A stretch of DNA of 64,000 nt, from positions 599-64,598 of the forward strand of contig JAZDLQ010000070.1 in assembly GCA_043801855.1 (NCBI GenBank), in the 5' to 3' direction. The notes beneath the pieces are model-generated. The model ran no database searches and was not told where the DNA came from. It saw only the letters and a program-made list of their open reading frames with translations. Position numbers and translations under genes: made by a program. This DNA comes from an archaeon (GTDB lineage: Archaea > Nanobdellota > Nanobdellia > Woesearchaeales > GW2011-AR15). This document shows positions 1 through 64,000 of this stretch, piece by piece (the first letter of the stretch is position 1; the number at the start of each line of letters is the position of its first letter).

Positions 1-1
1 G

Positions 2-607
2 ATTTTCATCAACTCTCATGAGCCAAAAGAATTAATTGATTTTCTATCCCAAAAAACAGAAATTGAAATAGAAAACTTTAATCCAGGAGATTTTATTATA
101 GGTAAAATCGGGATTGAAAGAAAAACTCTTGATGATTATTTAACTTCGCTTTCGGGCGGGAGATTGTTTGAGCAACTAAATTTTCTAAAGGAAATTTATC
201 CAAAACCACTATTGATTATTGAAGCAATTGATTTTTCAGTTGTAAATTGGAATTATTTTCACAATTCTATCTTATTCATCATGTTTGATATAGGGATAAG
301 AGTTATTTTTTCCAGGGATATTTATGACACCGCTGGCATCCTGCATCTTATATCCAAGAAAGAAAATAAGGTTAACAATATAATTCTAAAAAATTATTTC
401 TTAAAATATAAAAAAAGAAGAGACAATACAGCACTTAACCGAAAGAAATTTGTTATGAATCTTCTTGGAGTTGGTAATTCAAAAGCTACATCTTTATTAA
501 ACAGCTGCAAAACATTAAGCGAATTATTTGCTTTAAATAAAAACTCAAATATAAGAGGGATAGGCAGAAAAACGCTCATTAAAATTGATGCAATAAATAA
601 ATTATAA
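2..607 (+). CDS. XPF/Hef-type ERCC4 nuclease, C-terminal part (5' end lies outside the window)
   Basis: The frame of ORF 164..607 stays open to the window edge. It reads ...NPGDFIIGKIGIERKTLDDYLTSLSGGRLFEQL (ERCC4 GDx...ERK nuclease motif). The C-terminus has tandem helix-hairpin-helix (LLGVGNSKATSLL ... IRGIGRKTLIKI). Confidence 0.7.
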   Translation: MFINSHEPKELIDFLSQKTEIEIENFNPGDFIIGKIGIERKTLDDYLTSLSGGRLFEQLNFLKEIYPKPLLIIEAIDFSVVNWNYFHNSILFIMFDIGIRVIFSRDIYDTAGILHLISKKENKVNNIILKNYFLKYKKRRDNTALNRKKFVMNLLGVGNSKATSLLNSCKTLSELFALNKNSNIRGIGRKTLIKIDAINKL

Positions 608-645
608 CCATATCCTTTTTAAACAAAACAAGTTTACCCGTATTT

Positions 646-1563
646 ATGGATGCAATTAGTGTTGAGAGCATAACAAAGCACTTCAAGTCCAACAAAAAAG
701 AGTTTTTTGCACTGAAAGATGTCAGCTTTGCACTCAAGGAAGGTGAAATCTTTGGCCTTCTTGGACCAAATGGCGCTGGAAAAACTACTCTAATTAACAT
801 ACTAACAACAGTTCTTCTGCCAGACAAAGGCACAGCTCGTATATTGGGCAGGGATGTTCTGAAAAACCGATATGACATACTTGAAATTGTTAACGTGGCA
901 TCCGGAAGCACTGTTTTTCACCCTTTTTTAAAAACAAAGGAAATAATGCATATCTATTCGAAATTCTACAAGCTTGACAGAATAAACAGAGAAGATAGAA
1001 TAAAGCAGCTAGTTGAACGCCTTGAGATGAATAGCATTCTTGAAAAAAGATTTGAAGAACTATCCTCCGGCCAGAGAATAAGGGTCATTCTGGCAGTCAG
1101 CCTTCTTAATTATCCAAAAGTTCTATTGCTTGATGAGCCAACAATCGGAATGGATCCTGATATTGCAAAAAAGACAAGAAAACTAATTAAGGATATTAAC
1201 AAAAAAGAAAGGACAACAATACTATTGACAAGCCTTTATATGCAGGAAGTTGAAGAGCTTTGCGGAAGAATTGCTTTCATAAATAACGGCAAAATACTTG
1301 ATATAGGAGAAATTAAGAGCCTAAAGAATGGCAAGCTTGGTTCAGAAATCTCAATAGTTTTAAAGGATATTGCTGACCCTGAATTGCTGCGTGTTTTTGG
1401 CTTTACGATTAAGGGTAAAAATACTATTACTAAGCGCATACAGGATGAAAGCGAGATTGGGCCGATAATGGACACACTTTGCGAGAAAGGATATAATGTG
1501 ATTAAGCTTGATACAAAATCACCGACACTTGAAGAATATTTTATACGGATGATGAAAAAATGA
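646..1563 (+). CDS. ABC transporter ATP-binding protein (ABC-2 type)
   Basis: Walker A GPNGAGKTT, signature LSSGQR, Walker B LLLDEPT. ATGA overlap with the downstream permease. Confidence 0.9.
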   Translation: MDAISVESITKHFKSNKKEFFALKDVSFALKEGEIFGLLGPNGAGKTTLINILTTVLLPDKGTARILGRDVLKNRYDILEIVNVASGSTVFHPFLKTKEIMHIYSKFYKLDRINREDRIKQLVERLEMNSILEKRFEELSSGQRIRVILAVSLLNYPKVLLLDEPTIGMDPDIAKKTRKLIKDINKKERTTILLTSLYMQEVEELCGRIAFINNGKILDIGEIKSLKNGKLGSEISIVLKDIADPELLRVFGFTIKGKNTITKRIQDESEIGPIMDTLCEKGYNVIKLDTKSPTLEEYFIRMMKK

Positions 1564-2342
1564 GTCTGCAACGAATATTTGCAATAATTGAACGTGACCT
1601 AAAAATTGTTCTCAGGCTCAAATGGAGGCTTGTAGAAGTCTTTTATTTTCCAATAACATCAGTCATCATATGGGGTTTTTTTACAGTATGGACTAAGCAG
1701 TATGCAATTGAAGCCGGATTTGCGCTTCTTGCAATAAATATATTCTGGAGTTTTGCATACCAATCTCAAAGCGGAACAAATATGCAGCTTATGGAAGATC
1801 GCTGGAACGAGGAATTCAAGCGGCTTATAACAACACCTCTTCGTTCGGGAGAATATCTTATTGGAAAAGCTTTTTCATCACTCGTCTTTACGTTGTTAAG
1901 CTTCATTACTACTATTTTACTTTCTTATTACGCCTTTGGCTATACTATTATTTCAAATAATCTTATTCTGTTTGCAATACTTGCATTAATTACTGTTTGT
2001 GCCTCGCTTGGGATAGGAATATTAATTGCATCATTTATTACTGTCTATGGCAATGAGTATAGCTTTTTTTCATGGTCAGTAATGCAGGTCTTTATGCTAT
2101 TTAGCGCTCCTTTTTTTCCTGTTGCAACATATCCTCTTTATTTGCAATATATCTCCAAAATAATACCTTTCACTTGGGTATTTGAGTCAATAAGAAGCAT
2201 CGCTATGACAGGCAGCGCACCTCAAGAATATATTATAAAAGGAGTAATTCTTGGTGTTTTATATCTGACTTTCTCTGTTCCGATATATTCTCTTGCAATT
2301 GAGAGAGCAAGAAAAACAGGAAAGCTGATTAAGATTTGGTAA
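1560..2342 (+). CDS. ABC-2 family transporter permease
   Basis: Multi-span hydrophobic protein translationally coupled to the ABC ATPase. Length and topology are typical of ABC-2 permeases. Confidence 0.75.
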   Translation: MSLQRIFAIIERDLKIVLRLKWRLVEVFYFPITSVIIWGFFTVWTKQYAIEAGFALLAINIFWSFAYQSQSGTNMQLMEDRWNEEFKRLITTPLRSGEYLIGKAFSSLVFTLLSFITTILLSYYAFGYTIISNNLILFAILALITVCASLGIGILIASFITVYGNEYSFFSWSVMQVFMLFSAPFFPVATYPLYLQYISKIIPFTWVFESIRSIAMTGSAPQEYIIKGVILGVLYLTFSVPIYSLAIERARKTGKLIKIW

Positions 2343-2437
2343 ATACAATAGGTTCAATTTAGATTGAAGTTTTGACCAATATTTATATTTACGAGTGTTT
2401 TCTTAGATTCTATAATTAATAAGTGAGGTAGAGAAAT

Positions 2438-3157
2438 ATGAAAAAAGCACTATTAACGTTCTTAACGATAGCATTAGTTTTAGTAGCTGCGTGCACCGCC
2501 CCAAACAACAATGGAAACAAGGGAGATAATTCACAACTTGCTAACCCTGCATCTGTCTACTGCAAAGAAAATGGCGGCATTCTTGAGATTGTCAAAGCGA
2601 CAGATGGGAGCGAAAGTGGTATTTGCACACTGAAAGACGGGATTAAGTGCGATGAGTGGGCATATTTTAGAGGAGAATGTGGAAAATTAAATAACCACGT
2701 TTGTTCTGCAGCTGAAAAATCTGCTGAAATATGTACAATGGAATATGCTCCTGTTTGCGGTGACGATGGTGTAACATATGGTAATGGTTGCGGGGCTTGT
2801 GCAAGCAAGAACGTGAATTTTTATACTTTTGGAGAATGTAAAGAAGATTGTGGAGAATGCCCTATGCTTTCGCCGCCAGGTCCAGGTTTTTGTAACGATG
2901 GAAAAATAGTATCAGGCGGAAAGAATAGTTGCGGCTGCGATTTGCCTCCGAGCTGTGAAAAGAACACAGAAGGAATTAAAACTTTTTGCACAACAAGAAC
3001 CCAAGTATGCACAAAAGAGTACGTGCCTGTGTGCGGCTGGTTCAATTCAGACATTAAATGCTTTAAATATCCTTGTGCAGCCAGCTATGGTAACAAATGT
3101 GAGGCATGCGCTAATAGCAACGTCGATTACTGGACAGAAGGTGACTGTCCCGAATAA
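2438..3157 (+). CDS. Secreted lipoprotein with DUF333 (putative hemolysin-like) domain plus Kazal-type inhibitor-like domains
   Basis: Signal peptide with lipobox LVAAC. NPASVYCKENGG...GICTL..G..CDEWAYFRGEC matches DUF333. CTMEYAPVCGDDGVTYGNGCGAC and CTKEYVPVCG...YGNKCEAC match the Kazal pattern C..Y.PVCG.DG.TY.N.C. GGTGA-like RBS upstream. Confidence 0.7.
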   Translation: MKKALLTFLTIALVLVAACTAPNNNGNKGDNSQLANPASVYCKENGGILEIVKATDGSESGICTLKDGIKCDEWAYFRGECGKLNNHVCSAAEKSAEICTMEYAPVCGDDGVTYGNGCGACASKNVNFYTFGECKEDCGECPMLSPPGPGFCNDGKIVSGGKNSCGCDLPPSCEKNTEGIKTFCTTRTQVCTKEYVPVCGWFNSDIKCFKYPCAASYGNKCEACANSNVDYWTEGDCPE

Positions 3158-3206
3158 ATTTTTTTCGTATATTTTAAAAAGAAGCAAATTCATCACCAAA
3201 TTATTA

Positions 3207-4109
3207 ATGGCAAAAAGTAAAAAACTAGTGATTATTTCATATTTCTTAATTTATACGCTTTGGAGCACAACATATCTAGCAATAAAGATTGCAGTTAAAA
3301 CATTTCCTACATTCACTTTTGTTGGCTTAAGATGGTTTATTTCAGGGCTTATTATTTTAGGTTTGGCACTATTTAGCGGAAAAAAGATGTCCTTGACAAA
3401 AAAAGAGCTATTTAACTCTATACTTATTGGGTTTTTCATGTTGTATCTCGGAAATGGATTATTATCTGAGGCCGAGAAAAATGTTGATTCATATATCGCA
3501 GCAGTAACATTTGCAGCAACACCAATACTTATGACCCTGTTTGATTACTTTATTAACAAAATAAAAATAGCCAAAGCAACATTTCCTGGGATTTTCATCG
3601 GAATAATTGGTGTTGGGGTTCTTCATTTTACTAATTCTACTGCATTAAGCTTAGACTTTGGAACAATATTACTTATATTATCCTTATCAATGTGGGCGTT
3701 CGGCTCAGCATTAAGCCACAAAGTCAAGCTTCCTGAAAACCTGTTTTTAAATTTGGCTGTGCAGATGATCTCGGCTGGTGTTTTGTCATTAGTAACTTCA
3801 TTTATTCAGGGCCATAATCCTTTTACAATCAAAATAACTACAGAATCGCTGCTTGCTCTCGGATATCTTGTCTTTCCGTGCATATTGGGGATGGTTGCAT
3901 ATGTTTACCTCCTAAAACACGAACCTCTTTCCAGAGTATCATCTTATACTTTTGTAAACACAATAGGTGCTGTTTTTTTAGGTTTATTTTTTGGAGAGAA
4001 ATTAAATAGCAATTTCTTTTTTGCATTGCCGCTAATTTTGGTTGGGTTGTTCCTTATGCTAAACTCAAGAGTGAAAGAGCCACACATGGAAACAGAAGCA
4101 GAAAGATAA
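3207..4109 (+). CDS. EamA/DMT-family transporter
   Basis: About 10 TM segments in two EamA-like halves. Start trimmed to ATG 3207 (MAKSKK...) because the 5' part of ORF 2955..4109 overlaps the upstream gene. Confidence 0.8.
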   Translation: MAKSKKLVIISYFLIYTLWSTTYLAIKIAVKTFPTFTFVGLRWFISGLIILGLALFSGKKMSLTKKELFNSILIGFFMLYLGNGLLSEAEKNVDSYIAAVTFAATPILMTLFDYFINKIKIAKATFPGIFIGIIGVGVLHFTNSTALSLDFGTILLILSLSMWAFGSALSHKVKLPENLFLNLAVQMISAGVLSLVTSFIQGHNPFTIKITTESLLALGYLVFPCILGMVAYVYLLKHEPLSRVSSYTFVNTIGAVFLGLFFGEKLNSNFFFALPLILVGLFLMLNSRVKEPHMETEAER

Positions 4110-4292
4110 AAAAAAACCACAGGACAACCACGCGCCAGATATATAAATCAAGCAGTTCTAATTTTATAGTTTAGAGGTGATCTACCATGAGAAGAGACAT
4201 AATAGAAGCAATCGATTATGAGCTGAATAAAGAAGTCTACAAAACACTAAAAGAACTTCACGCCAGAAGTGAAATCGATGCTATTTGTTAAC

Positions 4293-5306
4293 TTAAAAGC
4301 TTATTTCCTTTTTTACTCTCTCTGAATAGCCCCTTAAGCCAAACGCCATATCAAACTTTATGCCGTATTCAAGAGCAAGGGCCGCCCGTATCAATCCAAC
4401 AGGAGAAAAATAATGCTCGATGTTTTTATCCTTTTTTTTGTGATATGCTTCATATCGGACAATTTCGTTTTTGTACTTGTCCATTATCCTTTTTATCTCA
4501 ATAAGTGACCTGATGTTTATTTTTTTCATTTCGTTGCTTAAATTAAGAAAGCTTCTTTCTTCTAGTTTATCCCACTCTTTAGTATACCATTTAAAATGCA
4601 TCTTTGAAAACTTAAATAGACCAAGTGCTGTAATTTCATCGCTGTTTTCTTCCTGGAGTTTTTTTTTTATCATGTGAGAAAAACCGGTATTTATCTCTTC
4701 AAAAGTTGAGTCTGCAACCTCAAACATTCCTGCAAGAGAGAATATTTTTCGTAAAAGCTCATCGTGTTTTTCTTGTTTTGTTGTTTTGTAGTTAAGATAG
4801 TGCTCGATTTCTGCCCATGCTTCCTGTAAGATTGTTCTTATCTGAAGCTCGCATATAAGGTCTGCCAAACCTTCACATTCTGTTAATTTAATACGTGATT
4901 TTGGTATTTTAACTAGCATATGCAAAGACAAGTATCCAAATTGGTCATATTTCTTAACTGAGCGCTTGTCTGTAACTTCAATTACATCAAATTCTTCTTC
5001 AACAATTTTCTTTATTTCGTCAATCTGCGATAAAAAAAGACAGATAATTCTGCTGCCCGCAAGATCGGTACATTGCTTAAACGGGTCCTTATATCTTTTC
5101 CTTTCAACTTTTTCAAGAAAACTTGAATAGTCTTTTACCCGATATGACATTGAGTGAAGCTTTATTTTTTTTCTTTCAAGCGCTGCGTTTAGTATAAGAA
5201 CAACAACAGATATAAGTCGCTCATATTTGATTTTATTTTCTTCATAGTCTCTTCTAAGTTCAATAGAATCAAGTATTACATCACCAAGGCTTGTTTTTTC
5301 ATCCAT
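4293..5306 (-). CDS. RelA/SpoT-domain protein (small alarmone synthetase-like nucleotide pyrophosphokinase) with about 140 aa C-terminal extension
   Basis: YRVKDYSSFLEKV...DLAGSRIICLF...GYLSLHMLV...ELQIRTILQEAWAEIEHYLNYK is the RelA_SpoT synthetase fold signature. Confidence 0.75.
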   Translation of the reverse strand: MDEKTSLGDVILDSIELRRDYEENKIKYERLISVVVLILNAALERKKIKLHSMSYRVKDYSSFLEKVERKRYKDPFKQCTDLAGSRIICLFLSQIDEIKKIVEEEFDVIEVTDKRSVKKYDQFGYLSLHMLVKIPKSRIKLTECEGLADLICELQIRTILQEAWAEIEHYLNYKTTKQEKHDELLRKIFSLAGMFEVADSTFEEINTGFSHMIKKKLQEENSDEITALGLFKFSKMHFKWYTKEWDKLEERSFLNLSNEMKKINIRSLIEIKRIMDKYKNEIVRYEAYHKKKDKNIEHYFSPVGLIRAALALEYGIKFDMAFGLRGYSERVKKEISF

Positions 5307-5410
5307 ATATATATAATTAAATAAAAAACATAGGTATATATTGATTACTAAAAAAGCAAACTTTTACTAATTTAGTTATAATAATTTATAATTGTCTCTT
5401 ATAACACATA

Positions 5411-5430
5411 CCCTGTGTTTTCTTATGGAA
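5411..5430 (-). promoter_or_regulatory. ORB-like Orc1-binding box (degenerate)
   Basis: The reverse complement reads TTCCATAAGAAAACACAGGG, similar to the box at 5506..5532. Confidence 0.5.
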
Positions 5431-5505
5431 AAAAAAATTAACAAAAAAAGAGTACCATTACTTACTATATAGAAAATAAATCATTTATTATTATTATATT
5501 ATTTT

Positions 5506-5532
5506 TTCCAGTGGAAAACATAGGGTGGGGGG
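5506..5532 (+). promoter_or_regulatory. ORB (origin recognition box)
   Basis: TTCCAGTGGAAAACATAGGGTGGGGGG matches the archaeal ORB core TTCCAGTGGAAA followed by a G-string. Confidence 0.75.
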
Positions 5533-5586
5533 CCTGTGATAAACACCATCTAAATATTTATAAATTAACTACTCTTTTAAGTCGGA

Positions 5587-6801
5587 ATGGTTCAACCAAA
5601 TTTGAATACTTTTTTTAAATCCTACTTAGATGAAAAATCCTTATTTTCAAATAAATCTGCGTTGCAGCTATCATATACTCCAGATGTAGTCTTGCATCGC
5701 GAAAAAGAAGTAAATTTAATTGCAGACATCCTTGCTCCGTTGTTGAAGCGGGAAAAGCCATCTAATTTGTTTGTATATGGTATCACAGGAACAGGAAAAA
5801 CACTTACTGTAAAGTACGTATGCCTGCATCTTCTTGGTGTTGCACAAGAGAACAAAACACCGCTAAAAATAGTATATTTAAACTGTAAACTTAAAAGAAC
5901 AGCAGATACAGCATATCGACTAATGGCACAACTTATTCGTGAATTTAACGTAGATGTTCCTGCAACCGGGCTTCCGACAGACGAAGTATATAATATTTTT
6001 CTAAATATTTTATCAAAAAACCCAACCCAACTCCTTATTGTTCTTGATGAAATAGACCAACTAATAAATAAGGCAGGAGACGAAGTAATCTACAACCTGA
6101 CAAGGATAAATAGCGAGCTTGTTGGCTCGGTTATATCTATTGTAGGAATAAGTAATAGCACTGTTTTTTTAGATAATCTAGATCCTCGTGTCAAATCTTC
6201 CTTAAGCGAAGAAGAATTAACTTTTCCACCATATAATGCTGTTCAAATCCAAGATATACTAAAACAAAGAGCAGCAATAGCCTTTAAGCCAGGAGCGCTT
6301 CAAAGCGGAGTTATTGAGAAATGTTCAGCATATGCGGCCAGAGAACACGGAGATGCAAGAAGAGCAATTGAATTGCTCCGGGTCGCAGGAGAACTTGCCG
6401 AAAGGAAAAAAAGGGAGCAAGTTGAAATAAAAGACCTTGACGAAGCAGAAGATAAAATGGAAAAAGAAAGAGTTCTTGATATAATAAAAACACTCCCAAA
6501 GCAATCTCAAGCAACGCTTTATTGTATTATTACTGTTTTTTCAGGAGATTCAAAAACAAAAATTAGTACAGGAGATATTTACGAGCAGTATAAGCTTCTT
6601 TGTCAAACACTTAGTCTTCGGCCATTAACACAAAGGAGGATTTCAGACATTTTAGCAGAACTTGACATGCTCGGAATTGTAAATGCAAACGTCATTTCAA
6701 AGGGAAGATATGGCAGAACAAAAGAAATATCAATTGATTTACCCTCTTCTCTTGTTGATAAGATAAGGGTTCTTCTTAAAGAAGAAATTGAATCTGAATA
6801 G
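5587..6801 (+). CDS. cdc6: Orc1/Cdc6 replication initiator
   Basis: AAA+ Walker A GITGTGKT, Walker B VLDEID, sensor and C-terminal winged helix. The N-terminal motif L..(Y)TPD....RE.E is typical of Orc1/Cdc6. Confidence 0.95.
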   Translation: MVQPNLNTFFKSYLDEKSLFSNKSALQLSYTPDVVLHREKEVNLIADILAPLLKREKPSNLFVYGITGTGKTLTVKYVCLHLLGVAQENKTPLKIVYLNCKLKRTADTAYRLMAQLIREFNVDVPATGLPTDEVYNIFLNILSKNPTQLLIVLDEIDQLINKAGDEVIYNLTRINSELVGSVISIVGISNSTVFLDNLDPRVKSSLSEEELTFPPYNAVQIQDILKQRAAIAFKPGALQSGVIEKCSAYAAREHGDARRAIELLRVAGELAERKKREQVEIKDLDEAEDKMEKERVLDIIKTLPKQSQATLYCIITVFSGDSKTKISTGDIYEQYKLLCQTLSLRPLTQRRISDILAELDMLGIVNANVISKGRYGRTKEISIDLPSSLVDKIRVLLKEEIESE

Positions 6802-6808
6802 CTTTAAA

Positions 6809-8305
6809 ATGAATGAGAAAAAAAAGAAGATACTTGCCTATTTTCTTGAAAAAGGCTATCTAGCTTCTCCAGATGTTCTAGATATTTTAGAGCAAAAAGA
6901 TTTTTCATTTACTCAAAAAATAATATTGCCATTAGGCGGGAGAACAATTATTGCAAAAGAAGATTTGTGCCATGAAGATACAGAAAGCAAAAGCAAAACC
7001 GAGACACCAACAGAAAATAGCGCCGCAGCAGAAAAAGCAACAAAAGATTTTGAAATATGCATAAACTACAAAGATGAGCAGAGTAACAACACAATCCAGG
7101 AATTTGTCATGTATTTTCGAAGAAGATTTAATCTGACAACCCAAGCAATAAGGGCAAGACAGGAAATGGCAGAAAACGTTCCTATCTCGCGGCTTAAAAA
7201 AATGGAAACTGGCGAAAACGTCTCTTTTATTGGCTCTGTTGTTGAAAAATCAATAACAAAAAATAATAATTTGATAATCAAGGTTGAAGATCTTTCTTCT
7301 TCTATTACGGTGATCGCAAACAAAAACAACAAAGAAGCGTTTGAAAAGGCAAAAGAACTCTGTCTTGATGAAGTTGTTGGTTTTATCGGTACATTAAATA
7401 AAGACGTAATATATGTTAATGATATCGTATGGCCAGATTTGCCTGTTGGGAGAGAAATAAAAAAAGCGCAAAAAGAAGAATATGCTGCTTTTATTGGGGA
7501 TTTGCATCTTGGTTCTAAGGCATTTTTGAAAAAAGAATTTGAGGAGTTTATTAGCTGGCTTAACGGAAAAACAGGCTCAGGAGAACAGATTTCTCTTGCT
7601 AAAAAGGTTAAGTATTTGTTTATTGTCGGCGACCTTGTTGATGGAGTAGGTATATATCCTGACCAGGAAGAGGAATTGGATATAAAAGATATTTATGAGC
7701 AATACAAAGAGCTATCAAAATATCTTCAGAAAATTCCTGAAAACATAACTATTTTTATTTGTCCCGGGAATCATGACGCGGTTCGAATATCAGAGCCGCA
7801 GCCCCCAATATATAACGATTTTGTAGAGCCGATCCTTGCCTTTAAAAACGTTTATTTGGTGTCAAATCCAGCGATGATAACAATATCAAAAACTGACACT
7901 TTTTCTGGGCTAGATATACTTTTATATCATGGTTTTTCTTTTCCGTATTACGGCGATTCTGTTGAGTCAATAAGAACTGCAGGCGGGCTTGAAAAAACAG
8001 ACCTCATATCTAATTATTTATTAAAAAGAAGGCATCTCGCTCCAACACACGGCTCAACAATGTATATGCCTAACTATGAAAAAGACCCGTTATTTATACC
8101 ACAAACAATTGATTTTTTTATAACTGGCCACATTCATAGGTCAATGTTTTCGAATTACCGTTCAGTTACTTGCATTAATTGTTCATGTTGGATTTCTCAG
8201 ACAAAATACCAGGAAAAAGTTGGCTTAAAACCGCAGCCCGGAAGAGTTGCAATTGTCAATCTCCAAACCAGAAAAGGAAAAATACTCAAGTTTGCAGGAG
8301 ATTAA
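6809..8305 (+). CDS. polB: DNA polymerase II (PolD) small subunit DP1
   Basis: OB domain plus calcineurin-like phosphoesterase motifs (GDLHLGS, VGDLVDG, PGNHD, GHIH). ATG 6809 preferred over TTG 6788. Confidence 0.9.
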   Translation: MNEKKKKILAYFLEKGYLASPDVLDILEQKDFSFTQKIILPLGGRTIIAKEDLCHEDTESKSKTETPTENSAAAEKATKDFEICINYKDEQSNNTIQEFVMYFRRRFNLTTQAIRARQEMAENVPISRLKKMETGENVSFIGSVVEKSITKNNNLIIKVEDLSSSITVIANKNNKEAFEKAKELCLDEVVGFIGTLNKDVIYVNDIVWPDLPVGREIKKAQKEEYAAFIGDLHLGSKAFLKKEFEEFISWLNGKTGSGEQISLAKKVKYLFIVGDLVDGVGIYPDQEEELDIKDIYEQYKELSKYLQKIPENITIFICPGNHDAVRISEPQPPIYNDFVEPILAFKNVYLVSNPAMITISKTDTFSGLDILLYHGFSFPYYGDSVESIRTAGGLEKTDLISNYLLKRRHLAPTHGSTMYMPNYEKDPLFIPQTIDFFITGHIHRSMFSNYRSVTCINCSCWISQTKYQEKVGLKPQPGRVAIVNLQTRKGKILKFAGD

Positions 8306-11300
8306 ATGATGCAGCCACATTCTCCGGAAATGAAAAAATATTTTGATGAAATAGAGGCAACACTTTCTAAAGAATATAAAATTTGCACAACAGCGAGGCA
8401 AAAAGGATATGATCCAGATATTGTGGTTGATATTCCTCTTGCAAAAGGAATCTCAGAAAGGGTTGAGGGTCTTGTTAGTGCATCGGTTCCTGTTGTTCTT
8501 GGAAGCGGAATAGCAAAGAGAATTGAAAAACTAGAGATTGAATACGGCAATCTAGACTGGAGAGTAGCATTAAAAATTGCAGAAGAGGTTGCAAAAGAAA
8601 AATTTTGTAAATTTGAATCAAAATTAAAAGCAATGGAAACAGGAATAAGGGTTGGTCTGGCATACATCACGCTAGGTGTAATTTCTGCACCACTTGAAGG
8701 ATTTATCGAATTAAAGCTTAAGAAAACAAAAGAAGGTCTTGATTATTTTTCAGTTCTATACGCCGGCCCAATAAGGGCAGCAGGAGGAACAGCTGCTGCG
8801 GTTTCATTAATTATTTCTGATTTTGTAAGAATTAAAATGGGTTATGCAAAATATGACCCAACAGAAGAAGAAATAAAAAGAGACATTACAGAAGTAAGAG
8901 ACTACCATGAGAGAGTATCAAATCTTCAGTACTTACCTTCAGAAGAAGAAATTGATTTTCTGATAAGGCATTGCCCTGTTGAAATTAACGGAGACCCAAC
9001 AGAAGAAAAAGAAGTATCTAATTACAAAGATCTTCCAAGAATTGAATCAAACAGGATAAGAGGAGGTCTTTGTCTTGTTCTTTGCGAAGGCTTAGCCCAA
9101 AAAGCACCTAAGCTTTACAAGCAGGTTGCAAAATGGGGAGATGCTGTTGGGCTTGAATGGGGATTTTTGAAAGAATTTTTAGAAATACAAAAAAGAATTA
9201 AGGCAAAACTAAAAAAAAAAGAAACAAGCACCCTGCAGCTTTCTCCAAACTATACTTACATTAAAGATCTTGTTGCAGGAAGGCCAATTTTATCGCACCC
9301 AATGAAAATCGGAGGATTCAGGCTAAGGTATGGCAGATCGAGACACACAGGGTTTGCAGCAGCAGCAATACACCCAGCGACAATGGTTGTTTTAGATGAT
9401 TATATTGCAGTCGGAACTCAATTAAAAATAGAGCGCCCTGGAAAAGCAGCCGCAATAGTTTCATGTGACACAATAGACGGACCAATTGTTAAGTTAAAGT
9501 CCGGAGATATAATAAAACTGTCGTCAAAACAAGAGGCTAAACAGCACATAAAAGAAATATCTAAAATATTATTTCTTGGCGATATTCTGATTAATTATGG
9601 TGATTTTTCAGAAAATGGTCATAAGTTAGTTCCTGCTGGCTATTGTAGAGAGTGGTGGGCAAAAGAACTTGAAAAAGCAATTGTTGGGCTATTTGGTACT
9701 ATCGACAATGAGAAAATTCTTTCCTTATTCGGTGAAGAGATATCTGATATAATTATTTCAAGCATTAAAGATCCTCTAAAAGCAAAAATAAATGTGCATG
9801 TATCAAAGATAATATCAAAAAAACTTACAATTCCAATTCACCCAGATTACACTTATTATTGGAACAACGCGTCACCAAAAGAAGTAATCTCTCTAGCAAA
9901 ATGGATAAGAAGCGCCAGTATTCAAAGTGAAGAAAATAAGATTATCAAGTTAGTCATTCCTTTTTCTAAGCAAAAGGAAATTCTGGAAAGAGTTGGCGTT
10001 CCGCATTTGTTTGTAAACAATGAATTTATTGTTATTGAAAAGGACAATGCAGCAACTCTATATTCTATGTTTATAGAAAGCGACATATACGCATCCCAGG
10101 ATGTGACAGATGAAAAAATCTCTACTGTTGAATTTTTAAATTCATCGCTTCCGTTTATTATTAGGGACAAATGCGGAACCTTTATTGGTGCCAGAATGGG
10201 GAGGCCAGAGAAAGCAAAAATGAGAAAATTAACTGGTAGCCCTCACCTTCTTTTTCCTGTTGGTGAAGAAGGAGGAAGACTTCGTTGCATCCAATCTGCG
10301 CTTGATGCAGGAAAAATAACAGCAGACTTGCCAATTTACTATTGTGCTAAATGCAACAAAAAGACAATTTTTTCAGTTTGCGAAATGTGTGATGAAAAAA
10401 CCGTAAAGCAATATTTTTGCAAAAAATGTGGAGATATAAGTAAGCCATGTGTGCACGATTATACACATTATAAAAGACAGGAGATTGACATTAATTATTA
10501 TTTTACAAAAGCGCTTGCAAAAACAAAAACAAAAATTTTTGCTGATTTAATAAAAGGAGTAAAAGGTACAAGCAATAAAGATCATGTACCAGAAAATCTT
10601 GTTAAGGGAATATTAAGAGCAAAACACGGAGTGTTTGTAAATAAAGATGGGACGACAAGATATGATATGATTGAGCTTCCAATAACACATTTTAAGCCAA
10701 AGGAGACCCAAACACCAATAGAAAAGCTAATAACGCTCGGTTACAAAAAAGACATATATGGCAGCAGCCTTATTTCTGATGAACAGGTACTTGAGATTAA
10801 GCCTCAGGACATGATTTTGCCTGATTGCCCGGACTCTCCAGACGAGCACTGCGGCGATGTTCTTTTTAATGTCGCAAATTTTATTGACGACCTTCTTGTA
10901 AATTTATATGGGCTTGAGCCATACTATAATTTAAAATCAAAAGAGGAGCTTGTTGGCCATTATGTCATTGGTCTTGCGCCGCATACATCTGCTGGAACAG
11001 TAGGAAGAATTATTGGTTTTTCAAAAACGCAAGGGATGTTTACACACCCCCTATTTCACGCTGCCATGAGGAGAAATTGCGATGGAGACGAGGCATGTGT
11101 TATTATGCTAATGGATGCGCTTTTAAATTTTTCAAGGTCATTTTTACCTGATAAAAGAGGTTCAAGAACAATGGATGCACCGCTTGTTCTTACATCAATT
11201 CTTGTTCCAACAGAAGTAGACGATGAAGTTCATGGGCTTGATATAGTTTCAGCGTATCCGCTTGAGCTTTATGAAGCAGCAATATTATACAAAAACCCAT

Positions 11301-11830
11301 GGGATGTAAAAGTTTTTCAGATAGATCATTTTTTAGGGACGCCAAGGCAATATGAAAAGATGATGTACACACACGATACATCAAGCATAAATCTTGGAGT
11401 TATGTGCTCGGCATATAAGACACTCCCAAGCATGGAGGAAAAGTTAATGGGTCAGATGGCGCTTGCTGAAAAGATTTCTGCTGTTGATGAATCTGATGTT
11501 GCACGTCTTGTGATAGAAAAGCATTTTTTGAGGGATATAAAAGGCAATTTAAGAAAATATTCAACACAGCAGTTTAGATGTGTTAAATGCAATGCTAAAT
11601 TTAGACGCCCACCTCTATCAGGAAAATGCACAAATTGCCAGGGAAAAATAATTTTTACAATATCAAAAGGCTCAATAATAAAATACCTTGAGCCAAGCCT
11701 TTCAATTGCAAAAAAATACGGAGTTCCAGCATATCTTTCACAAACACTGGAATTAACTAAAAGAAGGATTGATTCTGTTCTCGGAAAAGAAAAAGAAGTC
11801 CAGGAAGGATTAGGGAGATGGTTTGGGTAA
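8306..11830 (+). CDS. polC: DNA polymerase II (PolD) large subunit DP2
   Basis: 1174 aa with Cys clusters (CAKCNKK..CEMC, CVKCNAKF..CTNCQG) and conserved PolD catalytic-core blocks. It starts one nt after the DP1 stop. No intein-sized insertion. Confidence 0.95.
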   Translation: MMQPHSPEMKKYFDEIEATLSKEYKICTTARQKGYDPDIVVDIPLAKGISERVEGLVSASVPVVLGSGIAKRIEKLEIEYGNLDWRVALKIAEEVAKEKFCKFESKLKAMETGIRVGLAYITLGVISAPLEGFIELKLKKTKEGLDYFSVLYAGPIRAAGGTAAAVSLIISDFVRIKMGYAKYDPTEEEIKRDITEVRDYHERVSNLQYLPSEEEIDFLIRHCPVEINGDPTEEKEVSNYKDLPRIESNRIRGGLCLVLCEGLAQKAPKLYKQVAKWGDAVGLEWGFLKEFLEIQKRIKAKLKKKETSTLQLSPNYTYIKDLVAGRPILSHPMKIGGFRLRYGRSRHTGFAAAAIHPATMVVLDDYIAVGTQLKIERPGKAAAIVSCDTIDGPIVKLKSGDIIKLSSKQEAKQHIKEISKILFLGDILINYGDFSENGHKLVPAGYCREWWAKELEKAIVGLFGTIDNEKILSLFGEEISDIIISSIKDPLKAKINVHVSKIISKKLTIPIHPDYTYYWNNASPKEVISLAKWIRSASIQSEENKIIKLVIPFSKQKEILERVGVPHLFVNNEFIVIEKDNAATLYSMFIESDIYASQDVTDEKISTVEFLNSSLPFIIRDKCGTFIGARMGRPEKAKMRKLTGSPHLLFPVGEEGGRLRCIQSALDAGKITADLPIYYCAKCNKKTIFSVCEMCDEKTVKQYFCKKCGDISKPCVHDYTHYKRQEIDINYYFTKALAKTKTKIFADLIKGVKGTSNKDHVPENLVKGILRAKHGVFVNKDGTTRYDMIELPITHFKPKETQTPIEKLITLGYKKDIYGSSLISDEQVLEIKPQDMILPDCPDSPDEHCGDVLFNVANFIDDLLVNLYGLEPYYNLKSKEELVGHYVIGLAPHTSAGTVGRIIGFSKTQGMFTHPLFHAAMRRNCDGDEACVIMLMDALLNFSRSFLPDKRGSRTMDAPLVLTSILVPTEVDDEVHGLDIVSAYPLELYEAAILYKNPWDVKVFQIDHFLGTPRQYEKMMYTHDTSSINLGVMCSAYKTLPSMEEKLMGQMALAEKISAVDESDVARLVIEKHFLRDIKGNLRKYSTQQFRCVKCNAKFRRPPLSGKCTNCQGKIIFTISKGSIIKYLEPSLSIAKKYGVPAYLSQTLELTKRRIDSVLGKEKEVQEGLGRWFG

Positions 11831-11884
11831 AGTATTTATACTAACATCACACTTAATAAAAACAAAATAAAATTAGGTGATTAA

Positions 11885-12625
11885 ATGAAAATGAAATTGA
11901 TTGTTTTATGCTTATTTTTAGTTCTGGTTTTAATTGGCTGCAATACCATTGAATCTAACAAAAAAGTAGAAAAAACAGATGAATTGGCCATTCAGGATGC
12001 AACAATTATGAAAGATTGTCAAAATATTACGAATAATCTCCTTAAGCAGAAATGTATTGGAAAAATAGGTTTGATAAAAGCGAATGGATTTGATGAATCA
12101 AATGGTGAAATTATTGTTTTTAGTTCTGGCATTTCAAACATTGTTAAAGAGGATCAGCCATTTGTTTTTGACGGTTATTTATTTCAGGCAAAGACCATTA
12201 ATAGAGATAACATTATTATAGCGATGAGTTGCGGGGAATCGTGTGGTTTTAGTTCAACAGTCAGAGAGGGGCAGGAACAAAAACATGAAGCTTACGATTT
12301 TTATTATATAATTAATACTATAAACTATTTTAATGGTGAAGTTAATTTGACGTTTTTCGCTTTGGAGCCAGTAAAATGGCAAAAGATTAAAGCATATTTT
12401 AAAGATAAAATTAACCTTGAACAAGGAGGATATTACGTTATTTATAACGGTGGTTCAGATACAGTGCATTTATATGGAAATTCTACAGACAGTTCAGAGC
12501 TTTCATGGTCATCGGCACGAGTAGGTCAAGAAATAAGAGACACCAAAATGAAAGTTATTGTTAAAATTGAAAAGATTAATTACCAAGAAAATTCAATAGA
12601 ATTATCAATCAGGGGAATTGAATAA
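11885..12625 (+). CDS. Hypothetical lipoprotein
   Basis: Signal peptide with LIGC lipobox and GGTGA RBS upstream. No recognisable domain. Confidence 0.5.
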   Translation: MKMKLIVLCLFLVLVLIGCNTIESNKKVEKTDELAIQDATIMKDCQNITNNLLKQKCIGKIGLIKANGFDESNGEIIVFSSGISNIVKEDQPFVFDGYLFQAKTINRDNIIIAMSCGESCGFSSTVREGQEQKHEAYDFYYIINTINYFNGEVNLTFFALEPVKWQKIKAYFKDKINLEQGGYYVIYNGGSDTVHLYGNSTDSSELSWSSARVGQEIRDTKMKVIVKIEKINYQENSIELSIRGIE

Positions 12626-12626
12626 T

Positions 12627-13028
12627 CTACCCATTTATAGGATACTTTGCGCCGCATGCAGCACAGTTGATAAAAGAAACCCTTTCTGATTTTGTGAGTT
12701 TGGTGTCTGGTCTTTTACATTCCTTGCATATTACAAAAAGAATAGCATACTGTTCAATCTTTTGGTTAATTCGCTCAGCAGAAATCTTACTGCCTATTAT
12801 TACTAAGTTTTTTGAAAATTCCCCTGGAGTTGCAAGCTCTTTTAAAATGTATTTTAAAACCTGTTCTGGCTCTCTTCTTAAGCTTTCGGTAATTTGTTGG
12901 AAATTAGAGATTATTGTTTTATTGCCTTGCAAATGGCCCCTTACTTTAGGTATAGTAAATCTCTCTATTTTTAAAACAGATTCAGGAAGCTTATTCCTGC
13001 CGCGCCCAAGCATTTCTTTATAATCCAT
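12627..13028 (-). CDS. eif2b: Translation initiation factor aIF-2 beta subunit
   Basis: eIF2-beta/eIF5 core plus C-terminal zinc ribbon CKECKRPDT...CAACGA. Confidence 0.9.
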   Translation of the reverse strand: MDYKEMLGRGRNKLPESVLKIERFTIPKVRGHLQGNKTIISNFQQITESLRREPEQVLKYILKELATPGEFSKNLVIIGSKISAERINQKIEQYAILFVICKECKRPDTKLTKSERVSFINCAACGAKYPING

Positions 13029-13115
13029 TAAAGCCTTAGGAAAAGTAAGGCATATTTAAAAGTATAGCAAAAGATTGAGGAAAATTTATATATCTCTACT
13101 TTATATAAAAACAAA

Positions 13116-13985
13116 ATGGTTATTGAATCCTTAATAAATCCGTTTAGGGCAGAGCAACACCCCAAAAGGATGTTTTTTATTGGTTTTTTGTATGCATCAG
13201 TAGCAATCTTCCTTTCTCTTTGGATTTTTAACGAGCAAGCATCAATGGTACTTGTTTTTTTAATTACAATGGCAGCAGTTCCTCTTATATATAATACAAT
13301 AAAATATGAAGAAAAAAAGGATTTGTCATTTCTATCAGAAAAGTCGATTCTTAAAGAGCACGGCAGAGCGCTTTCTTTTTTTTTGTTTTTGTTTATAGGA
13401 ATTACACTTGCCTGTGCTTTTTGGTATGTGGTTTTGCCTTCAGAAATAATAGGTCCGCTTTTTAAAGCTCAGACACAAACAATAATTCAAGTTAATTCTA
13501 ATGTTACAGGATTTTCTATAGGCTCACTAGGTGTTTTCACAAAAATATTGTTTAACAATTTGAAAGTTTTGATTTTTTGCATCCTCTTTTCATTTCTTTA
13601 TGGTGTCGGTTCAATATTTATTCTTGTATGGAATGCATCGATAATTGGGGTTGCAATAGGAAACACGATAAGAACAGAGTTGTATGCAATTTCACAGCTT
13701 GCTGGGCTCTCTTTTATTTCTGCATATTCTAAAGTAATTTCTTTTGGGCTTTTTAGGTATGTTATACACGGAATTCCTGAAATTTTATCTTATTTTGTTG
13801 CTGGACTTGCAGGAGGAATTATTTCAATAGCAGTAATAAGACACGATTTTGGAACAAGAAGCTATGAAAAAATTCTTGTGGATTCTTCTGTTTTAATATT
13901 GCTTAGCCTACTTTTGGTTGTATTTTCAGCATTTTTAGAAGTATATGTAACACCAAATATTATTTGTACATTATATACTTGCTAG
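13116..13985 (+). CDS. SpoIIM-like (DUF95) integral membrane protein
   Basis: Polytopic membrane protein. The block NNLKVLIFCILFSFLYGVGSIFILVWNASIIG resembles the stage II sporulation protein M family. Confidence 0.55.
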   Translation: MVIESLINPFRAEQHPKRMFFIGFLYASVAIFLSLWIFNEQASMVLVFLITMAAVPLIYNTIKYEEKKDLSFLSEKSILKEHGRALSFFLFLFIGITLACAFWYVVLPSEIIGPLFKAQTQTIIQVNSNVTGFSIGSLGVFTKILFNNLKVLIFCILFSFLYGVGSIFILVWNASIIGVAIGNTIRTELYAISQLAGLSFISAYSKVISFGLFRYVIHGIPEILSYFVAGLAGGIISIAVIRHDFGTRSYEKILVDSSVLILLSLLLVVFSAFLEVYVTPNIICTLYTC

Positions 13986-13989
13986 AAAA

Positions 13990-14619
13990 TTACTCAAGAC
14001 ATTTAATTCTGCCAGGAAGATTTTCGAATACATCTCCTTCCTCGATTAACATTTTAATTATCTGATCCGCCTTTTGGCTTTTCATTTCTAATATAATTTT
14101 ATCATAATCTGCGCCATTTCCTTTATCGTGTAGTTTAATTAGAGAAATTGCCTTATCATAAAGGTTCTCTTTAGATGCTTCTTTTTCTGCAACAGTGATT
14201 TTTTCCTGGATTTTATTGCTAATTGATGTTATATTTGTGTCTTTTTGCGACAGTTCGAGCTTTCGGACATCAAGCCAGCGTTTGTTCTCTATTTTTTTAA
14301 TTATTTCAGGGACAAGATATATTTCGTTATTCCATTCACGTATCATTCCTATAATAAGTAAAAGATTTCCAATTTCAATTTTATCAACTAATCCAAAAGG
14401 AAGTTCAAAAACCCTTACTTGGAGGCTTCCAGTTCCATCATCGATACTTAAAAAAGATTCCTCTTTTGAAACAAGAATTCCAATTAGATTTACGCGCGAG
14501 ATTGTTTTGTTATCTGAATTAAGGTAGCTTCTCTCCCAACCAGATTTCTTTACATAATCCCCGTTTACTATGTCGCATATCTGAACTTTATACGCTGTAA
14601 GCCTAGAGTGCGGTTCCAT
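13990..14619 (-). CDS. OB-fold RPA32/Stn1-like ssDNA-binding protein with C-terminal winged helix
   Basis: VNLIGILVSKEESFLSIDDGTGSLQVRVF is the OB pattern of RPA32/Stn1. Immediately downstream of mcm. ATG 14619 (MEPHS...) chosen because it avoids overlap with mcm; the alternative is 14655. Confidence 0.55.
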   Translation of the reverse strand: MEPHSRLTAYKVQICDIVNGDYVKKSGWERSYLNSDNKTISRVNLIGILVSKEESFLSIDDGTGSLQVRVFELPFGLVDKIEIGNLLLIIGMIREWNNEIYLVPEIIKKIENKRWLDVRKLELSQKDTNITSISNKIQEKITVAEKEASKENLYDKAISLIKLHDKGNGADYDKIILEMKSQKADQIIKMLIEEGDVFENLPGRIKCLE

Positions 14620-14620
14620 T

Positions 14621-16642
14621 TTAGATTCTTTGTATATGGCCTCTCTTTGGCTCAAATATGTCTCCAGACCGTTTTAGCTTGTCAATTGCCTCAATTACTT
14701 TTCCCTCACTGATATTTTTTGCAGTACAGTCAACAATCAACTCTTCAATAGGAATAATCTGGCCAAATTTAGCTTCAAGAGAGCCGATTGCTTCCCTTAC
14801 TATTGCAATATTGCTTCTTTCGGATGCAGGGATTCCTGTTGATATTCTGTCAATATCTATTTTTCCTGTTGCTGGGTCAACTCCAATCTGTGACAAACAA
14901 TAATGCACAATAGAAATTGCCTGTTTAGCGTCATCTCTTGATATGGTATTTGATAGTTTAACCTTAGCCGATGCTTCAGATAGTCTGATTAATGCTTCAA
15001 GCTGTCTTGCTGAAATTGGAATTGCTTTAACACCGCCGTCTTCAGTTGAGCCGCTTGTTCTCATCTGTACGTAATACTCTTTTATTTCATCAAATGCTTC
15101 TTGAGTTAGCTCTGGAAAGCAATGCTGTCTTGCATAAGCAAAATATTTTTTTAGAGTTTTACTATCAATTTCCGGCTCTAGAAACAGCGGATCTTTATGG
15201 AGACTAAGAATAAATGATGCCATCTGCCCATCTCTGGCTTTATCTGGCAAATCTTTTATAGGAAATATAAGGTCAAACCTATTGATTAATGTTGGAGGAA
15301 GATCAATTTGTTTAGCAATGACTTCATACTGGTCAAACCTTCCAAATTTAGGGTTTGCTGCAGCAAGAACTGTTGTTTCAGATCTTAATGTGGCTTGGAT
15401 ATTTGCTTTTGATATTGTTACTGTTTGCTGCTCAAGAGCCTCATGCATTGCGCTTCTGTCCTCTTTACTCATCTTGTCAAGTTCGTCAATGCAGCATATT
15501 CCTCTGTTTGTTAGAACTAATGCTCCTGCTTCAAGCGCAAACCCTCTGATAAATTCATCTTTGACAACAGATGCAGTAAGTCCCGCACCTGACGCACCTT
15601 TACCACTTACATATCTTCCTTTTGGGACAACAATACTTATTCGTTTTAGAAGCTGTGATTTTCCTGCTCCCGGATCTCCTATTAATAAAACGTGAATATC
15701 TCCCCTTGTTACGTTGCCATTTTCTCGTACCTTACGAACGCCGCCAAGCGCCTGCAAGACAAGAGCAGTCTTAATTTTTTCGTGGCCATAGATACCTGGC
15801 GCAATTGATTTTTCAAGGAGGTTTAGGGTATCTGGCCTTGATGCAATATCTTTAATTTTTTTTTCTTCTTCTTCACTAATCTTAATTTCAATAAAATCTT
15901 CTTCAACAGGCTCGACATAGTTTGCTTCAAGCATTATATCAAATCTTGTTAATTTGCCGCCCTCTTTTGCAGGAATTGGAACTTCTTTTAGTATTCCGTT
16001 AATAATTAGTTTACTTCCCGGGTTGCTGCGTTTTTCGCTGATTGGAGAAACAAGATCACTTTTCAAAAAAACATCAAGCCTTTTTGGCTGCTCGCTTCCA
16101 TCAAGGTCTTCTGGGGATTCTTCAAGTACAATTTTTTGGGCGTCAACAAGTTCTTTACTAACCTCTCTGAATTTTCCTTTTCTTCCGCATCCGCATCTTG
16201 AAGGCTCTTTAAACCTTGAATCTAATTGCAGTACAGTAATAATATTTCCACAGCTAGGGCACTCAAATCTTGCACTAGTTACTTGCGGCCTTACGTCTGA
16301 TTTTTGCCTGACAATTCCTTTTATTGAGATGAACTTATTTAGATGGATACTTCGTACGTGCCTTATCATATATTTCTGGGTTTCTGATAGTTCTTTAAAC
16401 CTTATTTTGAAATTTTTAACCTCTTTTTCAAGTTCAAATTGCTCAATTGCAAGTTCAGCTGCTCTGATTGTTTCTTCAGGAGATTCAATAAGTTCATCAG
16501 CAAGGTCTGGCGCAAATTTAGTTAGTTCGTTAAAGGAAACAATAAGAAAAGCCTCTCCTTTTCTTACTTTCTCTGCAATTTCTTTATAGTAATAAGAATC
16601 AAAAAATTCAGTAAACTTTTTTATTACAGCAGTCGCGTCCAT
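14621..16642 (-). CDS. mcm: MCM replicative helicase
   Basis: N-terminal Zn motif CPSCGN...CGCG, Walker A GDPGAGKS, Walker B CCIDELDKM, arginine finger NRFDLIF, C-terminal wH. Confidence 0.95.
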   Translation of the reverse strand: MDATAVIKKFTEFFDSYYYKEIAEKVRKGEAFLIVSFNELTKFAPDLADELIESPEETIRAAELAIEQFELEKEVKNFKIRFKELSETQKYMIRHVRSIHLNKFISIKGIVRQKSDVRPQVTSARFECPSCGNIITVLQLDSRFKEPSRCGCGRKGKFREVSKELVDAQKIVLEESPEDLDGSEQPKRLDVFLKSDLVSPISEKRSNPGSKLIINGILKEVPIPAKEGGKLTRFDIMLEANYVEPVEEDFIEIKISEEEEKKIKDIASRPDTLNLLEKSIAPGIYGHEKIKTALVLQALGGVRKVRENGNVTRGDIHVLLIGDPGAGKSQLLKRISIVVPKGRYVSGKGASGAGLTASVVKDEFIRGFALEAGALVLTNRGICCIDELDKMSKEDRSAMHEALEQQTVTISKANIQATLRSETTVLAAANPKFGRFDQYEVIAKQIDLPPTLINRFDLIFPIKDLPDKARDGQMASFILSLHKDPLFLEPEIDSKTLKKYFAYARQHCFPELTQEAFDEIKEYYVQMRTSGSTEDGGVKAIPISARQLEALIRLSEASAKVKLSNTISRDDAKQAISIVHYCLSQIGVDPATGKIDIDRISTGIPASERSNIAIVREAIGSLEAKFGQIIPIEELIVDCTAKNISEGKVIEAIDKLKRSGDIFEPKRGHIQRI

Positions 16643-16701
16643 TTTCTATTTTACAGCATTCACAAGTCTTATCCAAAAAGGAAAAGTAAGAAAATAAAAA
16701 C

Positions 16702-17283
16702 TTATTGCACTTTTTTTAGGTTAATTATTAATTTGTCGAGTGCCGCATCGACTTCCTGCTCGCTTTTTGTTCCTGTGCAAACTATTTTTCCGTTTGAGAA
16801 AAGCAGGAATGTTGCCTTAGCTTCGTTAAGCTTGTATACTAGACCGGGAAACTGTTCTGGTTCGTATTCTGTGTTTTCAAGTTTCATTGCAAGGACATTT
16901 AGATTTAAGTCCATGCCAACGCTTCCTGATGCTACAATATTTTGTATATTGATTTTAGGTTTGATCTTAATCTCAATTCCGATTTTTTTAAGGCTTTTAA
17001 TGATTTTATCGATTGATTGTTCAACCTTTTCCATGGATCTTGCGCCGGTGCAAACAACTTTTCCTGAAGAGAAGATAAGTGCTGAAGTTTTTGGCTCTTT
17101 TATTCTTATAACAAGGCCCGGAAACTGCTCTGGATTATATTCAGTATTACTTAATGTTGCAGCCATTTTTTCCAATGGAATATCATGCTCAAGGCTTGTA
17201 GAGACGACAATATTTACAACCTCAATAGTTCTTTTCCCAATATTTTTCCCTGTATTTACAACCTCAATATTTTTTTTCGGCAA
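16702..17283 (-). CDS. tbp: TATA-box binding protein
   Basis: Two TBP repeats (EQFPGLVIRIKEPKTSALIFSSGKVVCTG and EQFPGLVYKLNEAKATFLLFSNGKIVCTG). Confidence 0.95.
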   Translation of the reverse strand: MPKKNIEVVNTGKNIGKRTIEVVNIVVSTSLEHDIPLEKMAATLSNTEYNPEQFPGLVIRIKEPKTSALIFSSGKVVCTGARSMEKVEQSIDKIIKSLKKIGIEIKIKPKINIQNIVASGSVGMDLNLNVLAMKLENTEYEPEQFPGLVYKLNEAKATFLLFSNGKIVCTGTKSEQEVDAALDKLIINLKKVQ

Positions 17284-17381
17284 ATTTAAACACCCCCGTT
17301 TGATTTATAAGTATTTATAAAGAAAAGAGTGCCTTATTTATAAATTTATTTATAAATGGCGTCTTTTTCTTTCTCTATAAG

Positions 17382-18281
17382 TTGGTTAATTTTTTAAATG
17401 AATGTTTTTTAGCAAAATATGTGGTTTTAATAATTATTCGATGTGCTGAAATAGCAACTAAAGGGAAAAACAGGAAAAATTTTGAGGATATGTTGCTGAA
17501 AAATATTCGCCTGATGCTAAAAGTAAACTCCATAAATGAGTATGAACTTAAAAAATCGCGCGGAAGAATACTACTCTTTTTAGAGAACATTACTGAAAAG
17601 ATAGTGCTTTTAAAAAAAATATTTGGCATTTGTTCATATAGTGTTGCTAAAGAGACAAAGCAGGATATATCCTTTATTAAAGAAGAGGTACTATCTCTTT
17701 CAAATGATTTTACAGAAGAAACCAAATTTAGGGTGACCGCAAAAAGAACGGATAAATCTTTTGCGCTTGATTCCGTAGAAATAAATAAGATAATCGTTGA
17801 GTTTATTGTTAGCACAACAAAGGCAAAAGTTTCCCTTGTTAATTATGATATACAAATATTTATTGAGTTATTTGGCGGGAAAGCTTATATTTATAACAAA
17901 ATTGAGCAGTGTTACGGCGGTTTGCCTGTCGGAATACAGGGAAGAGTTGGCGTATTAATAAAAAAAGATAGCTTAAATCTATGCCTTCTAAATTCAATTC
18001 TCTTAATGAAACGCGGATGTGAAATAATACCAATAGGTGATGAATGTGCAGATATAAGTGTTTTGAATGATTATTTTCATAAGCTTAAGTTATATACAAA
18101 ACCAGCAAAAAGCGACTTAGAAATAAAATTTCAAATGGAAAAATACTATACTATTTCAATTGCTCTTCCCTTTACTTCTGATAATATTAAAAAAGAGCTA
18201 GGAATTAATGGTTTGCAGCTATCGCCGCTTGTGGGATATACAAATGCAGAGATTAAGATAATGGAGGGAAAATATCTATGA
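17382..18281 (+). CDS. ThiI-like THUMP-domain protein with degenerate PP-loop
   Basis: N-terminus IIIRCAEIATKGKNRKNF matches the ThiI ferredoxin-like/THUMP start. GGLPVGIQGRVGVL is followed by IKKDSL where ThiI has SGGIDS. TTG start; GTG 17421 is the alternative. Confidence 0.65.
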   Translation: MVNFLNECFLAKYVVLIIIRCAEIATKGKNRKNFEDMLLKNIRLMLKVNSINEYELKKSRGRILLFLENITEKIVLLKKIFGICSYSVAKETKQDISFIKEEVLSLSNDFTEETKFRVTAKRTDKSFALDSVEINKIIVEFIVSTTKAKVSLVNYDIQIFIELFGGKAYIYNKIEQCYGGLPVGIQGRVGVLIKKDSLNLCLLNSILLMKRGCEIIPIGDECADISVLNDYFHKLKLYTKPAKSDLEIKFQMEKYYTISIALPFTSDNIKKELGINGLQLSPLVGYTNAEIKIMEGKYL

Positions 18282-18469
18282 TACTAAAAATTCAAAGTGA
18301 TAAGCCAAAGAAAATTAAATTTAACGGAAAAGTAAAAAAATTATTTAATAGTCAGTCACTTAATAAAAATATATATCTTGCAGTGAGAAATGGCGAACTA
18401 TTAACAGAAGAAGATACTCTAAAAAATACAGATGAAATTGAGTTACTAAAAATAATCAGTGGCGGATAA
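18278..18469 (+). CDS. ThiS/MoaD/TtuB-like ubiquitin-fold sulfur-carrier protein
   Basis: 63 aa ending ...KIISGG-stop (C-terminal Gly-Gly). ATGA-coupled to the upstream gene and located upstream of a TtuA-type gene. Confidence 0.6.
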   Translation: MILKIQSDKPKKIKFNGKVKKLFNSQSLNKNIYLAVRNGELLTEEDTLKNTDEIELLKIISGG

Positions 18470-18486
18470 ATTCTAATCCTATTAAA

Positions 18487-19359
18487 ATGAAATGCACAAA
18501 ATGCAATAAAAGAGCTGTCTTTTTAAAACCAAAATTATGTAAAGCGCATTTTATTGCATATTTTGAGAATAAAATTAAGTCAACAATTGTGAAATTTAGT
18601 CTTATAAATAAAAACGATAAAATAATTGTAGCAACATCAGGCGGAAAAGATTCATTGTCTTGTTTACTTGCACTAAGCAAGCTTTATCCAGGAGTAGAAG
18701 GTCTTCTTATTGATGAAGGAATCTCTGAATATCGTAATTATACTATTAAAGATCTTCAGCTTTTCTGCAAAAGCCGCAATATAAAATATAGGGTTGTATC
18801 ATTCAAAAAAGAGTTTGGGTTTAGTCTTGATTATGCTGTTAAAAAAACAGGTGAAAATCCATGTACTCTGTGTGGTATACTTAGAAGATATTTGTTGAAT
18901 AAGAGTTCAGCTGGTTTTGATGTAATTGCAACAGGACATAACATGGATGATGAGGCGCAGGCAATTATTATGAATCTTCTTCGATACAATATCAATCTTC
19001 TTGCAAGGCTTGGCCCAAAAACAGGCAAAACAAACAGTGAAATGTTTGTCCAGAGAATTAAACCAATGTATTTTATTACTGAAAAAGAAAGCATGGCTTA
19101 CTCTTACTTAAACAACCTCAAGACAAAATATGTTGAATGTCCGTATGTGCAATCTTCTTACAGGGCAAAAGTTAGGGATTTTTTAAACGAGTCTTCAATC
19201 AAGGATATTAATAGAAATATAATTCTCTCTTTTCTCAAAATTCAAAAAAAGATTAAGCCAAATTCAAACGATGGCATGCTTAGAAAATGTGAAAAATGTG
19301 GTCAGCCATCACAAAACCAAATTTGCAATGCGTGCTGTTTTCTTAAAAAAATCAAATAG
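18487..19359 (+). CDS. ttuA: TtuA/NcsA-type tRNA 2-thiolation PP-loop ATPase
   Basis: N- and C-terminal CxxC zinc fingers (CTKCNK...CKAH; CEKCGQ...CNAC), PP-loop SGGKDS, CTLCG, GHNMDDEAQ. Confidence 0.8.
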   Translation: MKCTKCNKRAVFLKPKLCKAHFIAYFENKIKSTIVKFSLINKNDKIIVATSGGKDSLSCLLALSKLYPGVEGLLIDEGISEYRNYTIKDLQLFCKSRNIKYRVVSFKKEFGFSLDYAVKKTGENPCTLCGILRRYLLNKSSAGFDVIATGHNMDDEAQAIIMNLLRYNINLLARLGPKTGKTNSEMFVQRIKPMYFITEKESMAYSYLNNLKTKYVECPYVQSSYRAKVRDFLNESSIKDINRNIILSFLKIQKKIKPNSNDGMLRKCEKCGQPSQNQICNACCFLKKIK

Positions 19360-19390
19360 TTTTTATAAATGAATAAATTAGGAATAAAAT

Positions 19391-20002
19391 ATGTATACAG
19401 ATATATGTTTTCCAAGCAATAATGAAGAGGAATATATTAGGATAGCACAAAAGATAAAATTAGGCGGGTTACTCTTTATTTATCCTGCTGATACAGAAAT
19501 TTCTAAAATTAAAGAAAGGCTAAAAGAGAAAAGCGTAAAGTTATATTATGGTGCATTGATTGAATCTGATAAGGATTTAAATAAAACAAAAACCACAGAG
19601 TTACTGGTTTCTGATTTGCCAATAAGGCAATTTATTGAATCAAAGAAAATAAAGCTCCACTATGGCTTTGAGTCATATGAGAAAAAAGACTCGCTTCATT
19701 ATAGGAAATCTGGTCTTGAGCAGGTTGTTTCAAAAATATTTTATGAAAAAGAAAAAATATACGGTTTTTCTCATTCATTAATATTGAACGCAAGAAATAA
19801 GCCCCTTGTTTTTGGAAGAATGATGCAGAATATTAGGCTATTGCAGAAATACAAAAATAATATTTTTATAGGAAGCTTTGCAAAATCACCATATGAGCTT
19901 CGCAGCAGAAGTGAACTTGTGTCATTTGGTGTATGCCTTGGCTTAACGCCAAATAAAGCAAAAGAATCAGTGAAATTGCTGGCAAATGGTTTTCTAGCTT
20001 GA
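19391..20002 (+). CDS. rnp3: RNase P protein component 3 (Rpp30)-like
   Basis: About 200 aa starting YTDICFP. The C-terminal block GSFAKSPYELRSRSELVSFGVCLGLTPNKAKESV resembles the Rpp30 signature (SSgA....lR.p.d...l...lGl....a). Confidence 0.55.
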   Translation: MYTDICFPSNNEEEYIRIAQKIKLGGLLFIYPADTEISKIKERLKEKSVKLYYGALIESDKDLNKTKTTELLVSDLPIRQFIESKKIKLHYGFESYEKKDSLHYRKSGLEQVVSKIFYEKEKIYGFSHSLILNARNKPLVFGRMMQNIRLLQKYKNNIFIGSFAKSPYELRSRSELVSFGVCLGLTPNKAKESVKLLANGFLA

Positions 20003-20074
20003 CGTAATTTAATGTAATATGGTCCTGCACACCTTTATATTTAAAAAGAAATCTTTTTATACCCTGTTGTTTTT

Positions 20075-21229
20075 ATGAGATTTATGTCTAAAATTGAGAC
20101 GGGCGTTGATAAGCTGGTAGAGTTAATAAATTTAAACGGTAAAATTTCTATTGATGAGGCAGCAAAAAAGCTTGGAGTTAGCCAAGTTGTTGTGCAGGAA
20201 TGGGCTGATTTTCTTGATGAAGAAAAAATAATATCAATAGAATACCAATTTTCTAAGACTTATTTAACCGTAAGAAAGCTAAGCCAGAAGGAAATCAATG
20301 TTAAAGAAAAAGAGTTTCACAATGAGAAAGATGCATTTATAAGAAAAGTTGAGTCTTATGAAAGTTCCCTTGAATCTGAAACAGCAGGGCTTGAAAAAAT
20401 TAAAGATGAATTTTATTCATTAAAAAAGGAAATCGGGTCTGAGCTTTTGAAAGTAAAAGATGAAGTGACAGATCTTGAAAAATATGAGTCTATGCAAAAG
20501 AACCTTTCAAAAGAAATTTCAAAGCAAAAAGAAGAGTATGTAAATATAATTGAGGGAGCGCACAGGCAACTGGAAGCAGAAGAAAAAAAATATCAGGTGC
20601 TTCTTAGCCAGCTTGAAATTGAAAAAAGAGAATTTGAGATTAAAGAGGAAAGAATGCATACCTTAGAAGAGAAAGAGGAAGCAATAAAAGACAAGCTTAA
20701 GGCAGTGTACGAGCTATTAAAATCAGCTGAAACAAGTGTTGAATCTGAAAAAAATTCAATTAAATCAGAAGAACGCCATTTAGGAAAGCTTGAGGAATCA
20801 GTAAAATTAATTGAAGAATCAATTAGTAAAAAAAAGCAGATTTTAGAGCCGATGCTAGAAAAAGCAAAAAAGCATGAACAAGAAATTTTAGATATTCAGG
20901 AAAACATTCTGGCTAAAGTGAATGATAGGGCAAAACAGATTAATTCAAAAGTAAAAGAAAGCGAAGCTGCAACTGAAAAATTTAGGAAATTTTTTGATAA
21001 AAAAACAGAGATTGATTCTCTTCTTCAAAAAGTAGAAGAAGAAAGGACATCACTAAAAAAGGAATACGATACACTAATAAAAAAAGCAACTGCGTTTAAC
21101 ATTGCGTCTAAATCAGACACAGTTGACTCTCATGTTATCCAGCTAAACAGTGAATTAAAAAGGATTGATAAAAAAAGAGTTTCCTTTAAGGATAAAGTTG
21201 GCAGATTGTTCAAATTAATAAAAGAATAA
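20075..21229 (+). CDS. wHTH plus long coiled-coil protein (pilus-locus associated, function unknown)
   Basis: The N-terminus ISIDEAAKKLGVSQVVVQEWADFL is HTH-like. The rest is E/K-rich heptad-like sequence. Lies directly upstream of the pilus ATPase. Confidence 0.5.
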   Translation: MRFMSKIETGVDKLVELINLNGKISIDEAAKKLGVSQVVVQEWADFLDEEKIISIEYQFSKTYLTVRKLSQKEINVKEKEFHNEKDAFIRKVESYESSLESETAGLEKIKDEFYSLKKEIGSELLKVKDEVTDLEKYESMQKNLSKEISKQKEEYVNIIEGAHRQLEAEEKKYQVLLSQLEIEKREFEIKEERMHTLEEKEEAIKDKLKAVYELLKSAETSVESEKNSIKSEERHLGKLEESVKLIEESISKKKQILEPMLEKAKKHEQEILDIQENILAKVNDRAKQINSKVKESEAATEKFRKFFDKKTEIDSLLQKVEEERTSLKKEYDTLIKKATAFNIASKSDTVDSHVIQLNSELKRIDKKRVSFKDKVGRLFKLIKE

Positions 21230-21238
21230 AGCAAACAG

Positions 21239-22765
21239 ATGAAAAAGAAAAAAGAGGTGAAAAAACATGGTGAAGAAACTACTTCTCTTGAACCAGCTTC
21301 TCTTGAAAAGTATAATTACAAATCAAAGAATATCCCTATTGAAATAAACATTTTCAAGAGCGCCAATGAATTTGTCCCAATCTATGATGTTTCAATTTCA
21401 CAGATAAGCAAGACAACAGAACTCATTCTTGAAAAGATACGACAGCAGCTTATAAGGCAGGTCAATCTTGGCCTGGTTGAAATTACAGATGTTAAAAAAA
21501 CAGAAGTTATTGAAGAAAAATTCAAAAAAACAATAGTTGTTTTAATTAACAAGTACTTTCCAGACCTTGAAGAAGAGACAAAAGATTTTCTTGTTACATA
21601 CTTAATTCAAAAAAGCCTTGGACTCGGAACTATTGAAATTTTGATGGATGATGATTATATAGAAGAAATTGTTATTAATTCAGCAAAAGAACCTGTATGG
21701 ATTTACCACAAAAAGCACGGATGGCTAAAGACAAATATTGTTCTTGAGGATGAGGAACAAACAAGGCACTATGCAACAATGATAGGTAGAAAGATAGGCA
21801 GGCAAATTACAGTTCTTGAGCCTCTTCTTGACGCGCATATTGGAATAGGAGATAGAGTAAATGCAACACTTATGCCTATTTCTACACAGGGAAACACTGT
21901 AACATTTCGAAAATTTTCAAGAGAGCCTTTTACTATAACACATTTTCTAAGATACGGGGCAATTACAACGTCAGCAGCCGCGTTGATATGGCTCTCTATG
22001 CAGTATGAGCTTTCAGCACTAATTGCAGGCGGAACAGCGTCAGGTAAAACTTCTGCTCTTAACGTACTTGCAATGTTTATTCCACCAAACCAAAGGATTA
22101 TTTCGATTGAAGATACAAGGGAAATTCGGCTTCCAAAGTTCCTTCATTGGGTTCCAATGTCAACAAGGCTTGCCAATGCAGAAGGTAAGGGCAATATTTC
22201 TATGGAAGATTTGCTTGTAAATTCACTTAGAATGAGGCCAGATCGAATTCTAGTTGGCGAAGTTAGAAGAAAAAGAGAAGCAGAAACTCTTTTTGAAGCA
22301 ATCCATACAGGCCATTCATGCTATGCGACATTCCACGCAAACAGTGCAGAAGAAACAGTAAGAAGACTTACAAATACGCCAATTGAAGTTCCAATGACAA
22401 TGCTACCTGCAATTTCATTAATAATAATTCAATTCAGGAACAGAAGAACAGGAAAAAGAAGGACATTTCAGATTGCAGAGATTCTTCCTGACGGAAATCC
22501 ACACGTGCTGCTACAATATGATCAGAAAAAAGATAAGCTTGTTGAAGTATCAAAGTCAAAGTCATTGATGGCAACAATTACCTTGTTTACTGGGTTTACT
22601 CACACAGAAATTGAAAAAGACCTAAAAGAAAAAGAAAAAATTCTGAAATATCTTGTTTCTCTAAATATTGACACAATCGAAAGTGTTGGAAGGGTAATGG
22701 CCGAATACTACACAAATAAGCCAAATCTCCTTAAGCATGTAGCTAAGCAGGAAAAGCTAATCTGA
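21239..22765 (+). CDS. Archaeal type IV pilus/archaellum-type assembly ATPase (FlaI/PilB, T2SS-E family)
   Basis: Walker A GGTASGKTS, Walker B/Asp box ISIEDTREI, His box TGHSCYATFHAN. Confidence 0.9.
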   Translation: MKKKKEVKKHGEETTSLEPASLEKYNYKSKNIPIEINIFKSANEFVPIYDVSISQISKTTELILEKIRQQLIRQVNLGLVEITDVKKTEVIEEKFKKTIVVLINKYFPDLEEETKDFLVTYLIQKSLGLGTIEILMDDDYIEEIVINSAKEPVWIYHKKHGWLKTNIVLEDEEQTRHYATMIGRKIGRQITVLEPLLDAHIGIGDRVNATLMPISTQGNTVTFRKFSREPFTITHFLRYGAITTSAAALIWLSMQYELSALIAGGTASGKTSALNVLAMFIPPNQRIISIEDTREIRLPKFLHWVPMSTRLANAEGKGNISMEDLLVNSLRMRPDRILVGEVRRKREAETLFEAIHTGHSCYATFHANSAEETVRRLTNTPIEVPMTMLPAISLIIIQFRNRRTGKRRTFQIAEILPDGNPHVLLQYDQKKDKLVEVSKSKSLMATITLFTGFTHTEIEKDLKEKEKILKYLVSLNIDTIESVGRVMAEYYTNKPNLLKHVAKQEKLI

Positions 22766-22772
22766 CTTTAAA

Positions 22773-23591
22773 ATGAATATAATAAAGCTTATCTCAAAAA
22801 GCATGCCTGAATTAGGAATGAAGCTAAGGCAGGCAAATATGGCTTATTCAGCTGAAGAATTCATTAAAAAAACGCTCCAAACTGCACTTACAATGAGTTT
22901 TGGAATGCTTTTTATTATCTTTATGTTTGTGGCTCCTTATGTTTCAAAAATAATGCTGGTAAAAATTCTTGCGATAAGTTTTCCAGTTGCTTTTCTTTTT
23001 TTATTCTTTTATTTTTTTCAGATGCCAACAGTAAGAATTGGAAAGCTCTGCCGCCAGATAGATAGAGAAGTGATTTTTGCCGGCAGGTTTTTAGTTGTTG
23101 AGCTTGAATCAGGCGTTCCGCTTTTTGACGCAATAAAAAATATCAGTAAGAACTTTAAATATGTTGGCGCCTATTTCCAGGAAATTGTTGAAAAAGTAAG
23201 CGTCGGAACAAACCTTGAAGACGCAATAACAGAAGCGGTCGAGCAGGTTCCAAGCGAATCGCTTAATAAGATTTTTTGGCAGATTTCAAATTCAATAAGT
23301 ACTGGCTCTGATGTAATTCGCCCAATAAACAATGTTATCGAGACATTAATACGTGAACAGCAAATAGCTGTTTCGGAGTATGGCAGAAAATTAAATCCTC
23401 TTGCAATGTTTTATATGCTTATAGCAGTTGTTTCTCCGAGCCTTGGGATAACTCTTGTTACAATTCTTTCAATATTTATGGGCTTTAAGCTTTCCCTTCC
23501 ATTACTATTGACAATAGCCGGGCTTCTTGGATTTATCCAGTTCATGTTTGTTGCAATGATTAGTTCATCAAGGCCAGCAGTTGAGTTTTAA
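22773..23591 (+). CDS. T2SS-F domain membrane protein (FlaJ/TadB-like)
   Basis: One T2SS-F-like domain (FAGRFLVVELESGVPLFDAIKNI...) flanked by TM segments. Confidence 0.75.
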   Translation: MNIIKLISKSMPELGMKLRQANMAYSAEEFIKKTLQTALTMSFGMLFIIFMFVAPYVSKIMLVKILAISFPVAFLFLFFYFFQMPTVRIGKLCRQIDREVIFAGRFLVVELESGVPLFDAIKNISKNFKYVGAYFQEIVEKVSVGTNLEDAITEAVEQVPSESLNKIFWQISNSISTGSDVIRPINNVIETLIREQQIAVSEYGRKLNPLAMFYMLIAVVSPSLGITLVTILSIFMGFKLSLPLLLTIAGLLGFIQFMFVAMISSSRPAVEF

Positions 23592-23592
23592 A

Positions 23593-24978
23593 ATGGAACA
23601 AAAAAGCGATAAAAAAAAGATATTATTTAGAATTCCAAACTTAAAAGAATCGCTTAGAACAGGCCTTCCAAATATAAAAGAATACACTTCAAAAGCAGGA
23701 ATAGATGTTGAGCCAACAAAAATTTCAAAGCAGATATTTAACATTTCTCTGGTTGCTAATATTATTTTTTCGTCTTATTTAGTTTATTTTTTTATACTTA
23801 AAAATTCACAAAAAAACGCAATATATTTTATTCTAATTCCTTTTATTATTGCACTCGGGCTTGCTTTTTTCTTTTTTTTATTCTGGACTTTATTTTGTCT
23901 TTTTCTTGATTTTAGAATTTTTGTTAAAGAAAAAAAAGCACCGTCTATTTTTTCAAAACACAAGCAGACTGAATCAAAAATATCAGAATTTGAGCGAAAA
24001 AGAAAACTTTCAGATTATATTTCAAAAGCAGGAATAGACCTTCATTTTAATTCAGCAGCAGTCAAGATATTTAAATACGCAATTATATTCAACTTGGCAG
24101 TAAACGGTTATATGCTTTATACCTATTCGGGCATAAAACCCGGGATAATATTTACGCTATTTACAACATCAATTTTGTGGACTCTTGGTTTAACTATTCT
24201 TGTTTTTCTTTTTTGGATTTTATTTTTTGTATGGATTGACTTAAGAATTTACCAAAGAACTAAAAAAATAGAAGAGGTACTTCCTGACTTTTTACATTTA
24301 ACTTCAGCAAATATCAGTGCAGGCATGCCAATAGATCGGGCAATGTGGTTTGCAGTTCGCCCAAAATTTGGTGTTCTTGCTAAAGAAATAGAAGATGTTG
24401 CAAAATCAACTCTTGTCGGAGAAAAGCTTGACCTGGCGCTACTTAAATTTACAAAAAAATATGATTCAGAAATACTTCAAAGGTCAATTAATCTTCTTCT
24501 TGAAGGCCTTGAATCCGGCGGCCAGGTCGGAGAACTCTTAAACAGGATTGCTGTTAACATTGAAGAGACAAGGATAATTAGAAAGGAGATGGCAGCAAGT
24601 GTTACAACCTATGTTATTTTTATTGTATTTGCATCAATCGTTGCGGCGCCTTTTCTATTTGGGCTGTCAACTGAGCTTGTTGTAATAATGCAGACTATAA
24701 TGTCAAAGATAACTATGGATTCAGCTTCGCAATCTGGAGGAGGGATGTCGTCTATGTTTTCATTTTCAACTGATGCCATAAATATTGCAGATTTCAGGAT
24801 TTTTTCAATGGTTTCATTATCAATCACAGCTTTTTTCAGCGCAATAATTATCAATGTAATACAAAAAGGGACTGTAAAAGAAGGGCTTTACATGATTCCT
24901 GTATTTATTGGTATTTCGATAATGATTTATATGCTCGCAACAACAATTATGCATAGTATGCTTGGAAGCTTATTTTGA
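23593..24978 (+). CDS. T2SS-F domain membrane protein (FlaJ/TadC-like) with duplicated N-terminal module
   Basis: T2SS-F-like domain (LPDFLHLTSANISAGMPIDRAMWFA...LLEGLESGGQVGELL). ATG 23593 lies 2 nt after the upstream stop. Confidence 0.75.
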   Translation: MEQKSDKKKILFRIPNLKESLRTGLPNIKEYTSKAGIDVEPTKISKQIFNISLVANIIFSSYLVYFFILKNSQKNAIYFILIPFIIALGLAFFFFLFWTLFCLFLDFRIFVKEKKAPSIFSKHKQTESKISEFERKRKLSDYISKAGIDLHFNSAAVKIFKYAIIFNLAVNGYMLYTYSGIKPGIIFTLFTTSILWTLGLTILVFLFWILFFVWIDLRIYQRTKKIEEVLPDFLHLTSANISAGMPIDRAMWFAVRPKFGVLAKEIEDVAKSTLVGEKLDLALLKFTKKYDSEILQRSINLLLEGLESGGQVGELLNRIAVNIEETRIIRKEMAASVTTYVIFIVFASIVAAPFLFGLSTELVVIMQTIMSKITMDSASQSGGGMSSMFSFSTDAINIADFRIFSMVSLSITAFFSAIIINVIQKGTVKEGLYMIPVFIGISIMIYMLATTIMHSMLGSLF

Positions 24979-25206
24979 ATTGCAGTGCCAGAAAGCTATA
25001 CACTTAAGTATAATGTACGAACAAATTCACTTGGCAGTGCAATTTGTTGAAGTCCGTGTTTACAAATTCCTTCAATTTTATATAAGAGGTAGCATCGGAC
25101 TTCATTCAATTAATGAAACACCAAACTAGTATGGGAAAACGTAATATTTATATACTACCTCTGATTAAATACAAAAATATACATTATATTAACTTGAGGT
25201 GATATC

Positions 25207-25689
25207 ATGAACATGAAAAAAGGACAAGCCGCAATGGAGTTCCTAATGACATACGGCTGGGCAATTCTAGTCGTAATCGCAGCAATTGCAGCTCTTGCTT
25301 ATTTTGGCGTATTAAGCCCAGATAAAATGCTGCCAGAAAGGACAACATTCCAGGCACCAGTACCAAGTGTTGATAATGCAGTTGTTAGGGCAAACGGAAC
25401 AGTAGTAATTGCATTTAAAAATAATGTAGGTTTTCCAATAACTATTGATGGGGTTACAGCATCAGGAAGTTGCACAACACCAACTTTTAGAGCAGTATAC
25501 AATAGCACCAGTTCACAGACAACAACTGGAATGACCATTTATAACGGAGATGGATTTCGAATTGAATTTACCTGCGGTGCACTTACTGCTGGGCAAAAGT
25601 TTAATTCAGATGTTGTTTTGACATATACAAACACTGAGTCTGATCTTCAGAAACCACATTCAGGTTCAATTAGTGCAAGAGTTGCTTAA
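25207..25689 (+). CDS. Archaeal type IV pilin (class III signal peptide)
   Basis: MNMKKGQ/AAMEFLMTYGWAILVVIAAIA is a prepilin-peptidase-type signal with a hydrophobic alpha-helix. GAGGTGA RBS. Confidence 0.8.
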   Translation: MNMKKGQAAMEFLMTYGWAILVVIAAIAALAYFGVLSPDKMLPERTTFQAPVPSVDNAVVRANGTVVIAFKNNVGFPITIDGVTASGSCTTPTFRAVYNSTSSQTTTGMTIYNGDGFRIEFTCGALTAGQKFNSDVVLTYTNTESDLQKPHSGSISARVA

Positions 25690-25695
25690 AACCAA

Positions 25696-25725
25696 TTTTT
25701 ATTTTTTCTTTTTCTATTTTTTTTC
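25696..25725 (+). terminator. Oligo-T transcription terminator after the pilin gene
   Basis: Consecutive T tracts (TTTTTATTTTTTCTTTTTCTATTTTTTTTC) lie directly after the stop codon. Archaeal RNAP terminates at oligo-T. Confidence 0.4.
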
Positions 25726-25796
25726 TGTCTTAAACAAAAACATTTATTAACCCTTTTCTTTACTTAATACTAATTAATTATATGAGGTGAAAAATT

Positions 25797-26663
25797 ATGG
25801 CATGGGGATTTATTATTGCAGGAGTTGGATTACTATTTTTCTTTTTAGGAGTAAAAGTTGTAAGGCCAACACACAGGGGTGTTGTTGAGACTCTTGGAAA
25901 ATATACTGGATATGCATTGCCTGGGTTTCATTGGGTATTTCCAATAATCCAGAGAATGTATGTGGTCAATGTAACTGAGCAAATGGTAGATGCCGAGCCT
26001 CAGGAAATAATTACAAATGATAACCTTAATGCAAGGGTTGATGCGCAGGTTTATTTCAGGGTAAGGCCTGATGAGGAATCTGTAAAAGCCTCATTATACA
26101 ATGTATTTAACACAGATAGGCAGATTGTAAGCCTTGCAAGGACAACGTTAAGAAATATTATAGGCACTTTGACTTTAAAATCCGCCAACAGTGAAAGGGA
26201 CAAGATTAATTCTGAGCTTATGAAAACACTTAAAGAAGAGACAAAGCACTGGGGAATTGATGTAGTTAGAACAGAATTAAAAGAAATCGATCCCCCAAAA
26301 GATGTTCAGGATACAATGAATAAAGTTGTAAAAGCTGAAAACGAAAAAATTGCTGCAAAAGATTACGCAACTGCTGTTGAAACACAGGCTGACGGCCAAA
26401 GAAGAGCATCAATCCAAGAGGCAGAAGGGTTAAAAAAAGCAAGGGTACTTCGGGCAGAAGGAGAGGCTGAGGCGATAAAGCTTGTCAATGAGGCAGCTAA
26501 TAAGTATTTTACTGGCAATGCACAGATATTAAGAAAGCTTGAAGCAGTAGAAAAATCATTATCAACCAATACAAAAATTGTTGTTCCAAGCGATTCAGAA
26601 CTTGTAAATGTTATTGGAAACCTTGGTGGCATTGCTCCAATAAAATTATCAAAGAAAAAATAA
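25797..26663 (+). CDS. SPFH/band-7 (stomatin/prohibitin-like) protein
   Basis: N-terminal TM, then a typical SPFH core (VVRPTHRGVVETLGKY...ITNDNLNARVDAQVYFRV...RTELKEIDPP) and a coiled-coil tail. Confidence 0.9.
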   Translation: MAWGFIIAGVGLLFFFLGVKVVRPTHRGVVETLGKYTGYALPGFHWVFPIIQRMYVVNVTEQMVDAEPQEIITNDNLNARVDAQVYFRVRPDEESVKASLYNVFNTDRQIVSLARTTLRNIIGTLTLKSANSERDKINSELMKTLKEETKHWGIDVVRTELKEIDPPKDVQDTMNKVVKAENEKIAAKDYATAVETQADGQRRASIQEAEGLKKARVLRAEGEAEAIKLVNEAANKYFTGNAQILRKLEAVEKSLSTNTKIVVPSDSELVNVIGNLGGIAPIKLSKKK

Positions 26664-26667
26664 AAAA

Positions 26668-27219
26668 TTATTTTTTCTTTAACAAATAAATATCATAACA
26701 GGCAATTGCTGCACCAAGTACAACACAAAATTTGGTAGTAGGATCAGGGAGATTATCAACAAACGGATGTGTTACTGCGATTGCTGCCCCTATTGCTCCA
26801 CCTTTTTTAAATTCGTCTATATATCCTTTCTGGCTTCTATTAACTTCATTTATTCTATAGTTAATACTAAATAGCGCGCCACCAACTAAAAAACCAATTG
26901 CACAAGCAAGTATCCAGTCATGAGTTATGCCTCTATGTTTATATAAAGAATTGTTTCCATTATATAATTTATCAATATCGCTAGCGAATCCTAAAATTGC
27001 AACAGAGTATTTAATATAATTTTTTTTTATGCTTTCATATATTTTGTTAAAAAATAAATGTACTGGAGATGCTTCTGCCTGCTCTTTCTTTTCAAGTAAC
27101 AAAAGCATCCTGGCGTCTACATAAGAATAGATCATATCAATAAAATAATATGCTGAAATAGTGCATATTGTGTGTGCTGCCGCATCACTCAATAAATCAA
27201 TAATAGTTTCTAATGGCAA
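26668..27219 (-). CDS. Membrane protein, possibly DUF457/YdjM-like metal-dependent hydrolase
   Basis: HRGITHD motif within a hydrophobic context. Weak assignment. Confidence 0.35.
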   Translation of the reverse strand: MPLETIIDLLSDAAAHTICTISAYYFIDMIYSYVDARMLLLLEKKEQAEASPVHLFFNKIYESIKKNYIKYSVAILGFASDIDKLYNGNNSLYKHRGITHDWILACAIGFLVGGALFSINYRINEVNRSQKGYIDEFKKGGAIGAAIAVTHPFVDNLPDPTTKFCVVLGAAIACYDIYLLKKK

Positions 27220-27328
27220 ACATTATCACTTTTGAATTTTATAATAAGATTATATTTTTAATACACAGAAAAGTATTTAATATTTAAACTTATAAAAAGT
27301 TATAATATTGTTTTGGACTTAATTAAAT

Positions 27329-28306
27329 ATGAAATTTATTAATTATGTATTGTTTTTTGTACTGCTCTCAACAAGTGTGGCAGCTATAAGAGATATGCCC
27401 TTCTTTTCAGGAGACGTTATTAGCGATGAGCCTTTTTTTATCAAAGGAGAGGAATATCGGGCTGTTTTTATTAGATATGTGAATAATACAATAATTTATT
27501 ACCCAAACGGAGTCAGTGATGTGCTGACGCAAAATCGCAGTTGTTCTGGCCAATGGATTTATAGCACATGCGTATCAAATATAAGGTATTCAGCAAAAGG
27601 AAGAGTTGTCCCTGAAGATGTGCGCGAAGCAAACATAAATATTACAATCCACCTTACAATTAATTCAACTAACGCAAGCATCATTTTTCTTCAGAAGTAT
27701 GAAAAAGAGTCTTTTAGTGCTAAAGAAAAAGTGCCTGTAAAAATCTCGCTAATAAATGAAGGAAAAATTATAGCCGAAAATCTTTCTTTTTCAATAGAGT
27801 ATCCAGGATATTTTGTTGTAACCAACGCAACCGGATGTACTGCCGAATTAAATTCTGTATTCTATAAAGGAACAATGCTAAGTGAAAACAAAGGAATAGA
27901 ATGCACGTATTTTATTTACTCAGAAAAAGAAGCAAAAGTCAATGTAACAGCAGAATACACATATGGTTTTTTGGATAGGCAGATTAAAAAAACAGACACA
28001 AAATTTCTTAATATAAGTATATCACTTAACCAAAATACCAGTGAAGTTAAAGAAAATATAAGTGATAAAAAACCAGAAGCTAAAAAAGCAGAAAATAATA
28101 CCCAAACGGCAATAGCCCAGGACACTAGTCTAATATTAGAACAGCAAGACCAAAACACACAATATGAAAAATTAGAAAAAATATCTCCTTTGATTATATT
28201 AGCAATTGCAATAATGTTACTTATTTTACTTTTATTTGTTAAATTTAAACATAACAAGTACTCAGAATTAGATAAAGAAATACAGGAGATTAAAAAAAAA
28301 GAGTAA
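27329..28306 (+). CDS. Predicted surface-anchored glycoprotein (hypothetical)
   Basis: N-terminal signal, C-terminal TM anchor (ISPLIILAIAIMLLILLLFV), and at least 10 N-x-S/T sequons. Confidence 0.5.
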   Translation: MKFINYVLFFVLLSTSVAAIRDMPFFSGDVISDEPFFIKGEEYRAVFIRYVNNTIIYYPNGVSDVLTQNRSCSGQWIYSTCVSNIRYSAKGRVVPEDVREANINITIHLTINSTNASIIFLQKYEKESFSAKEKVPVKISLINEGKIIAENLSFSIEYPGYFVVTNATGCTAELNSVFYKGTMLSENKGIECTYFIYSEKEAKVNVTAEYTYGFLDRQIKKTDTKFLNISISLNQNTSEVKENISDKKPEAKKAENNTQTAIAQDTSLILEQQDQNTQYEKLEKISPLIILAIAIMLLILLLFVKFKHNKYSELDKEIQEIKKKE

Positions 28307-28340
28307 TCTTTTTATAACAACAAATTCTCTTTTTAGATTT

Positions 28341-29207
28341 ATGGCTAGGCAGGCTATTGTTGAAGGAAAATTCTACGAAAAGGATTTTGGCGCGCTCGAT
28401 AAGCAGATTACAGGGTGTTTTACTGGTGAAAAGGGCCCTGGTGAACTTCCGATAACAAGAGATGACACAAAAAAGATAAAGGCAATAATAGCCCCTCATG
28501 CTGGCTATGTTTTTAGCGGAAGTGCTGCTGCCTGGGCATATAAAGAAATTGCTGAACGCCATTTTCCAAAAACATATATTCTTCTTGGTTTCAGCCACGA
28601 TGGTGAAGATTCAGGAATATCGATTGAAGACTGGAAAACACCATTTGGCTTGATAAAAACAGATAAAGCGCTTGCAATGCACCTTAAAGAAAATACAAGC
28701 CTAAAAATTAACGAAACGCCGCATATTAGCGAGCATTCAATTGAGGTTCAACTTCCTTTTTTGCAGTTTGTAAGTAAAGATCAACTGGCAAACCTAAATA
28801 TTCTTCCTATATCAATTGACAGAGATATTGATTTTCGGACTCTGGGAGAAGAAATGTATAATGCACTAAAAGGAAAGGATATTGTTTTTATAGTGAGCTC
28901 TGATTTTACACACTACGGAAGAGGATATGGTTATGTTCCTTTTACAACAGATATTTCTGCAAGGCTTAAAGAAATGGATGAAAAGGCAATTGATTTAATC
29001 AAGTGGTTAAAAATTGATGAATTTGGTGATTACCTTAATCGAACACAAATAACAATCTGTGGTTATTATCCGATTTTATTACTTATGAAGATTTTGTCAA
29101 TGGAAGAAGATAAGCCCAAAGGAAGCCTTCTCATGTATTATACATCAGGAGAATTAACAGGAGATTATTCAATGTCAGTAAGCTATGTCAGCATGATGTT
29201 TAGATAG
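28341..29207 (+). CDS. MEMO1-family protein (AmmeMemoRadiSam system protein B)
   Basis: IAPHAGYVFSGSAAAWAY motif and overall length fit. Confidence 0.85.
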   Translation: MARQAIVEGKFYEKDFGALDKQITGCFTGEKGPGELPITRDDTKKIKAIIAPHAGYVFSGSAAAWAYKEIAERHFPKTYILLGFSHDGEDSGISIEDWKTPFGLIKTDKALAMHLKENTSLKINETPHISEHSIEVQLPFLQFVSKDQLANLNILPISIDRDIDFRTLGEEMYNALKGKDIVFIVSSDFTHYGRGYGYVPFTTDISARLKEMDEKAIDLIKWLKIDEFGDYLNRTQITICGYYPILLLMKILSMEEDKPKGSLLMYYTSGELTGDYSMSVSYVSMMFR

Positions 29208-29249
29208 TTTTCACAATCTTTATATTCTCTATTCTACTTTTAGGTTATT

Positions 29250-30437
29250 ATGTATAAATCCTTAGGAGATCTTGCAAGAATGCTTTTGCCGCTCTCAAGG
29301 CAAAAAGAGTATTCACTATTAAGAATTAAAGAGCTAAATAATGAAGAAAATTACAAAAAAGCAAAATTTCTGATTAAAACAGGAAAAGCAGATATAACTC
29401 TTGAGCGATTTAGCGTTTCTCCAAAAATAGCTGAAGAAACGCTTTATCCTTGCCTTAAGGTAAAAAGCAAGGATGATGAAGTTAAGCAATTTATTAAAGA
29501 CTTAAACACTGAACTTGAAAATTCAGTTAAAGAAAAAGCATTTGTTAGCTTTTCAAAGCATCCGGAAATCATTCTTGATTACATTGCTCCAAATATTTTT
29601 GGACTTGATTCAATTAAAGAGGCAGTTGCATTGCAGTTATTTTGCACTGAGCCTGTTCACATGCTTTTGCTTGGTGACCCTGGAACAGGTAAAACAGAGA
29701 TATTAAAGTCAGCTTCAGAGCTTCATCCGATTTCTTCTTTTGGCCTAGGTTCAGGCATTAGTGGCGCTGGCCTTGGAGTTACGGTTAGAGGAAATGAAAC
29801 AGTTCTTGGGCTCTTGCCAAGGGCAGATGGCGGTCTTTGTGCTATTGATGAACTCAATTTAATGAAAAGAGAAGAATATGCATACCTTTATTCTGCGATG
29901 GAAAAAGGATATATAACATATAATAAGGCAAATAAGAACTTAAATGTAAAAACAGATGTCAAAATTCTGGCAACAGCAAATCCTAAAGGAGATAAGTTTG
30001 TAGGATGGATGCTCGATACATTAAGGGATCAGATTCCTTTTGACTCTGCTCTTCTTTCAAGGTTCCATATTGTTTTTCTGATCAGAAAGCAAGGTGTTGA
30101 AGGATTTTTGCATATAACAAAAAAAATAGTATCCTGTAAAAAAGAGCCTGTAAATAATTCTGATATTATTTTTATAAAAAATTACATTGAGTCAGTTGAA
30201 GACATAAAGTCAGAGTTTCCTAAGGAATTTGAACCACATGTAGTTAATTTTATGAAATATATTAAGGAAAACGAAGACAAATTTTTAATTGAAGCAACAC
30301 CCAGGATAGTTGTCGGATTTGTCAGGCTTTGTAAAGCAAGGGCACGGATGTATAAAAGAGATAAGGCGAATCTTGAGGACGTCAAAAAAATAAAGGAAAT
30401 AATCGAGAAATCCCTCTTCATCAGGGAAAAAAGTTAA
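29250..30437 (+). CDS. Truncated MCM-like AAA+ ATPase (no N-terminal OB/Zn domain)
   Basis: LLLGDPGTGKT (Walker A), SGAGLGVTV, CAIDELNLM (Walker B), ILATANP (sensor 1), LLSRFHIVFLI (Arg finger) all follow the MCM pattern. Only 395 aa. Confidence 0.75.
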   Translation: MYKSLGDLARMLLPLSRQKEYSLLRIKELNNEENYKKAKFLIKTGKADITLERFSVSPKIAEETLYPCLKVKSKDDEVKQFIKDLNTELENSVKEKAFVSFSKHPEIILDYIAPNIFGLDSIKEAVALQLFCTEPVHMLLLGDPGTGKTEILKSASELHPISSFGLGSGISGAGLGVTVRGNETVLGLLPRADGGLCAIDELNLMKREEYAYLYSAMEKGYITYNKANKNLNVKTDVKILATANPKGDKFVGWMLDTLRDQIPFDSALLSRFHIVFLIRKQGVEGFLHITKKIVSCKKEPVNNSDIIFIKNYIESVEDIKSEFPKEFEPHVVNFMKYIKENEDKFLIEATPRIVVGFVRLCKARARMYKRDKANLEDVKKIKEIIEKSLFIREKS

Positions 30438-30477
30438 ATAGAAGCAAGTATTATCTAATTCTACTCGAGTAATTTAG

Positions 30478-30666
30478 CGGGAGGGGAGAGGAGCCATATG
30501 CTCTAGCGGTTATAACTATTCCGTTTTTTGAGCTTATGCATAAGTAAAAGCGATTGGGTGTGCAAGGGAACCCCAAATGCATGAGAAACTTAAGCTTACG
30601 CCAAAAAATGAGTCAGCCAAAGAGCAAAGCGCCTGCACGCGAAAAGCAAATGAGACACTCTTCCTT
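30478..30666 (+). ncRNA. Candidate structured non-coding RNA (identity unknown)
   Basis: A GC-enriched island between convergent genes in an AT-rich genome. Nested helices include G-U pairs that work only on the + strand. Followed by an oligo-T tract at 30661..30676. No ORF. Confidence 0.35.
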
Positions 30667-30690
30667 TTTTCTTTTTAATATGTTTCTTTA

Positions 30691-31131
30691 TTATTTATGA
30701 TAATTTTCATTATTTAATATTGTGAATCCTCTATAAATCTGTTCGCTTAGAAGAAGAAGCGCAAATTCATGCGTGAAAGTCATTTTTGATATCGAGATTA
30801 TTTTTGTTGCTTTTGCAAGTACTTCTTCACTTAGGCCGCTGTAGCCGCCAATCACAAAACACGCATTTTTTTCTTTTAATGTCTTTGCAAATTCTTCGCT
30901 TGTTAATTCAACTCCTTTTACATCAAGGCAATAGATTGGCGCATGTTTTTTAGAAAGCAAGTCAAGGATTCTTTTTCCCTCTTCTTTTTTAGCTTCATTG
31001 ACTTTTATTTTCTCTTCTTTAACTATACTTACTTCAAGTTTAGTGTATTTTGAGATTCTCTTGATGAATTCAGAAGTTAATCCATCAATGTTTGGATTCT
31101 TTACCTTTCCTACAGCTATTATTTTTATCAT
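30691..31131 (-). CDS. rlmH: 23S rRNA (pseudouridine-N3)-methyltransferase RlmH (SPOUT)
   Basis: 146 aa: MIKIIAVGKVK...FVIGGYSGLSEEV...SISKMTFTHEFALLLLSEQIYRG is the typical RlmH C-terminal knot. Confidence 0.85.
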   Translation of the reverse strand: MIKIIAVGKVKNPNIDGLTSEFIKRISKYTKLEVSIVKEEKIKVNEAKKEEGKRILDLLSKKHAPIYCLDVKGVELTSEEFAKTLKEKNACFVIGGYSGLSEEVLAKATKIISISKMTFTHEFALLLLSEQIYRGFTILNNENYHK

Positions 31132-31138
31132 CGTATAT

Positions 31139-31840
31139 CTAAATTGCTTTTTTCAAAACTTCTTTTATAGTAAATCCATAAATATCTTTAAAATTCTTTT
31201 CAAGCGCAACTCTATTTTGCACTTTTTTATATTCCTTGATAAGTAAAATAAGTTTTTCATGTCCATACTTTTCAATAAGATAGCCAACAAGCAATGTGCT
31301 TAAGACATACATTTGACTGTTGTATTTATTGTATTTGTCTTTTCTTGGTCTGTAAAGCAGGTAATCTTTTTTGTTTGTTGAATTTATAATCTTAATTTGT
31401 TTTTTGAAAAAGTTAATTATTTTTGTATCCATCATATACGTTGCATATCCCTCACACAACCAAAGCGGCTTGCTGTTCCCTACATATGTTATATAAAAAA
31501 TATGATTGATTTCATGGTCAAACAAGCTTTCAAAGCTTGGGTGTTTTGGGAGTTTTGTGACAGCTAATTTATCTCTTACTGATGGAGAAAAAAGGACAAA
31601 CTTCTTTTTCTTGTTAATAACCATCGCTTGATGCCAAATCTCAGATTTAATTCCTGAAAATTTATCAAACTCTTCTCTAGTATAGCAAACAATTATCTTA
31701 TATTTTTTCGGAATTATTTTAAAAATATTATAATACTTGTTTTCAGCTTTGTTTATTGCAGAAAACAGTTCTTCTATTGTCTTATCAGAATCCAAATAAT
31801 TTATCTCAAAAAATTTTGTTTTTTTAGTTATTCGTGCCAT
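31139..31840 (-). CDS. Peptidase MA-like (HExxH) domain protein
   Basis: HEINH zinc motif followed by WLCEGYATYM, as in the Peptidase_MA_2 pattern. Confidence 0.5.
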   Translation of the reverse strand: MARITKKTKFFEINYLDSDKTIEELFSAINKAENKYYNIFKIIPKKYKIIVCYTREEFDKFSGIKSEIWHQAMVINKKKKFVLFSPSVRDKLAVTKLPKHPSFESLFDHEINHIFYITYVGNSKPLWLCEGYATYMMDTKIINFFKKQIKIINSTNKKDYLLYRPRKDKYNKYNSQMYVLSTLLVGYLIEKYGHEKLILLIKEYKKVQNRVALEKNFKDIYGFTIKEVLKKAI

Positions 31841-31852
31841 TTTTTTTAGATT

Positions 31853-32515
31853 TCATTCTTTCCCAATCAAAAGTACAATCTCTCCTTTAATGTCTCTATT
31901 CTTAATTTTTTCAAAAACATCAGCGCTACTTCCACAAATAAATTCCTCAAACTTTTTTGTCAGTTCTCTAGCAATTACTATATTTCTTTCAGGCATTGCC
32001 TTTGCAAGCAATTCAATTGTTTTTTTGATCCTGTGCGGCGATTCATATACAATTATTGTTTCATCTCTTTTAGTAATGTTTTCGAAAAAATCATTTTTCT
32101 TCTTCTCTTTTTTTGGTAGAAAGCCGTAGAATGAAAAAGAATCAGTAGGAAGCCCGCTACATGATATTGCAGCAATTGCTGCGCAAGGTCCAGGAATTGG
32201 GCAGGCCTTGATTGAGTTTTTAACGCATTCTCTTACAAGATAAAATCCTGGGTCAGATATTCCTGGCGTTCCATTATCGCTGACAAGAGATATTTCCATA
32301 CCTGATTTTAGAAGTTCAACTACTTTTTTTGTTTTGTATAATTTATTGTTATCATTATAGCTTTCTAATTTTGCCTGTATACTATATTCATTTAAAAGTA
32401 TAGAAGTGCGTCTTGTGTCTTCAGCAAGTATCAGTTCTGAATTTTTTAATGTCTCAACAGCCCTATAAGTGATGTCTTTTAGATTTCCAATTGGTGTTGA
32501 TACAAGATAAAGCAT
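31853..32515 (-). CDS. rsmI: 16S rRNA (cytidine-2'-O)-methyltransferase RsmI-like (tetrapyrrole methylase fold)
   Basis: LYLVSTPIGNLKDITYRAVETLKNSELILAEDTRRT. Start trimmed to the ATG at 32515 to avoid overlap with the upstream gene. Confidence 0.85.
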   Translation of the reverse strand: MLYLVSTPIGNLKDITYRAVETLKNSELILAEDTRRTSILLNEYSIQAKLESYNDNNKLYKTKKVVELLKSGMEISLVSDNGTPGISDPGFYLVRECVKNSIKACPIPGPCAAIAAISCSGLPTDSFSFYGFLPKKEKKKNDFFENITKRDETIIVYESPHRIKKTIELLAKAMPERNIVIARELTKKFEEFICGSSADVFEKIKNRDIKGEIVLLIGKE

Positions 32516-32555
32516 TAATATAGAAAAAACGTCCTGTCTTTTTAATATTCGTATT

Positions 32556-32921
32556 TTATCCGGCACGCGTGCCATTTGGCACTTCTTTTTCAGGCATTGC
32601 AAGGACAGGTGTTATCTTATCAGTATATCCTATATCAAAAAGCATCCCTTCAGATAGAATGCCTTTTATTTTTCGTGGCTCGAGATTGACGACAAATAGC
32701 GCCTGCTTTCCCTCTATTTCTTTAGGGGTTTCCCGCTCTTTTTTCATCCCGACAACGATAGTGCGTTTGTGGTTGCCAAAATTCACTGTAAGTTTTACCA
32801 GTTTATCAGAATCAGCAATATCTTCTACTAATTCAATAGTGCCTACTCGAACGTCTATCTTTTCAAGCAACTCAAAATTTATTATTGGTTTGATTGGTGC
32901 ATTTGTCATTTTAACCTTCAT
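32556..32921 (-). CDS. tRNA-binding domain protein (CsaA/Trbp111-like)
   Basis: OB-type tRNA-binding pattern VGTIELVEDIADSDKLVKLTVNFG...GILSEGMLF. Confidence 0.8.
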   Translation of the reverse strand: MKVKMTNAPIKPIINFELLEKIDVRVGTIELVEDIADSDKLVKLTVNFGNHKRTIVVGMKKERETPKEIEGKQALFVVNLEPRKIKGILSEGMLFDIGYTDKITPVLAMPEKEVPNGTRAG

Positions 32922-32928
32922 TGATTTA

Positions 32929-33780
32929 TTATTTATTAAGAATCCATTTACATATCTCGCTTGCTATGAGGTTCTCAGTTCCGGAAAACCAATGGTTTGC
33001 ATCTTTTATCAATAAAGTCTCACATTTAGTTTTTTCTTCGAGTGCTTTAAGTTTGTCATTTGGATTCTTTTGATAATCATCTTTAGAGCCAAAAACTGCA
33101 AGAATTGGGATTTTTATGCTTTTTAATTCGCTTAGCTTGCCGTTTGTATGTATAATCCTTGCTGATGTGCTTGTTGGGTCACTCACTTGTATAAACATAT
33201 TTGCGCTTAGCATTGGATAATACTGCATCCATTGTGGGACAGGTTCCTGGCCTTTACCTTCACTTATCATGTCTTTTGCAATCTTTATTGCTTCATTATA
33301 TTTTTTCTTGTTAAACAGTGAACTTGCAAATTCTGCATCATCAACTGGAGCAAGCATTACTAAACACTTAATCCTGATGTCTTTTTGATTAAATACATAA
33401 TATACTATTTTTTGGCAACCTAAACTATGGCCTTGCAATATAAATTCAGAGTATCTTCTCTTTGTAAGAAAATCAAGTGCTGCATCAATATCATATATAG
33501 ATTCCTCAAATTTTTCTAAAGAGCCGCCTATTTTCTCTTTTTTTTTGTTTTTCAAAAATTCAGTGATTATTCCTGCTCCACGTGTATTAATAGTTAGAAA
33601 AGCAATATTTTTTTCTAATAAATATGCAGAAATCTTATCGATAAATCTGTTTTCATAAAAATTGCCAACCCATCCATGTATATGAACAACTGCTTTTGAA
33701 GATTTTATTTTTGGTTCAAATAGTAAACCTTGTAATTCAAGTTTATCCTTAGTATAAATCCTTACTAGCTCGCTTTGCAT
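32929..33780 (-). CDS. Alpha/beta hydrolase
   Basis: Nucleophile elbow GHSLGC, oxyanion-region HGW, C-terminal DANHWF (His). Confidence 0.7.
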   Translation of the reverse strand: MQSELVRIYTKDKLELQGLLFEPKIKSSKAVVHIHGWVGNFYENRFIDKISAYLLEKNIAFLTINTRGAGIITEFLKNKKKEKIGGSLEKFEESIYDIDAALDFLTKRRYSEFILQGHSLGCQKIVYYVFNQKDIRIKCLVMLAPVDDAEFASSLFNKKKYNEAIKIAKDMISEGKGQEPVPQWMQYYPMLSANMFIQVSDPTSTSARIIHTNGKLSELKSIKIPILAVFGSKDDYQKNPNDKLKALEEKTKCETLLIKDANHWFSGTENLIASEICKWILNK

Positions 33781-33790
33781 ACATTCTCAA

Positions 33791-34693
33791 ATGAACAAAA
33801 GCTATTTATATTTTATTCTATTATTAAATCATATGACTCAAAATCTTGAAAAAACAGCTACACCATGGAAAGGCATCGCAGATATGTGGAACACTTATTT
33901 CACTCCACCAAGTAGAATTTCAGGAGATGAAGTAAAAAAATACAGAGAATGGCTTAAAAGATTGAAAAGACCTGAAATGAAGGCGCTGGTTCTTGGTGTT
34001 ACTCCAGAAATTAGAGAACTTCTGTTTGCATTAGGTTATAAAATAACATGTATTGACATTAATCCAGAAATGATTAAGGCAATGGACAGTGTTATTAAAA
34101 CTAAAGATCCTAACGAAATAATAATAAACGAAAATTGGCTTGGTAATTCTATACCATCACATTCATTTGATATTGTTGTTGGAGATTGTGTTCTTGAAAA
34201 CGTCCTTTGGGAACAAAGAGATGAGTTATTGTTTGAAATAGTAAGAATTCTTAAGCCGAATAAATTATTTATTACTCGAATCTTTACAGTTCCTAGAAAA
34301 AAACCTTATAATAATATTCATGAAGTTTTAGAAAAATTCAGTGAAAAAGAACCCAATTACAGAAGTGCTCTCGAGTTTATTTTCGATCTTCAAATTTTGT
34401 TTTACACTGAAAGAGATCACAAGGGAACATTTTCAAAACCAAAAGAAGAGATTGAGAAACTTAGAGTAAATGGGCGCTTTAGTTTTAAGAGTGAGAAATT
34501 GAATAAGCTATTGGACTTGGTTTGGAACTTTTGGTGTCAAAAATATGTAAATAAGGTCTATTATTATCCCTATCAAGATGAAGAAGAAATAAGAGTGCAA
34601 AATTTCTTTAAAATTGAAGAAAAGTTTAATCAGGCACAAGATAATGAATATTCAAAATATACACCCATGTATATTCTAAAATTAAAATCTTAA
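33791..34693 (+). CDS. Probable class I SAM-dependent methyltransferase
   Basis: ALVLGVTPE...CIDINPEM...VVGDCVLENV...ILKPN resembles methyltransferase motifs I-IV. Alternative start at ATG 33833. Confidence 0.5.
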   Translation: MNKSYLYFILLLNHMTQNLEKTATPWKGIADMWNTYFTPPSRISGDEVKKYREWLKRLKRPEMKALVLGVTPEIRELLFALGYKITCIDINPEMIKAMDSVIKTKDPNEIIINENWLGNSIPSHSFDIVVGDCVLENVLWEQRDELLFEIVRILKPNKLFITRIFTVPRKKPYNNIHEVLEKFSEKEPNYRSALEFIFDLQILFYTERDHKGTFSKPKEEIEKLRVNGRFSFKSEKLNKLLDLVWNFWCQKYVNKVYYYPYQDEEEIRVQNFFKIEEKFNQAQDNEYSKYTPMYILKLKS

Positions 34694-34733
34694 TATTATA
34701 AGAAAAAATAAGCATTCTACAATCTATGACTGC

Positions 34734-34922
34734 TCAGCTCTTAAACTGGTAATGATACCTGTTTTCAGACATCTTATGCTTAACTGACCCTGTTTTTCTT
34801 AGCTTTTTTAGGTTATTTGTAACTGACCCAATAGATACCTTAAGCCCAACTGCAATCTGCTTAGAGGTAAACCACTTGGTCCTGAATTTTTTTAGAAAAT
34901 CGTATACTTCCTGTTGTCCCAT
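34734..34922 (-). CDS. Small winged-helix DNA-binding protein
   Basis: 62 aa. FTSKQIAVGLKVSIGSVTNNLKKLRKTG is an HTH recognition-helix pattern. Confidence 0.55.
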   Translation of the reverse strand: MGQQEVYDFLKKFRTKWFTSKQIAVGLKVSIGSVTNNLKKLRKTGSVKHKMSENRYHYQFKS

Positions 34923-35099
34923 CTTTTTAAATTTAAACTTGTTTTTTATTGTTATTCTCTTAGAGTTAATAAATATTTGTAGTAATTGTCTATTAGTAAA
35001 TATATAAACTAAAATATAATCTAAAATTTATCTTTTATCTATTATATATTTTAAATACATAATATTTATAAACGGGTGTTCTGTTTGATATATACTACC

Positions 35100-35130
35100 T
35101 GTTGTGGTTTAAATCAAATTAACCACAACA
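35100..35130. promoter_or_regulatory. Perfect 10-bp inverted repeat (candidate operator) upstream of nrdR
   Basis: TGTTGTGGTT-N11-AACCACAACA, located between an A/T-rich TATA-like stretch (GATATATAC) and the nrdR ATG. Confidence 0.35.
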
Positions 35131-35171
35131 TTTTGTGTTACTGATTAATAATAAAACTGTGCAACAAAAAG

Positions 35172-35633
35172 ATGAAATGCCCTTATTGTGGTTCAGATGA
35201 CTTAAAAGTAGTAGATAAAAGGACATCTGAAAATGGAGAATCGATAAGAAGGAGAAGAGAATGCAATAAGTGCCAGAAAAGGTTCACTACTTACGAGCGG
35301 ATTGCATCAGTTGATATTATTATCATTAAAAAAGACGGAAGAAGAGAGCAATATGACAGAAGCAAGCTTGAGCGAGGACTATTAAAGGCAGTGGAAAAAA
35401 GGCCAGTTAGCTATGACCAGATAAAAAAAGTCTTAGAAGACATTGAAGCGCAGTTAAGAGGGGGCGATTCCATCGAAATCTCAAGCAGGGATATCGGCTG
35501 GATGGTCATGAAAGAACTAAAAAAGCTTGATGAAGTTGCATACATAAGGTTTGCCTCTGTCTATAAGGAATTTAAGGATGCTGAATCATTCCAAAAGGAA
35601 ATCAGCAAGTTTATTGAGAAAAAAGTTACATAG
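35172..35633 (+). CDS. nrdR: Transcriptional repressor NrdR (Zn ribbon + ATP-cone)
   Basis: MKCPYCGS...ECNKCQKRFTTYERI, then an ATP-cone (IIKKDGRREQYDRSKL...). Confidence 0.9.
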   Translation: MKCPYCGSDDLKVVDKRTSENGESIRRRRECNKCQKRFTTYERIASVDIIIIKKDGRREQYDRSKLERGLLKAVEKRPVSYDQIKKVLEDIEAQLRGGDSIEISSRDIGWMVMKELKKLDEVAYIRFASVYKEFKDAESFQKEISKFIEKKVT

Positions 35634-35653
35634 TAAAAAAGGATGGGTAAAAG

Positions 35654-37630
35654 ATGGTTGAGACAAAAATTACAAAAATTAGAAAAAGAGATGGAAGAAT
35701 TGTTGCATTTAATCCTGAAAAGATAACTGAGGCAATATTTAAGGCAGCGCAGTCTGTTGGCGGAAAAGACAAAGAGTTATCTGTAAAAGTGACTGGTCAA
35801 GTAATAGATTTATTAAATGAAAGATTTAAAGATCACGGAATTCCAAGTGTTGAACAGGTGCAGGATATTATCGAATATGTCCTTGTTGAAACAGGACATT
35901 ACAGGACAGCAAAAGCATATATATTGTACAGGGCGCAGCACAAACGGGCGAGGGAAGCAAAAAACACAATGCTTGATGTCCAGAACACAATCTCAGATTA
36001 TCTTGAAAAAACACATTGGGATGTAAATGAGAATTCAAACGAACAATACTCTTTTTCAGGCCTTTTGTTATATACAGCAGGCAAAGTCATAAAAAATTAT
36101 GCTCTTAATTATATATATCCAAGAGAAGTTTCTGATGCCCATGAAAAAGGCTATATGCATGTGCATGATTTAAGCCATGCTGTTGTCGGCTATTGTGCTG
36201 GATGGTCACTTAAAAAGCTTCTTGAAAGGGGGTTTGGCGGCGTTAGGAATAAGACTGATGCAAAGCCTGCAAAACATATGGATGTTGTAGTGCATCAGAT
36301 GGTAAATTATATAGGCTGCATGCAGATGGAGTGGGCTGGAGCTCAGGCATTTTCAAGTGTTGATACTCTACTTGCCCCATTTATCAAAGCAGATAACTTA
36401 AGCTATAAGCAGGTAAAACAAGATATGCAAAAGCTTGTTTTTTCATTAAACATTCCATCTAGATGGGGTTCGCAGTATCCTTTTTCAAACCTTACATTTG
36501 ACTGGGTTGTTCCAGATGACTTAAAAAGTGAAAAAGCGATAGTTGGCGGCAAAAAGCAGGATTTTACATATGCCAACTGCCAGAATGAGATGAATATGAT
36601 AAATAAAGCATTTATTGAAATAATGCTTGAGGGAGACGCAAATGGCAGGCTTTTTACATTTCCGATTCCAACATACAATGTTACAAAAGATTTTAATTGG
36701 GATAGTGAAAATGCAACACTCTTATTTGAACTAACTGCAAAATACGGAAGCCCTTATTTTCAGAATTATGTCGGTTCAGGGCTTGACCCAAGATCAATTA
36801 GGGCAATGTGCTGCAGGTTAAATCTTGACTTAAATGAATTAATCCAGCGCCCAGGCGGAACATTTGCAATGGGAGACTCAACAGGCTCGATGGGCGTAGT
36901 TACAATTAATGTAAATCGGCTTGCATATGAATCAAAAACAAAAGAGGAATTTTTTGAAAAATTAAGAAATTATATGACTCTTGGCAAAACTTCTCTTGAA
37001 ATAAAAAGAAAACTAGTCCAAAAAAATATGGATAACGGACTTATGCCTTACACAAAAATCTATCTTGGAACACTAAGGAACCATTTTTCAACAATTGGCC
37101 TTTGCGGCATGAATGAAGCGTGCTTAAATTTTCTTGGTAAAGACAAAGACATAACAACTGATGAAGGAAAAAATTTTGCTATTGAAACATTAAAATATAT
37201 GAAAGAAGTATTAAAAGAATTCCAGGTTGAGACAGGTAATTTATATAATCTTGAGGCAACTCCAGCTGAAAGCACAGCATACAGGTTTGCAAGGCTTGAT
37301 AAGATACTTTATCCGCAGATTATAACTGCTGGAAAAGATGTGCCTTACCTTACAAATTCAACACAGTTTCCAGTAGGAAATACTGAGGATGTTATTGAAG
37401 CTTTGGAACACCAAAACGATATCCAGCCATTATATACTGGAGGAACAATGTTTCATGTCTTCTTAGGCCAGAAAGTGTCAAGCCCAGAAGCCTGTAAAAA
37501 ACTAGTTAAAAAAATAGCTTACAATACAAAGCTTCCGTATTTTTCAATAACTCCAACTTTTAGCATATGTCCGGAGCATGGCTATATAGCAGGCGAGCAC
37601 TTCAAGTGCCCATATGATTCATGTAATTAA
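35654..37630 (+). CDS. nrdD: Anaerobic ribonucleoside-triphosphate reductase NrdD, main body (ends at in-frame TAA)
   Basis: N-terminal ATP-cone (IRKRDGRIVAFNPEKI) and the class III RNR barrel, including the RAMCCRL thiyl-radical loop. Terminates at ...HFKCPYDSCN-TAA, before the glycyl-radical motif. Confidence 0.9.
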   Translation: MVETKITKIRKRDGRIVAFNPEKITEAIFKAAQSVGGKDKELSVKVTGQVIDLLNERFKDHGIPSVEQVQDIIEYVLVETGHYRTAKAYILYRAQHKRAREAKNTMLDVQNTISDYLEKTHWDVNENSNEQYSFSGLLLYTAGKVIKNYALNYIYPREVSDAHEKGYMHVHDLSHAVVGYCAGWSLKKLLERGFGGVRNKTDAKPAKHMDVVVHQMVNYIGCMQMEWAGAQAFSSVDTLLAPFIKADNLSYKQVKQDMQKLVFSLNIPSRWGSQYPFSNLTFDWVVPDDLKSEKAIVGGKKQDFTYANCQNEMNMINKAFIEIMLEGDANGRLFTFPIPTYNVTKDFNWDSENATLLFELTAKYGSPYFQNYVGSGLDPRSIRAMCCRLNLDLNELIQRPGGTFAMGDSTGSMGVVTINVNRLAYESKTKEEFFEKLRNYMTLGKTSLEIKRKLVQKNMDNGLMPYTKIYLGTLRNHFSTIGLCGMNEACLNFLGKDKDITTDEGKNFAIETLKYMKEVLKEFQVETGNLYNLEATPAESTAYRFARLDKILYPQIITAGKDVPYLTNSTQFPVGNTEDVIEALEHQNDIQPLYTGGTMFHVFLGQKVSSPEACKKLVKKIAYNTKLPYFSITPTFSICPEHGYIAGEHFKCPYDSCN

Positions 37631-37639
37631 AAAAAATGT

Positions 37640-38143
37640 GTGTGGTGGAAAAAAAAAATGGCATGCGATAAAAAATGCGAAGTTTATTCAAGGATAGTTG
37701 GCTACTATAGGCCAGTTGACCAGTGGAATTTAGGAAAGCAGGAAGAATTCAAAGACAGGCTTGAATTTACAGAAACAAAAGCATTATCAAGCAATTTTAA
37801 GAATTCATCTGCACAGGAATTTGTTGATTGTAGTTGCGGAGATGGAACAATGCAAAATAAAATGTCTCCTACAAAATACAAAGTATTCTCGTTTCCAAAC
37901 TGCGATAAATGCACAACAGTAAAAGAATACTTATCAACAACAGCGATAGCTGGTGCTGATACTAACTTAGGAGATGATTTGGGTGTTGCAGAATTTAGGC
38001 AGTATTACAAGCAGGTAAAAGACCAACTCACAAGAAATGAGGACGGAAGCCTTCCTGTTCCAACTGTTTTGTTTTTTGATGCAGGTGAAAATATTATTGG
38101 GACAGCCCATAATGTTGAACAGATAAAAAGCCTTCTTCAATAA
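37640..38143 (+). CDS. NrdD C-terminal glycyl-radical domain fused to a glutaredoxin/NrdH-like domain
   Basis: Same frame as nrdD, 9 nt after its TAA. ACDKKCEVYSRIVGYYRPVDQWNLGKQEEFKDR is the NrdD Zn/glycyl-radical motif. FSFPNCDKCTTVKEYL...LPVPTVLFFD is a CxxC thioredoxin-fold pattern. The start could be GTG 37640 or ATG 37658. Confidence 0.8.
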   Translation: MWWKKKMACDKKCEVYSRIVGYYRPVDQWNLGKQEEFKDRLEFTETKALSSNFKNSSAQEFVDCSCGDGTMQNKMSPTKYKVFSFPNCDKCTTVKEYLSTTAIAGADTNLGDDLGVAEFRQYYKQVKDQLTRNEDGSLPVPTVLFFDAGENIIGTAHNVEQIKSLLQ

Positions 38144-38166
38144 GAATTTTTTTTTATTTTTTTAAG

Positions 38167-38871
38167 ATGCCAATCGATATAAAAGGCTTGCAAAAAATGG
38201 ACCTAATGAATTTTGGGTCTTATCCTTCTGCTACAGTTTTTCTTTCAAGATGCAATTTTTCATGCCCATTTTGCCATAATCCTGAACTTGTTAGTGGATA
38301 CGAAAAAATTAAAAGCATGCCTGAAGACGAGGTGATATCGTTTCTTATAAGTAGGAAGCAGTGGTACGATGGCGTATGTATAACTGGCGGAGAGCCAACT
38401 CTTCATAAAGATCTTCCAAAATTCATATCGAGATTAAAAAAAGAAGGATTTAAGGTGAAGCTTGATACAAACGGCACAAACCCAAAAATGATAGCTGTTT
38501 TATTAGAACAAAACCTAGTTGATTATATAGCGATGGATATAAAATCTCCTTTTGAAAAATATGATTTTATAACAAGAGTAAAAACAGATATTGCAGCAAT
38601 TAAAGAATCAATTAAATTGATTATGGAATCTAATATTGATTATGAATTCAGGACAACAATAATTCCAAAGTTCCATAAAAAAGAAGATATAATAGCAATT
38701 GCCAAAGCGATAAGTGGGGCAAAAAGATATGTTTTGCAGCAATTTAGATCAACAGAAAATATGTTAGATAATTCACTTAAAGATTCACAGATTTATACAA
38801 AAGAAGAACTAATGGAAATCAAAAGCGCAGTTGAACCTTATTTCAAGGAAATTCTTATTCATAATATTTAA
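38167..38871 (+). CDS. nrdG: Anaerobic RNR activating radical-SAM protein NrdG
   Basis: CNFSCPFCHN (CxxxCxxC) and GVCITGGEPT. Confidence 0.85.
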   Translation: MPIDIKGLQKMDLMNFGSYPSATVFLSRCNFSCPFCHNPELVSGYEKIKSMPEDEVISFLISRKQWYDGVCITGGEPTLHKDLPKFISRLKKEGFKVKLDTNGTNPKMIAVLLEQNLVDYIAMDIKSPFEKYDFITRVKTDIAAIKESIKLIMESNIDYEFRTTIIPKFHKKEDIIAIAKAISGAKRYVLQQFRSTENMLDNSLKDSQIYTKEELMEIKSAVEPYFKEILIHNI

Positions 38872-38896
38872 ATAACCGATAACTTTAACTTTAATT

Positions 38897-39514
38897 ATGA
38901 AAAAAGAAAAATTAAAAGATGTTTTAGAGGTTTTTTTAACGCTTCAGACAACAAAAGAGCTTCCAAGGCAGGGCTTTATCTATTCAGGATTTAAGTTAAA
39001 CGATGCTGATTCAGTAGCAGCACACTCTTTTAATGTAGCGGCTTTTGCGTATCTTCTTGCAAGAGAATTGAAGCTTACAGGTTACGATATTGATGAAGTA
39101 AAAGTTCTTAAGATGGCGTTGCTTCATGATATGGGAGAATCTATAACAGGCGACATTGGAACATGGGTAAAAGTTCTTGCTGAAGGAAAATTCCAGGAAG
39201 TTGAAGATAAGGCATTTAGCCTACTTACTAGAAACCTATCAAATAATAATGAGCTTACAGGATTATTCACTGAATATAATGAATTAAAGACAAAAGAAGC
39301 GCAGCTAGTTAAGCTTGCTGATGCTCTTGATGCAATGGTCCAGGGATTAAATACACCTGGTGCAAAACTTGAAGACTGGAAATTTGCAAGAAAAAAGATA
39401 ATTTCTGAAAAAATAACAGATAAAGTATTATCTGAAATATTGAATAGTGCAACAGACATGCTCTTCAAAGGAAAAGTTACATACTTTAGGGGACATATTG
39501 CAGATAAAAAATAA
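38897..39514 (+). CDS. HD-domain phosphohydrolase (YfbR-like 5'-deoxynucleotidase)
   Basis: HSFNVAAFAYLLA ... ALLHDMGESITGD ... KLADALDA. Confidence 0.75.
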   Translation: MKKEKLKDVLEVFLTLQTTKELPRQGFIYSGFKLNDADSVAAHSFNVAAFAYLLARELKLTGYDIDEVKVLKMALLHDMGESITGDIGTWVKVLAEGKFQEVEDKAFSLLTRNLSNNNELTGLFTEYNELKTKEAQLVKLADALDAMVQGLNTPGAKLEDWKFARKKIISEKITDKVLSEILNSATDMLFKGKVTYFRGHIADKK

Positions 39515-39517
39515 AAA

Positions 39518-40105
39518 ATGGATTTCATTCTAGCATCGGAGTCTCCAAGGAGAAAAAAGCTTCTTCTTGATTATGGTTTTAAGTTTAAGGTTATCCCAAG
39601 TGAAATAAATGAAAAAAAAGTGCCTTATAAAAAACCATCTTTATATGTAAAAAAGCTTGCATATGCTAAAGCACTTGCTGTTTTTCAAAAAAATACTAAT
39701 TCAGTAGTTTTTGGTGCAGATACTATTGTTGTTTTAGAAGGCAAATTAATCGGAAAGCCAAAAAATAATTCCGATGCAAAAAAAATATTACACAAGCTTT
39801 CAGGAAAAAAACACTATGTATATACTGGCTTTTGCATTTTAGACGGCAATCTCAATAAAAAAATAGTTGGCTATTCCAAAAGTTGCGTAAAGTTCAAAAA
39901 ATTAGATGGGCCAGCAATTGATAATTACCTAAAAAATGAAAATGCGCTTGACAAAGCAGGCGGCTACAACGCAGAAGATAAGTCTTCAAAAATATTTATA
40001 GATTTTATAAAAGGCTCAAAGACAAATGTTGTTGGGCTTCCGATGGATTTAGTTGTTTTGGCGCTAAGGAAAATAGGCATCAAAGCAAAAAAGAAAGCTC
40101 ATTAA
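39518..40105 (+). CDS. maf: Maf-like nucleoside triphosphate pyrophosphatase
   Basis: ILASESPRRKKLL ... GADTIVVLEGKLIGKP ... KAGGY. Confidence 0.85.
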   Translation: MDFILASESPRRKKLLLDYGFKFKVIPSEINEKKVPYKKPSLYVKKLAYAKALAVFQKNTNSVVFGADTIVVLEGKLIGKPKNNSDAKKILHKLSGKKHYVYTGFCILDGNLNKKIVGYSKSCVKFKKLDGPAIDNYLKNENALDKAGGYNAEDKSSKIFIDFIKGSKTNVVGLPMDLVVLALRKIGIKAKKKAH

Positions 40106-40643
40106 TTATATAAAACAAAAACATAGATCCAATTATATTAGCGATAAAAAAATGCGTTCTTTCAAATGTAATTCTTTGCAAGAAAAGCAGGTCTGATGTA
40201 TAATGGGCAACATATTTTAGTGTTAGCATAATCATGCAAACTGTTGTGAAATTTATATTTTTTAAAAGCAAAATTAACATAAAAAGCATCATCTCTCTTG
40301 CGCTTGAAAAAAAATGCCTGCTTTCGATGAATCCAAAAGCAGCCCTATTAAAAGTTGCTATTGCAAGAATGATCAAGCCATATATTGGATTATAAAAATA
40401 AGCGGCTGTTACCCCAAACACAAACGCAATATCAACAGGGAAAATCCCAAATTTTACTTTTAGGATATTTTTAGAAAAATCAAGAAACGCAAAAATAATT
40501 ACTAGCACAAGTTCTCTTTTGAATAGATAGCAAATTAGTAATCCTACAATAAGGAAGAGAAATCTTTTATGGGCATTAAGAAGAACTCGGCAAAATTCCA
40601 GTCTCCTGTTTACTGCGTTATTTTTTGCCATTAGCACAACCAC
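40080..40643 (-). CDS. Hypothetical polytopic membrane protein
   Basis: Five to six hydrophobic segments. No motif recognised. Confidence 0.4.
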   Translation of the reverse strand: MVVLMAKNNAVNRRLEFCRVLLNAHKRFLFLIVGLLICYLFKRELVLVIIFAFLDFSKNILKVKFGIFPVDIAFVFGVTAAYFYNPIYGLIILAIATFNRAAFGFIESRHFFSSAREMMLFMLILLLKNINFTTVCMIMLTLKYVAHYTSDLLFLQRITFERTHFFIANIIGSMFLFYIINELSFLL

Positions 40644-40753
40644 TAATAATTAGGTGATATATATATAAAAAATTTACCCCCTAATTGTTGTTTGGGCCAG
40701 TTTTACCGCAATATTTATATATAATTAACTATTGTTAATTAACGATTGTTAAT

Positions 40754-41131
40754 TTGAAAACAACACAAGAGATAAGTGTCTGGTATGTTCTTCCTTCTTT
40801 AAGAAGGGAGCTTGCATTAGTCCTCAAAAAGAAAAACATTCCGCAAAAAGAAATTGCGCAGATTTTAGGGATTACTGGGCCAGCTGTATCTCAATACATA
40901 AAAAACAAGCGTGCAAAAGAAATTGTGTTTTCAAAAAGTATTAAAAAAGAAATTATTGCAGCAGCGAATAGTATAGCATCAAAAAAAAGCTGTCACCGGT
41001 TTGCTGTTGAAAGTTTGCTTGAAACGATTAAAAAATCAGGGTTTTTATGCGAAATTCATAGGAAATATGATGATGTTCCAAAATGCTGTAATGTGTGTAT
41101 GAAAGGTGAAAAATATGAATGTCTATCTTGA
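40754..41131 (+). CDS. HTH transcription regulator with Cys-rich C-terminus
   Basis: IPQKEIAQILGITGPAVSQYIKNKR is an HTH. The C-terminus is CHRF...CEIH...CCNVC...C. TTG start. Overlaps the iscS start. Confidence 0.55.
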   Translation: MKTTQEISVWYVLPSLRRELALVLKKKNIPQKEIAQILGITGPAVSQYIKNKRAKEIVFSKSIKKEIIAAANSIASKKSCHRFAVESLLETIKKSGFLCEIHRKYDDVPKCCNVCMKGEKYECLS

Positions 41132-42320
41132 TAACGGAGCAACAACTAAGCTTGCAAAAGAAGTATTAGAAGAAATGATTCCTTATTTTAGTGAAAAATA
41201 CGGAAACGCATCTTCATTGCATAAATTTGGAAGAGATGCAAGAGACGCAATAGAAGAAGCAAGGCTTGCGATTGCAAGGTCAATTAATGCGAATCCTTCA
41301 GAAATTGTATTTACAAGCGGAGGCACAGAATCAAATAATCTTGCAATAAAAGGCGCAGCTCTATCAAACAAGGAAAAAAACCATATTATTATCTCTAGAA
41401 TTGAGCATGACTGTGTTTTAAATGCAACTAAATGGCTATCTAAAAATGGCTTTGAAATTACGATGCTTGATGTTGATAAATATGGAATTGTTGAACCAAA
41501 AACACTACTGAAGGCAATTAAGCCAAATACTTTGCTTGTATCAATAATGCATGCGAATAATGAAATAGGGACAATTCTCCCTATTGAAGAATACGGAAAA
41601 ATTTGCAGGAAAAAAGGAGTATTATTTCATACAGATGCTTGCCAAAGCTTTTCAAAAGTTCCAATAGATGTTAAATCAATGAATATTGACATGATGACAC
41701 TTAATGCTCATAAAATTCATGGGCCAAAAGGCGTTGGCGCTCTATACGTTCGAAAAGGGATTAAGCTAACACCATTGTCTCACGGAGGAGGGCATGAGTT
41801 CAATAAAAGAAGCGGAACAGAAAATATTTCAGGAATTGTAGGGTTTGCAAAATCAGCTACTCTTCTTAAAAAAGAAGAGATTGAAAAAATGAAAAAACAG
41901 CGTGATTATCTTATATCTGAGCTGCTGAAAATACCTGATACACACCTAAATGGACACCAATCAAAAAGGATTTGCAATAATGTAAGCATTTCATTTCATT
42001 TTATTGAAGGCGAGTCTCTTTTGATGCATCTTGATATGAAAGGAATTGCAGTCTCAACTGGTTCTGCCTGCTCATCACACTCTCTTGAGCCAAGCCATGT
42101 TCTTTTATCAATCGGGCTAAAACATGAGGTTGCACACGGCACAATACGCTTTACTTTAAGCAAATACACAACACAAGAAGAAATAGATTATACAATCAAA
42201 AGTGTCAAAGAAGCAGTAAAAGTTCTTCGTGAGATGAGTCCATTAAGAAAAGGCGTTGATTACACAACAGATTACAAAGAAGATCATGACCATGGGCACG
42301 ATAATAACCAAGAGGAATAA
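41115..42320 (+). CDS. iscS: Cysteine desulfurase (IscS/NifS type)
   Basis: FTSGGTESNN, PLP-Lys in NAHKIHGPKG, active-site STGSACSS. ATG 41115 follows an AGGTGA RBS. Confidence 0.9.
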   Translation: MNVYLDNGATTKLAKEVLEEMIPYFSEKYGNASSLHKFGRDARDAIEEARLAIARSINANPSEIVFTSGGTESNNLAIKGAALSNKEKNHIIISRIEHDCVLNATKWLSKNGFEITMLDVDKYGIVEPKTLLKAIKPNTLLVSIMHANNEIGTILPIEEYGKICRKKGVLFHTDACQSFSKVPIDVKSMNIDMMTLNAHKIHGPKGVGALYVRKGIKLTPLSHGGGHEFNKRSGTENISGIVGFAKSATLLKKEEIEKMKKQRDYLISELLKIPDTHLNGHQSKRICNNVSISFHFIEGESLLMHLDMKGIAVSTGSACSSHSLEPSHVLLSIGLKHEVAHGTIRFTLSKYTTQEEIDYTIKSVKEAVKVLREMSPLRKGVDYTTDYKEDHDHGHDNNQEE

Positions 42321-42362
42321 AATTATTTTAAATTGTAACAATTTAAACTAAGGTGAAATAAA

Positions 42363-42830
42363 ATGCAATATTCAAATAAAGTAATAGAAAATTTTCAAAA
42401 ACCACATAATATGGGTGAGATGGCTGATGCGTCAGCTATAGGAAAAGTGGGAAACCCAGTATGCGGAGATTTGATGTGGATATACATAAAAGTTGCAAAA
42501 AATAAAAAAAGGGAAGAAATTCTTAAAGATGTAAAATTTAAAACATTTGGCTGCGTTGCAGCAATTGCGACAAGCTCAATGATAACTCAACTAGCGATTG
42601 GAAAAACATTAGATGAGGCAATAAAAATTACTAAAGGAGATGTAAGCGAAGCTCTTGGAAGCCTACCGCCAATTAAAGAGCATTGCTCAAACCTTGCGGC
42701 AGATGGGCTTCATGATGCAATAATTAATTATAAAAATAAGGTATCAGTAGATACTAAAAATATGAAGCATGAAAAGTGTTATAATGCTTGCTGCAGCGGA
42801 GGAATAAAAAATGCAAAAAATAAAGTGTAA
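42363..42830 (+). CDS. iscU: Fe-S cluster scaffold IscU/NifU-like
   Basis: GNPVCGD, FKTFGCVAAIATSS, HCSNLAADG (three ligand cysteines). Confidence 0.9.
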   Translation: MQYSNKVIENFQKPHNMGEMADASAIGKVGNPVCGDLMWIYIKVAKNKKREEILKDVKFKTFGCVAAIATSSMITQLAIGKTLDEAIKITKGDVSEALGSLPPIKEHCSNLAADGLHDAIINYKNKVSVDTKNMKHEKCYNACCSGGIKNAKNKV

Positions 42831-42987
42831 AAACGGAAAATGCAAAGATGTTTCTTCACTAAAGAAAAAAATGAGGAGCATCTGCAAAGAAGATGATATT
42901 GTGTGCAATACTGAAATTGATTTGATGGAAGAAGACCTGGATGACACAGGTGTTGATATTGATGAAGGAGAAGGAGACGAGTATTGA
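42811..42987 (+). CDS. Small 58-aa Cys4 protein with acidic tail (hypothetical; below ORF-track cutoff)
   Basis: ATG lies 7 nt after GGAGG. MQKIKCKNGKCKD...SICKEDDIVCN then DLMEEDLDDTGVDIDEGEGDEY. Overlaps the iscU end by 20 nt. Confidence 0.35.
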   Translation: MQKIKCKNGKCKDVSSLKKKMRSICKEDDIVCNTEIDLMEEDLDDTGVDIDEGEGDEY

Positions 42988-42999
42988 GGATTGATTATT

Positions 43000-43287
43000 A
43001 TGGATAAAAGACAAGAAAAAAAAGAGACTAAAAAAGAACCTAATAACGTGAAAAAAGTAGTTAAGAAACAAGCGTCAAAAAAAGACCTTATAACAAAAGA
43101 TATGACTCTTGATGAAGCTGTATCAAAATTCCCAAAAACAGCTCCTGTTTTATTTAAATTTGGGCTTCACTGTATTGGTTGCCACATTTCAGCATGGGAG
43201 ACAATAGAGCAGGGTAGCCTTGCGCATGGATTAAGCCCTTCTGATGTTGATAAGATGGTAAAAGAGATGAATGAGGCAGCAAAGTAA
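43000..43287 (+). CDS. DUF1858 (hybrid-cluster-protein-associated redox disulfide) domain protein
   Basis: ITKDMTLDEAVSKFPKTAPVLFKFGLHCIGCHISAWETIEQG matches the DUF1858 CxxC pattern. Confidence 0.7.
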   Translation: MDKRQEKKETKKEPNNVKKVVKKQASKKDLITKDMTLDEAVSKFPKTAPVLFKFGLHCIGCHISAWETIEQGSLAHGLSPSDVDKMVKEMNEAAK

Positions 43288-43338
43288 GTAAAGTAACCAA
43301 TCGATTCTTTTTTATATTCTATTTATTTTGTAAATTAC

Positions 43339-43824
43339 ATGAAAAGTAATTCACTGTTCTTTGGTCTTTTTGTTGTTGTAATTTTTTTTATTGTTTTTCC
43401 ATTATTGTTTTTTAACGCAAACAGTATATTAGATCTACCAAAATTTTATTCACAATTATCCTTAGTTTTTGGTGGATTTTTATTTTTGCTTGGCACAGCA
43501 ATTTTTATCTATTGCTCCAGTATATTTATTATGATTGGCAAAGGAACTCCAGTTCCAATCGAACCGCCAAAAGAGTTTGTAACAAAAGGATTGTATAAAT
43601 ACGTTAGAAACCCTATTTACCACTGTTATTTTTTGATATTTTTTTCATATTTTCTTATTTTTGGGCGACTTCTCCTATTAGTTTATGCATTCATTTCAAT
43701 TATAGCAATTCATTTATATGTTGTTTTTCACGAGGAACCCCTGCTTAAAAAAAGATTTGGTAAAAAATACGATGAATATTTAGAACAAGTGCCTCGCTGG
43801 ATACCAAAAATAGGACTATGGTAA
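43339..43824 (+). CDS. ICMT/PEMT-family membrane methyltransferase
   Basis: GLYKYVRNPIY...EEPLLKKRFGKKYDEYLEQVPRWIP. Confidence 0.7.
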   Translation: MKSNSLFFGLFVVVIFFIVFPLLFFNANSILDLPKFYSQLSLVFGGFLFLLGTAIFIYCSSIFIMIGKGTPVPIEPPKEFVTKGLYKYVRNPIYHCYFLIFFSYFLIFGRLLLLVYAFISIIAIHLYVVFHEEPLLKKRFGKKYDEYLEQVPRWIPKIGLW

Positions 43825-43845
43825 AACTAGAAAGTTTATTGGCAT

Positions 43846-44262
43846 TCAAATTTCATCTTTTATTTTTATAAAGAATTCTTTGTCTTTTCTGTGGGTGAGC
43901 AATTTAGCCACTTCTTCTTTTTTAATCCACATTGCTTCAGGGTTATCTGGGTCTATTGGCGACAATTTATGTTGCTGTGTTTTAAAAAGAAACAAAGCTA
44001 TTTCTTTTAACTCAGATTTGTCATCAGAGCCATCAAGACCTATTTTATATCTTTTATAGCTGCCAAGCTTTTTTATAAGAGATAGATTTTCTATTTTTAT
44101 TCCGGATTCCTCATAAATTTCCCTTTTAGCCGCGTTGATTTCGTCTTCACCAGTATTGATATGGCCTTTTGGGAGTGACCATGAATTATTGTTCTGATTC
44201 ACAACAAGAATTAATCCCTCATTATTAATAACTACTCCACCAGTAGTTTTTGTCTTTTTCAT
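43846..44262 (-). CDS. NUDIX hydrolase
   Basis: Nudix box GHINTGEDEINAAKREIYEESGI. Confidence 0.85.
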   Translation of the reverse strand: MKKTKTTGGVVINNEGLILVVNQNNNSWSLPKGHINTGEDEINAAKREIYEESGIKIENLSLIKKLGSYKRYKIGLDGSDDKSELKEIALFLFKTQQHKLSPIDPDNPEAMWIKKEEVAKLLTHRKDKEFFIKIKDEI

Positions 44263-44996
44263 TTTATAAATTCAAAGTTATTATTACATACTGGGCATTT
44301 ATTATTTTTTGCTATAGTGATTTTGAAAAATGTTTGGGTCCACACATCATAATACAGCATTTTTTTCTCATATTCTTTACCTAAAATGATTTTTATTGCT
44401 TCGATAGCTTGCATTGCACCAATAATTACAGGAATACTATTAACTATTCCAACATTATTTGCTGTTTCTGTAAAATCACTTGGAGTGAATATGCATCTAA
44501 AGCAAGGCCCACTTGGAATCACGTTAAGAAGGTTACCAACTGTTTTTATAGCTCCGCCATGAACCCAAGGTATTTTATTTTTAACACAAAATTCATTAAT
44601 TAAAAATCTGCTTTCAAGATTGTCGGTGCATCCTAAAATAATGTCATAACCCAAAAGAAAGTTGATGTTGTCTTTATTTAAGCTAATATGATGATATTTT
44701 ACCTCTATTTCAGGATTAATCTTTCTTAATTTGGAAGCTGCAATCTTTGCTTTATTTTTTCCACAATCACTTTCCTTAAACAAAATCTGCCGCTGTAAGT
44801 TGTGAAGTTCAAGTTTGTCTTTGTCTATCAATAATATCTTTCCGATACCAGCTCTTGCAAGAAGTTGTGATGCGCTGCTTCCAAGTGCGCCAACTCCAAC
44901 TACAGCAACAGAGCTTTTTGACAATTTTTTCTGTCCTGCGATACCTATCTTATCAAGAATGGTTTGCCTTGAATAGCGTTCTTTTGTCATTTTCAT
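44259..44996 (-). CDS. E1-like ThiF/MoeB/UbaA adenylyltransferase
   Basis: VGVGALGS nucleotide loop, LIDKDKLELHNLQRQ, Zn cysteines CFRC and CPVC. Confidence 0.85.
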   Translation of the reverse strand: MKMTKERYSRQTILDKIGIAGQKKLSKSSVAVVGVGALGSSASQLLARAGIGKILLIDKDKLELHNLQRQILFKESDCGKNKAKIAASKLRKINPEIEVKYHHISLNKDNINFLLGYDIILGCTDNLESRFLINEFCVKNKIPWVHGGAIKTVGNLLNVIPSGPCFRCIFTPSDFTETANNVGIVNSIPVIIGAMQAIEAIKIILGKEYEKKMLYYDVWTQTFFKITIAKNNKCPVCNNNFEFIK

Positions 44997-45667
44997 TCTA
45001 TAATTGCCTTTTTAATTACATAAATACCGGCGTAGTTATTATATTCTTTGAAAGAATCAATTACTTTGATTTTTTTCTTAAAAAAAGGCGCATGGAGAAC
45101 GGTTGTTTCAATCTCGCCACCCTCGCCTGCAGGATTTATCTTGTATTTATTGCTAAAAGCGACTAACTCAGAAATGGTTTTTTTATCAATGATTTTTCCA
45201 AGCCAACTTTCATCAAAAGGATATGCAAAAACACCGGATATTATTATCTCAAATTTATTCTCAAGTAACTCGTAAAGGAGCTGTTCTTGATTTTTTTTCC
45301 ATAAGGGGTTAATACATTGAAGAGAAAGATCATTGCATATTTTTTGAATCCTTGATGCCTGATATACTGATTCTATTGCGCCAGTTACAATTCCTTCTAT
45401 TTTGTACTTTTTCTTCGCAAACATAATTGCTTTTCTTAAGTCTTTTAGTTCTTCTTCTTTTTCGCCAGCAGTTTTTACTTCAATAAGAGGAAGCCCGATT
45501 GCCTCTGCCTGTAATTTTACTAAATGTACATTTGGGGTATGGAACATATAACTTTCCTTATTAGTAGAAATAATTGAAATTAAGCAAACTACTTCTTCTT
45601 TATCCATTGCTAGCTTTAATGCGTAGCATGAATCTTTACCTCCTGAAAATAAGATACCAAGTTTCAT
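44993..45667 (-). CDS. PP-loop ATPase of the diphthine-ammonia ligase (Dph6/MJ0570) family
   Basis: LFSGGKDSCYAL PP-loop, about 220 aa, GEGGEIET near the C-terminus. Confidence 0.7.
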   Translation of the reverse strand: MKLGILFSGGKDSCYALKLAMDKEEVVCLISIISTNKESYMFHTPNVHLVKLQAEAIGLPLIEVKTAGEKEEELKDLRKAIMFAKKKYKIEGIVTGAIESVYQASRIQKICNDLSLQCINPLWKKNQEQLLYELLENKFEIIISGVFAYPFDESWLGKIIDKKTISELVAFSNKYKINPAGEGGEIETTVLHAPFFKKKIKVIDSFKEYNNYAGIYVIKKAIIE

Positions 45668-45711
45668 TATTCTAAGTAGAATTAGTTAATAAATAAATGT
45701 AACTAAAAAAA

Positions 45712-46248
45712 TTAACAAAATTTTCTTGCTTTAATAATTCCATAAGCAACGATACCGCCTAACACTGCTGTTGTTAATTGCATTAGTCCCATTGTTGTCA
45801 AAAAGGCAACTGGAATAATTTTTAAGGTGACTAAAATATATGCACATCCAAAAAGAAATGCTGTCTTTAATCCACTGCTTATTCCGAGGCTGACAAAATA
45901 ATTGCTTTTTAGTTTGCCTTTGAAATATTTCATAGCATAGACAATTATTGCGTTTCCAATCCAGATAAACGGAATCATATAAATTAGGTACACTGTAAAA
46001 GGACCAAAAATTAATCCTCTTGTAAGAACACCCACGCTTGGAAGAAGTATTACTGGTAATGTTCCTTTGGCATCCATATAGATTGCACATAGGATAAGCA
46101 CTGTATTGATTCCGACACCAACCAAAATCTGTGGATGTCCAATTAGCAGCGGAAGCAAAAATGCTAATAAACTATAAAAAAACAAATGAACCCTATATTC
46201 AAGGTTTTTTAATTTTTCTACCTGGATATTAATAAAATTGTTTTCCAT
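45712..46248 (-). CDS. Hypothetical polytopic membrane protein
   Basis: Five to six TM helices. Lies downstream of the hydrogenase genes. No motif recognised. Confidence 0.4.
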   Translation of the reverse strand: MENNFINIQVEKLKNLEYRVHLFFYSLLAFLLPLLIGHPQILVGVGINTVLILCAIYMDAKGTLPVILLPSVGVLTRGLIFGPFTVYLIYMIPFIWIGNAIIVYAMKYFKGKLKSNYFVSLGISSGLKTAFLFGCAYILVTLKIIPVAFLTTMGLMQLTTAVLGGIVAYGIIKARKFC

Positions 46249-46257
46249 TTTTTTCGC

Positions 46258-46497
46258 CTAAATATACTCATTACTTCTGTCAACATACTTTGTATGCAGA
46301 AGTTCGTGCGCCTTTTGGCTACCATATTCGCCGACGTTCTCCTTATAGAAATTAATTACAGATTGGTTTAAGTGTGACTTTCTAATAGGAAGTGTTGTGT
46401 CGACTTTTACAACAGCTTCCATTCTCTTCATAAGTATCTCTTTTGTAGGAAAAGCCGGTTGTCCTCCTCCCCCTATACAACCGCCATAGCAGGCCAT
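46258..46497 (-). CDS. hydA: [FeFe]-hydrogenase HydA C-terminal piece (H-cluster L3 motif + small-subunit-like tail)
   Basis: MACYGGCIGGGGQP is H-cluster motif L3. Same frame as the upstream HydA ORF, separated from it only by TAG-GTA. Confidence 0.85.
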   Translation of the reverse strand: MACYGGCIGGGGQPAFPTKEILMKRMEAVVKVDTTLPIRKSHLNQSVINFYKENVGEYGSQKAHELLHTKYVDRSNEYI

Positions 46498-46500
46498 TAC

Positions 46501-47991
46501 CTAAATAAAGTGATAAGGTGATTTACCTGCTTTGATGTCATCCATTATCTTCCTTGCCTCAGAGAGAGTGTGAACTACACATATCTTGAGATCAATTCCT
46601 GCAACAGTTACAGTTGCTTCTTTTTTAGTCTCTAATCCCCTAACCTGTGTATATTCTATATTTTTTAGATCTTTGCCTTCAACCCAGTCAGCCGCAGTTC
46701 GCAGTGCTGCTTCCATGACGCCGCCGCTTCTTGCAAAAATTGCAGCGGCACCAGTTGATTCACCTAAAGGATTATCAAACATATCATCTTCAATCCGTGC
46801 AAAATCAATATTCATTTCCTTTATTAATTTTGCAAGTTCTACAGTTGTAAGGACAACATCAGTATCTCCCGTCATCTCAGATCTCTGGCATTCATATTTT
46901 TTTGCAGTGCATGGCATGACTGCAACCATTGTAATATCGTTTGGATCAATATTCTGCTTTGGCGCCCATACATGCTTTACAAGTGAAGAAAGCATTGACA
47001 TCGGACTCTTGCAGCTTGACAAGTGTGCAATTTGATCATAATAATATTGTTCCATGAATTTAATCCACCCAGGGCAGCAGGTTGTGATCATTGGCATTGA
47101 CCTATTCTCTTTTAGTCTGTGAATGAATTCATTTGCTTCTTCAACAATTGTGACATCTGCTGAAAAATCTGCGTCAAAAACATAATTGAAACCCATCATC
47201 CGAAGTGCCTTGACAATCTTTCCTGTGACTGGTGTTCCAGCTGGTAAGCCAAAGCATTCGCCAAGAGTTGCTCTTATTGATGGAGCAACCTGTGCAATCT
47301 TGATTTTTTTAGTATCATTCAAAACGTCTACTGCTGGCTGGATATCCGTATGCTCTGTTAAAGCGCCGGTAGGGCACACTACAACACACTGACCGCAGTT
47401 GATGCAACTTGACTCTTTCATGTTTGCGTGAAGTGGAGGTGCAATCCTTGTGTTAAATCCTCTTTTATGCAGACCGATTGCATGGACTGTCTGTACTTCT
47501 CCGCACATCTGAATGCATCTTTGGCATAGTACGCATTTATTATTGTCTCTTCTGATTGATATATTTGAATTGTCAGGTTCTTCAATTCTTCTCTCGCCGG
47601 AGTATTCATTTTCCTGTATCTGAAATTCAGCTGCATAAGTCTGCAGCTTGCAGTTTAGGTTTCTCTTGCATGTAGTGCAGTTAAGGTCGTGATTTGCTAA
47701 AAGAAGCTTTAGGTTTGTCCTTCTTGCATCTAAGACTTTTGGAGTATGTGTCAATACTTTCATACCATCCCTTACAGGAGTTACGCATGATGCGACTAAT
47801 CCGCCGCCTTTGGCTCCCTCAAGTTCAACAATGCAAAGCCTGCATGCACCGATTGCAGGTAGTCTTTCGTGATAGCATAAATGTGGTATTTTTATTTTGT
47901 TTCTTTTACATGCTTCAAGTAGGCTCTCTCCTGCTATTGCATCTATTACTTGATTGTTGACAATGATTTTTATTATTGGTTGTTCAGCCAT
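46501..47991 (-). CDS. hydA: [FeFe]-hydrogenase HydA, N-terminal 496 aa (ends at in-frame TAG)
   Basis: 2Fe-2S ferredoxin-like N-terminus and two CxxCxxCxxxCP clusters. H-cluster motifs L1 TTCCPGW and L2 MPCTAKKYE are present. It ends ...SPYHFI-TAG where clostridial HydA reads YHFIEVMAC. Confidence 0.9.
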   Translation of the reverse strand: MAEQPIIKIIVNNQVIDAIAGESLLEACKRNKIKIPHLCYHERLPAIGACRLCIVELEGAKGGGLVASCVTPVRDGMKVLTHTPKVLDARRTNLKLLLANHDLNCTTCKRNLNCKLQTYAAEFQIQENEYSGERRIEEPDNSNISIRRDNNKCVLCQRCIQMCGEVQTVHAIGLHKRGFNTRIAPPLHANMKESSCINCGQCVVVCPTGALTEHTDIQPAVDVLNDTKKIKIAQVAPSIRATLGECFGLPAGTPVTGKIVKALRMMGFNYVFDADFSADVTIVEEANEFIHRLKENRSMPMITTCCPGWIKFMEQYYYDQIAHLSSCKSPMSMLSSLVKHVWAPKQNIDPNDITMVAVMPCTAKKYECQRSEMTGDTDVVLTTVELAKLIKEMNIDFARIEDDMFDNPLGESTGAAAIFARSGGVMEAALRTAADWVEGKDLKNIEYTQVRGLETKKEATVTVAGIDLKICVVHTLSEARKIMDDIKAGKSPYHFI

Positions 47992-47992
47992 T

Positions 47993-49783
47993 TTAATTCC
48001 TCACTATAGCATCAAAAGCGCATACTTCATAGCATTTCCCGCATTTTACGCATTTTTTATGATCAATAACATATCTCTCTTTTAGTTTTCCTGTTATGGC
48101 ATTTACAGGGCAGTTTCTTGCACAGTTGCCGCACCCTTTGCATTTATCAGATATAAAATATTTTGTTAAGTTTTTGCATGATTTTGAAGGGCACTCTTTT
48201 CCAATAATATGTGCTTTATATTCCTCTTCAAAGTACAGTAGTGTTGATAAAACAGGATTAGCTGCAGTCTGTCCAAGTGCGCAAAGTGAATTGTCTTTCA
48301 CAAATGATGCAAGTTTTTTTAAAGTAGGAATTGTTGTCTCATCTGCAAGGCCATCTGTGACCTTTGTCAGGAGCTCAAGCATCCTTCTTGTACCTTCCCT
48401 GCAAGGAGTACATTTGCCGCAAGATTCTTCCTGAACAAATTGCATGAAGTACTTTGCTACATCAACCATGCAGTCCTTGTTACTCATTACAACCATTCCG
48501 CCTGAGCCCATGATTGCGCCAAGTGCATTTAGTGTTTCATAATCAACAGGTGTGTCTATTTTTTCTTTTGGAATGCAGCCTCCTGATGGTCCTCCTGACT
48601 GCACTGCTTTAAATTCGCTTCCGTCAGGGCATCCGCCGCCAATATCATAAATTATCTCTCTTAATGTAATTCCAAGAGGAACTTCCATTATGCCTGTTCT
48701 CTTAATATTTCCAGTAAGGCATATTGTGTGTGTTCCCTTAGTTCTCTCTGTTCCGACTTTTGCATAATTTTCAGCGCCAATTTTCATTATAGTTGAGACA
48801 TGGCAGAGTGTTCCTACATTATTTATTGCAGAAGGATATCCATACAATCCCTTGTCAGCAGGATACGGGGGCCTTGGCATTGGGTTTCCTCTGTCGCCTT
48901 CTGCTGATCTCATTAATGCAGTCTCCTCGCCACAAACAAATGCACCTGCGCCTGAGAAAACCTTGATATCAAAATTAAATCCGTCAACACCGAGAATATT
49001 TTCTCCGAGAAGACCGACTTTTCTTGCAATGTTTCTTGCTTCAGTTATAGTCTTTTTTGCAAGCGGTTTTTCTGCTCTAATATATATTAACCCGTTTTGA
49101 GCTCCTGTTGCGTATCCTGCAATGGTTAACCCTTCAATCAATCTAAATGGATCTGATTCCATTACTGTCCTGTTCATGAAAGCGCCGGGGTCTCCCTCGT
49201 CTGCATTGCATATGACATATTTTTTTCCGGGCTTGCTTGCAATAAAACTCCATTTCATACCTGTTGAAAAACCAGCGCCGCCTCTTCCTCTCAGGCCCGC
49301 TTTTTTCACATCTTCAACAACATCAAGCGGTTTTTTTGCCAAAGCATTTTTTAATCCGCAATATCCACCTCTTGCCATATACTGCTCCAGCTTTAGTGGT
49401 GATATTGTACCACAGTTTTCCATAAGCATCCTTTTTTGCTTTTTAAAAAAATCAATTTCTTCAAGAGTGTGTCCCATAAAAAGTTCTTTACATTCCTCGC
49501 CTTTTTTAATTGAGTCAATTAGAATTCCAACTTTATCGGTTGAGACATATCCGTAAATTGAGAAGATGCCTTTTTGCTTAACAGTTACAATTGGTTCAGC
49601 ATAGCACATGCCGGCGCATCCTACTCCTTCAACAAGCATTCCTAAACCTGCTTTTTGTAATTGTTCAAGGACAGGCACTGCTCCTGCAGCGACTCCGCAC
49701 GTTGCTATACCAACAGTGATTCTATCTCCTTCAAGCTCTTTACGCGCTTTATTAATATCAAATTTTTGTTCAAGTTCAAGCAT
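47993..49783 (-). CDS. hydB: HydB (NuoF-like NAD(P)H/FMN subunit of bifurcating hydrogenase)
   Basis: GLRGRGGAGFSTGMKW (FMN), NADEGDPGAFMNR, ESCGKCTPCREG, two C-terminal 4Fe-4S ferredoxin motifs. Confidence 0.9.
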   Translation of the reverse strand: MLELEQKFDINKARKELEGDRITVGIATCGVAAGAVPVLEQLQKAGLGMLVEGVGCAGMCYAEPIVTVKQKGIFSIYGYVSTDKVGILIDSIKKGEECKELFMGHTLEEIDFFKKQKRMLMENCGTISPLKLEQYMARGGYCGLKNALAKKPLDVVEDVKKAGLRGRGGAGFSTGMKWSFIASKPGKKYVICNADEGDPGAFMNRTVMESDPFRLIEGLTIAGYATGAQNGLIYIRAEKPLAKKTITEARNIARKVGLLGENILGVDGFNFDIKVFSGAGAFVCGEETALMRSAEGDRGNPMPRPPYPADKGLYGYPSAINNVGTLCHVSTIMKIGAENYAKVGTERTKGTHTICLTGNIKRTGIMEVPLGITLREIIYDIGGGCPDGSEFKAVQSGGPSGGCIPKEKIDTPVDYETLNALGAIMGSGGMVVMSNKDCMVDVAKYFMQFVQEESCGKCTPCREGTRRMLELLTKVTDGLADETTIPTLKKLASFVKDNSLCALGQTAANPVLSTLLYFEEEYKAHIIGKECPSKSCKNLTKYFISDKCKGCGNCARNCPVNAITGKLKERYVIDHKKCVKCGKCYEVCAFDAIVRN

Positions 49784-49784
49784 T

Positions 49785-50243
49785 TTAGTTCAGCCCTGCC
49801 AAGATTTTATCAATTTTTTGTTCAGTAAGGTCGCCATATACAACATCATTAATCATCATTGCAGGAGCTTTTGCACATGCACCAAGACAATTGACTCTTT
49901 GAAGTGAAAACATTGTATCGTTGGTAGTTTCTCCTGCCTTAATATTAATTTTTTTCTCAATATATTCCATCAGATTTTTAGAGCCTTTTACATGGCATGC
50001 GGTTCCTCTGCATACAGAAATCCTATATTTTCCTTCTGGGGATAGCTTGAAAAGGGCATAGAATGTTGCAACACCATAAAGTTTAGCAAGGGGTATATCA
50101 AGAGCCTTTGCAGCATCCTTTAAGTTCTCTTCAGAAAGATATCCGAATTCCTTTTGGATGTCTTGTAGTATTTCAACAGAATTTTTTGTGCTAATATGCT
50201 TTTTTACAATTTTTTCAAGCTTGTCGTCCATTCTAACCCTCAT
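49785..50243 (-). CDS. hydC: HydC (NuoE-like 2Fe-2S subunit)
   Basis: VCRGTACHVKGS ... CLGACAKAPAMMIN. Confidence 0.9.
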   Translation of the reverse strand: MRVRMDDKLEKIVKKHISTKNSVEILQDIQKEFGYLSEENLKDAAKALDIPLAKLYGVATFYALFKLSPEGKYRISVCRGTACHVKGSKNLMEYIEKKINIKAGETTNDTMFSLQRVNCLGACAKAPAMMINDVVYGDLTEQKIDKILAGLN

Positions 50244-50374
50244 GTTAACTATTAATTTTCAGAAGTATTCAACCATTAATAAAGCTTTTTGTCGTGTTAA
50301 GCATAGTTTGAGGGCAAACTTTTTAAGATTATGCCAAATCTTTTTATCTTAATTTATATAATTTTACTATTAAA

Positions 50375-51268
50375 ATGCATAATATAATTGAAGAGGAGAA
50401 GAATTATAGCTATACTGAGCTAATTTCACTGCTTTTGGAACTAAATGAGTCTGAATTTCTAAATGGCAAAGAGAATATTATTAATTATATTAAATTTAAT
50501 TCAGGTGAGCCAAATCTTGCAATAAGGCTTTCAAATATTAAGTATAAAGAAAATTTTCTTAAGCTTTTAAGAAAAAAAGAATTGTGTGAAATAAATAAAA
50601 ACGTCCAAGGTGAAAATAAAAATATTGTTACTGTTGGCTTAAACTTATATGCCTCGCATGTGAGACTAACACTTGACAAAGAAAAATGCATTCTTTGTGA
50701 TGTCTCACACACAATTTGTCCTAAAGAGGCAATTTCTGTAAAAGAGGACATAATTATAAATAATAAATGCATTTTTTGCGGTCTTTGCGTTCCGTTTTGC
50801 CCAACAGGTGCATTAAGTATTGCTAGAGATGATAAAAACACACCTGCTGTAATTGAAAACAAAAGCCTGCCTCTTCCATTTGATAGCGAATCTATTAATC
50901 ATATTGCAATTAAGCGCATTTTTGACGGTACAATTAGTGTTGACGCAGATAAATGCCCTGAAAAATGCGAGGAGTGCGTAGTTGCCTGTTCGACTGCCGC
51001 AATAAAGCTTGATAATAATAAAATAGTTGTAAATAGTAATGATTGTGTTTTGTGTGGCGCATGTAAAGTTGCTTGCCCAAAAAATGCGATAATAATAAAC
51101 AGAAACAGGCTTTTAGTTAAAGATAGCATTAGCTATTCAGCCTCTTTTAATGTTATTGTTGAAAAACTCTTGGGAAAAAACAAGCCAAATATAATGCATA
51201 ATGCAGAATCATTATACAAGATTACTACATTAATTAAAGACAGTGAGCTGAAAAAATATGCAGAATAG
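50375..51268 (+). CDS. Polyferredoxin-like 4Fe-4S protein
   Basis: Several CxxCxxCxxxCP-type motifs (CIFCGLCVPFCP, CVLCGACKVACP, plus variants). Overlaps the hdrA start. Confidence 0.7.
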   Translation: MHNIIEEEKNYSYTELISLLLELNESEFLNGKENIINYIKFNSGEPNLAIRLSNIKYKENFLKLLRKKELCEINKNVQGENKNIVTVGLNLYASHVRLTLDKEKCILCDVSHTICPKEAISVKEDIIINNKCIFCGLCVPFCPTGALSIARDDKNTPAVIENKSLPLPFDSESINHIAIKRIFDGTISVDADKCPEKCEECVVACSTAAIKLDNNKIVVNSNDCVLCGACKVACPKNAIIINRNRLLVKDSISYSASFNVIVEKLLGKNKPNIMHNAESLYKITTLIKDSELKKYAE

Positions 51269-53603
51269 TGATGAGCCAAGAATCGGTGTATTTGTCTGCA
51301 GCTGCGGCAAGAACATTGGCGGAGTAGTTGATGTAGCTAAAGTTACAGAATATGCTAAAACTCTTCCTAATGTATTTGTTTCCATGCTTAATATATATAC
51401 TTGTGCTGACCCAGGCCAAAACGAAATTAAAAGCGCAATAAAAGAACATAATTTAAACAGGGTTGTTGTAGCTGCGTGCTCTCCGAGAATGCATGAGCCG
51501 ACTTTTCGGAATTGTATTACTGAAGCAGGACTCAATCCATATTTGCTTGAAATGGCAAACATAAGAGAGCACTGCTCATGGGTCCATATTTGGGAAAAAG
51601 AAAAAGCAACAGAAAAGGCAAAAGAAATTGTTGCAATAGCTGTTGCAAAAGCAAGATACTTAAAGCCTCTTGAAAAATTTGTTGTCCCTGTAAAAAAATC
51701 ATGTATGGTAATTGGGGGCGGTGTTGCTGGTTGCCAGGCAGCCCTTGATCTTGCAAACCAAGGTTATAAAGTGTATTTGGTTGAAAAAGAGCCATCAATT
51801 GGCGGCAGAATGGCACAACTTGATAAGACATTTCCAACAATGGATTGTTCAATCTGTATTTTAGGTCCAAAACTTGTAGAAGTCGGGAGAAACAAAAACA
51901 TAACTTTATTGACAAATACAACTGTTGAAAAAGTCGATGGTTACATTGGAAATTTTAATGTAGAGACTATTACACTACCAAGGTACGTAATCGAAGATAG
52001 ATGCACTGGCTGCGGAGAATGTGCTGAGGCATGTCCTGTTATTATTCCAAGCAAATTTGAAGTTAACTTAAAGCCTCTAAAAGCAATACATGCACCTTTT
52101 CCTCAGGCAGTTCCTTTAAAATACAGGATAGATACTGATGCATGTATTAACTGTTACAAATGTGCAGAAGCATGTAAAGACAGAAAAGCAGTTGATTTTA
52201 CCCAAACAAAAGTAACAAGAAAATTTGATGTCGGAACAATAATTGTTGCAATAGGTGCTGAATCAATAAATCCAAAAATCAAACCAGAGTATGGTTATGG
52301 TAGATTTGAAAACGTAATTGATGGAATTGAGTTTGAAAGGATCATTTGTGCTGGCGGTCCGACTGGTGGAAATTTAGTTAGAAAAGATGGAAAGGACGCA
52401 AAATCATTTGGCTTTATCCAGTGTGTCGGTTCAAGGGATAAATCAATAGGCAAGGAATACTGTTCAAATGTGTGCTGTATGAACTCAATAAAAAACTCAA
52501 TGCTAATTAAAGAGCATAAGCCAGACGCTACTATTTACATATTTAATATGGATATTAGGGCCTTTGAGAAAGGTTTTGAAGAATTATATAATCGCGCAAG
52601 GGAAAACAGAGTAATTTTCATTAAAGGAAGACCTTCCCATATTTATGAAGGCAATGACAAGAACCCGGTTGTAGTAGTAGAAAATGTTCTTACGTCAGAA
52701 GTCATGGAAATAGAACTTGACATGGCAATTCTTGCGTCAGGCATGGTTCCTGACAGAACTGCTAAAGATATCGCAGAAAAGTTGCACATACCAAGAAACA
52801 ACGATGGCTTTTTTATGGAATCCCATCCAAAACTAAAACCGATTGATTCCCCAGGAGATGGAATATTTCTTTGCGGTTCTTGCGAATCACCTAAAGACAT
52901 TAAAAATAGCGTTACAAGTGCATCTGCTGCTGCATCAAGGGCAGCAATACCGATGTCAAAAGGAGCTGTTGAGATTGAAGGGATAACAATTCTTGTCGAT
53001 GAAAAAAAATGCATCGGCTGCGGCGCATGTGAACGTGCATGTCCTTATGGCGCAATGAAAATTGACAAATCCATAAAAAAAGTTATTCACAATGAAGCGC
53101 AGTGTCATGGCTGCGGCACATGCGTTGCAGAATGTAATTTCAATGCTTTGCAGCAAAAGCACTTTACTGATGAGCAGCTTTTAGCGCAAATTGATGTAGC
53201 GTTAAAAGACAACCCAAAAGAGAAGATTCTTTGTTTTGCATGTAATTGGTGCAGTTATGCAGGAAGCGATCTAGCAGGTGTTTCAAGATTTCAGTATCCT
53301 CCGGAAATAAGGATAATTAGGACAATGTGCTCAGGCAGAGTATCAGAAAAAATGATACTAAGAGCCTTTGAAAAAGGAGCGCAGATGGTTTGGGTTACAG
53401 GATGTCATTTGCCGACAGATTGCCATTATATATCCGGAAATCATTTTGCAAAGGCAAGAATTGAGCGATTGCAAAAAATACTCCCAAAAAAGTATAACAT
53501 TCCTTCAGATAGGTTAAAATTAAACTGGATTAGCGCTGCAGAAGGAAGCTTATTTGCAGGTTACGTAAAAAAGCTTGTTGAAGAGCTAAAGGAGATAAAA
53601 TGA
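51258..53603 (+). CDS. hdrA: Heterodisulfide reductase subunit A fused to an MvhD-like domain
   Basis: N-terminal Cys cluster VCSCGKNIG, FAD loop VIGGGVAGCQAALDLA, inserted ferredoxin motifs. The C-terminus ILCFACNWCSYAGSDLAG...IRTMCSGRV...WVTGCH is MvhD. Confidence 0.9.
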   Translation: MQNSDEPRIGVFVCSCGKNIGGVVDVAKVTEYAKTLPNVFVSMLNIYTCADPGQNEIKSAIKEHNLNRVVVAACSPRMHEPTFRNCITEAGLNPYLLEMANIREHCSWVHIWEKEKATEKAKEIVAIAVAKARYLKPLEKFVVPVKKSCMVIGGGVAGCQAALDLANQGYKVYLVEKEPSIGGRMAQLDKTFPTMDCSICILGPKLVEVGRNKNITLLTNTTVEKVDGYIGNFNVETITLPRYVIEDRCTGCGECAEACPVIIPSKFEVNLKPLKAIHAPFPQAVPLKYRIDTDACINCYKCAEACKDRKAVDFTQTKVTRKFDVGTIIVAIGAESINPKIKPEYGYGRFENVIDGIEFERIICAGGPTGGNLVRKDGKDAKSFGFIQCVGSRDKSIGKEYCSNVCCMNSIKNSMLIKEHKPDATIYIFNMDIRAFEKGFEELYNRARENRVIFIKGRPSHIYEGNDKNPVVVVENVLTSEVMEIELDMAILASGMVPDRTAKDIAEKLHIPRNNDGFFMESHPKLKPIDSPGDGIFLCGSCESPKDIKNSVTSASAAASRAAIPMSKGAVEIEGITILVDEKKCIGCGACERACPYGAMKIDKSIKKVIHNEAQCHGCGTCVAECNFNALQQKHFTDEQLLAQIDVALKDNPKEKILCFACNWCSYAGSDLAGVSRFQYPPEIRIIRTMCSGRVSEKMILRAFEKGAQMVWVTGCHLPTDCHYISGNHFAKARIERLQKILPKKYNIPSDRLKLNWISAAEGSLFAGYVKKLVEELKEIK

Positions 53604-54409
53604 AGCTTGGAATATCATATGTTATTGCAATTAAAAAAAGCGATTTTTTAATGGATAAAGAGCTAGGCATGTACTATTTATCTGGTCTTGAAAAATTAAT
53701 GATTATTAAAAAAAAATATGAACTGGATTGCGCAGAAATACTAATTGAGCCGCCGATTAACTCAAAATTTCTTAGTGATAATAAAGATACAATTAAAAAA
53801 ATTTTAGAGGATAATGTAATTACCTGTCACTTACCAATGTCTGAAGTTAATATGTCTGCAATGGATAAAAGCATCAGGGCATATTCTATTCAGGAGCTAA
53901 AAGACCTGATTGTTTTTTGTGAAAGTGTAAATATTAATACAGTTGTTCTTCATCCTGGGCAGTTTAATGATGTGCATGTTTTACTTAAGGATTATTTTTT
54001 TAAATATTTTAAAGAAACAGCGCTGGATTTGGTATCTTTTTCAAAGAAGCATAAAATAAAACTTTGTTTTGAAAACCTACCTAAAGGCAATAATTTTTTT
54101 ACAAAGATTGAAGATATGAAAATTCTTGCTGACCTTGGAGCCAATATTTGTTTTGATACAGGTCATGCAATTACAAATAATATTGACCCTTGCGAATTTA
54201 TTAAAAAAATTAAGATAAGCCACATCCATATGCAATCAAACAGGCTTGGTGATTTTGACAGGCATTTGCCGCTTGGCTCAGGAGATTTGGATTACAGGCA
54301 GGTGATACGCTTATTAAAAGAAATAAACTATGATAATTACATTATATTTGAGATGTTCAATGAAAAAGACCTGGTTCAGTCTCTGGAGGCGTTTAGAGAT
54401 GCCAATTGA
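53600..54409 (+). CDS. Xylose-isomerase-like TIM-barrel protein (sugar phosphate isomerase/epimerase or AP-endonuclease-2 fold)
   Basis: VVLHPG...CFENL...FDTGHA...HMQSN...IFEM is the pattern of metal ligands typical of this fold. ATGA-coupled to hdrA and overlapped by the hdrC start. Confidence 0.6.
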   Translation: MKLGISYVIAIKKSDFLMDKELGMYYLSGLEKLMIIKKKYELDCAEILIEPPINSKFLSDNKDTIKKILEDNVITCHLPMSEVNMSAMDKSIRAYSIQELKDLIVFCESVNINTVVLHPGQFNDVHVLLKDYFFKYFKETALDLVSFSKKHKIKLCFENLPKGNNFFTKIEDMKILADLGANICFDTGHAITNNIDPCEFIKKIKISHIHMQSNRLGDFDRHLPLGSGDLDYRQVIRLLKEINYDNYIIFEMFNEKDLVQSLEAFRDAN

Positions 54410-54824
54410 CTTTGAATTAAGAAATGAATTAATTAAAGAGATTCCGGATATTTTACGCTGTTTTCAGTGCGGAACATGCGTTAGCAGCTGCCCAAGCGAG
54501 AAATACGGCAAGAACTACACTCCAAGAAGAAAAATCCTATCAGCAACTTATGGCGATAAAGCTCTTTTAAGTGAAGAATTATTCAGGTGCTTGACATGCC
54601 ATTCATGCAACGAGAGATGCCCTCAGGAAGTCAATCCTTATGATGTACTGGTAAAACTGAAAAATTTTACGATAAAAAAAGGGTTTGCAAAGGAGAGCGA
54701 ATCAATTGAGCAGATATATTCAACAGGAAGCAGTATGCAATTTTCAGAAAGGGCAAAAGAGCAAAGGAAAGCACTTGGCCTTCTAGAACTTAAAAAAATT
54801 GAAGGTTTAAATGATTTAAAATGA
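54399..54824 (+). CDS. hdrC: Heterodisulfide reductase subunit C
   Basis: CFQCGTCVSSCP and CLTCHSCNERCP. ATG 54399 lies 8 nt after GGAGG. Confidence 0.8.
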   Translation: MPIDFELRNELIKEIPDILRCFQCGTCVSSCPSEKYGKNYTPRRKILSATYGDKALLSEELFRCLTCHSCNERCPQEVNPYDVLVKLKNFTIKKGFAKESESIEQIYSTGSSMQFSERAKEQRKALGLLELKKIEGLNDLK

Positions 54825-55681
54825 GATATGCTTTTTTCCCAGGATGTGTTGTTCCAAGCCAGATGCCATATTTAGAGAAATTATCAAGGGATGTTTTTGC
54901 AAAACTAGGGATTGAATTATCTGACCTTGATTTTTCTTGCTGCCCATATTCTGCAGTTAGAGACAAAAGTGAAACAGAATGGTTAACTCTTGCTGCAAGA
55001 AACCTTGCAATTGCGCAGGAAAATAAACTTGACATATTGACAATATGCAGCGGATGCGCCCAGACACTCAGTGAAGCAAACCACATACTTAAAAGCGATA
55101 AATCAAAATTAGTTATGGTCAATGAGAAGCTTAAAAAAATTGGCAAATCATATGATAGTTCAGTTAACATATATCATTTCATGCAATTGTTCGATAATGA
55201 AAAAAGTATTGTCTCAGAAAAAGTGATTAAAAAATTTACCGGATTAAAAGTTGCGACCCATACTGGCTGCCATATACTACGGCCTTCAAAAGTTATGGAA
55301 TATGATATTCCTGAAAATCCGACAAAATTTGATGAATTGGTTGAGCTTCTTGGAGCAACTCCAATATTTTATAGATCAAAAACATTATGCTGTGGCTATA
55401 CTCAGGTTACAAACCAAAAAGAGATGGCGACAGATATAATGAAGGAAAAGCTTGTTGAAGTCCACGATAAAGCAGATATGCTATGCGTTTGCTGCCCAAG
55501 CTGTTTGACCCAATACGATAAAAACCAGGTGCTTGCAAAAGCAAAATACAAACTTGACTATAAGGTTCCTGTAATTCACATCCTGCAATTGATAGGCCTG
55601 TCGATAGGGATGAATGAAGAAGAAGTTTTCCTAAAAGAAAACAGGTCATTGAATGAAGATATTAAGTTAAAATTAAAATGA
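54821..55681 (+). CDS. hdrB: Heterodisulfide reductase subunit B (two CCG domains)
   Basis: FFPGC...CCPY...CSGC and HTGC...CCGY...CCPSC. Confidence 0.85.
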   Translation: MRYAFFPGCVVPSQMPYLEKLSRDVFAKLGIELSDLDFSCCPYSAVRDKSETEWLTLAARNLAIAQENKLDILTICSGCAQTLSEANHILKSDKSKLVMVNEKLKKIGKSYDSSVNIYHFMQLFDNEKSIVSEKVIKKFTGLKVATHTGCHILRPSKVMEYDIPENPTKFDELVELLGATPIFYRSKTLCCGYTQVTNQKEMATDIMKEKLVEVHDKADMLCVCCPSCLTQYDKNQVLAKAKYKLDYKVPVIHILQLIGLSIGMNEEEVFLKENRSLNEDIKLKLK

Positions 55682-55950
55682 AAATAAACACTGTTTTTTT
55701 GGTGCCATTCGCTAAATTTGGAATAGGAGATAGTTTTGAAATTATGAATGACACAAAATTTATTGATTTGGTCATTTTAATCTCTAAAAAACACGGAAAT
55801 GAATTTGAAAAAATGCTCATTAGTGGTGTTAATAATGAGATACACATCAAAGATAATGTGATGATTTTGCATAAAGGAAAGACAGTTAAGTTAAGTGATA
55901 AATTAAGTGAAGGCGAATATGTCTTTTGTGCTGTTATTGCAGGGGGATAA
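55678..55950 (+). CDS. MoaD/ThiS-like beta-grasp protein ending in Gly-Gly
   Basis: 90 aa ending ...CAVIAGG-stop. ATGA-coupled to hdrB and directly upstream of aor. Confidence 0.55.
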   Translation: MKINTVFLVPFAKFGIGDSFEIMNDTKFIDLVILISKKHGNEFEKMLISGVNNEIHIKDNVMILHKGKTVKLSDKLSEGEYVFCAVIAGG

Positions 55951-55952
55951 AA

Positions 55953-57794
55953 ATGTTAGGGTATACTGGTAAATACATTGATGTAAATCTTTCAACAAAA
56001 AAGTGCGTTGTACTTGATTTGCCAGAGGATTGGCCGCAGAAATACATTGGCGGCATCGGATTTGGCATAAAGGTTGCCTGGGATAATATTCCAAAAGGAG
56101 TCGATGCTTTTTCTCCTGAAAATGTAATTTCTTTTTGGACGGGCCCATTTGCAGGGACATTAGTTCCGGTTTCTTCAAAATATACTGCTGTTGCAAAGTC
56201 TCCTCTGACAGGAACTATCGGTTTTGGTATAAGTTCTGGCGGATTTGGTGCTGAGCTAAAACGCGCCGGGTATGACGGCATTGTGATTCGCGGCAAAGCA
56301 GATTCCCTTTCATATTTATTTATCGATGATGACGCAATCATAATTAAGGATGCCTCGTTTTTGCAAGGAAAGACCACATGGAAATCAGAGGACATGATAA
56401 AGGAATGCCTTGGCGATTTATCTATAAGAGTTGCGGCAATCGGTTCTGCAGGTGAAAAACTTGTACGCTATGCCTGCATTACAAATGACAAAAATAGACA
56501 TATTGGAAGAAATGGATTAGGCGCAGTTATGGGCAGTAAAAATCTAAAAGCAATTGCGCTTAGAGGAACAAAGGATGTTAAAGTAAATGATTTAAAAACT
56601 TTGCTTGCAGAAGTCAAGCAGCTATACAAAGATTGCAGAGGCGAAAAAATGTATTATGGCAGGGAAGGAACACCAATTAAGATACTTGTCCATAATAAGC
56701 GGGCAGTTCTTGCCACAAATAATTCTCAGAAAATGACTTTTGATGGAGCAGATAAAGTTTCAGGAGAGCGCATGCTTAAAGAAAAAGTTAGAAAGATAAT
56801 TGCATGCGAGATGTGCGCTGTTGCCTGCGATCATGTTAATGTGATAAAAGAAGGTGAGTATAAAGGAGCAGTCGGAAGTATTGACTTTGAGACACTTTGG
56901 GCACTTGGCCCATTTTGCGGAGTTGACAATCTTGATGCGATAACTAAAGCTACGCAATACTGTGATTCTCTTGGCATGGATACAATATCAACCGGAGTTA
57001 CAATTGCATGGGCAATGGAATGCTATGAAAAAGGAATATTTACTAAAAAAGACACAGATGGACTTGAATTGAATTTCGGCAATCATGCTGCAATGGTTGA
57101 GCTTGTAAGAAGGCTTGGCAACCGTGAAGGTAATTTTGCCAAAATGCTTGGTGAAGGAAGTAAATATGCAGCAGAAAAAACAGGAAATAATACAATTAAA
57201 TTTGCAATGCAGATTAAAGGCTTAGAAACTAGTGCTTATCCTTTTAGACCGATGCAGACAGGTGCTTTAGGCCACGCAACATGCATAACAGGCGCCTTCT
57301 ACCAGCGTTCAGGAAGCTACCAATATGATGAAAAAGATGCAGTTGACAGGTTTTCACTTGACAAATCAAGGGGAAAGCTTGTAGCTGATGGAGAAGACGA
57401 TTATACTGTAATAGATTCTTTAATAATCTGCAAGTTTTCAAGGAGGATATATACAAACAAAGAAAAACTGGCGCAGATCTTGGGTATAGTGACAGGTGTA
57501 AAACTCACTTATGATGACCTTCTTTTCGCCGGAAAGAGAATTTATACGCTAGGGAAGTGCTTTAATATAAGACATGGTTTTGCAAGAAGCGACGATTATC
57601 TTCCAAAAAGGGCTTATGATGAAGTAATTAATGATGAAATTAACAAAGATGCGAGAGTTAAATTAAATGAGTGGGAAGATGCCCTTGACAGCTACTATGA
57701 ATATAGGGAATGGGACACAAAAACAAGCATTCCAAAAAAAGAAACCCTAAAAAAGCTTGGTCTGGATGATGCAGCAGATGAGGTTGGTGTGTAA
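55953..57794 (+). CDS. aor: Aldehyde:ferredoxin oxidoreductase family (tungstopterin) enzyme
   Basis: MLGYTGKYIDVNLS...YIGGIGFG N-terminus, CEMCAVAC cluster cysteines, and AOR-family length. ATG follows an AGGGGG RBS. Confidence 0.9.
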   Translation: MLGYTGKYIDVNLSTKKCVVLDLPEDWPQKYIGGIGFGIKVAWDNIPKGVDAFSPENVISFWTGPFAGTLVPVSSKYTAVAKSPLTGTIGFGISSGGFGAELKRAGYDGIVIRGKADSLSYLFIDDDAIIIKDASFLQGKTTWKSEDMIKECLGDLSIRVAAIGSAGEKLVRYACITNDKNRHIGRNGLGAVMGSKNLKAIALRGTKDVKVNDLKTLLAEVKQLYKDCRGEKMYYGREGTPIKILVHNKRAVLATNNSQKMTFDGADKVSGERMLKEKVRKIIACEMCAVACDHVNVIKEGEYKGAVGSIDFETLWALGPFCGVDNLDAITKATQYCDSLGMDTISTGVTIAWAMECYEKGIFTKKDTDGLELNFGNHAAMVELVRRLGNREGNFAKMLGEGSKYAAEKTGNNTIKFAMQIKGLETSAYPFRPMQTGALGHATCITGAFYQRSGSYQYDEKDAVDRFSLDKSRGKLVADGEDDYTVIDSLIICKFSRRIYTNKEKLAQILGIVTGVKLTYDDLLFAGKRIYTLGKCFNIRHGFARSDDYLPKRAYDEVINDEINKDARVKLNEWEDALDSYYEYREWDTKTSIPKKETLKKLGLDDAADEVGV

Positions 57795-57795
57795 G

Positions 57796-58281
57796 ATGTC
57801 TCATAAGATAATCGTCTGCAACACTGAAAAATGCACTGGTTGTAGGATTTGTGAGTATATTTGTTCTTCTGTTAATGAAGGAGTGATAAATCCACGAACT
57901 TCAAGAATAAAGACTATTAGGATAGACCCTGTTTTTGATCTAGCATTGTCTTGTAGGAAGTGCGAAAAGCCAAAATGTATCAATTCTTGTGCAAGAAATG
58001 CTATTTCACAAGATGAAACAACAAGGCAGATAGTTATTTCAAAGGAAAAATGCGATGGTTGCGGCTATTGCATCAAAGATTGTCCATATGGTGTTCTCAC
58101 TTTAGGGATAGATAAGAAAATTGCATCAGTTTGTGATTCTTGTACTGAAAAAAACGTAGGAATTCCTGCGTGCGTTGATTATTGCCCAACAGGTGCTATA
58201 AAATATCTTTCTATTGATGAAATTGAAGAAAAAGCTGTTAAGGACTTCCATTCAACACTACAGGAAAAATCAAAGGAATAA
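57796..58281 (+). CDS. 4Fe-4S dicluster electron-transfer protein (DmsB/AorA-like)
   Basis: CTGCRICEYIC, CRKCEKPKCINSC, CDGCGYCIKDCP, CDSC...CVDYCP. Confidence 0.8.
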   Translation: MSHKIIVCNTEKCTGCRICEYICSSVNEGVINPRTSRIKTIRIDPVFDLALSCRKCEKPKCINSCARNAISQDETTRQIVISKEKCDGCGYCIKDCPYGVLTLGIDKKIASVCDSCTEKNVGIPACVDYCPTGAIKYLSIDEIEEKAVKDFHSTLQEKSKE

Positions 58282-58310
58282 TTTTTCTGCTTTTTTTTAT
58301 ATTGATTATT

Positions 58311-58580
58311 TTGTCATTATAATTTGTTATTAATGTTAATAATGCATTATATAATGTGTTATAATGCATTATAATGTGTATTTATTTTTGTGTTGTATTG
58401 AGTAAAAAATATACTTTATACGCATTATTTAGGCATTTTATCCATTATTTTACAAAAATAAAGTTATTTTATTCTTATTTTTAATTTTAATCGCATTATT
58501 ATTTTATAATGTGCATTATAATGTGTTATAATGAACATAATGCATTATCTTATAACATTATTAATGTTAATAATGCGCAA
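58311..58580. repeat. Dense cluster of CATTAT/CATTATAATG palindromic motifs with a 19-bp direct repeat at both ends
   Basis: TTATTAATGTTAATAATGC occurs at 58327..58345 and again at 58558..58576. TGCATTATAATGTGT occurs at 58365..58379 and 58512..58526. ATAATGTGTTATAATG occurs at 58351..58366 and 58518..58533. The centre is A/T-rich. Confidence 0.75.
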
Positions 58581-58647
58581 GTCTTACATTCAAATAGAAA
58601 CAAACTGTTTTTTGTTCAAATTTGCTTAAAGAATGATTAAGAAAAAG

Positions 58648-59379
58648 CTAAGCTAAGTTGTACAATGTCTTTATTTTTTCCTTGTTTTTTACAGCAAAAA
58701 TTTTAATGCCGTTTGGCTGCCTGAATTCTTCAATTAGATCTTTTTTGACCTTCAGATTATTCATGTAAACCCTTATTGAATTTACTGATTTTTTAGTCCT
58801 TCTTGCAATTTCTGTATATGTAAGGGGGGTACTTTGATTAAAAAGGAAGTTAAGAAGCTCTTTTTCAGGGAAAGTGAGTTCATTGTCTTCTGCTTTTATT
58901 GGTTCAGCAGGCAATTTTTGGGATTTTTCTATAGATCTTATCTTGTTTTCAACTTCAAATAGCACTTCTTCTTTTATTTTTCCATACTTCGCCTGGCTTT
59001 CAATAATTCCACTAATGTGAAGAAGAAGATCATTGTGATATTTTTTCATCTCTTCTTTCATAGAAGTGCGAAGATCTGTTTTTAGGTTGCTCTCTAAGGA
59101 TTTTACATCTTTTTCAAGCTGCTTTTGGCTTTTATATAAGTAATTTACCCACTCAGACATGCTTTTAAGAGTAGTCTTTAGCTCTTCTCTGTGATGGAAA
59201 TGGGTCTGATTCAAGGAATTTGAGGAATGGTGAAGCTGTTTTATGTTCTCATGCAGGTAGTTTATCCACATGCGATGGTAATCCATGTGCTTATTGAATT
59301 CAGTGAAAGTGTTGTTAAAAACAGATGTCTTTACCTTGGTTTCTTTGCTAGAATTAAAAAGTCTCTCTAAAACCCCCAT
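58648..59379 (-). CDS. Coiled-coil protein with C-terminal winged-helix DNA-binding domain
   Basis: C-terminus LTYTEIARRTKKSVNSIRVYMNNLKVKKDLIEEF. The N-terminal part is His-rich and coiled-coil. Confidence 0.5.
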   Translation of the reverse strand: MGVLERLFNSSKETKVKTSVFNNTFTEFNKHMDYHRMWINYLHENIKQLHHSSNSLNQTHFHHREELKTTLKSMSEWVNYLYKSQKQLEKDVKSLESNLKTDLRTSMKEEMKKYHNDLLLHISGIIESQAKYGKIKEEVLFEVENKIRSIEKSQKLPAEPIKAEDNELTFPEKELLNFLFNQSTPLTYTEIARRTKKSVNSIRVYMNNLKVKKDLIEEFRQPNGIKIFAVKNKEKIKTLYNLA

Positions 59380-59457
59380 AATAAAGTGAGAGGTAAACAG
59401 GTTAATAAAGGTTTTGAAATGAAAGGCTATGTGTAAAACACGATTCTTATAAATATT

Positions 59458-59739
59458 TTAATCTCTCGTTATATTATAATTTTTTACAATATACGCCGAG
59501 ATTTTGGCATTATAAGATTTAAGAACATTAAGAACAACATCAAGATGCTTTTTTTGAATTATAATTGCTGACCTGATGGGTTTTTCATAATTGGTATTGG
59601 ACAAAACACCTTTAGTTATCGACGTATATTTTCCATTATGGGTCTTTTCTGTAGTTCCAAATAATTTTCTATCAAACTGCTTTCTTTTAACAGGACTTAA
59701 CCTATCAAAAGAATAGCAAATCAGTATTTGCTCTTTCAT
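59458..59739 (-). CDS. Small conserved hypothetical protein (paralogue of 60911..61168)
   Basis: 93 aa. Shares F.RKLF....(S/T)H.GKY....G.LS...YEKP.RS.(I/V)I blocks with the 85-aa ORF on the other side of the IS. Confidence 0.45.
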   Translation of the reverse strand: MKEQILICYSFDRLSPVKRKQFDRKLFGTTEKTHNGKYTSITKGVLSNTNYEKPIRSAIIIQKKHLDVVLNVLKSYNAKISAYIVKNYNITRD

Positions 59740-59749
59740 ATCTTTTTAG

Positions 59750-60909
59750 TAAAATAGAAAAGTTTAAATACTTTTCTGTCTTTTAAAAGACACAATGATA
59801 AAATATTTCCCTTTAGAAGTTCTGATATTATATGAAGAACAAAAGATATTTGATGAGACCTCTCCAAACAAAAAGAAAATAGAACCAAAAGAAAAAAGAC
59901 ATAAGAAAAAAATCAGATATCCACGGGATGAGTCTGCATATAATGCTTCTCAAGAAAATGAGTTTTTATTCTTTTTATCCGCATTGCCATTTGTAGTATT
60001 TTATTCCGTAACAAAAGCAGGTATCAAATTAAAAACATCTGAATTTAACAAATGCTTTGTATATTATATGTGTCTCTCAATAAAAGATTATTTTGGGATG
60101 AGTCTCCGCCGCTCAATTAGTCTTATCAAATTCATATTCTGGGCAATGAAATGGAAATACAAGGTGCCTTGTTTTAAGACGCTAAATAATTACGCGATGA
60201 AACAAGAAACATCGCATATCCAAAGAGTAATGCTTGAATATTCTGCAAGCCCTTTAAAACATATTGAAACACATTTCAATATAGACTCAACAGAAGAGTC
60301 ATTAATTACAGCATCAACATGGTTCAATTGGAGAATTAGAAGAAGCATAAAGAAAAAAGATCATCTCAAAGAACATGTAACATCTACTGCAAAATATAAT
60401 GTTGCAGTTGCTGTTGGCATTTCACCTGCAGGAGATGCAAAATTTATCAGACCGCATGTCAAAAAAATTATTGACCAAGGTTTTTCAATTAAACATGTGG
60501 CAGGTGACAAAGGGTATTTATCAAGAGACGGATGTAATGCAGTAAAAGAAGCAGGAGGACAAGCTAATTTTAAAATTAAATATAATACTGTTTCAAATGC
60601 AAAAAGTAGCCAAGAATGGAAAAGAATGGTAACTGCGCAAAAAGAGGAGAACATTGATGAAATTAATAATTACAATGTTCGGCAGAATGCAGAGTCAACC
60701 AACTCTGCTAAAAAGAAAAAATTTGGCTCTTGCATTAAATCTAAACTTGATATTACTAAGGAAACTGAAGCAATGGGAAAATGGTGTGTTTATAACTTAA
60801 CAGCGATATGCAGAGCATACTATGATAATGCTGCAGATGTAATGTATATTTCTAAGAATTTGCACATTGAAAGATTATTAGCTTACACATAGCCGGTTTT
60901 TCTATTTTA
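59750..60909 (+). mobile_element. Insertion sequence (IS4/IS5 superfamily), about 1.16 kb with 12-bp terminal inverted repeats
   Basis: TAAAATAGAAAA at 59750..59761 and its exact reverse complement TTTTCTATTTTA at 60898..60909 bracket the single transposase ORF. Confidence 0.55.
59795..60892 (+). CDS. DDE transposase (IS4/IS5-type)
   Basis: Candidate catalytic residues in NIDST, AGDKGY and YNVRQNAESTNSAKK, i.e. the Y-(2)-R-(3)-E-(6)-K signature. Confidence 0.75.
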   Translation: MIKYFPLEVLILYEEQKIFDETSPNKKKIEPKEKRHKKKIRYPRDESAYNASQENEFLFFLSALPFVVFYSVTKAGIKLKTSEFNKCFVYYMCLSIKDYFGMSLRRSISLIKFIFWAMKWKYKVPCFKTLNNYAMKQETSHIQRVMLEYSASPLKHIETHFNIDSTEESLITASTWFNWRIRRSIKKKDHLKEHVTSTAKYNVAVAVGISPAGDAKFIRPHVKKIIDQGFSIKHVAGDKGYLSRDGCNAVKEAGGQANFKIKYNTVSNAKSSQEWKRMVTAQKEENIDEINNYNVRQNAESTNSAKKKKFGSCIKSKLDITKETEAMGKWCVYNLTAICRAYYDNAADVMYISKNLHIERLLAYT

Positions 60910-60910
60910 T

Positions 60911-61168
60911 ATGGCCAAAATAATGATGATTTATTCTATTCCAGATGGAAAGGATGCTATCAGAATAACATTCAACAGAAAGCTTTTCAACTATAATCTA
61001 CAATCGCATGAAGGAAAATACAAAAAAAAATCTCAAGGCATTCTATCAAAATATGAAAAACCGTTACGCTCTGTTGTTATTTTTGATAAAGATAAATTGG
61101 CTGCGGTTGAGGTTCTTTGCTCTCAGCTGTCTATTGACGCTAAATTTTATCTAATTAAAGAGATTTGA
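60911..61168 (+). CDS. Small conserved hypothetical protein (paralogue of 59458..59739)
   Basis: 85 aa. See the paralogue entry. Confidence 0.45.
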   Translation: MAKIMMIYSIPDGKDAIRITFNRKLFNYNLQSHEGKYKKKSQGILSKYEKPLRSVVIFDKDKLAAVEVLCSQLSIDAKFYLIKEI

Positions 61169-61327
61169 AGCGCTTTTTCTGCGATAGAATGAATTAGCCG
61201 TGCTCCTTCCTCTCGCTAACGCTTACTTCTGTATTTATTCCAGACAGATGAAAATCTGGATATGGTTTTTAAAAAAGAAACTATTTTAAAGTGCCAGGCA
61301 TTTATTACTTTAATAAAAGGTGATATT

Positions 61328-61570
61328 ATGACTCAAGAGCAGGCTTCAAAAGATGAACAGGTTGGTTTTCATAAAGGGTCACTTTCAACCCTTGCAAAAG
61401 AGAGGCAGGAACTTCTTAAAATGGTAAATATTGTTGAGCAGCTAATGCAGATGCATGTAAAATCACTCTCAGACCTTGGAATTGATTTGCAAAAGATTGC
61501 AAATGAGCAGGCTGCTATTGACAAGAAGCCTATTGAGGATATTGTTAAAAAATCACATAAAAAAGACTAA
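61328..61570 (+). CDS. Hypothetical small coiled-coil protein
   Basis: ATG 61328 follows an AGGTGA RBS. The ORF-track start 61262 lacks one. Confidence 0.4.
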   Translation: MTQEQASKDEQVGFHKGSLSTLAKERQELLKMVNIVEQLMQMHVKSLSDLGIDLQKIANEQAAIDKKPIEDIVKKSHKKD

Positions 61571-61572
61571 TT

Positions 61573-61968
61573 ATGCATTCGTATTCTTTTTCTTTTTTTG
61601 GCCATGAGAATATAGTTGGAACGCACAAGAATACTGTTGAATTCACAAAAGAGAAAAATTTAACTAAAAGAGGCGACTGCATTGTCGGCGTTTCATGTGG
61701 TTTTGATACTTCAGTATTGAAAACATTCTCGTCAAAAAAAGTATTAATTAGAATAACTGTAGACGATGAAATTGAAAAAATAACAGCAGATTATAATCCT
61801 GATTTTAGCGACTTACATGAGCTTGTTATCAGAAGAAGCAATTTCAAAAGCTCAAGAACTTTTGCGACATTTGCAGATAAGGTAGCTATTGACATAAACA
61901 GAAAGCTAATTGAAAAGCTTAAGAATCCTAATATAAAAGGAACTGTATTAATCGAGGAGCTTGCATGA
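61573..61968 (+). CDS. DUF371 domain protein
   Basis: FFGHENIVGTHKNTVEFTKE...RGDCIVGV is the DUF371 pattern. Confidence 0.65.
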   Translation: MHSYSFSFFGHENIVGTHKNTVEFTKEKNLTKRGDCIVGVSCGFDTSVLKTFSSKKVLIRITVDDEIEKITADYNPDFSDLHELVIRRSNFKSSRTFATFADKVAIDINRKLIEKLKNPNIKGTVLIEELA

Positions 61969-62423
61969 AACGCTACCTAAAAAATAAAGAAATAAGGGAA
62001 TTATCAGAAGAAGTTGAAAAGAGCTATAATTTAGATCTAGTCGATAAAAAAGATAAAGTCCTTCTTGTAGATGAAAAGCTTTTTTTTGTAAATGATAAAC
62101 TTATGTTTTTTTTTCATGAAAAAAAAGCAGTGCCAACACTTCGCCTGCTTCTCAAAAATAATTTTCTTAAAAAAATAACAGTTGATATGGGCGCAGTGCG
62201 TTTTGTTGCAGGCGGCGCAGACATAATGAGGCCTGGAATAGTTGAAATAGAAGACGGCATTGCCAGAGATAATGCAGTATCAATAATAGATATTAAAAAT
62301 AAAAAGCCTCTTGCTATTGGAATTGCACTACATTCAACTGAAGAACTGCGGCTGCTAACAAGCGGAAAAGTTATCAGGAACATCCATTATGTCGGCGATG
62401 ATATCTGGAAGTGTGAAGAATAA
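61965..62423 (+). CDS. PUA-domain RNA-binding protein (Tma20/MCT-1-like)
   Basis: VDMGAVRFVAGGADIMRPGIV...PLAIGIAL is a PUA signature. ATGA-coupled to the upstream gene. Confidence 0.8.
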   Translation: MKRYLKNKEIRELSEEVEKSYNLDLVDKKDKVLLVDEKLFFVNDKLMFFFHEKKAVPTLRLLLKNNFLKKITVDMGAVRFVAGGADIMRPGIVEIEDGIARDNAVSIIDIKNKKPLAIGIALHSTEELRLLTSGKVIRNIHYVGDDIWKCEE

Positions 62424-62509
62424 GTTTTTACTAAAAAGTAATTAAACTTTTAAATAACATATAGTTAACTTCTGAATTATGCCTATAATAAATATATCTG
62501 TAAATTAAA

Positions 62510-63913
62510 ATGAGTTTTTTAGCTACTAGCGAAAGTTGGAAAGAAGCCACCAGCAGGCTGGATGAAATTATTATAGCAGATTCTTCAGTTATAGAACCTC
62601 TGTTTCCAGCAAAAGAAGAGGGTAGAGTTCAAGACTTACGTTTAGAAGATACTATTGCTATTGAGGAGAATGATCCTGTTATTGAAACGCTTGTGGGCTA
62701 CAATCGGAGCGTAGCATTAGATCGATATTTTTTATCATATTTAATACCTTACGTAGCAAAAATATACACAAATTTAATGCGTGACACTAAGAAAAAAAAT
62801 TCATTTTCTCACCCAAATTATATGGCTGGAATGGCAATGTCTATGGGATTATCTGCAAGAACAGTATACCAATGTTATGTACACGATGCTGCTGAAGAAG
62901 TATGTGATTGGCTACTTGATAAATATGGCAGAAGTATTATTTCAGATTCACAAAGATTACACAGCAATGAATTACTAGCAGAAATTGACTCTGTTATCAG
63001 CGTTACACCAGAAGTTTCTGGAATGCCTGATGAGCAAAGACGAAAATTGAAGAAATTAAAAACAAGAAGAGCTAAAGAAGCGCGAACTGATTTAAAAGGA
63101 TATAATAGTTTTAAAACTAAAGTAGCTGGATTATTAGGCCACCATATTACTCAATTTGATAAAAATGAATCTTTCTCAAACCCTCAATATTCTTTGCAGG
63201 CGCTTACTAGAACACCTGGCGAAAGGTATGGAGCAGAAATTGCCAGAGTGTTTAGCGTATTTGTCGATGAACAAATTCAGATTAGTAATATTGAAACTAA
63301 ATTACTTGACGGATTGCATAATGTTAATGATATGGGACGGGTAGTATTTAATGGAGAAGAGGATGGACTTGATTTTGATATCAGAATTAAAAGCCTTCTT
63401 AAGAAAATTTATGTTATCAATAAAACAAGAAAATTCTTATTAGATAAAACTCACAATGGCCGCCTTGATGATAAATACTATGGAATATACTGTTTGCATA
63501 TGAGACTTGCTAATGACACTGCAAGAGAAGCAAGAAAAGTGACAGAAGCGTTAGAAATCAGATATAACAATCATAGAAAAAGATACTTTGATAGAGCTAA
63601 AAGAGCAAGAGACGATTATGTAAGTAGAGGGTATATTAATAGATTAACAAATCCAAAATGCAGTTATGAGAGAAAATTTAAAGAGCAGCACCATGGCATT
63701 TATTTTGGAGGAACTTTAGAATCTATTAGAAGATTAGTTGACCATGAAAGAGAAGATAGATATGAGAATTTAAAAGATAACAGAAGAATTAATCAATGTT
63801 ATCGTGATAATTTGATGATGGAGGCACTAGCAACACAATTTTTTACTAATCCTTTATTTCATATTGAAGGATTGGATTATGTACCAAAAGGTAGACATTA
63901 TAAGAGAAGATAA
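62510..63913 (+). CDS. Hypothetical protein with SpoT/Mesh1-like HD motifs
   Basis: SHPNYMAGMAMSMGL...YVHDAAEEV and later KLLDGLHNVNDM resemble the HP...HD..ED and DRLHN blocks of RelA/SpoT hydrolase domains, but the spacing is unusually long. Confidence 0.35.
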   Translation: MSFLATSESWKEATSRLDEIIIADSSVIEPLFPAKEEGRVQDLRLEDTIAIEENDPVIETLVGYNRSVALDRYFLSYLIPYVAKIYTNLMRDTKKKNSFSHPNYMAGMAMSMGLSARTVYQCYVHDAAEEVCDWLLDKYGRSIISDSQRLHSNELLAEIDSVISVTPEVSGMPDEQRRKLKKLKTRRAKEARTDLKGYNSFKTKVAGLLGHHITQFDKNESFSNPQYSLQALTRTPGERYGAEIARVFSVFVDEQIQISNIETKLLDGLHNVNDMGRVVFNGEEDGLDFDIRIKSLLKKIYVINKTRKFLLDKTHNGRLDDKYYGIYCLHMRLANDTAREARKVTEALEIRYNNHRKRYFDRAKRARDDYVSRGYINRLTNPKCSYERKFKEQHHGIYFGGTLESIRRLVDHEREDRYENLKDNRRINQCYRDNLMMEALATQFFTNPLFHIEGLDYVPKGRHYKRR

Positions 63914-64000
63914 TTCACTTTATCCGTCTTGTCTTTGGCACATGGTTGAGCAATTTATTTCCTGTTAATTTTCCGCAGCCAAGAAAATCATCGCCATGCC

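What the first reader, a model, noticed from the sequence alone, without database searches (positions are those of the whole stretch)
37610..38143. NrdD interrupted by in-frame TAA; detached glycyl-radical domain is fused to a CxxC redoxin domain
The nrdD body ends ...FKCPYDSCN-TAA. The next ORF continues in the same frame 9 nt later, after TAA AAA AAA TGT, as VWWKKKMACDKKCEVYSRIVGYYRPVDQWNLGKQEEFKDR. That sequence is the Zn-site and glycyl-radical motif every class III RNR needs. The detached piece then continues into about 100 aa with FSFPNCDKCTT...VPTVLFFD, a glutaredoxin/NrdH-like thioredoxin fold. A thioredoxin-fold domain fused to the radical domain suggests a thiol-dependent (not formate-dependent) class III RNR with a built-in reductant. 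A stand-alone glycyl-radical module would be conceptually similar to the GrcA/YfiD spare-part protein of pyruvate formate-lyase. The stop is flanked by A-runs (TAAAAAAAA, GAAAAAAAAAATG), which are error-prone and slippage-prone.
Basis: partly seen in the sequence, partly recalled or inferred. Interest (0 to 1): 0.65.

Follow-up and report, generated by a model that had tools for sequence, protein, structure and literature searches.

The report
Two-piece anaerobic RNR with tethered redoxin
In this tiny DPANN archaeon the oxygen-sensitive enzyme that makes DNA building blocks is encoded as two conserved genes: a large catalytic body, and a small protein that carries both the radical-bearing glycine and a glutaredoxin-like domain. 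I found no published description of this layout.

Summary
The NrdD body (35654..37630, 658 aa) ends at TAA. The next ORF is in the same frame and carries the last 37 positions of the NrdD profile (the RIVGYYRP glycyl-radical loop) plus a CxxC thioredoxin-fold domain.

It is a real, conserved gene split, not an error or a pseudogene:
- Five other loci have the same body / small gene / nrdG order. Their spacers are 1-47 nt, four of the five are in a different frame, and each small gene has its own Shine-Dalgarno-like motif and ATG.
- Among the three closest split loci, synonymous sites are saturated while pN stays at 0.12-0.27.
- Contigs of close relatives from two other studies keep the TAA.

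The true start is ATG 37658 (161 aa). The break lies inside a variable insert in the zinc knuckle, so three conserved Zn ligands (C639, H642, C652) are on the body and the aligned fourth Cys is residue 3 of the small protein. About 48 Woesearchaeota-type clusters carry the same redoxin on an unsplit NrdD, and one locus encodes it as a free gene.

The active site has the NrdD2 markers (MCCR, Glu534, Cys181), so thiol-based reduction is plausible but untested. The small protein is the enzyme's only radical domain, not a GrcA-type spare part. It is a new variant of a known enzyme.

The parts
35172..35633 (+). nrdR (Zn ribbon + ATP-cone repressor), first gene of the cluster
   Evidence: Pfam Zn_ribbon_NrdR E 2.4e-21 and ATP-cone E 6.2e-22. 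It holds the same position in L001, L004, L006 and L012.
35654..37630 (+). nrdD body, 658 aa: ATP-cone plus the catalytic barrel up to the third Zn ligand. It lacks the glycyl-radical loop.
   Evidence: NF006126 E 5.6e-301, profile positions 2-646 of 684; Pfam NRDD positions 1-525 of 562. The readthrough AF2 model matches solved class III RNR structures with TMt 0.63-0.76.
36806..36817 (+). Finger-loop motif Met385-Cys386-Cys387-Arg388 (double-Cys MCCR type)
   Evidence: Read directly from the sequence. C387 is invariant and C386 nearly invariant in A1. The motif classes are those of PMC9669993.
37568..37609 (+). Zn-ribbon ligands on the body: Cys639 (37568-70), His642 (37577-79) and Cys652 (37607-09)
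   Evidence: All three are invariant in 70 homologues. They align to the CxxxH...CxxC zinc site of T. maritima NrdD (PMC4493059).
37628..37630 (+). TAA stop that ends the body gene
   Evidence: TAA is the commonest stop in the window (34 of 57 long ORFs). The stop is kept in contigs of close relatives from two other studies.
37631..37657 (+). 27-nt intergenic spacer with a Shine-Dalgarno-like GGTGG (37644-37648) 9 nt before the ATG, flanked by two A-runs
   Evidence: The equivalent spacers in L001, L004, L006, L010 and L012 are 4, 47, 22, 3 and 1 nt; the first four carry GAGGTGA, GAGGTGA, GGGGTG and AGAGGTGG, and in L012 the GAGGTGA lies in the end of the body gene. The A-run lengths differ in a 97%-identical relative.
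37658..38143 (+). Small subunit gene, 161 aa: glycyl-radical domain, disordered linker, then redoxin
   Evidence: Pfam NRDD positions 526-562 of 562. Stand-alone homologues of 147-175 aa exist. pN is 0.24-0.27 against saturated pS.
37664..37666 (+). Cys3 of the small subunit (Cys671 in readthrough numbering), which aligns with the fourth Zn ligand of unsplit NrdD
   Evidence: The column is invariant in A1. The pattern across split loci is complementary: bodies ending CPYD or CPCH pair with small subunits starting M..CxKKC, while a body with an intact CPIC pairs with a Cys-less N-terminus.
37700..37702 (+). Gly15 (GGC) of RIVGYYRP, the predicted glycyl-radical site
   Evidence: It aligns to the RIVGY loop of T. 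maritima NrdD, whose radical site is Gly621 (PMC4493059). The residue is nearly invariant in A2 and A3.
37874..38140 (+). Glutaredoxin/NrdH-like thioredoxin-fold domain (small-subunit residues 73-161) with Cys82-Asp-Lys-Cys85 (37901-37912) and cis-Pro135-Thr136
   Evidence: AF2 block-mean pLDDT is 84 or more in both models, mostly above 90, with a beta-alpha-beta-alpha-beta-beta-alpha order. Foldseek's top hits are BC3987, cGrx1, Trx and NrdH, with probability 1.00. A profile of the family finds BC3987 at E 2.9e-06 and NrdH at E 9e-04. C82, C85 and P135 are invariant.
38167..38871 (+). nrdG, the radical-SAM activase
   Evidence: TIGR02495 NrdG2 E 4e-61. It holds the same position in all the split loci.

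Best explanation
The window encodes a naturally split class III ribonucleotide reductase. Shown: the 658-aa body holds the ATP-cone, the barrel, the MCCR finger loop and three of the four zinc ligands. A separately translated 161-aa protein, with its own SD-like site and ATG 37658, holds the fourth aligned zinc Cys, the RIVGYYRP radical loop, a disordered linker of about 30 residues, and a CxxC glutaredoxin/NrdH-like domain. Inferred: the small protein docks its glycine loop into the barrel of the body as the C-terminus of single-chain NrdD does, possibly stapled by the shared zinc site. NrdG installs the radical on its Gly15. The tethered redoxin re-reduces the Cys181/Cys386-387 active-site disulfide after each turnover, so the enzyme runs on protein thiols (NrdD2 chemistry) rather than, or in addition to, formate. 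The small protein is the enzyme's only radical domain, which makes it an obligate subunit.
For: Completeness: the two ORFs abut on the NrdD profiles with no positions missing.

Conservation of the split:
- L001, L004, L006, L010 and L012 show the order body / small gene / nrdG. Spacers are 1-47 nt, four of the five are out of frame, and each has a GAGGTGA-like SD and an ATG.
- For window, L001 and L004, pS is 0.75-0.95 (saturated). pN is 0.12-0.14 for the body and 0.24-0.27 for the small gene.
- The TAA is present in contigs of relatives from two other studies. One of these has a spacer 10 nt shorter, which puts its small ORF out of frame.
- Of the best 150 representative proteins matching the small protein, nearly all are short stand-alone proteins. 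Dozens begin M..CxxxCEVYSR.

Redoxin:
- The thioredoxin fold is predicted with high confidence and matched by Foldseek.
- C82, C85 and P135 are invariant.
- The same domain is fused to about 48 clusters of unsplit NrdD. In L010 it is a free gene between the GRD gene and nrdG, 40% identical at E 1e-29.

Chemistry: Cys181 aligns to T. maritima C125, Glu534 to T. maritima E495, and the finger loop is MCCR (PMC9669993; PMC4493059).
Against: - No reads of the source sample and no RNA or protein data are available.
- No co-fold of two separate chains could be run.
- The body tail (CPYDSCN) has Asp and Cys residues that could complete the zinc site without the small subunit.
- The finger loop keeps Met385, which is compatible with formate use (PMC9669993).
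- No redoxin reductase lies in the operon.
Confidence: 0.75

Rival explanations
1. Artefact or recent decay. The TAA is an assembly or sequencing error next to homopolymers, or a fresh nonsense mutation, and the organism really has (or recently had) a single-chain NrdD-redoxin.
For: - The two ORFs are in the same frame, and A-runs flank the stop.
- The closest unsplit relatives (P0036, P0037, P0004) have a continuous chain through the same region.
- No source reads were found.
Against: - The TAA is kept in Logan contigs of relatives from two other studies.
- The same break point with stop, SD and ATG occurs in five other loci, four of them out of frame.
- Both pieces show long-term purifying selection.
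- The N-terminus MACDKKCEVYSR is identical to that of a stand-alone 64-aa protein, P0167.
Confidence: 0.05
2. Recoding. The stop is read through or bypassed, for example by slippage on the A-runs, so that a single 829-aa chain is the functional product.
For: The spacer keeps the frame here (27 nt), in the 97%-identical X1 relative (-1 and -2 nt, net -3) and in L010 (3 nt).
Against: - L001, L004, L006, L012 and the X3 relative are out of frame.
- TAA is the ordinary stop of this genome, used by 34 of 57 long ORFs.
- The +1 frame between the A-runs ends in a stop, judged by reading the sequence.
- An SD-like site and an ATG are present at the expected place.
Confidence: 0.04
3. GrcA-type spare part. 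The small protein replaces oxygen-cleaved radical domains of an intact NrdD encoded elsewhere, rather than being the regular subunit.
For: - Orphan NrdD-type radical mini-proteins do exist away from nrdD, for example next to a hemerythrin gene in Patescibacteria (L007).
- Spare parts are established for pyruvate formate-lyase (PMC13450708).
Against: - The adjacent body gene lacks any radical loop and sits directly upstream in the same cluster in all six split loci, so the small protein is needed for any activity.
- An earlier, later-checked note of this scan gave the spare-part reading low odds (e1-909946).
- The genome could not be searched for a second nrdD.
Confidence: 0.05
4. The split is real, but the redoxin is not the catalytic reductant. 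The enzyme uses formate (Met385 present), and the CxxC domain serves another role, such as keeping zinc-site or finger-loop thiols reduced after oxygen exposure, or regulation.
For: - The MCCR finger loop retains the Met used in formate chemistry. PMC9669993 notes that such enzymes could use either reductant.
- No thioredoxin reductase lies in the operon.
- The window's domain scores below the Pfam Glutaredoxin cut-off (18.7 and 20.4 against 22.9).
Against: - Glu534 and the Cys pair, both markers of formate-independent reduction, are invariant.
- The redoxin travels with nrdD in three genetic forms: fused to unsplit NrdD, fused to the GRD, and free in the operon.
- Fused Grx domains act as RNR reductants in class I (PMC6187632).
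Confidence: 0.2

Closest known systems
Single-chain class III RNR of the NrdD2 chemical subtype (Thermotoga maritima NrdD, PDB 4COI/4U3E; Neisseria bacilliformis NrdD) with activase NrdG
   Same: - Same fold: the AF2 model matches solved class III RNR structures with TMt 0.63-0.76.
- Same CxxH...CxxC-type zinc ribbon placed before the radical loop.
- Same RIVGY glycine loop.
- A double-Cys finger loop, plus the beta-A Cys and the Glu that mark thioredoxin-using enzymes.
- nrdG lies adjacent.
   Different: - Here the chain is broken inside the zinc knuckle into two genes.
- The radical piece carries its own redoxin.
- The finger loop is MCCR (with Met), not the SCCR of T. maritima and N. bacilliformis.
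Unsplit NrdD with C-terminal redoxin of Woesearchaeota/Nanoarchaeota (P0036-P0082); a grx::nrdD fusion is listed for Lachnospiraceae bacterium TWA4 in PMC6187632
   Same: - Same enzyme clade (75-76% identity to P0036-P0038).
- Same redoxin family with the RNxDGSLPxPT signature.
- Same disordered linker.
   Different: - These are one polypeptide.
- The nearest ones have a variable 8-20-aa insert exactly where the window's gene is broken.
- None has been characterised biochemically.
GrcA/YfiD, the autonomous glycyl-radical cofactor of pyruvate formate-lyase
   Same: It is a small separate protein carrying a glycyl-radical loop that must insert into a large barrel and be activated by a radical-SAM activase.
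   Different: - GrcA is a spare part for an enzyme that has its own radical domain. Here the body has none, so the small protein is obligate.
- The sequence is NrdD-type, not PFL-type.
- It also carries a redoxin domain.
- PMC13450708 states that spare parts outside PFL are 'yet to be determined'.
Split class II RNR NrdJa/NrdJb of Pseudomonas aeruginosa (Crona et al. 2015, cited in PMC9669993)
   Same: An RNR catalytic chain is encoded as two adjacent genes whose products must assemble.
   Different: It belongs to a different class with a B12 cofactor, and the break does not separate a radical-bearing domain.
Methanosarcina barkeri NrdD3 with an NrdH-like redoxin and a ferredoxin disulfide reductase (summarised in PMC9176816)
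   Same: It is an archaeal class III RNR served by a dedicated glutaredoxin-like redoxin encoded with it.
   Different: - NrdD3 has a QCCR/A loop without Met or Glu (PMC9669993), whereas the window has MCCR plus Glu.
- The NrdD3 redoxin is a free protein, and its enzyme is a single chain.

Membership tests
Class III RNR catalytic protein NrdD (PF13597 / TIGR02487 / NF006126) | Full-length match to the family profile above the curated cut-off | tested here: met
   The body alone scores 999.8 bits against NF006126 (cut-off 548) and 492 bits against TIGR02487 (cut-off 326). The body and the small ORF together cover positions 1-562 of PF13597.
Class III RNR catalytic protein NrdD (PF13597 / TIGR02487 / NF006126) | C-terminal glycyl-radical loop (RxxGY) on the same polypeptide as the barrel | tested here: not met
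   The loop RIVGYYRP lies on a separate ORF, after TAA 37628-30 and a 27-nt spacer. The same is true in five related loci.
Class III RNR catalytic protein NrdD (PF13597 / TIGR02487 / NF006126) | Dedicated radical-SAM activase NrdG | tested here: met
   TIGR02495 NrdG2 E 4e-61 for 38167..38871.
NrdD2 subtype (thioredoxin-dependent; Wei et al. 2014 as summarised in PMC4493059 and PMC9669993) | A third active-site Cys (double-Cys finger loop) plus the beta-A Cys | tested here: met
   The finger loop reads M385-C386-C387-R388. C181 aligns to T. maritima C125.
NrdD2 subtype (thioredoxin-dependent; Wei et al. 2014 as summarised in PMC4493059 and PMC9669993) | Active-site Glu at the position of T. 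maritima E495 | tested here: met
   E534 in NLEATPAES aligns to E495 in NIEQVPAE and is invariant in 70 homologues.
NrdD2 subtype (thioredoxin-dependent; Wei et al. 2014 as summarised in PMC4493059 and PMC9669993) | Turnover supported by a thioredoxin-type protein and not requiring formate | not testable with these tools
   This needs an enzyme assay. Met385 leaves formate use open (PMC9669993).
NrdD3 subtype (methanogen type) | QCCR/A finger loop with neither Met nor the active-site Glu | tested here: not met
   The window has MCCR and Glu534 (definition).
GrcA/YfiD-type spare-part protein | Small autonomous protein that carries a glycyl-radical loop | tested here: met
   The ORF is 161 aa with its own SD-like site and ATG. 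Stand-alone homologues are conserved.
GrcA/YfiD-type spare part protein | The cognate enzyme keeps its own radical domain, and the small protein only replaces it after damage | tested here: not met
   The adjacent body ends before the radical loop in all six split loci.
Glutaredoxin / NrdH-like redoxins (PF00462; thioredoxin fold) | Thioredoxin fold with an N-terminal CxxC and a cis-Pro loop | tested here: met
   The AF2 topology and confidence support the fold. Foldseek gives probability 1.00 to BC3987, Grx, Trx and NrdH. C82, C85 and P135 are invariant.
Glutaredoxin / NrdH-like redoxins (PF00462; thioredoxin fold) | Score above Pfam's gathering threshold | tested here: not met
   The window's domain scores 18.7 and 20.4 bits against a cut-off of 22.9. 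However, 14 of 16 family members match PF00462 at E <= 0.01, with a best E of 1.9e-09.
Glutaredoxin / NrdH-like redoxins (PF00462; thioredoxin fold) | NrdH signature (CVQC and WSGFRP motifs; recalled from memory, not from a tool) | tested here: not met
   The window has CDKC and no WSGF motif. This family instead has its own signature, R-N-x-D-G-S-L-P-x-P-T.

The most novel reading that the evidence does not exclude
The 18-kDa protein would be a self-contained, exchangeable 'radical plus electrons' cartridge. It would clip onto the GRD-less barrel through a zinc site shared between the two chains (three ligands from the body, Cys3 from the cartridge). It would be armed by NrdG and would re-reduce the active site with its own tethered redoxin. 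After oxygen cleaves it at the glycyl radical, only this small piece would be discarded and replaced. Class III RNR would then have an alpha/beta logic like class I.
Probability: 0.12. Interest if true: 0.85.

Novelty: new variant of a known kind. Interest (0 to 1): 0.6.

Why it matters
Class III RNR is treated in the literature I could read as a single catalytic chain plus an activase. A 2026 review states that small glycyl-radical proteins outside pyruvate formate-lyase are yet to be found (PMC13450708).

A conserved form in which the radical sits on a separate 18-kDa protein that also carries a redoxin would matter in three ways:
- It gives a tractable system for studying how NrdG reaches the buried glycine.
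- It allows a test of whether the large MCCR group of class III RNRs is reduced by protein thiols.
- It bears on how radical domains are renewed after oxygen damage.

It also matters for annotation. Pipelines call such loci broken nrdD genes, which may lead to anaerobic dNTP synthesis being scored as absent in DPANN and CPR genomes.

The series found here is a clear example of modular evolution at one loop: unsplit enzyme plus redoxin, body plus GRD-redoxin, and body plus GRD plus free redoxin.

Tried and rejected
- Read-level check: no run holds more than 10% of the sampled words, so the source reads were not found. The second gave only contigs of relatives.
- Altered genetic code: rejected, because TAA ends 34 of 57 long ORFs.
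- Compensating indels in the two A-runs (the +1 frame reads ...KNVCGGKK...): considered and rejected, because the break, the SD and the ATG recur in relatives that lack A-runs.
- dN/dS ratio: dS is saturated, so only pN against pS could be reported.
- One origin or two for the split within the DPANN clade: the quick tree puts window+L001 together (support 98) but joins L004 weakly (81) with the unsplit P0036/P0037, so this stays unresolved.
- Promoter and terminator scan: no signal above the shuffled controls.
- Genome-contig scan: the peptide pattern was narrow and returned only 7 loci (2 split, 5 unsplit), which is not a census.
- Wei et al. 2014 (PMC4246965) is not held. Its content is taken second-hand from PMC4493059 and PMC9669993.
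- Zinc-site geometry and redoxin docking could not be measured because model coordinates are not exposed. A two-chain co-fold was not possible.
- Literature searches for a split NrdD or a separate glycyl-radical subunit found nothing.
Full report
**What is in the sequence**

The + strand carries nrdR (35172..35633) followed by a 658-aa nrdD ORF (35654..37630) ending ...FKCPYDSCN-TAA. A same-frame ORF then runs from GTG 37640 or ATG 37658 to 38143, and nrdG follows at 38167..38871. The body matches Pfam NRDD positions 1-525 of 562 and NF006126 positions 2-646 of 684 (999.8 bits). The small ORF matches positions 526-562 of 562 and 646-682 of 684, and also gives a weak Glutaredoxin hit. The two ORFs therefore make exactly one NrdD, broken after the codon for Asn658. 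The window is 34% G+C, and TAA ends 34 of 57 long ORFs, so TAA is an ordinary stop here.

**Is the break real?**

No sequencing run of the source sample was found; the best run shares 0.10 of the sampled words. Logan contigs of relatives could still be laid on the region.
- One contig has only 5 substitutions and 3 deleted bases over 214 nt. It keeps T-A-A and differs by -1 and -2 A in the two homopolymers.
- A more distant contig from another study also keeps TAA. Its spacer is 10 nt shorter, which puts the downstream ORF in another frame.

A protein search with the small ORF found stand-alone homologues: P0002 (161 aa, 66% identity), P0003 (166 aa, labelled Nanoarchaeota), P0006 and others. 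Their contigs show the same order nrdR / body / small gene / nrdG / HD / Maf (L001 and L004).

Three further loci are also split:
- L012: body of 676 aa and small protein of 163 aa.
- L010: body, a 57-aa GRD, a free 89-aa glutaredoxin, then nrdG.
- L006: a Margulisbacteria bacterium, with a body of 690 aa and a small protein of 171 aa.

Across the six split loci the stop is TAA or TGA, and the spacer is 27, 4, 47, 22, 3 or 1 nt (window, L001, L004, L006, L010, L012). Four of the five related loci are out of frame. Each small gene has an ATG preceded by GAGGTGA, AGAGGTGG, GGGGTG or, in the window, GGTGG. GAGGTGA-type sites precede other genes in the window as well.

Between window, L001 and L004 the synonymous sites are saturated (pS 0.75-0.95). 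pN is 0.12-0.14 for the body and 0.24-0.27 for the small gene, similar to nrdG at 0.29-0.30. Both pieces have therefore been kept under selection for a long time as separate genes. This rules out an assembly error or a young pseudogene as the general explanation. It leaves them only a small probability for this particular assembly.

**Where the break lies**

The usual sequence in this family is SICPEHGY..GEHFKCPxCGxETEVYSRIVGYYRPV. It corresponds to the zinc ribbon of T. maritima NrdD, whose Zn is bound by CxxxH...CxxC just before the radical loop (PMC4493059).

The closest unsplit relatives (P0036, P0037, P0038 at 75-76% identity, and the partial P0004) have a variable 8-20-aa insert between CP and the last Cys, for example CPNPTESEETCSKRCEVYSR. 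The split genes are broken in exactly that insert.

In a 70-sequence alignment, C639, H642 and C652 (on the body) and C671 (Cys3 of the small protein) are invariant. Complementarity supports a shared site:
- Bodies ending CPYD or CPCH pair with small proteins starting M..CxKKC (window, L001, L004, L010).
- The Margulisbacteria body keeps an intact CPIC, and its small protein has no N-terminal Cys. Instead, heptad-like helices flank the break.

A zinc site bridging the two chains is thus a reasonable inference but is not shown. Asp or Cys in the tail CPYDSCN could substitute for the fourth ligand.

The true start is most likely ATG 37658, because homologues begin M-x(1-3)-C. One 64-aa stand-alone protein, P0167, begins with the identical MACDKKCEVYSR.

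**The redoxin**

An AF2 model of the readthrough chain (TAA read as Q, 70-sequence alignment) has mean pLDDT 84.2. The region 741-829 has a beta-alpha-beta-alpha-beta-beta-alpha order with block-mean pLDDT of 82 or more, mostly above 90. The linker at 720-736 is disordered, and the junction at 655-670 has low confidence. The whole model matches solved class III RNR structures with TMt 0.63-0.76.

The small protein modelled alone gives the same fold. Foldseek's best hits are the thioredoxin-like protein BC3987, cGrx1, thioredoxins and M. tuberculosis NrdH, all with probability 1.00. A profile of the domain family finds BC3987 (E 2.9e-06), a glutaredoxin and NrdH-redoxins (E about 1e-03) in the PDB. 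Fourteen of 16 family members hit Pfam Glutaredoxin, although the window's copy is just below the cut-off. Cys82, Cys85 and Pro135 are invariant.

The same domain appears in three genetic forms:
- It ends about 48 clusters of unsplit 805-828-aa NrdD proteins; those that carry a source label are Woesearchaeota or Nanoarchaeota.
- It is fused to the GRD in the split form.
- It is a free gene inside the L010 operon, 40% identical at E 1e-29.

This pattern is the classic signature of a dedicated functional partner.

**Chemistry**

The finger loop is M385-C386-C387-R388. C181 aligns to T. maritima C125, the beta-A cysteine, and E534 aligns to T. maritima E495, the proposed proton donor. All of these are invariant or nearly so.

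By the definitions quoted in PMC4493059 and PMC9669993, this is the NrdD2 pattern (third Cys plus Glu) in the Met-containing majority group. [quoted passage not shown] It is not NrdD3 (QCCR/A, no Glu).

The tethered redoxin makes thiol-based reduction the likelier route. A fused Grx acts as the reductant in a class I RNR (PMC6187632). This step is still inference. No reductase for the redoxin lies in the operon. Unchecked earlier notes of this scan place an FTR-like gene and an unusual TrxR elsewhere in the genome.

**How general is it?**

An exhaustive HMMER search of 1.84 billion representative proteins with the 161-aa protein gave 2668 hits at E <= 1e-3. The best 150 are almost all short:
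- Dozens are 50-70-aa proteins consisting of M..CxxxCEVYSR plus the radical loop.
- About 40 clusters are 140-200-aa proteins with an N-terminal helix, the radical loop and a CPNCP thioredoxin-like domain.
- About 20 are free 83-102-aa redoxins.

A quick tree places the window with L001 (support 98) inside a clade that also holds L004 and the unsplit P0036 and P0037. The Margulisbacteria split falls elsewhere, so there were at least two fissions. Among seven GTDB species representatives found with a narrow pattern, two are split and five are unsplit.

Earlier notes of this scan report many other two-piece nrdD loci and, in spirochaetes, the same GRD-thioredoxin small subunit. These are AI notes and not independent evidence, but they agree with what I found here.

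**Literature**

Full-text searches found no description of a split NrdD or a separate class III radical subunit. The relevant points that were found are these:
- PMC6187632 lists one grx::nrdD fusion from a database search.
- PMC9669993 and PMC9531940 analysed class III sequences only between 400 and 1100 residues, which would miss the small subunits.
- PMC13450708 (2026) states that spare-part proteins are known only for formate lyases.
- A split class II RNR (P. aeruginosa NrdJa/b) is known (reference list seen).

**Verdict**

The locus is a DPANN archaeal example of an undescribed but widespread two-subunit form of class III RNR. Here the radical subunit also carries the presumed reductant, and the zinc ribbon is divided between the chains.

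Noticed in passing
L007 4001-4306 (also L008, L009): In Patescibacteria there is an orphan 101-aa protein (P0028) made only of a 4-Cys zinc ribbon plus the NrdD-type glycyl-radical loop. It lies next to a hemerythrin gene, and no nrdD lies within 4 kb. It looks more like a true autonomous radical protein than the window's subunit does.
   Followed up: partly
L010 9-3483: This locus has a three-gene form: a 760-aa body (with a faint LAGLIDADG/intein trace), a 57-aa GRD (P0170) and a free 89-aa glutaredoxin that is 40% identical to the window's redoxin domain, followed by nrdG.
   Followed up: partly
L006 3880-4090: In Margulisbacteria the split comes after an intact CPIC zinc knuckle. The body ends ...EEIIQNLEKLEKELHINKEEAC and the small protein begins MRNIKEIEKEIETLKSQL. 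These heptad-like helices on both sides of the break might zip the two chains together.
   Followed up: no
P0300 and P0287 (representative proteins): P0300 (320 aa) appears to join the radical loop, a thioredoxin-like domain and an NrdG-like radical-SAM domain in one chain. P0287 (192 aa) joins the radical loop to a dCMP-deaminase-like domain. Either could be an artefact of gene calling.
   Followed up: no
window 37829-37837 (Cys58-Ser-Cys60 of the small subunit): A CxC pair sits in the disordered linker between the radical domain and the redoxin. It is absent from P0002, P0003 and most relatives, so it is probably not essential.
   Followed up: partly
window 38144-38166: The 23-nt gap between the small gene and nrdG consists mostly of T-runs (TTTTTTTTTTATTTTTTT), which resemble an archaeal oligo-T terminator. 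In L001 the two genes abut with no such gap. This may decouple nrdG expression.
   Followed up: no
window 37629-37658: The lengths of the two A-runs differ (-1 and -2) in a 97%-identical relative from another metagenome. The spacer is therefore length-polymorphic between close strains.
   Followed up: partly
window 46495-46506 (minus strand): Earlier notes of this scan report that hydA in the same window is cut by one in-frame TAG. Unlike the nrdD split, the earlier follow-up judged that to be a recent mutation or an error. I did not re-examine it.
   Followed up: no
P0038, P0090, P0097, P0101, P0109, P0111: Several Woesearchaeota NrdD homologues are 1058-1250 aa long. P0038 and P0111 have precomputed intein-family hits (PF14890 in both, PF14528 also in P0038). 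Many others carry an N-terminal NrdR-type zinc ribbon fused to the ATP-cone.
   Followed up: no

Follow-up and report, generated by a model that had tools for sequence, protein, structure and literature searches.

Group A3 is the most widespread archaeal [FeFe] hydrogenase and was found in 44 of 130 genomes and at least six DPANN phyla (Greening et al. 2024, PMC11216029). Trimeric A3 enzymes with nuoF- and nuoE-like genes have been described in Woesearchaeota (Huang et al. 2021, PMC8421398). A full set of the maturases HydEFG was present in only five of the 130 archaeal genomes (Greening et al. 2024, PMC11216029). The archaeal trimeric A3 operon and the general absence of HydEFG are already known. 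Hence, the suggestion of the original prediction that the locus might belong to an under-described archaeal lineage of the enzyme was out of date.

Solved structures are available for the bifurcating HydABC complexes of Acetobacterium woodii (7q4v/8a5e), Thermoanaerobacter kivui (8a6t), and Thermotoga maritima (7p5h). HydA also occurs with NuoF- and NuoE-like partners in Hyd1ABC of Syntrophomonas wolfei and HydAB of S. aciditrophicus (Losey et al. 2020, PMC7311640), whose HydB proteins belong to the non-bifurcating homologues without clusters B2-B5 (Schut et al. 2022, PMC9304861). In the periplasmic two-subunit enzyme of Desulfovibrio (1hfe, 1e08), the small polypeptide is homologous to the C-terminal segment of the monomeric enzymes. 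In the Desulfovibrio enzyme, the break lies after motif P3, and all H-cluster ligands are on the large subunit.

We analyzed a 64-kb stretch of DNA (the window) from a Woesearchaeota-type DPANN archaeon. The archaeal surroundings noted before were found again, with genes for Orc1/Cdc6, the small and large subunits of PolD, MCM, and TBP. For a candidate archaeal pilin (ORF 25207..25689), no NCBIfam model matched. Among the nearest HydA relatives (58-74% identity), the annotations read Woesearchaeota, Nanoarchaeota, or Altiarchaeota. As the closest of them, from here on called the sister, is only 74% identical, the species is not otherwise sampled. The sister genome was assembled independently, from three other samples, and its HydA is intact.

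The predicted gene positions and their common orientation were correct: minus-strand ORFs fill 46258..50243 as three co-oriented genes in the order hydC-hydB-hydA with 1 nt between neighbors, the hydB start codon lying 1 nt past the hydC stop (Table 1). Five related archaeal loci share this gene order. An AT-rich spacer separates hydC from a divergent polyferredoxin/hdr cluster and is the presumed promoter region. At the sister locus, a comparable divergent spacer of 144 bp lies between the called genes. Judged by domains and motifs, the operon is an ordinary three-gene operon of a known kind, encoding a predicted group A3 (Bfu-type) trimeric [FeFe] hydrogenase HydABC.

Table 1 Features of the hyd locus (positions within the window)
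Feature	Position	Strand	Description
hydC	49785..50243	-	NuoE-like thioredoxin-type [2Fe-2S] subunit, 152 aa
hydB	47993..49783	-	NuoF-like FMN/NADH subunit with N-terminal extension and C-terminal 2x[4Fe-4S] domain, 596 aa
hydA, whole	46258..47991	-	Two in-frame ORFs (496 aa and 79 aa) split by TAG
hydA, 5' ORF	46501..47991	-	496 aa; N-terminal [2Fe-2S] and [4Fe-4S] domains, H-domain with P1 and P2
In-frame TAG	46501-46503	-	Conserved Glu codon of motif P3 (ExMACxGGCxxGGGQP), read directly from the sequence
hydA, 3' ORF	46258..46497	-	79 aa, in frame with the 5' ORF; P3 (MACYGGCIGGGGQP) and small-subunit-like C-terminal segment
Intergenic region	50244..50374	.	AT-rich, 131 bp

HydC matched Pfam 2Fe-2S_thioredx (PF01257, E = 4e-52), and its best match among solved structures is T. 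kivui HydC (8a6t_C, E = 4.9e-43). The thioredoxin-like [2Fe-2S] site is present with Cys 78/83/119/123, spaced Cx4Cx35Cx3C.

HydB comprises the Pfam domains Complex1_51K, SLBB, NADH_4Fe-4S, and Fer4 (542-592), and its residues 21-593 align to the bifurcating BfuB/HydB structures 9n5u_B, 7t2r_B, 7q4v_B, and 7p5h_B. The conserved cysteines are 29/56/60, 455/458/461/501, 531/536, 548/551/554/558, and 578/581/584/588. In particular, the two CxxCxxCxxxC motifs, the C531/C536 pair, and the N-terminal Cys 29/56/60 align with the BfuB structures. HydB thus carries the FMN/NADH module and extra iron-sulfur domains corresponding to B2-B5, as judged by motifs and with predicted cofactor occupancy. In this, it differs from the HydB proteins of S. 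wolfei and S. aciditrophicus.

HydA comprises Fer2_4, NADH-G_4Fe-4S_3, Fer4, and Fe_hyd_lg_C, with Fe_hyd_SSU in the separate 3' ORF. The proposed HydABC family was correct, judged by the Pfam domains and structure matches of all subunits. Only with the TAG read as Glu does HydA score 779.5 against the curated cut-off of 765 for NCBIfam NF040763, a model named "NADH-dependent [FeFe] hydrogenase, group A6." Each of the three subunits can be aligned in full to the solved bifurcating complexes (HydA, E = 7.6e-172 and 1.3e-168; HydB, E = 7.4e-186 and 1.5e-172), and HydB shares with them the FMN/NADH, N3-type, and C-terminal cluster motifs. Unlike these enzymes, the predicted complex of the window is archaeal. 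Its HydA (577 codons) has the same end point as that of T. kivui (HydA1, 571 aa). T. maritima HydA is longer (645 aa) and could be aligned only as far as its residue 551; its additional C-terminal domain has no counterpart in the HydA of the window.

All three H-cluster motifs had been ascribed to HydA, and all are present. P1 (TSCCPxW), which provides the Cys of the proton relay and one Cys ligand of the H-cluster, reads TTCCPGW at residues 303-309, and P2 (MPCxxKxxE) reads MPCTAKKYE at residues 359-367. P3 (MACYGGCIGGGGQP, at residue 499) is located on the separate 79-aa ORF, beyond an in-frame TAG which the original prediction had missed. The local translation is ...SPYHFI*VMACYGGC..., and the string YHFIEVMAC had been quoted for CpI and does not occur in this sequence. 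In hydA as assembled, P1, P2, and P3 are hence not found in one uninterrupted polypeptide. As the stop of the assembled gene lies inside an H-cluster-binding motif, an intact HydA cannot be read from the window. The assignment as a bifurcating-type enzyme stands for the alignment of the subunits with solved bifurcating complexes but not for hydA as assembled, which is interrupted.

The published A3 HydABC of Woesearchaeota and other DPANN archaea have the same gene order, domain architecture, P1-P3 motifs, and host lineage and, like the window, no maturases in the neighborhood; the difference is the TAG at the P3 Glu codon. As had been stated, the 64-kb window contains no hydE, hydF, or hydG, and no HydF-like GTPase was found in it. 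The only radical-SAM protein of relevant size (CxxxCxxC) in the window is an NrdG activase (TIGR02495, 205.7 > 131).

The Fe_hyd_lg_C match of the 5' ORF is truncated (residues 231-496, profile positions 3-232 of 245). Its product is the sole member of its database cluster and the only truncated protein among the 120 best matches. The 79-aa ORF matched Pfam Fe_hyd_SSU (E = 1.8e-19), and its alignments cover residues 494-571 in T. kivui HydA1 and 497-573 in CpI. At the column of the TAG, all 19 aligned relatives have Glu. In the sister, the codon is GAG, and thus the TAG corresponds to one G>T change.

hydA has undergone no long decay: frameshifts are absent from the gene, identity to the sister is 69% in its 3' part and 75% in its 5' part, and neither the catalytic motifs nor those of the proton path are damaged. 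In-frame stops occur in 4 of 143 other hydA loci (about 3% of those sampled), all at other positions, and sporadic gene interruptions are common in such data. One related locus has a split hydB. On the branch to the window, HydA carries 44 lineage-specific substitutions versus 19 in the sister (Tajima p = 0.0016), while PolD, HydB, and HydC displayed no significant asymmetry between the two in this test. This hints at some relaxation or adaptation of HydA before the stop arose. The HydA changes on the window branch are conservative, and the strong AT drift of the genome (about 33% GC vs about 50% in the sister) may contribute.

Taken together, it is very probable that the locus is a native Woesearchaeota-type hydCBA operon of group A3 in which hydA is inactivated in the assembly by a recent mutation or a consensus error, without recoding. 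Most likely, the TAG either arose very recently as an inactivating mutation, which may be a population variant, or is an error of the assembly consensus. The two are indistinguishable in the assembled sequence. By homology, in the intact enzyme NADH would deliver electrons to the FMN of HydB and reduced ferredoxin to the extra iron-sulfur clusters of the same subunit. The electrons would then pass through the cluster chain of HydA to the H-cluster, where H2 would be released; such confurcation would operate in fermentation and be reversible. The intact enzyme is thus predicted by homology to be bifurcating. The G>T change in the P3 Glu codon would yield a 496-aa product without two of the four H-cluster Cys ligands, which should therefore be inactive.

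A repaired enzyme might instead be non-bifurcating and use NADH only, like Hyd1ABC of S. wolfei. The same three subunit families occur there, the NCBIfam model that was passed is simply named for NADH dependence, and activity cannot be read from a sequence. Moreover, we found no biochemically characterized archaeal A3 enzyme in the literature on them, in which one has been modeled structurally (PMC11216029). However, HydB still has the ferredoxin domain with two clusters at its C-terminus, the conserved CPxKxC pair, and an N-terminal extension with Cys residues, and it aligns from residue 21 to 593 with experimentally bifurcating enzymes. Hence, we consider an NADH-only enzyme improbable.

Less likely still is a real and tolerated TAG, at which translation would terminate and reinitiate 3 nt on at the ATG of VMAC, with the 496-aa and 79-aa pieces assembling. 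The TAG-GTA-ATG spacing resembles the stop-N-ATG junctions of hydC/hydB and hydB/hydA, the 79-aa ORF is intact and conserved, and natural two-subunit [FeFe] hydrogenases such as 1hfe and 1e08 exist. In hydA, however, the break lies four residues before the first P3 cysteine, unlike the Desulfovibrio type. The natural small subunits (1hfe_S, 1e08_D) cover no more than residues 18-76 of the 79-aa piece, which places the natural split after P3 and not before it, and the natural large subunits run through P3, matching to query residue 515-517. Neither the 119 relatives nor the 143 other loci have a break at the TAG position, which is known from a single contig. A Shine-Dalgarno-like sequence (AGGT) was matched just once and ends 1 nt ahead of the ATG, as compared to 2-14 nt for genes elsewhere in the window. 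The conserved Glu would be lost together with the following Val, and the Met adjoining the H-cluster, as we take it from CpI numbering, would become a free N-terminus. It is just as doubtful that the TAG is fixed and a four-polypeptide enzyme works in which the 79-aa piece donates both P3 cysteines, including the one bridging to the di-iron subcluster. If true, the H-cluster would be built across a subunit interface, and we know of no [FeFe] hydrogenase in which it is assembled in this way.

Decoding of the TAG as an amino acid, be it through pyrrolysine, suppressor tRNA, or read-through of a programmed kind, would give full-length HydA, and the stop is in frame with 79 conserved codons downstream. 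Yet TAG is the ordinary stop of 10 other genes in the window, and the in-frame extensions past it are short. The sole long one follows 59795..60892 and spans 91 codons; it is a small gene in its own right, with a Met of its own and a paralog at 59458..59739 (E = 1e-13). hydA is the only TAG-interrupted gene in the window, no tRNA genes are present in the 64 kb, no notable RNA structure lies downstream of the TAG (z = -0.30), and the relatives all encode Glu and none has TAG. To our knowledge, pyrrolysine has not been reported in DPANN. Recoding is therefore scarcely credible.

The operon is native and not chimeric, because synteny is shared with the sister on both flanks (>20 kb of common gene order), HydA and PolD show nearly the same divergence from it (74% and 72% identity), and synonymous codons are typical of the window (hydA z = -0.46, hydB +0.71, hydC -0.89). 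The GC3 z-scores of the hyd genes are +1.8, +0.7, and +0.5. In the sister (about 50% GC), the hyd genes are no outliers, and the longest contig carrying its HydA and that carrying its PolD are both 163,802 bp. The chimeric contig that had been raised as a concern is excluded by the synteny and the normal synonymous codon use. In the tetranucleotide check, which had also been proposed, no other 4-kb piece of the contig deviated as strongly as the hyd segment (z = 4.3, correlation 0.887 vs a mean of 0.970); we attribute the deviation to amino-acid composition and not to foreign origin. That the segment is bacterial DNA, mis-joined or very recently transferred, would fit this deviation and its GC content (0.40 vs about 0.33 around) but is extremely unlikely given the flanking gene order, the matching divergence, the codon choice, and best bacterial HydA matches that are only about 47% identical, compared to 58-74% for DPANN archaea.

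As a discovery, the native operon with its interrupted hydA adds little, since A3 HydABC in DPANN and the missing HydEFG are already published. It calls for caution in annotation: the three motifs and the right neighbors are present, yet the assembled gene cannot yield an intact catalytic subunit. For metabolic reconstructions that would score this bin as H2-evolving, the reads need to be checked first. If the stop is real, this population would have lost fermentative H2 production recently and would offer a natural example of such a loss in DPANN archaea. hydB, hydC, and the adjoining hdr/aor genes are still intact.

Three minus-strand genes, hydC, hydB and hydA, encode the subunits of a trimeric [FeFe] hydrogenase. 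At both junctions, the stop codon and the next start codon are spaced by 1 nt; hence, the genes form one operon. HydC carries a Cx4Cx35Cx3C site and, among solved structures, matches T. kivui HydC best. Residues 21-593 of HydB align with the bifurcating BfuB/HydB structures 9n5u_B, 7t2r_B, 7q4v_B, 7p5h_B, and 8a6t_B. The conserved cysteines of HydB are 455/458/461/501 (N3-type cluster), 548-558 and 578-588 (two C-terminal [4Fe-4S] motifs), the CPxKxC pair 531/536, and 29/56/60 in an N-terminal extension. With the internal TAG read as Glu, HydA scores 779.5 (cut-off 765) against NCBIfam NF040763, a model entitled “NADH-dependent [FeFe] hydrogenase, group A6.” The best solved matches of HydA are A. 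woodii HydA1 (E 7.6e-172) and the T. kivui “electron bifurcating hydrogenase subunit HydA1” (E 1.3e-168). Support for the predicted fold is overwhelming at the sequence level.

Features of the hydrogenase locus and of other regions of the window
Feature	Position	Strand	Remarks
MCM, full-length	14621..16642		
MCM-like truncated paralogue	29250..30437	+	395 aa; only AAA+ core, model positions 261-591; score 126, cut-off 940
Membrane ORF	45712..46248	-	178 aa, multi-pass; begins 9 nt past the hydA stop
hydA	46258..47991	-	Pfam Fer2_4, NADH-G_4Fe-4S_3, Fer4, Fe_hyd_lg_C
In-frame TAG in hydA	46501-46503	-	Glu codon of P3
hydB	47993..49783	-	596 aa; Complex1_51K FMN domain, SLBB, NADH_4Fe-4S, C-terminal two-cluster Fer4 domain
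hydC	49785..50243	-	152 aa; Pfam thioredoxin-like [2Fe-2S], E 4e-52
hdr/aor cluster	50375..58281	+	divergent from hydCBA
Polyferredoxin	50375..51268	+	divergent cluster
HdrA2-type HdrA fused to MvhD	51258..53603	+	NF040770 score 1070, slightly below the 1100 cut-off
Xylose-isomerase-like TIM-barrel	53600..54409	+	weak best match CbiR cobamide-remodelling phosphodiesterase; score 84.7, cut-off 105
HdrC-like	~54399..54821	+	divergent cluster
HdrB-like	54821..55681	+	divergent cluster; followed by a 90-aa ORF
Aldehyde:ferredoxin oxidoreductase (AOR)	55953..57794	+	divergent cluster
Fer4 protein	57766..58281	+	divergent cluster
Gene with atypical codon use	58648..59379	-	z = -2.85
Small paralogue	59458..59739	-	~85-93 aa
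Transposase-like ORF	59795..60892		365 aa; no family match
Small paralogue	~60911..61168	+	~85-93 aa

Clusters B2-B5 of HydB are missing in non-bifurcating homologues (Schut et al. 2022, PMC9304861); hence, the architecture of the window HydB is of the bifurcating type. By homology with the mechanism proposed for T. maritima (Furlan et al. 2022, PMC9499530), we infer that the intact enzyme would form H2 with electrons from both NADH and reduced ferredoxin.

According to Huang et al. 2021 (PMC8421398), the [FeFe] hydrogenases of Woesearchaeota mostly belong to the trimeric group A3, are accompanied by nuoF-like and nuoE-like genes, retain the P1-P3 cysteines, and share a clade with those of other DPANN. 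Among archaea, [FeFe] hydrogenases were detected in 130 genomes by Greening et al. 2024 (PMC11216029); group A3 (n = 44) had the widest distribution, spanning at least six DPANN phyla as well as Thermoplasmatota and Lokiarchaeia. In the same study, an archaeal HydABC complex was modelled, and the full HydEFG set was present in just five genomes. The order hydC-hydB-hydA is present in every DPANN locus that we inspected. Enzyme class, host lineage, and lack of maturases are thus all covered by published work. The original prediction of a bifurcating-type HydABC in an archaeon was a real but incomplete observation; its interpretation holds at the family level but is not novel. The window contributes one further species-level HydABC member in which hydA is damaged.

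The three H-cluster motifs quoted in that prediction are found (TTCCPGW at residue 303, MPCTAKKYE at 359, and MACYGGCIGGGGQP at 499), but hydA is not the single ORF that had been assumed, as an in-frame TAG was overlooked. Read directly, the gene runs ...TCACCTTATCACTTTATT TAG GTA ATG GCC TGC..., i.e., SPYHFI*VMAC. The TAG takes the place of the Glu codon of the third motif, P3, and cuts hydA in two. The first ORF (496 aa) has an incomplete Fe_hyd_lg_C domain (profile positions 3-232 of 245), and the second (79 aa), which continues in the same frame, has the Pfam domain Fe_hyd_SSU. This column is Glu in 19/19 aligned relatives. In the closest relative, the homologous codon is GAG, which corresponds to a single G>T change. 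In a 5.8-billion-cluster protein database, the window HydA is the sole truncated protein among the best 120 matches (the others have 554-619 aa), and no intact or near-identical version of it was found there. A second copy of the species was sought in scans of genome and metagenome contigs, which gave only relatives of ≤59% identity, many of them bacterial and recovered via short peptide patterns. Either a recent nonsense mutation or an error in the assembly is the best explanation of the TAG, the only feature specific to the window.

An old pseudogene was considered and rejected. Frameshifts or additional stops are absent from hydA, and the proton-pathway stretch VEEANEFIHR and all HydA motifs are intact. 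Identity to the closest relative, hereafter the sister, is nearly as high after the TAG (69%) as before it (75%). In a Tajima relative-rate test, HydA had 44 lineage-specific changes in the window vs 19 in the sister (p = 0.0016), while the asymmetry was not significant for PolD (45 vs 61), HydB (45 vs 32), and HydC (5 vs 6). The additional changes in the window HydA are conservative (I/V, F/Y, L/M). Leave-one-out and Tajima analyses thus show a significant though modest, conservative acceleration in HydA only, unlike free decay. Mild relaxation or adaptation would fit this acceleration, to which AT drift may add as a confounder. An old pseudogene would look different; hence, the stop in hydA is either recent or an artefact.

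Putative in-frame stops at other positions were seen in 4 of the 143 hydA loci fetched for comparison. These four loci (L033, L063, L070, and L129) are bacterial (Ignavibacteria-type), and their stops, at query positions 201, 139, 367, and 211, respectively, all lie in the stretch aligned by tblastn. In L003, a contig of the sister population with a HydA identical to P0002 (the sister HydA), hydB (7880..9675) is called as two ORFs of 277 and 333 aa. Hence, sporadic interruptions are normal in such assemblies.

A functional split, in which a separate small subunit would carry H-cluster ligands, is very improbable. The TAG-GTA-ATG spacing is like that of the other operon junctions, which makes reinitiation mechanically conceivable; however, a break at this position is absent from the relatives and from 143/143 other hydA loci. 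The subunit boundaries of Desulfovibrio rule out a natural large/small subunit split at the TAG. Similarity of the small subunits 1hfe_S and 1e08_D to the 79-aa piece is confined to its residues 18-76, and the large subunits extend through P3, reaching query residue 515-517. In the window, unlike in Desulfovibrio, both P3 cysteines would fall on the small fragment.

Decoding of the TAG as a sense codon was rejected on stop usage, extensions, tRNA scan, and RNA folding. TAG terminates 10 other well-formed genes of the window, and the in-frame extensions past these stops are 0-26 codons long, save one of 91 codons after the transposase-like ORF. This long extension begins with a Met and shares 33% identity (E 1e-13) with the small ORF 59458..59739; hence, it is a separate gene sharing the frame by chance. 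ARAGORN detected no tRNA genes within the 64-kb window (1..64000), which may be due to chance in a small genome or to overlooked intron-containing archaeal tRNAs. The predicted folding of the 117 nt starting at the TAG does not exceed that of shuffled controls (z = -0.30).

The flanks of the operon encode Orc1/Cdc6, both PolD subunits, MCM, TBP, and NrdD/NrdG. The best named matches of the PolD large subunit are from Candidatus Woesearchaeota (61-68%). The protein closest to PolD overall is P0122 (72%), and the one closest to HydA is P0002 (74%); for both, the longest contig that carries them measures 163,802 bp, so they are most likely from one genome. Gene order is common to the window and the sister contig L001 (L002/L003 from other samples) on both sides of the operon: on one side AOR, small ORF, HdrB, HdrC, HdrA/MvhD, and polyferredoxin, divergent from HydC-HydB-HydA, and beyond HydA diphthamide synthase, ThiF, NUDIX, DUF1858, NifU, NifS, Maf, HD, NrdG, and NrdD. 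The bacterial HydA matches found reach only ~47% identity at best.

The hyd segment is the most deviant 4-kb tetranucleotide window (z = 4.3). Its synonymous codon choice is typical of the window (z = -0.46 for hydA, +0.71 for hydB, and -0.89 for hydC), the hyd genes of the sister genome are not outliers, and the two hyd segments correlate poorly (0.21). GC is ~33% in the window vs ~50% in the sister, yet the proteins are 66-85% identical with >20 kb of conserved order; the tetranucleotide correlation of the two backgrounds is only 0.14. For two related Woesearchaeota, this GC difference is large. From codon fit, GC difference, the sister genes, and the low correlation of the segments, it follows that each hyd copy took on the composition of its own genome. 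The tetranucleotide deviation is explained by amino-acid composition: the enzyme is conserved and contains much Gly, Ala, and Cys, so that its codons are GC-rich although the genome is AT-rich. A chimeric contig, the concern raised with the original prediction, and recent HGT are thus excluded; the analysis covered GC and GC3, tetranucleotide distance, synonymous-codon likelihood, comparison with the sister contig, and synteny. Elsewhere in the window, an MCM-like truncated paralogue lies separate from the full-length MCM.

The membrane ORF downstream of hydA has no match in Pfam or NCBIfam and may be co-transcribed with hydA; the sister contig has a tRNA_bind-domain gene in its place.

Two other loci show further arrangements. 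L141 (Logan SRR2544004_109866), a related, Woesearchaeota-like archaeal contig with a HydA 70% identical to that of the window, has two tandem hydCBA sets (9346..12580). Beside a full bifurcating-type set, the second has a short HydB (368 aa, Complex1_51K and NADH_4Fe-4S only), the architecture attributed to non-bifurcating NADH-only enzymes. B12-binding radical SAM genes (PF02310 and PF04055) adjoin hydCBA in L141 (3504..5006) and in the Altiarchaeota MAG L144 (9746..11110 and 11176..12558), i.e., in two distant DPANN lineages, accompanied by Glycos_transf_2 and PMT_2 genes. The encoded proteins are neither HydE nor HydG, and the window has no such gene. The adjacency may be coincidence or relevant to an archaeal route of H-cluster maturation.

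The hdr/aor cluster is also found in the sister contig. Identity between window and sister is above that of PolD (72%) for HdrA/MvhD (85%) and AOR (81%), and far below it for HdrB (47%) and polyferredoxin (40%). Any functional link to hydCBA is hypothetical; outside the window, the adjacency is confined to this closest relative, and the four DPANN loci inspected at greater distance lack it. In the sister contig, hdrA directly adjoins hdrC without a TIM-barrel gene between them; in the window, this gene looks like an insertion into the hdr operon. Beyond the cluster, the gene whose synonymous codon use is the least typical of the window neighbors the 365-aa ORF, which is DDE-type transposase-like by eye and flanked by small paralogues. 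The region 59458..61168 may represent a mobile element.

Follow-up and report, generated by a model that had tools for sequence, protein, structure and literature searches.

Greening et al. (2024, PMC11216029) previously described group A3 bifurcating [FeFe] hydrogenases of the HydABC type in Woesearchaeales, as well as in five or more further DPANN phyla. In the known HydABC systems (7q4v, 8a6t and 7p5h), the HydA subunit combines a 2Fe-2S cluster, a His-ligated 4Fe-4S cluster and two ferredoxin-like clusters with the H-domain and a small-subunit-like tail. A different arrangement is found in the periplasmic HydAB of Desulfovibrio (1hfe), where the C-terminal belt forms a polypeptide of its own, so that the extreme C-terminus can evidently be supplied in trans; the boundary between its two subunits lies after the L3 motif, and all H-cluster cysteines are on the large subunit. 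The locus studied here shares with the HydABC systems the gene order, the HydA domain set and intact L1 and L2 motifs, and the operon itself is of an already known kind. It is unlike them in that the codon for the glutamate of L3 is a stop, and hydA as written encodes an incomplete HydA.

The three genes are located on the minus strand of the window (the whole 64-kb stretch of DNA that was analysed) in the order hydC-hydB-hydA, with hydA last and with gaps of 1 nt both between hydC and hydB and between hydB and hydA. The intact hydC gene (49785..50243, 152 aa) encodes a NuoE-like thioredoxin-like [2Fe-2S] subunit (Pfam 2Fe-2S_thioredx, E 4e-52), and hydB (47993..49783, 596 aa), which is intact as well, encodes a NuoF-like FMN/NADH subunit with the Pfam domains Complex1_51K, NADH_4Fe-4S and Fer4. 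The complete frame of hydA (46258..47991) comprises 577 codons and a terminal stop, and is interrupted once, at codon 497. When the frame is read through, Fer2_4, NADH-G_4Fe-4S_3, Fer4_Nqo3 and Fer4 are recognised N-terminal to the H-domain, the latter being covered by a single Fe_hyd_lg_C match (residues 231-509, E 1e-93) that spans the stop at residue 497 and is followed by Fe_hyd_SSU at residues 517-572. The top matches of HydA among solved structures were the HydA subunits of the bifurcating HydABC complexes 7q4v (E 8e-172) and 8a6t (E 1e-168), to both of which it aligns over its full length; these were followed by CpI and Thermotoga HydA. With its N-terminal 2Fe-2S and accessory 4Fe-4S domains, HydA has an M3-type architecture. 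Judged from these sequence matches, from the L1 and L2 motifs of the H-domain and from the adjoining NuoF-like HydB and NuoE-like HydC, the operon is assigned to the group A3 bifurcating [FeFe] hydrogenases; the one feature of this group that was not found is an intact L3 motif (ExMACxxGCxxGGGQP) on the polypeptide that carries L1 and L2.

The hydCBA operon is divergent from an adjoining polyferredoxin/HdrA/HdrC/HdrB/AOR operon (50375-58281, plus strand), and the same arrangement is kept in a relative with 74% identity (locus L081, 1-5620), in which HdrA, at 85% identity, is the best-conserved gene of the neighbourhood. This conserved adjacency suggests a functional link between the hydCBA and Hdr/AOR redox modules. 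Directly downstream of hydA is a gene for a 178-aa multi-pass membrane protein without a Pfam match (45712-46248, minus strand), the place of which is taken in the relative by a gene with a tRNA-binding domain. The window is archaeal, with genes for Orc1/Cdc6, PolD DP1 and DP2, MCM, aIF2-beta and RNase P p30, and its nearest matches among genomes are Woesearchaeota MAGs, in line with a Woesearchaeota-like DPANN archaeon as host. Besides the full-length MCM (14621-16642), the window encodes a short MCM paralogue (29250-30437, plus strand; 395 aa) that has the P-loop and lid and is devoid of the N-terminal and OB domains; mini-MCMs of this type are a frequent cargo of mobile elements.

The interruption of hydA is a single-site fact in the deposited sequence and not a statistical pattern. 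At this site the minus strand reads TAT CAC TTT ATT TAG GTA ATG GCC TGC (Y H F I * V M A C), with the TAG at 46503..46501 and the next in-frame ATG at 46497..46495, 3 nt after the stop; past the TAG, which stands two codons ahead of the L3 methionine and four ahead of the first L3 cysteine, the motif resumes as VMACYGGCIGGGGQP. The frame is divided in this way into a TAG-terminated N piece of 496 aa (46501..47991), which carries L1 (TTCCPGW) and L2 (MPCTAKKYE) and has no L3, and a C piece of 79 aa (46258..46497), an ORF starting MACYGGCIGGGGQP that holds the two L3 cysteines together with the small-subunit-like domain. A preliminary description of this DNA had proposed that an otherwise full-length gene is split into 496 + 79 aa by a stop replacing the conserved glutamate right before L3, and both points are borne out, the former by the ORFs and the spanning Pfam match, and the latter by the relatives, in which the residue is glutamate in 119 of 119 proteins and the codon specifies glutamate in all 69 genome loci (46 GAA, 23 GAG). 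By motif numbering, the replaced residue corresponds to Glu495 of CpI and the next methionine to Met497, the H-cluster cysteines of CpI being residues 300, 355, 499 and 503. In the nearest syntenic relative, the corresponding stretch is CAT TTC ATC GAG ATA ATG GCC, as against CAC TTT ATT TAG GTA ATG GCC in the window; since this relative has GAG, one G-to-T step accounts for the TAG, in agreement with the change that had been proposed.

Read-through or recoding of the TAG by a suppressor tRNA, by pyrrolysine or by context-dependent near-cognate decoding would yield a full-length HydA, and would be in keeping with a frame that is open and conserved on either side of the stop. The hydA TAG is also the sole one among the 11 of the window to be followed by G, and its context is thus unlike that of the real terminators; this G, however, is dictated by the Val codon. 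The window has 63 non-overlapping ORFs that reach 100 aa or more, and their stops consist of 37 TAA, 15 TGA and 11 TAG. TAG is the regular terminator of ten other long ORFs, several of them with tandem stops (immediate in two), and read-through would gain 0-26 codons in nine of the ten. A second in-frame TAG, at 60890-60892, which has 91 further open codons behind it, was considered and rejected: it ends an ORF of 365 aa (59795-60892, plus strand) that has no Pfam match and is transposase-like by eye, no Pfam domain runs across it, and the ORF that follows in the same frame (60911-61168, plus strand; 85 aa) is a separate one with its own ATG at 60911. Pfam checks revealed no in-frame TAG in any other conserved gene of the 64-kb window, in which neither tRNA genes (ARAGORN) nor pyl-like genes (Pfam) were detected. 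In a code with reassigned TAG, this codon would be rare as a terminator and would recur in frame at conserved positions, and the window has neither property; TAG is an ordinary stop in this organism. As, in addition, a bulky derivative of lysine such as pyrrolysine is not plausible where the residue is invariably acidic, and TAG occurs at the L3 site in none of the relatives (69 loci, 119 proteins), recoding is the least probable of the explanations considered here.

The second possibility is that hydA has evolved into two genes, and the same break would then be expected in related genomes, for which the preliminary description had suggested a comparison. All 119 non-self top matches to HydA are full length (554-619 aa), and the break was found in 0 of the 119 proteins and in 0 of the 69 loci. 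A search with the 79-aa piece of the 5.8-billion-protein collection, in which only proteins of 43-138 aa were admitted, gave seven matches and no true case. Two of these short proteins (P0122 and P0123) begin exactly MACYGGC and were considered as independent occurrences of the same split, but both have an intact GAG upstream: at locus L085, where the ORF begins at the contig edge, the upstream sequence is CAT TTT ATA GAG ATA ATG, and locus L086 (0.9x coverage) reads ATC GAG ATT ATG GCT. Two further matches come from hydA genes broken in other ways, namely a frameshifted hydA with overlapping ORFs of 491 aa and 134 aa on a 188-kb contig (L167, 1563-3405) and an isolated C-terminal remnant of 127 aa with MCC instead of MAC (L168, 3001-3384), which indicates that hydA genes break sporadically and at different sites.

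For a two-piece enzyme, translation would re-initiate at the ATG 3 nt after the stop, and the 79-aa and 496-aa pieces would together form an active H-domain, much as the large and small subunits of Desulfovibrio HydAB do. Some re-initiation is mechanistically possible, as the ATG is in frame and so close to the stop in an operon with 1-nt gaps elsewhere, and archaea are known to use termination-reinitiation coupling. It also speaks for such an enzyme that the C piece keeps all 22 of its invariant columns and that a separate small subunit is known from other [FeFe] hydrogenases (1hfe_L). On the other side, the break is found on this contig alone, and no start signals of the C piece's own (a spacer, a well-placed SD or a start codon outside the motif) were identified in the 3-nt gap and its surroundings. 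The ATG is the conserved methionine of ExMAC, and its presence is not evidence of adaptation; SD-like motifs of the window are mostly at -8 to -13, whereas the only one before this ATG is AGGT from -5. An internal archaeal promoter was also considered and rejected, as the sole TATA-like string, TTTATTTA, is by eye 5-12 nt before the ATG, which is too close for leaderless initiation.

The predicted structure likewise argues against an evolved boundary at this position. In a confident AlphaFold2 model of the read-through HydA (pLDDT 87 overall, about 92-94 around the site), residue 497 is placed inside a beta-strand (495-498) that leads straight into Met-Ala-Cys, and is in neither a loop nor a linker. 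The large subunit 1hfe_L aligns only to residues 146-517 of the query, and the break in the window is ~20 residues upstream of the Desulfovibrio boundary, on the wrong side of L3, where it would assign Cys499 and Cys503 to the small piece and leave the invariant glutamate on neither. According to the N-terminal methionine excision rule, a methionine before alanine is usually removed, and the initiator methionine of a re-initiated C piece, (M)ACYGGCIGGGGQPAFPTK, would probably be cleaved off by methionine aminopeptidase. The residue so lost would be the equivalent of CpI Met497, which is needed for proper [2Fe] insertion, the M497L variant of CpI being without a properly integrated [2Fe] subcluster (PMC10055695). 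A functional two-piece hydrogenase thus appears improbable.

An internal control is provided by nrdD, the stop of which is 9 kb from that of hydA. The body of nrdD (35654-37630, plus strand) ends with TAA at 37628-37630, behind the Zn ribbon's first Cys pair and within one continuous NRDD domain match (Pfam), and is followed by a second ORF (37659-38143, plus strand) with a probable ATG at 37659 and GGTGG ~10 nt upstream, which encodes the remaining Cys pair along with the glycyl-radical motif RIVGYY and then ~125 residues without a Pfam match. Among 80 related metagenome loci, nrdD is split at the same place in 30 and fused in 40. In the split loci the frame of the second part may or may not be that of the first, the spacers measure -26 to +209 nt, the SDs are of the GGAGG/GGTGA type, and a new methionine stands ahead of both the second Cys pair and the glycyl-radical motif. 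From this comparison of loci, the nrdD split is seen to be a natural and widespread two-gene architecture, and the idea that the in-frame TAA signals a lesion-prone assembly or genome-wide suppression was rejected. The two genes are alike in encoding O2-sensitive enzymes with an in-frame stop shortly before the C-terminal catalytic module, but the spacer, the SD, the new methionine and the recurrence (30/80) are found only in nrdD, and their absence from hydA is a further point against a two-piece hydrogenase. By these sequence comparisons, the hydA stop is most likely neither an evolved split nor a recoding site. It has to be considered quite improbable that the TAG is tolerated, with a 79-aa subunit acting in trans with the 496-aa body and the [4Fe-4S] cluster of the H-cluster ligated across two polypeptides; by analogy with the detached glycyl-radical piece of nrdD, such a subunit might possibly be an exchangeable oxygen-damaged module.

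The conservation of hydA on both sides of the TAG bears on the age of the lesion. For the C piece a conserved-column test was chosen over dN/dS, because a protein identity of 74% implies saturation of the synonymous sites. In comparison with the 119 relatives, the N piece (496 codons before the TAG) keeps 98 of 100 invariant and 194 of 211 near-invariant columns, and the C piece (79 codons after it) keeps 22 of 22 invariant columns and 33 of the 37 that are at least 90% conserved; the ratio of C-piece to N-piece identity is 0.92 for the window, versus 0.97 +/- 0.07 among relatives. Apart from the HydA of the window itself, the closest HydA of the 5.8-billion-protein collection has 74% identity (P0002; loci L081-L084) and comes from a relative that is syntenic with the window on both sides, the divergent Hdr/AOR operon included; identities to L081 amount to 74% before the TAG (N piece) and 69% after it (C piece), as well as 74% in hydB and 65% in hydC. 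Typical signs of a decayed pseudogene, such as several lesions or the loss of conserved residues after the stop, were not found in hydA against the 119 relatives, and the other signs of decay that the preliminary description had envisaged did not materialise. With no decay in hydA, hydB or hydC, the TAG is either very recent or absent from the cells.

If the TAG were absent from the cells, the organism would have GAG, and the T would stem from sequencing, polishing or strain-mixing in the assembly. Such a consensus or base-call error would be consistent with a single-base, zero-length change in a hydA without any other defect and with the expected importance of the gene, and an assembly artefact does break hydB in one contig of the relative (L083, 6202-7997), where two ORFs result from a scaffolding gap in which 2 bases are replaced by 10 N. 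However, substitution errors rarely get into the consensus of a 65-kb contig. All other conserved genes of the window that were checked are unbroken, among them PolD DP2 (1174 aa), MCM, Orc1/Cdc6, hydB and HdrA, and the nrdD stop, an apparent second lesion, proved to be a natural split. The clean local assembly points, if weakly, to a real allele, and an error can be regarded as unlikely but still a credible alternative. Of the four explanations put forward in the preliminary description, two (a recent nonsense mutation and a consensus error) are compatible with the evidence as a whole, and the two-piece enzyme and recoding are disfavoured.

The best explanation, to which a probability of roughly 0.55 may be given, is that a genuine loss-of-function allele of hydA, of very recent origin and possibly still polymorphic, was caught by the metagenome consensus. 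A G-to-T substitution would have converted the GAG glutamate codon of the L3 H-cluster motif into TAG, and with TAG as an ordinary terminator translation would stop after residue 496. The truncated HydA would lose two of the four H-cluster cysteines (Cys499 and Cys503 of CpI, in motif numbering) together with the C-terminal small-subunit-like belt; with these parts lost no catalysis is expected of it, and we infer that it is inactive. The allele would be present in cells, beyond the consensus alone. HydABC, encoded beside the conserved Hdr/AOR operon, probably has a central role in the redox balance of this fermenter; losing it should carry a high cost, which is easier to reconcile with a transient variant or an error than with fixation of the allele. 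Ordinary nonsense alleles and pseudogenes in MAGs show the same picture of a single-step change at a conserved codon, on one contig and without compensating features, and the hydA of the window differs from them solely in its notable position near L3.

It would be an over-reading to see nrdD and hydA as following one pattern, in which O2-sensitive enzymes are cut ahead of the catalytic tail, as the nrdD split is evolved and the hydA stop is a one-off lesion; a detachable glycyl-radical subunit of class III RNR seems to merit separate study. If the TAG were fixed and the enzyme active, it would represent a hydrogenase with its H-cluster bound across two subunits. For the annotation of this MAG, hydA should be flagged as interrupted (a pseudogene or a possible error), and crediting this archaeon with HydABC-based H2 production needs a caveat in metabolic reconstructions.
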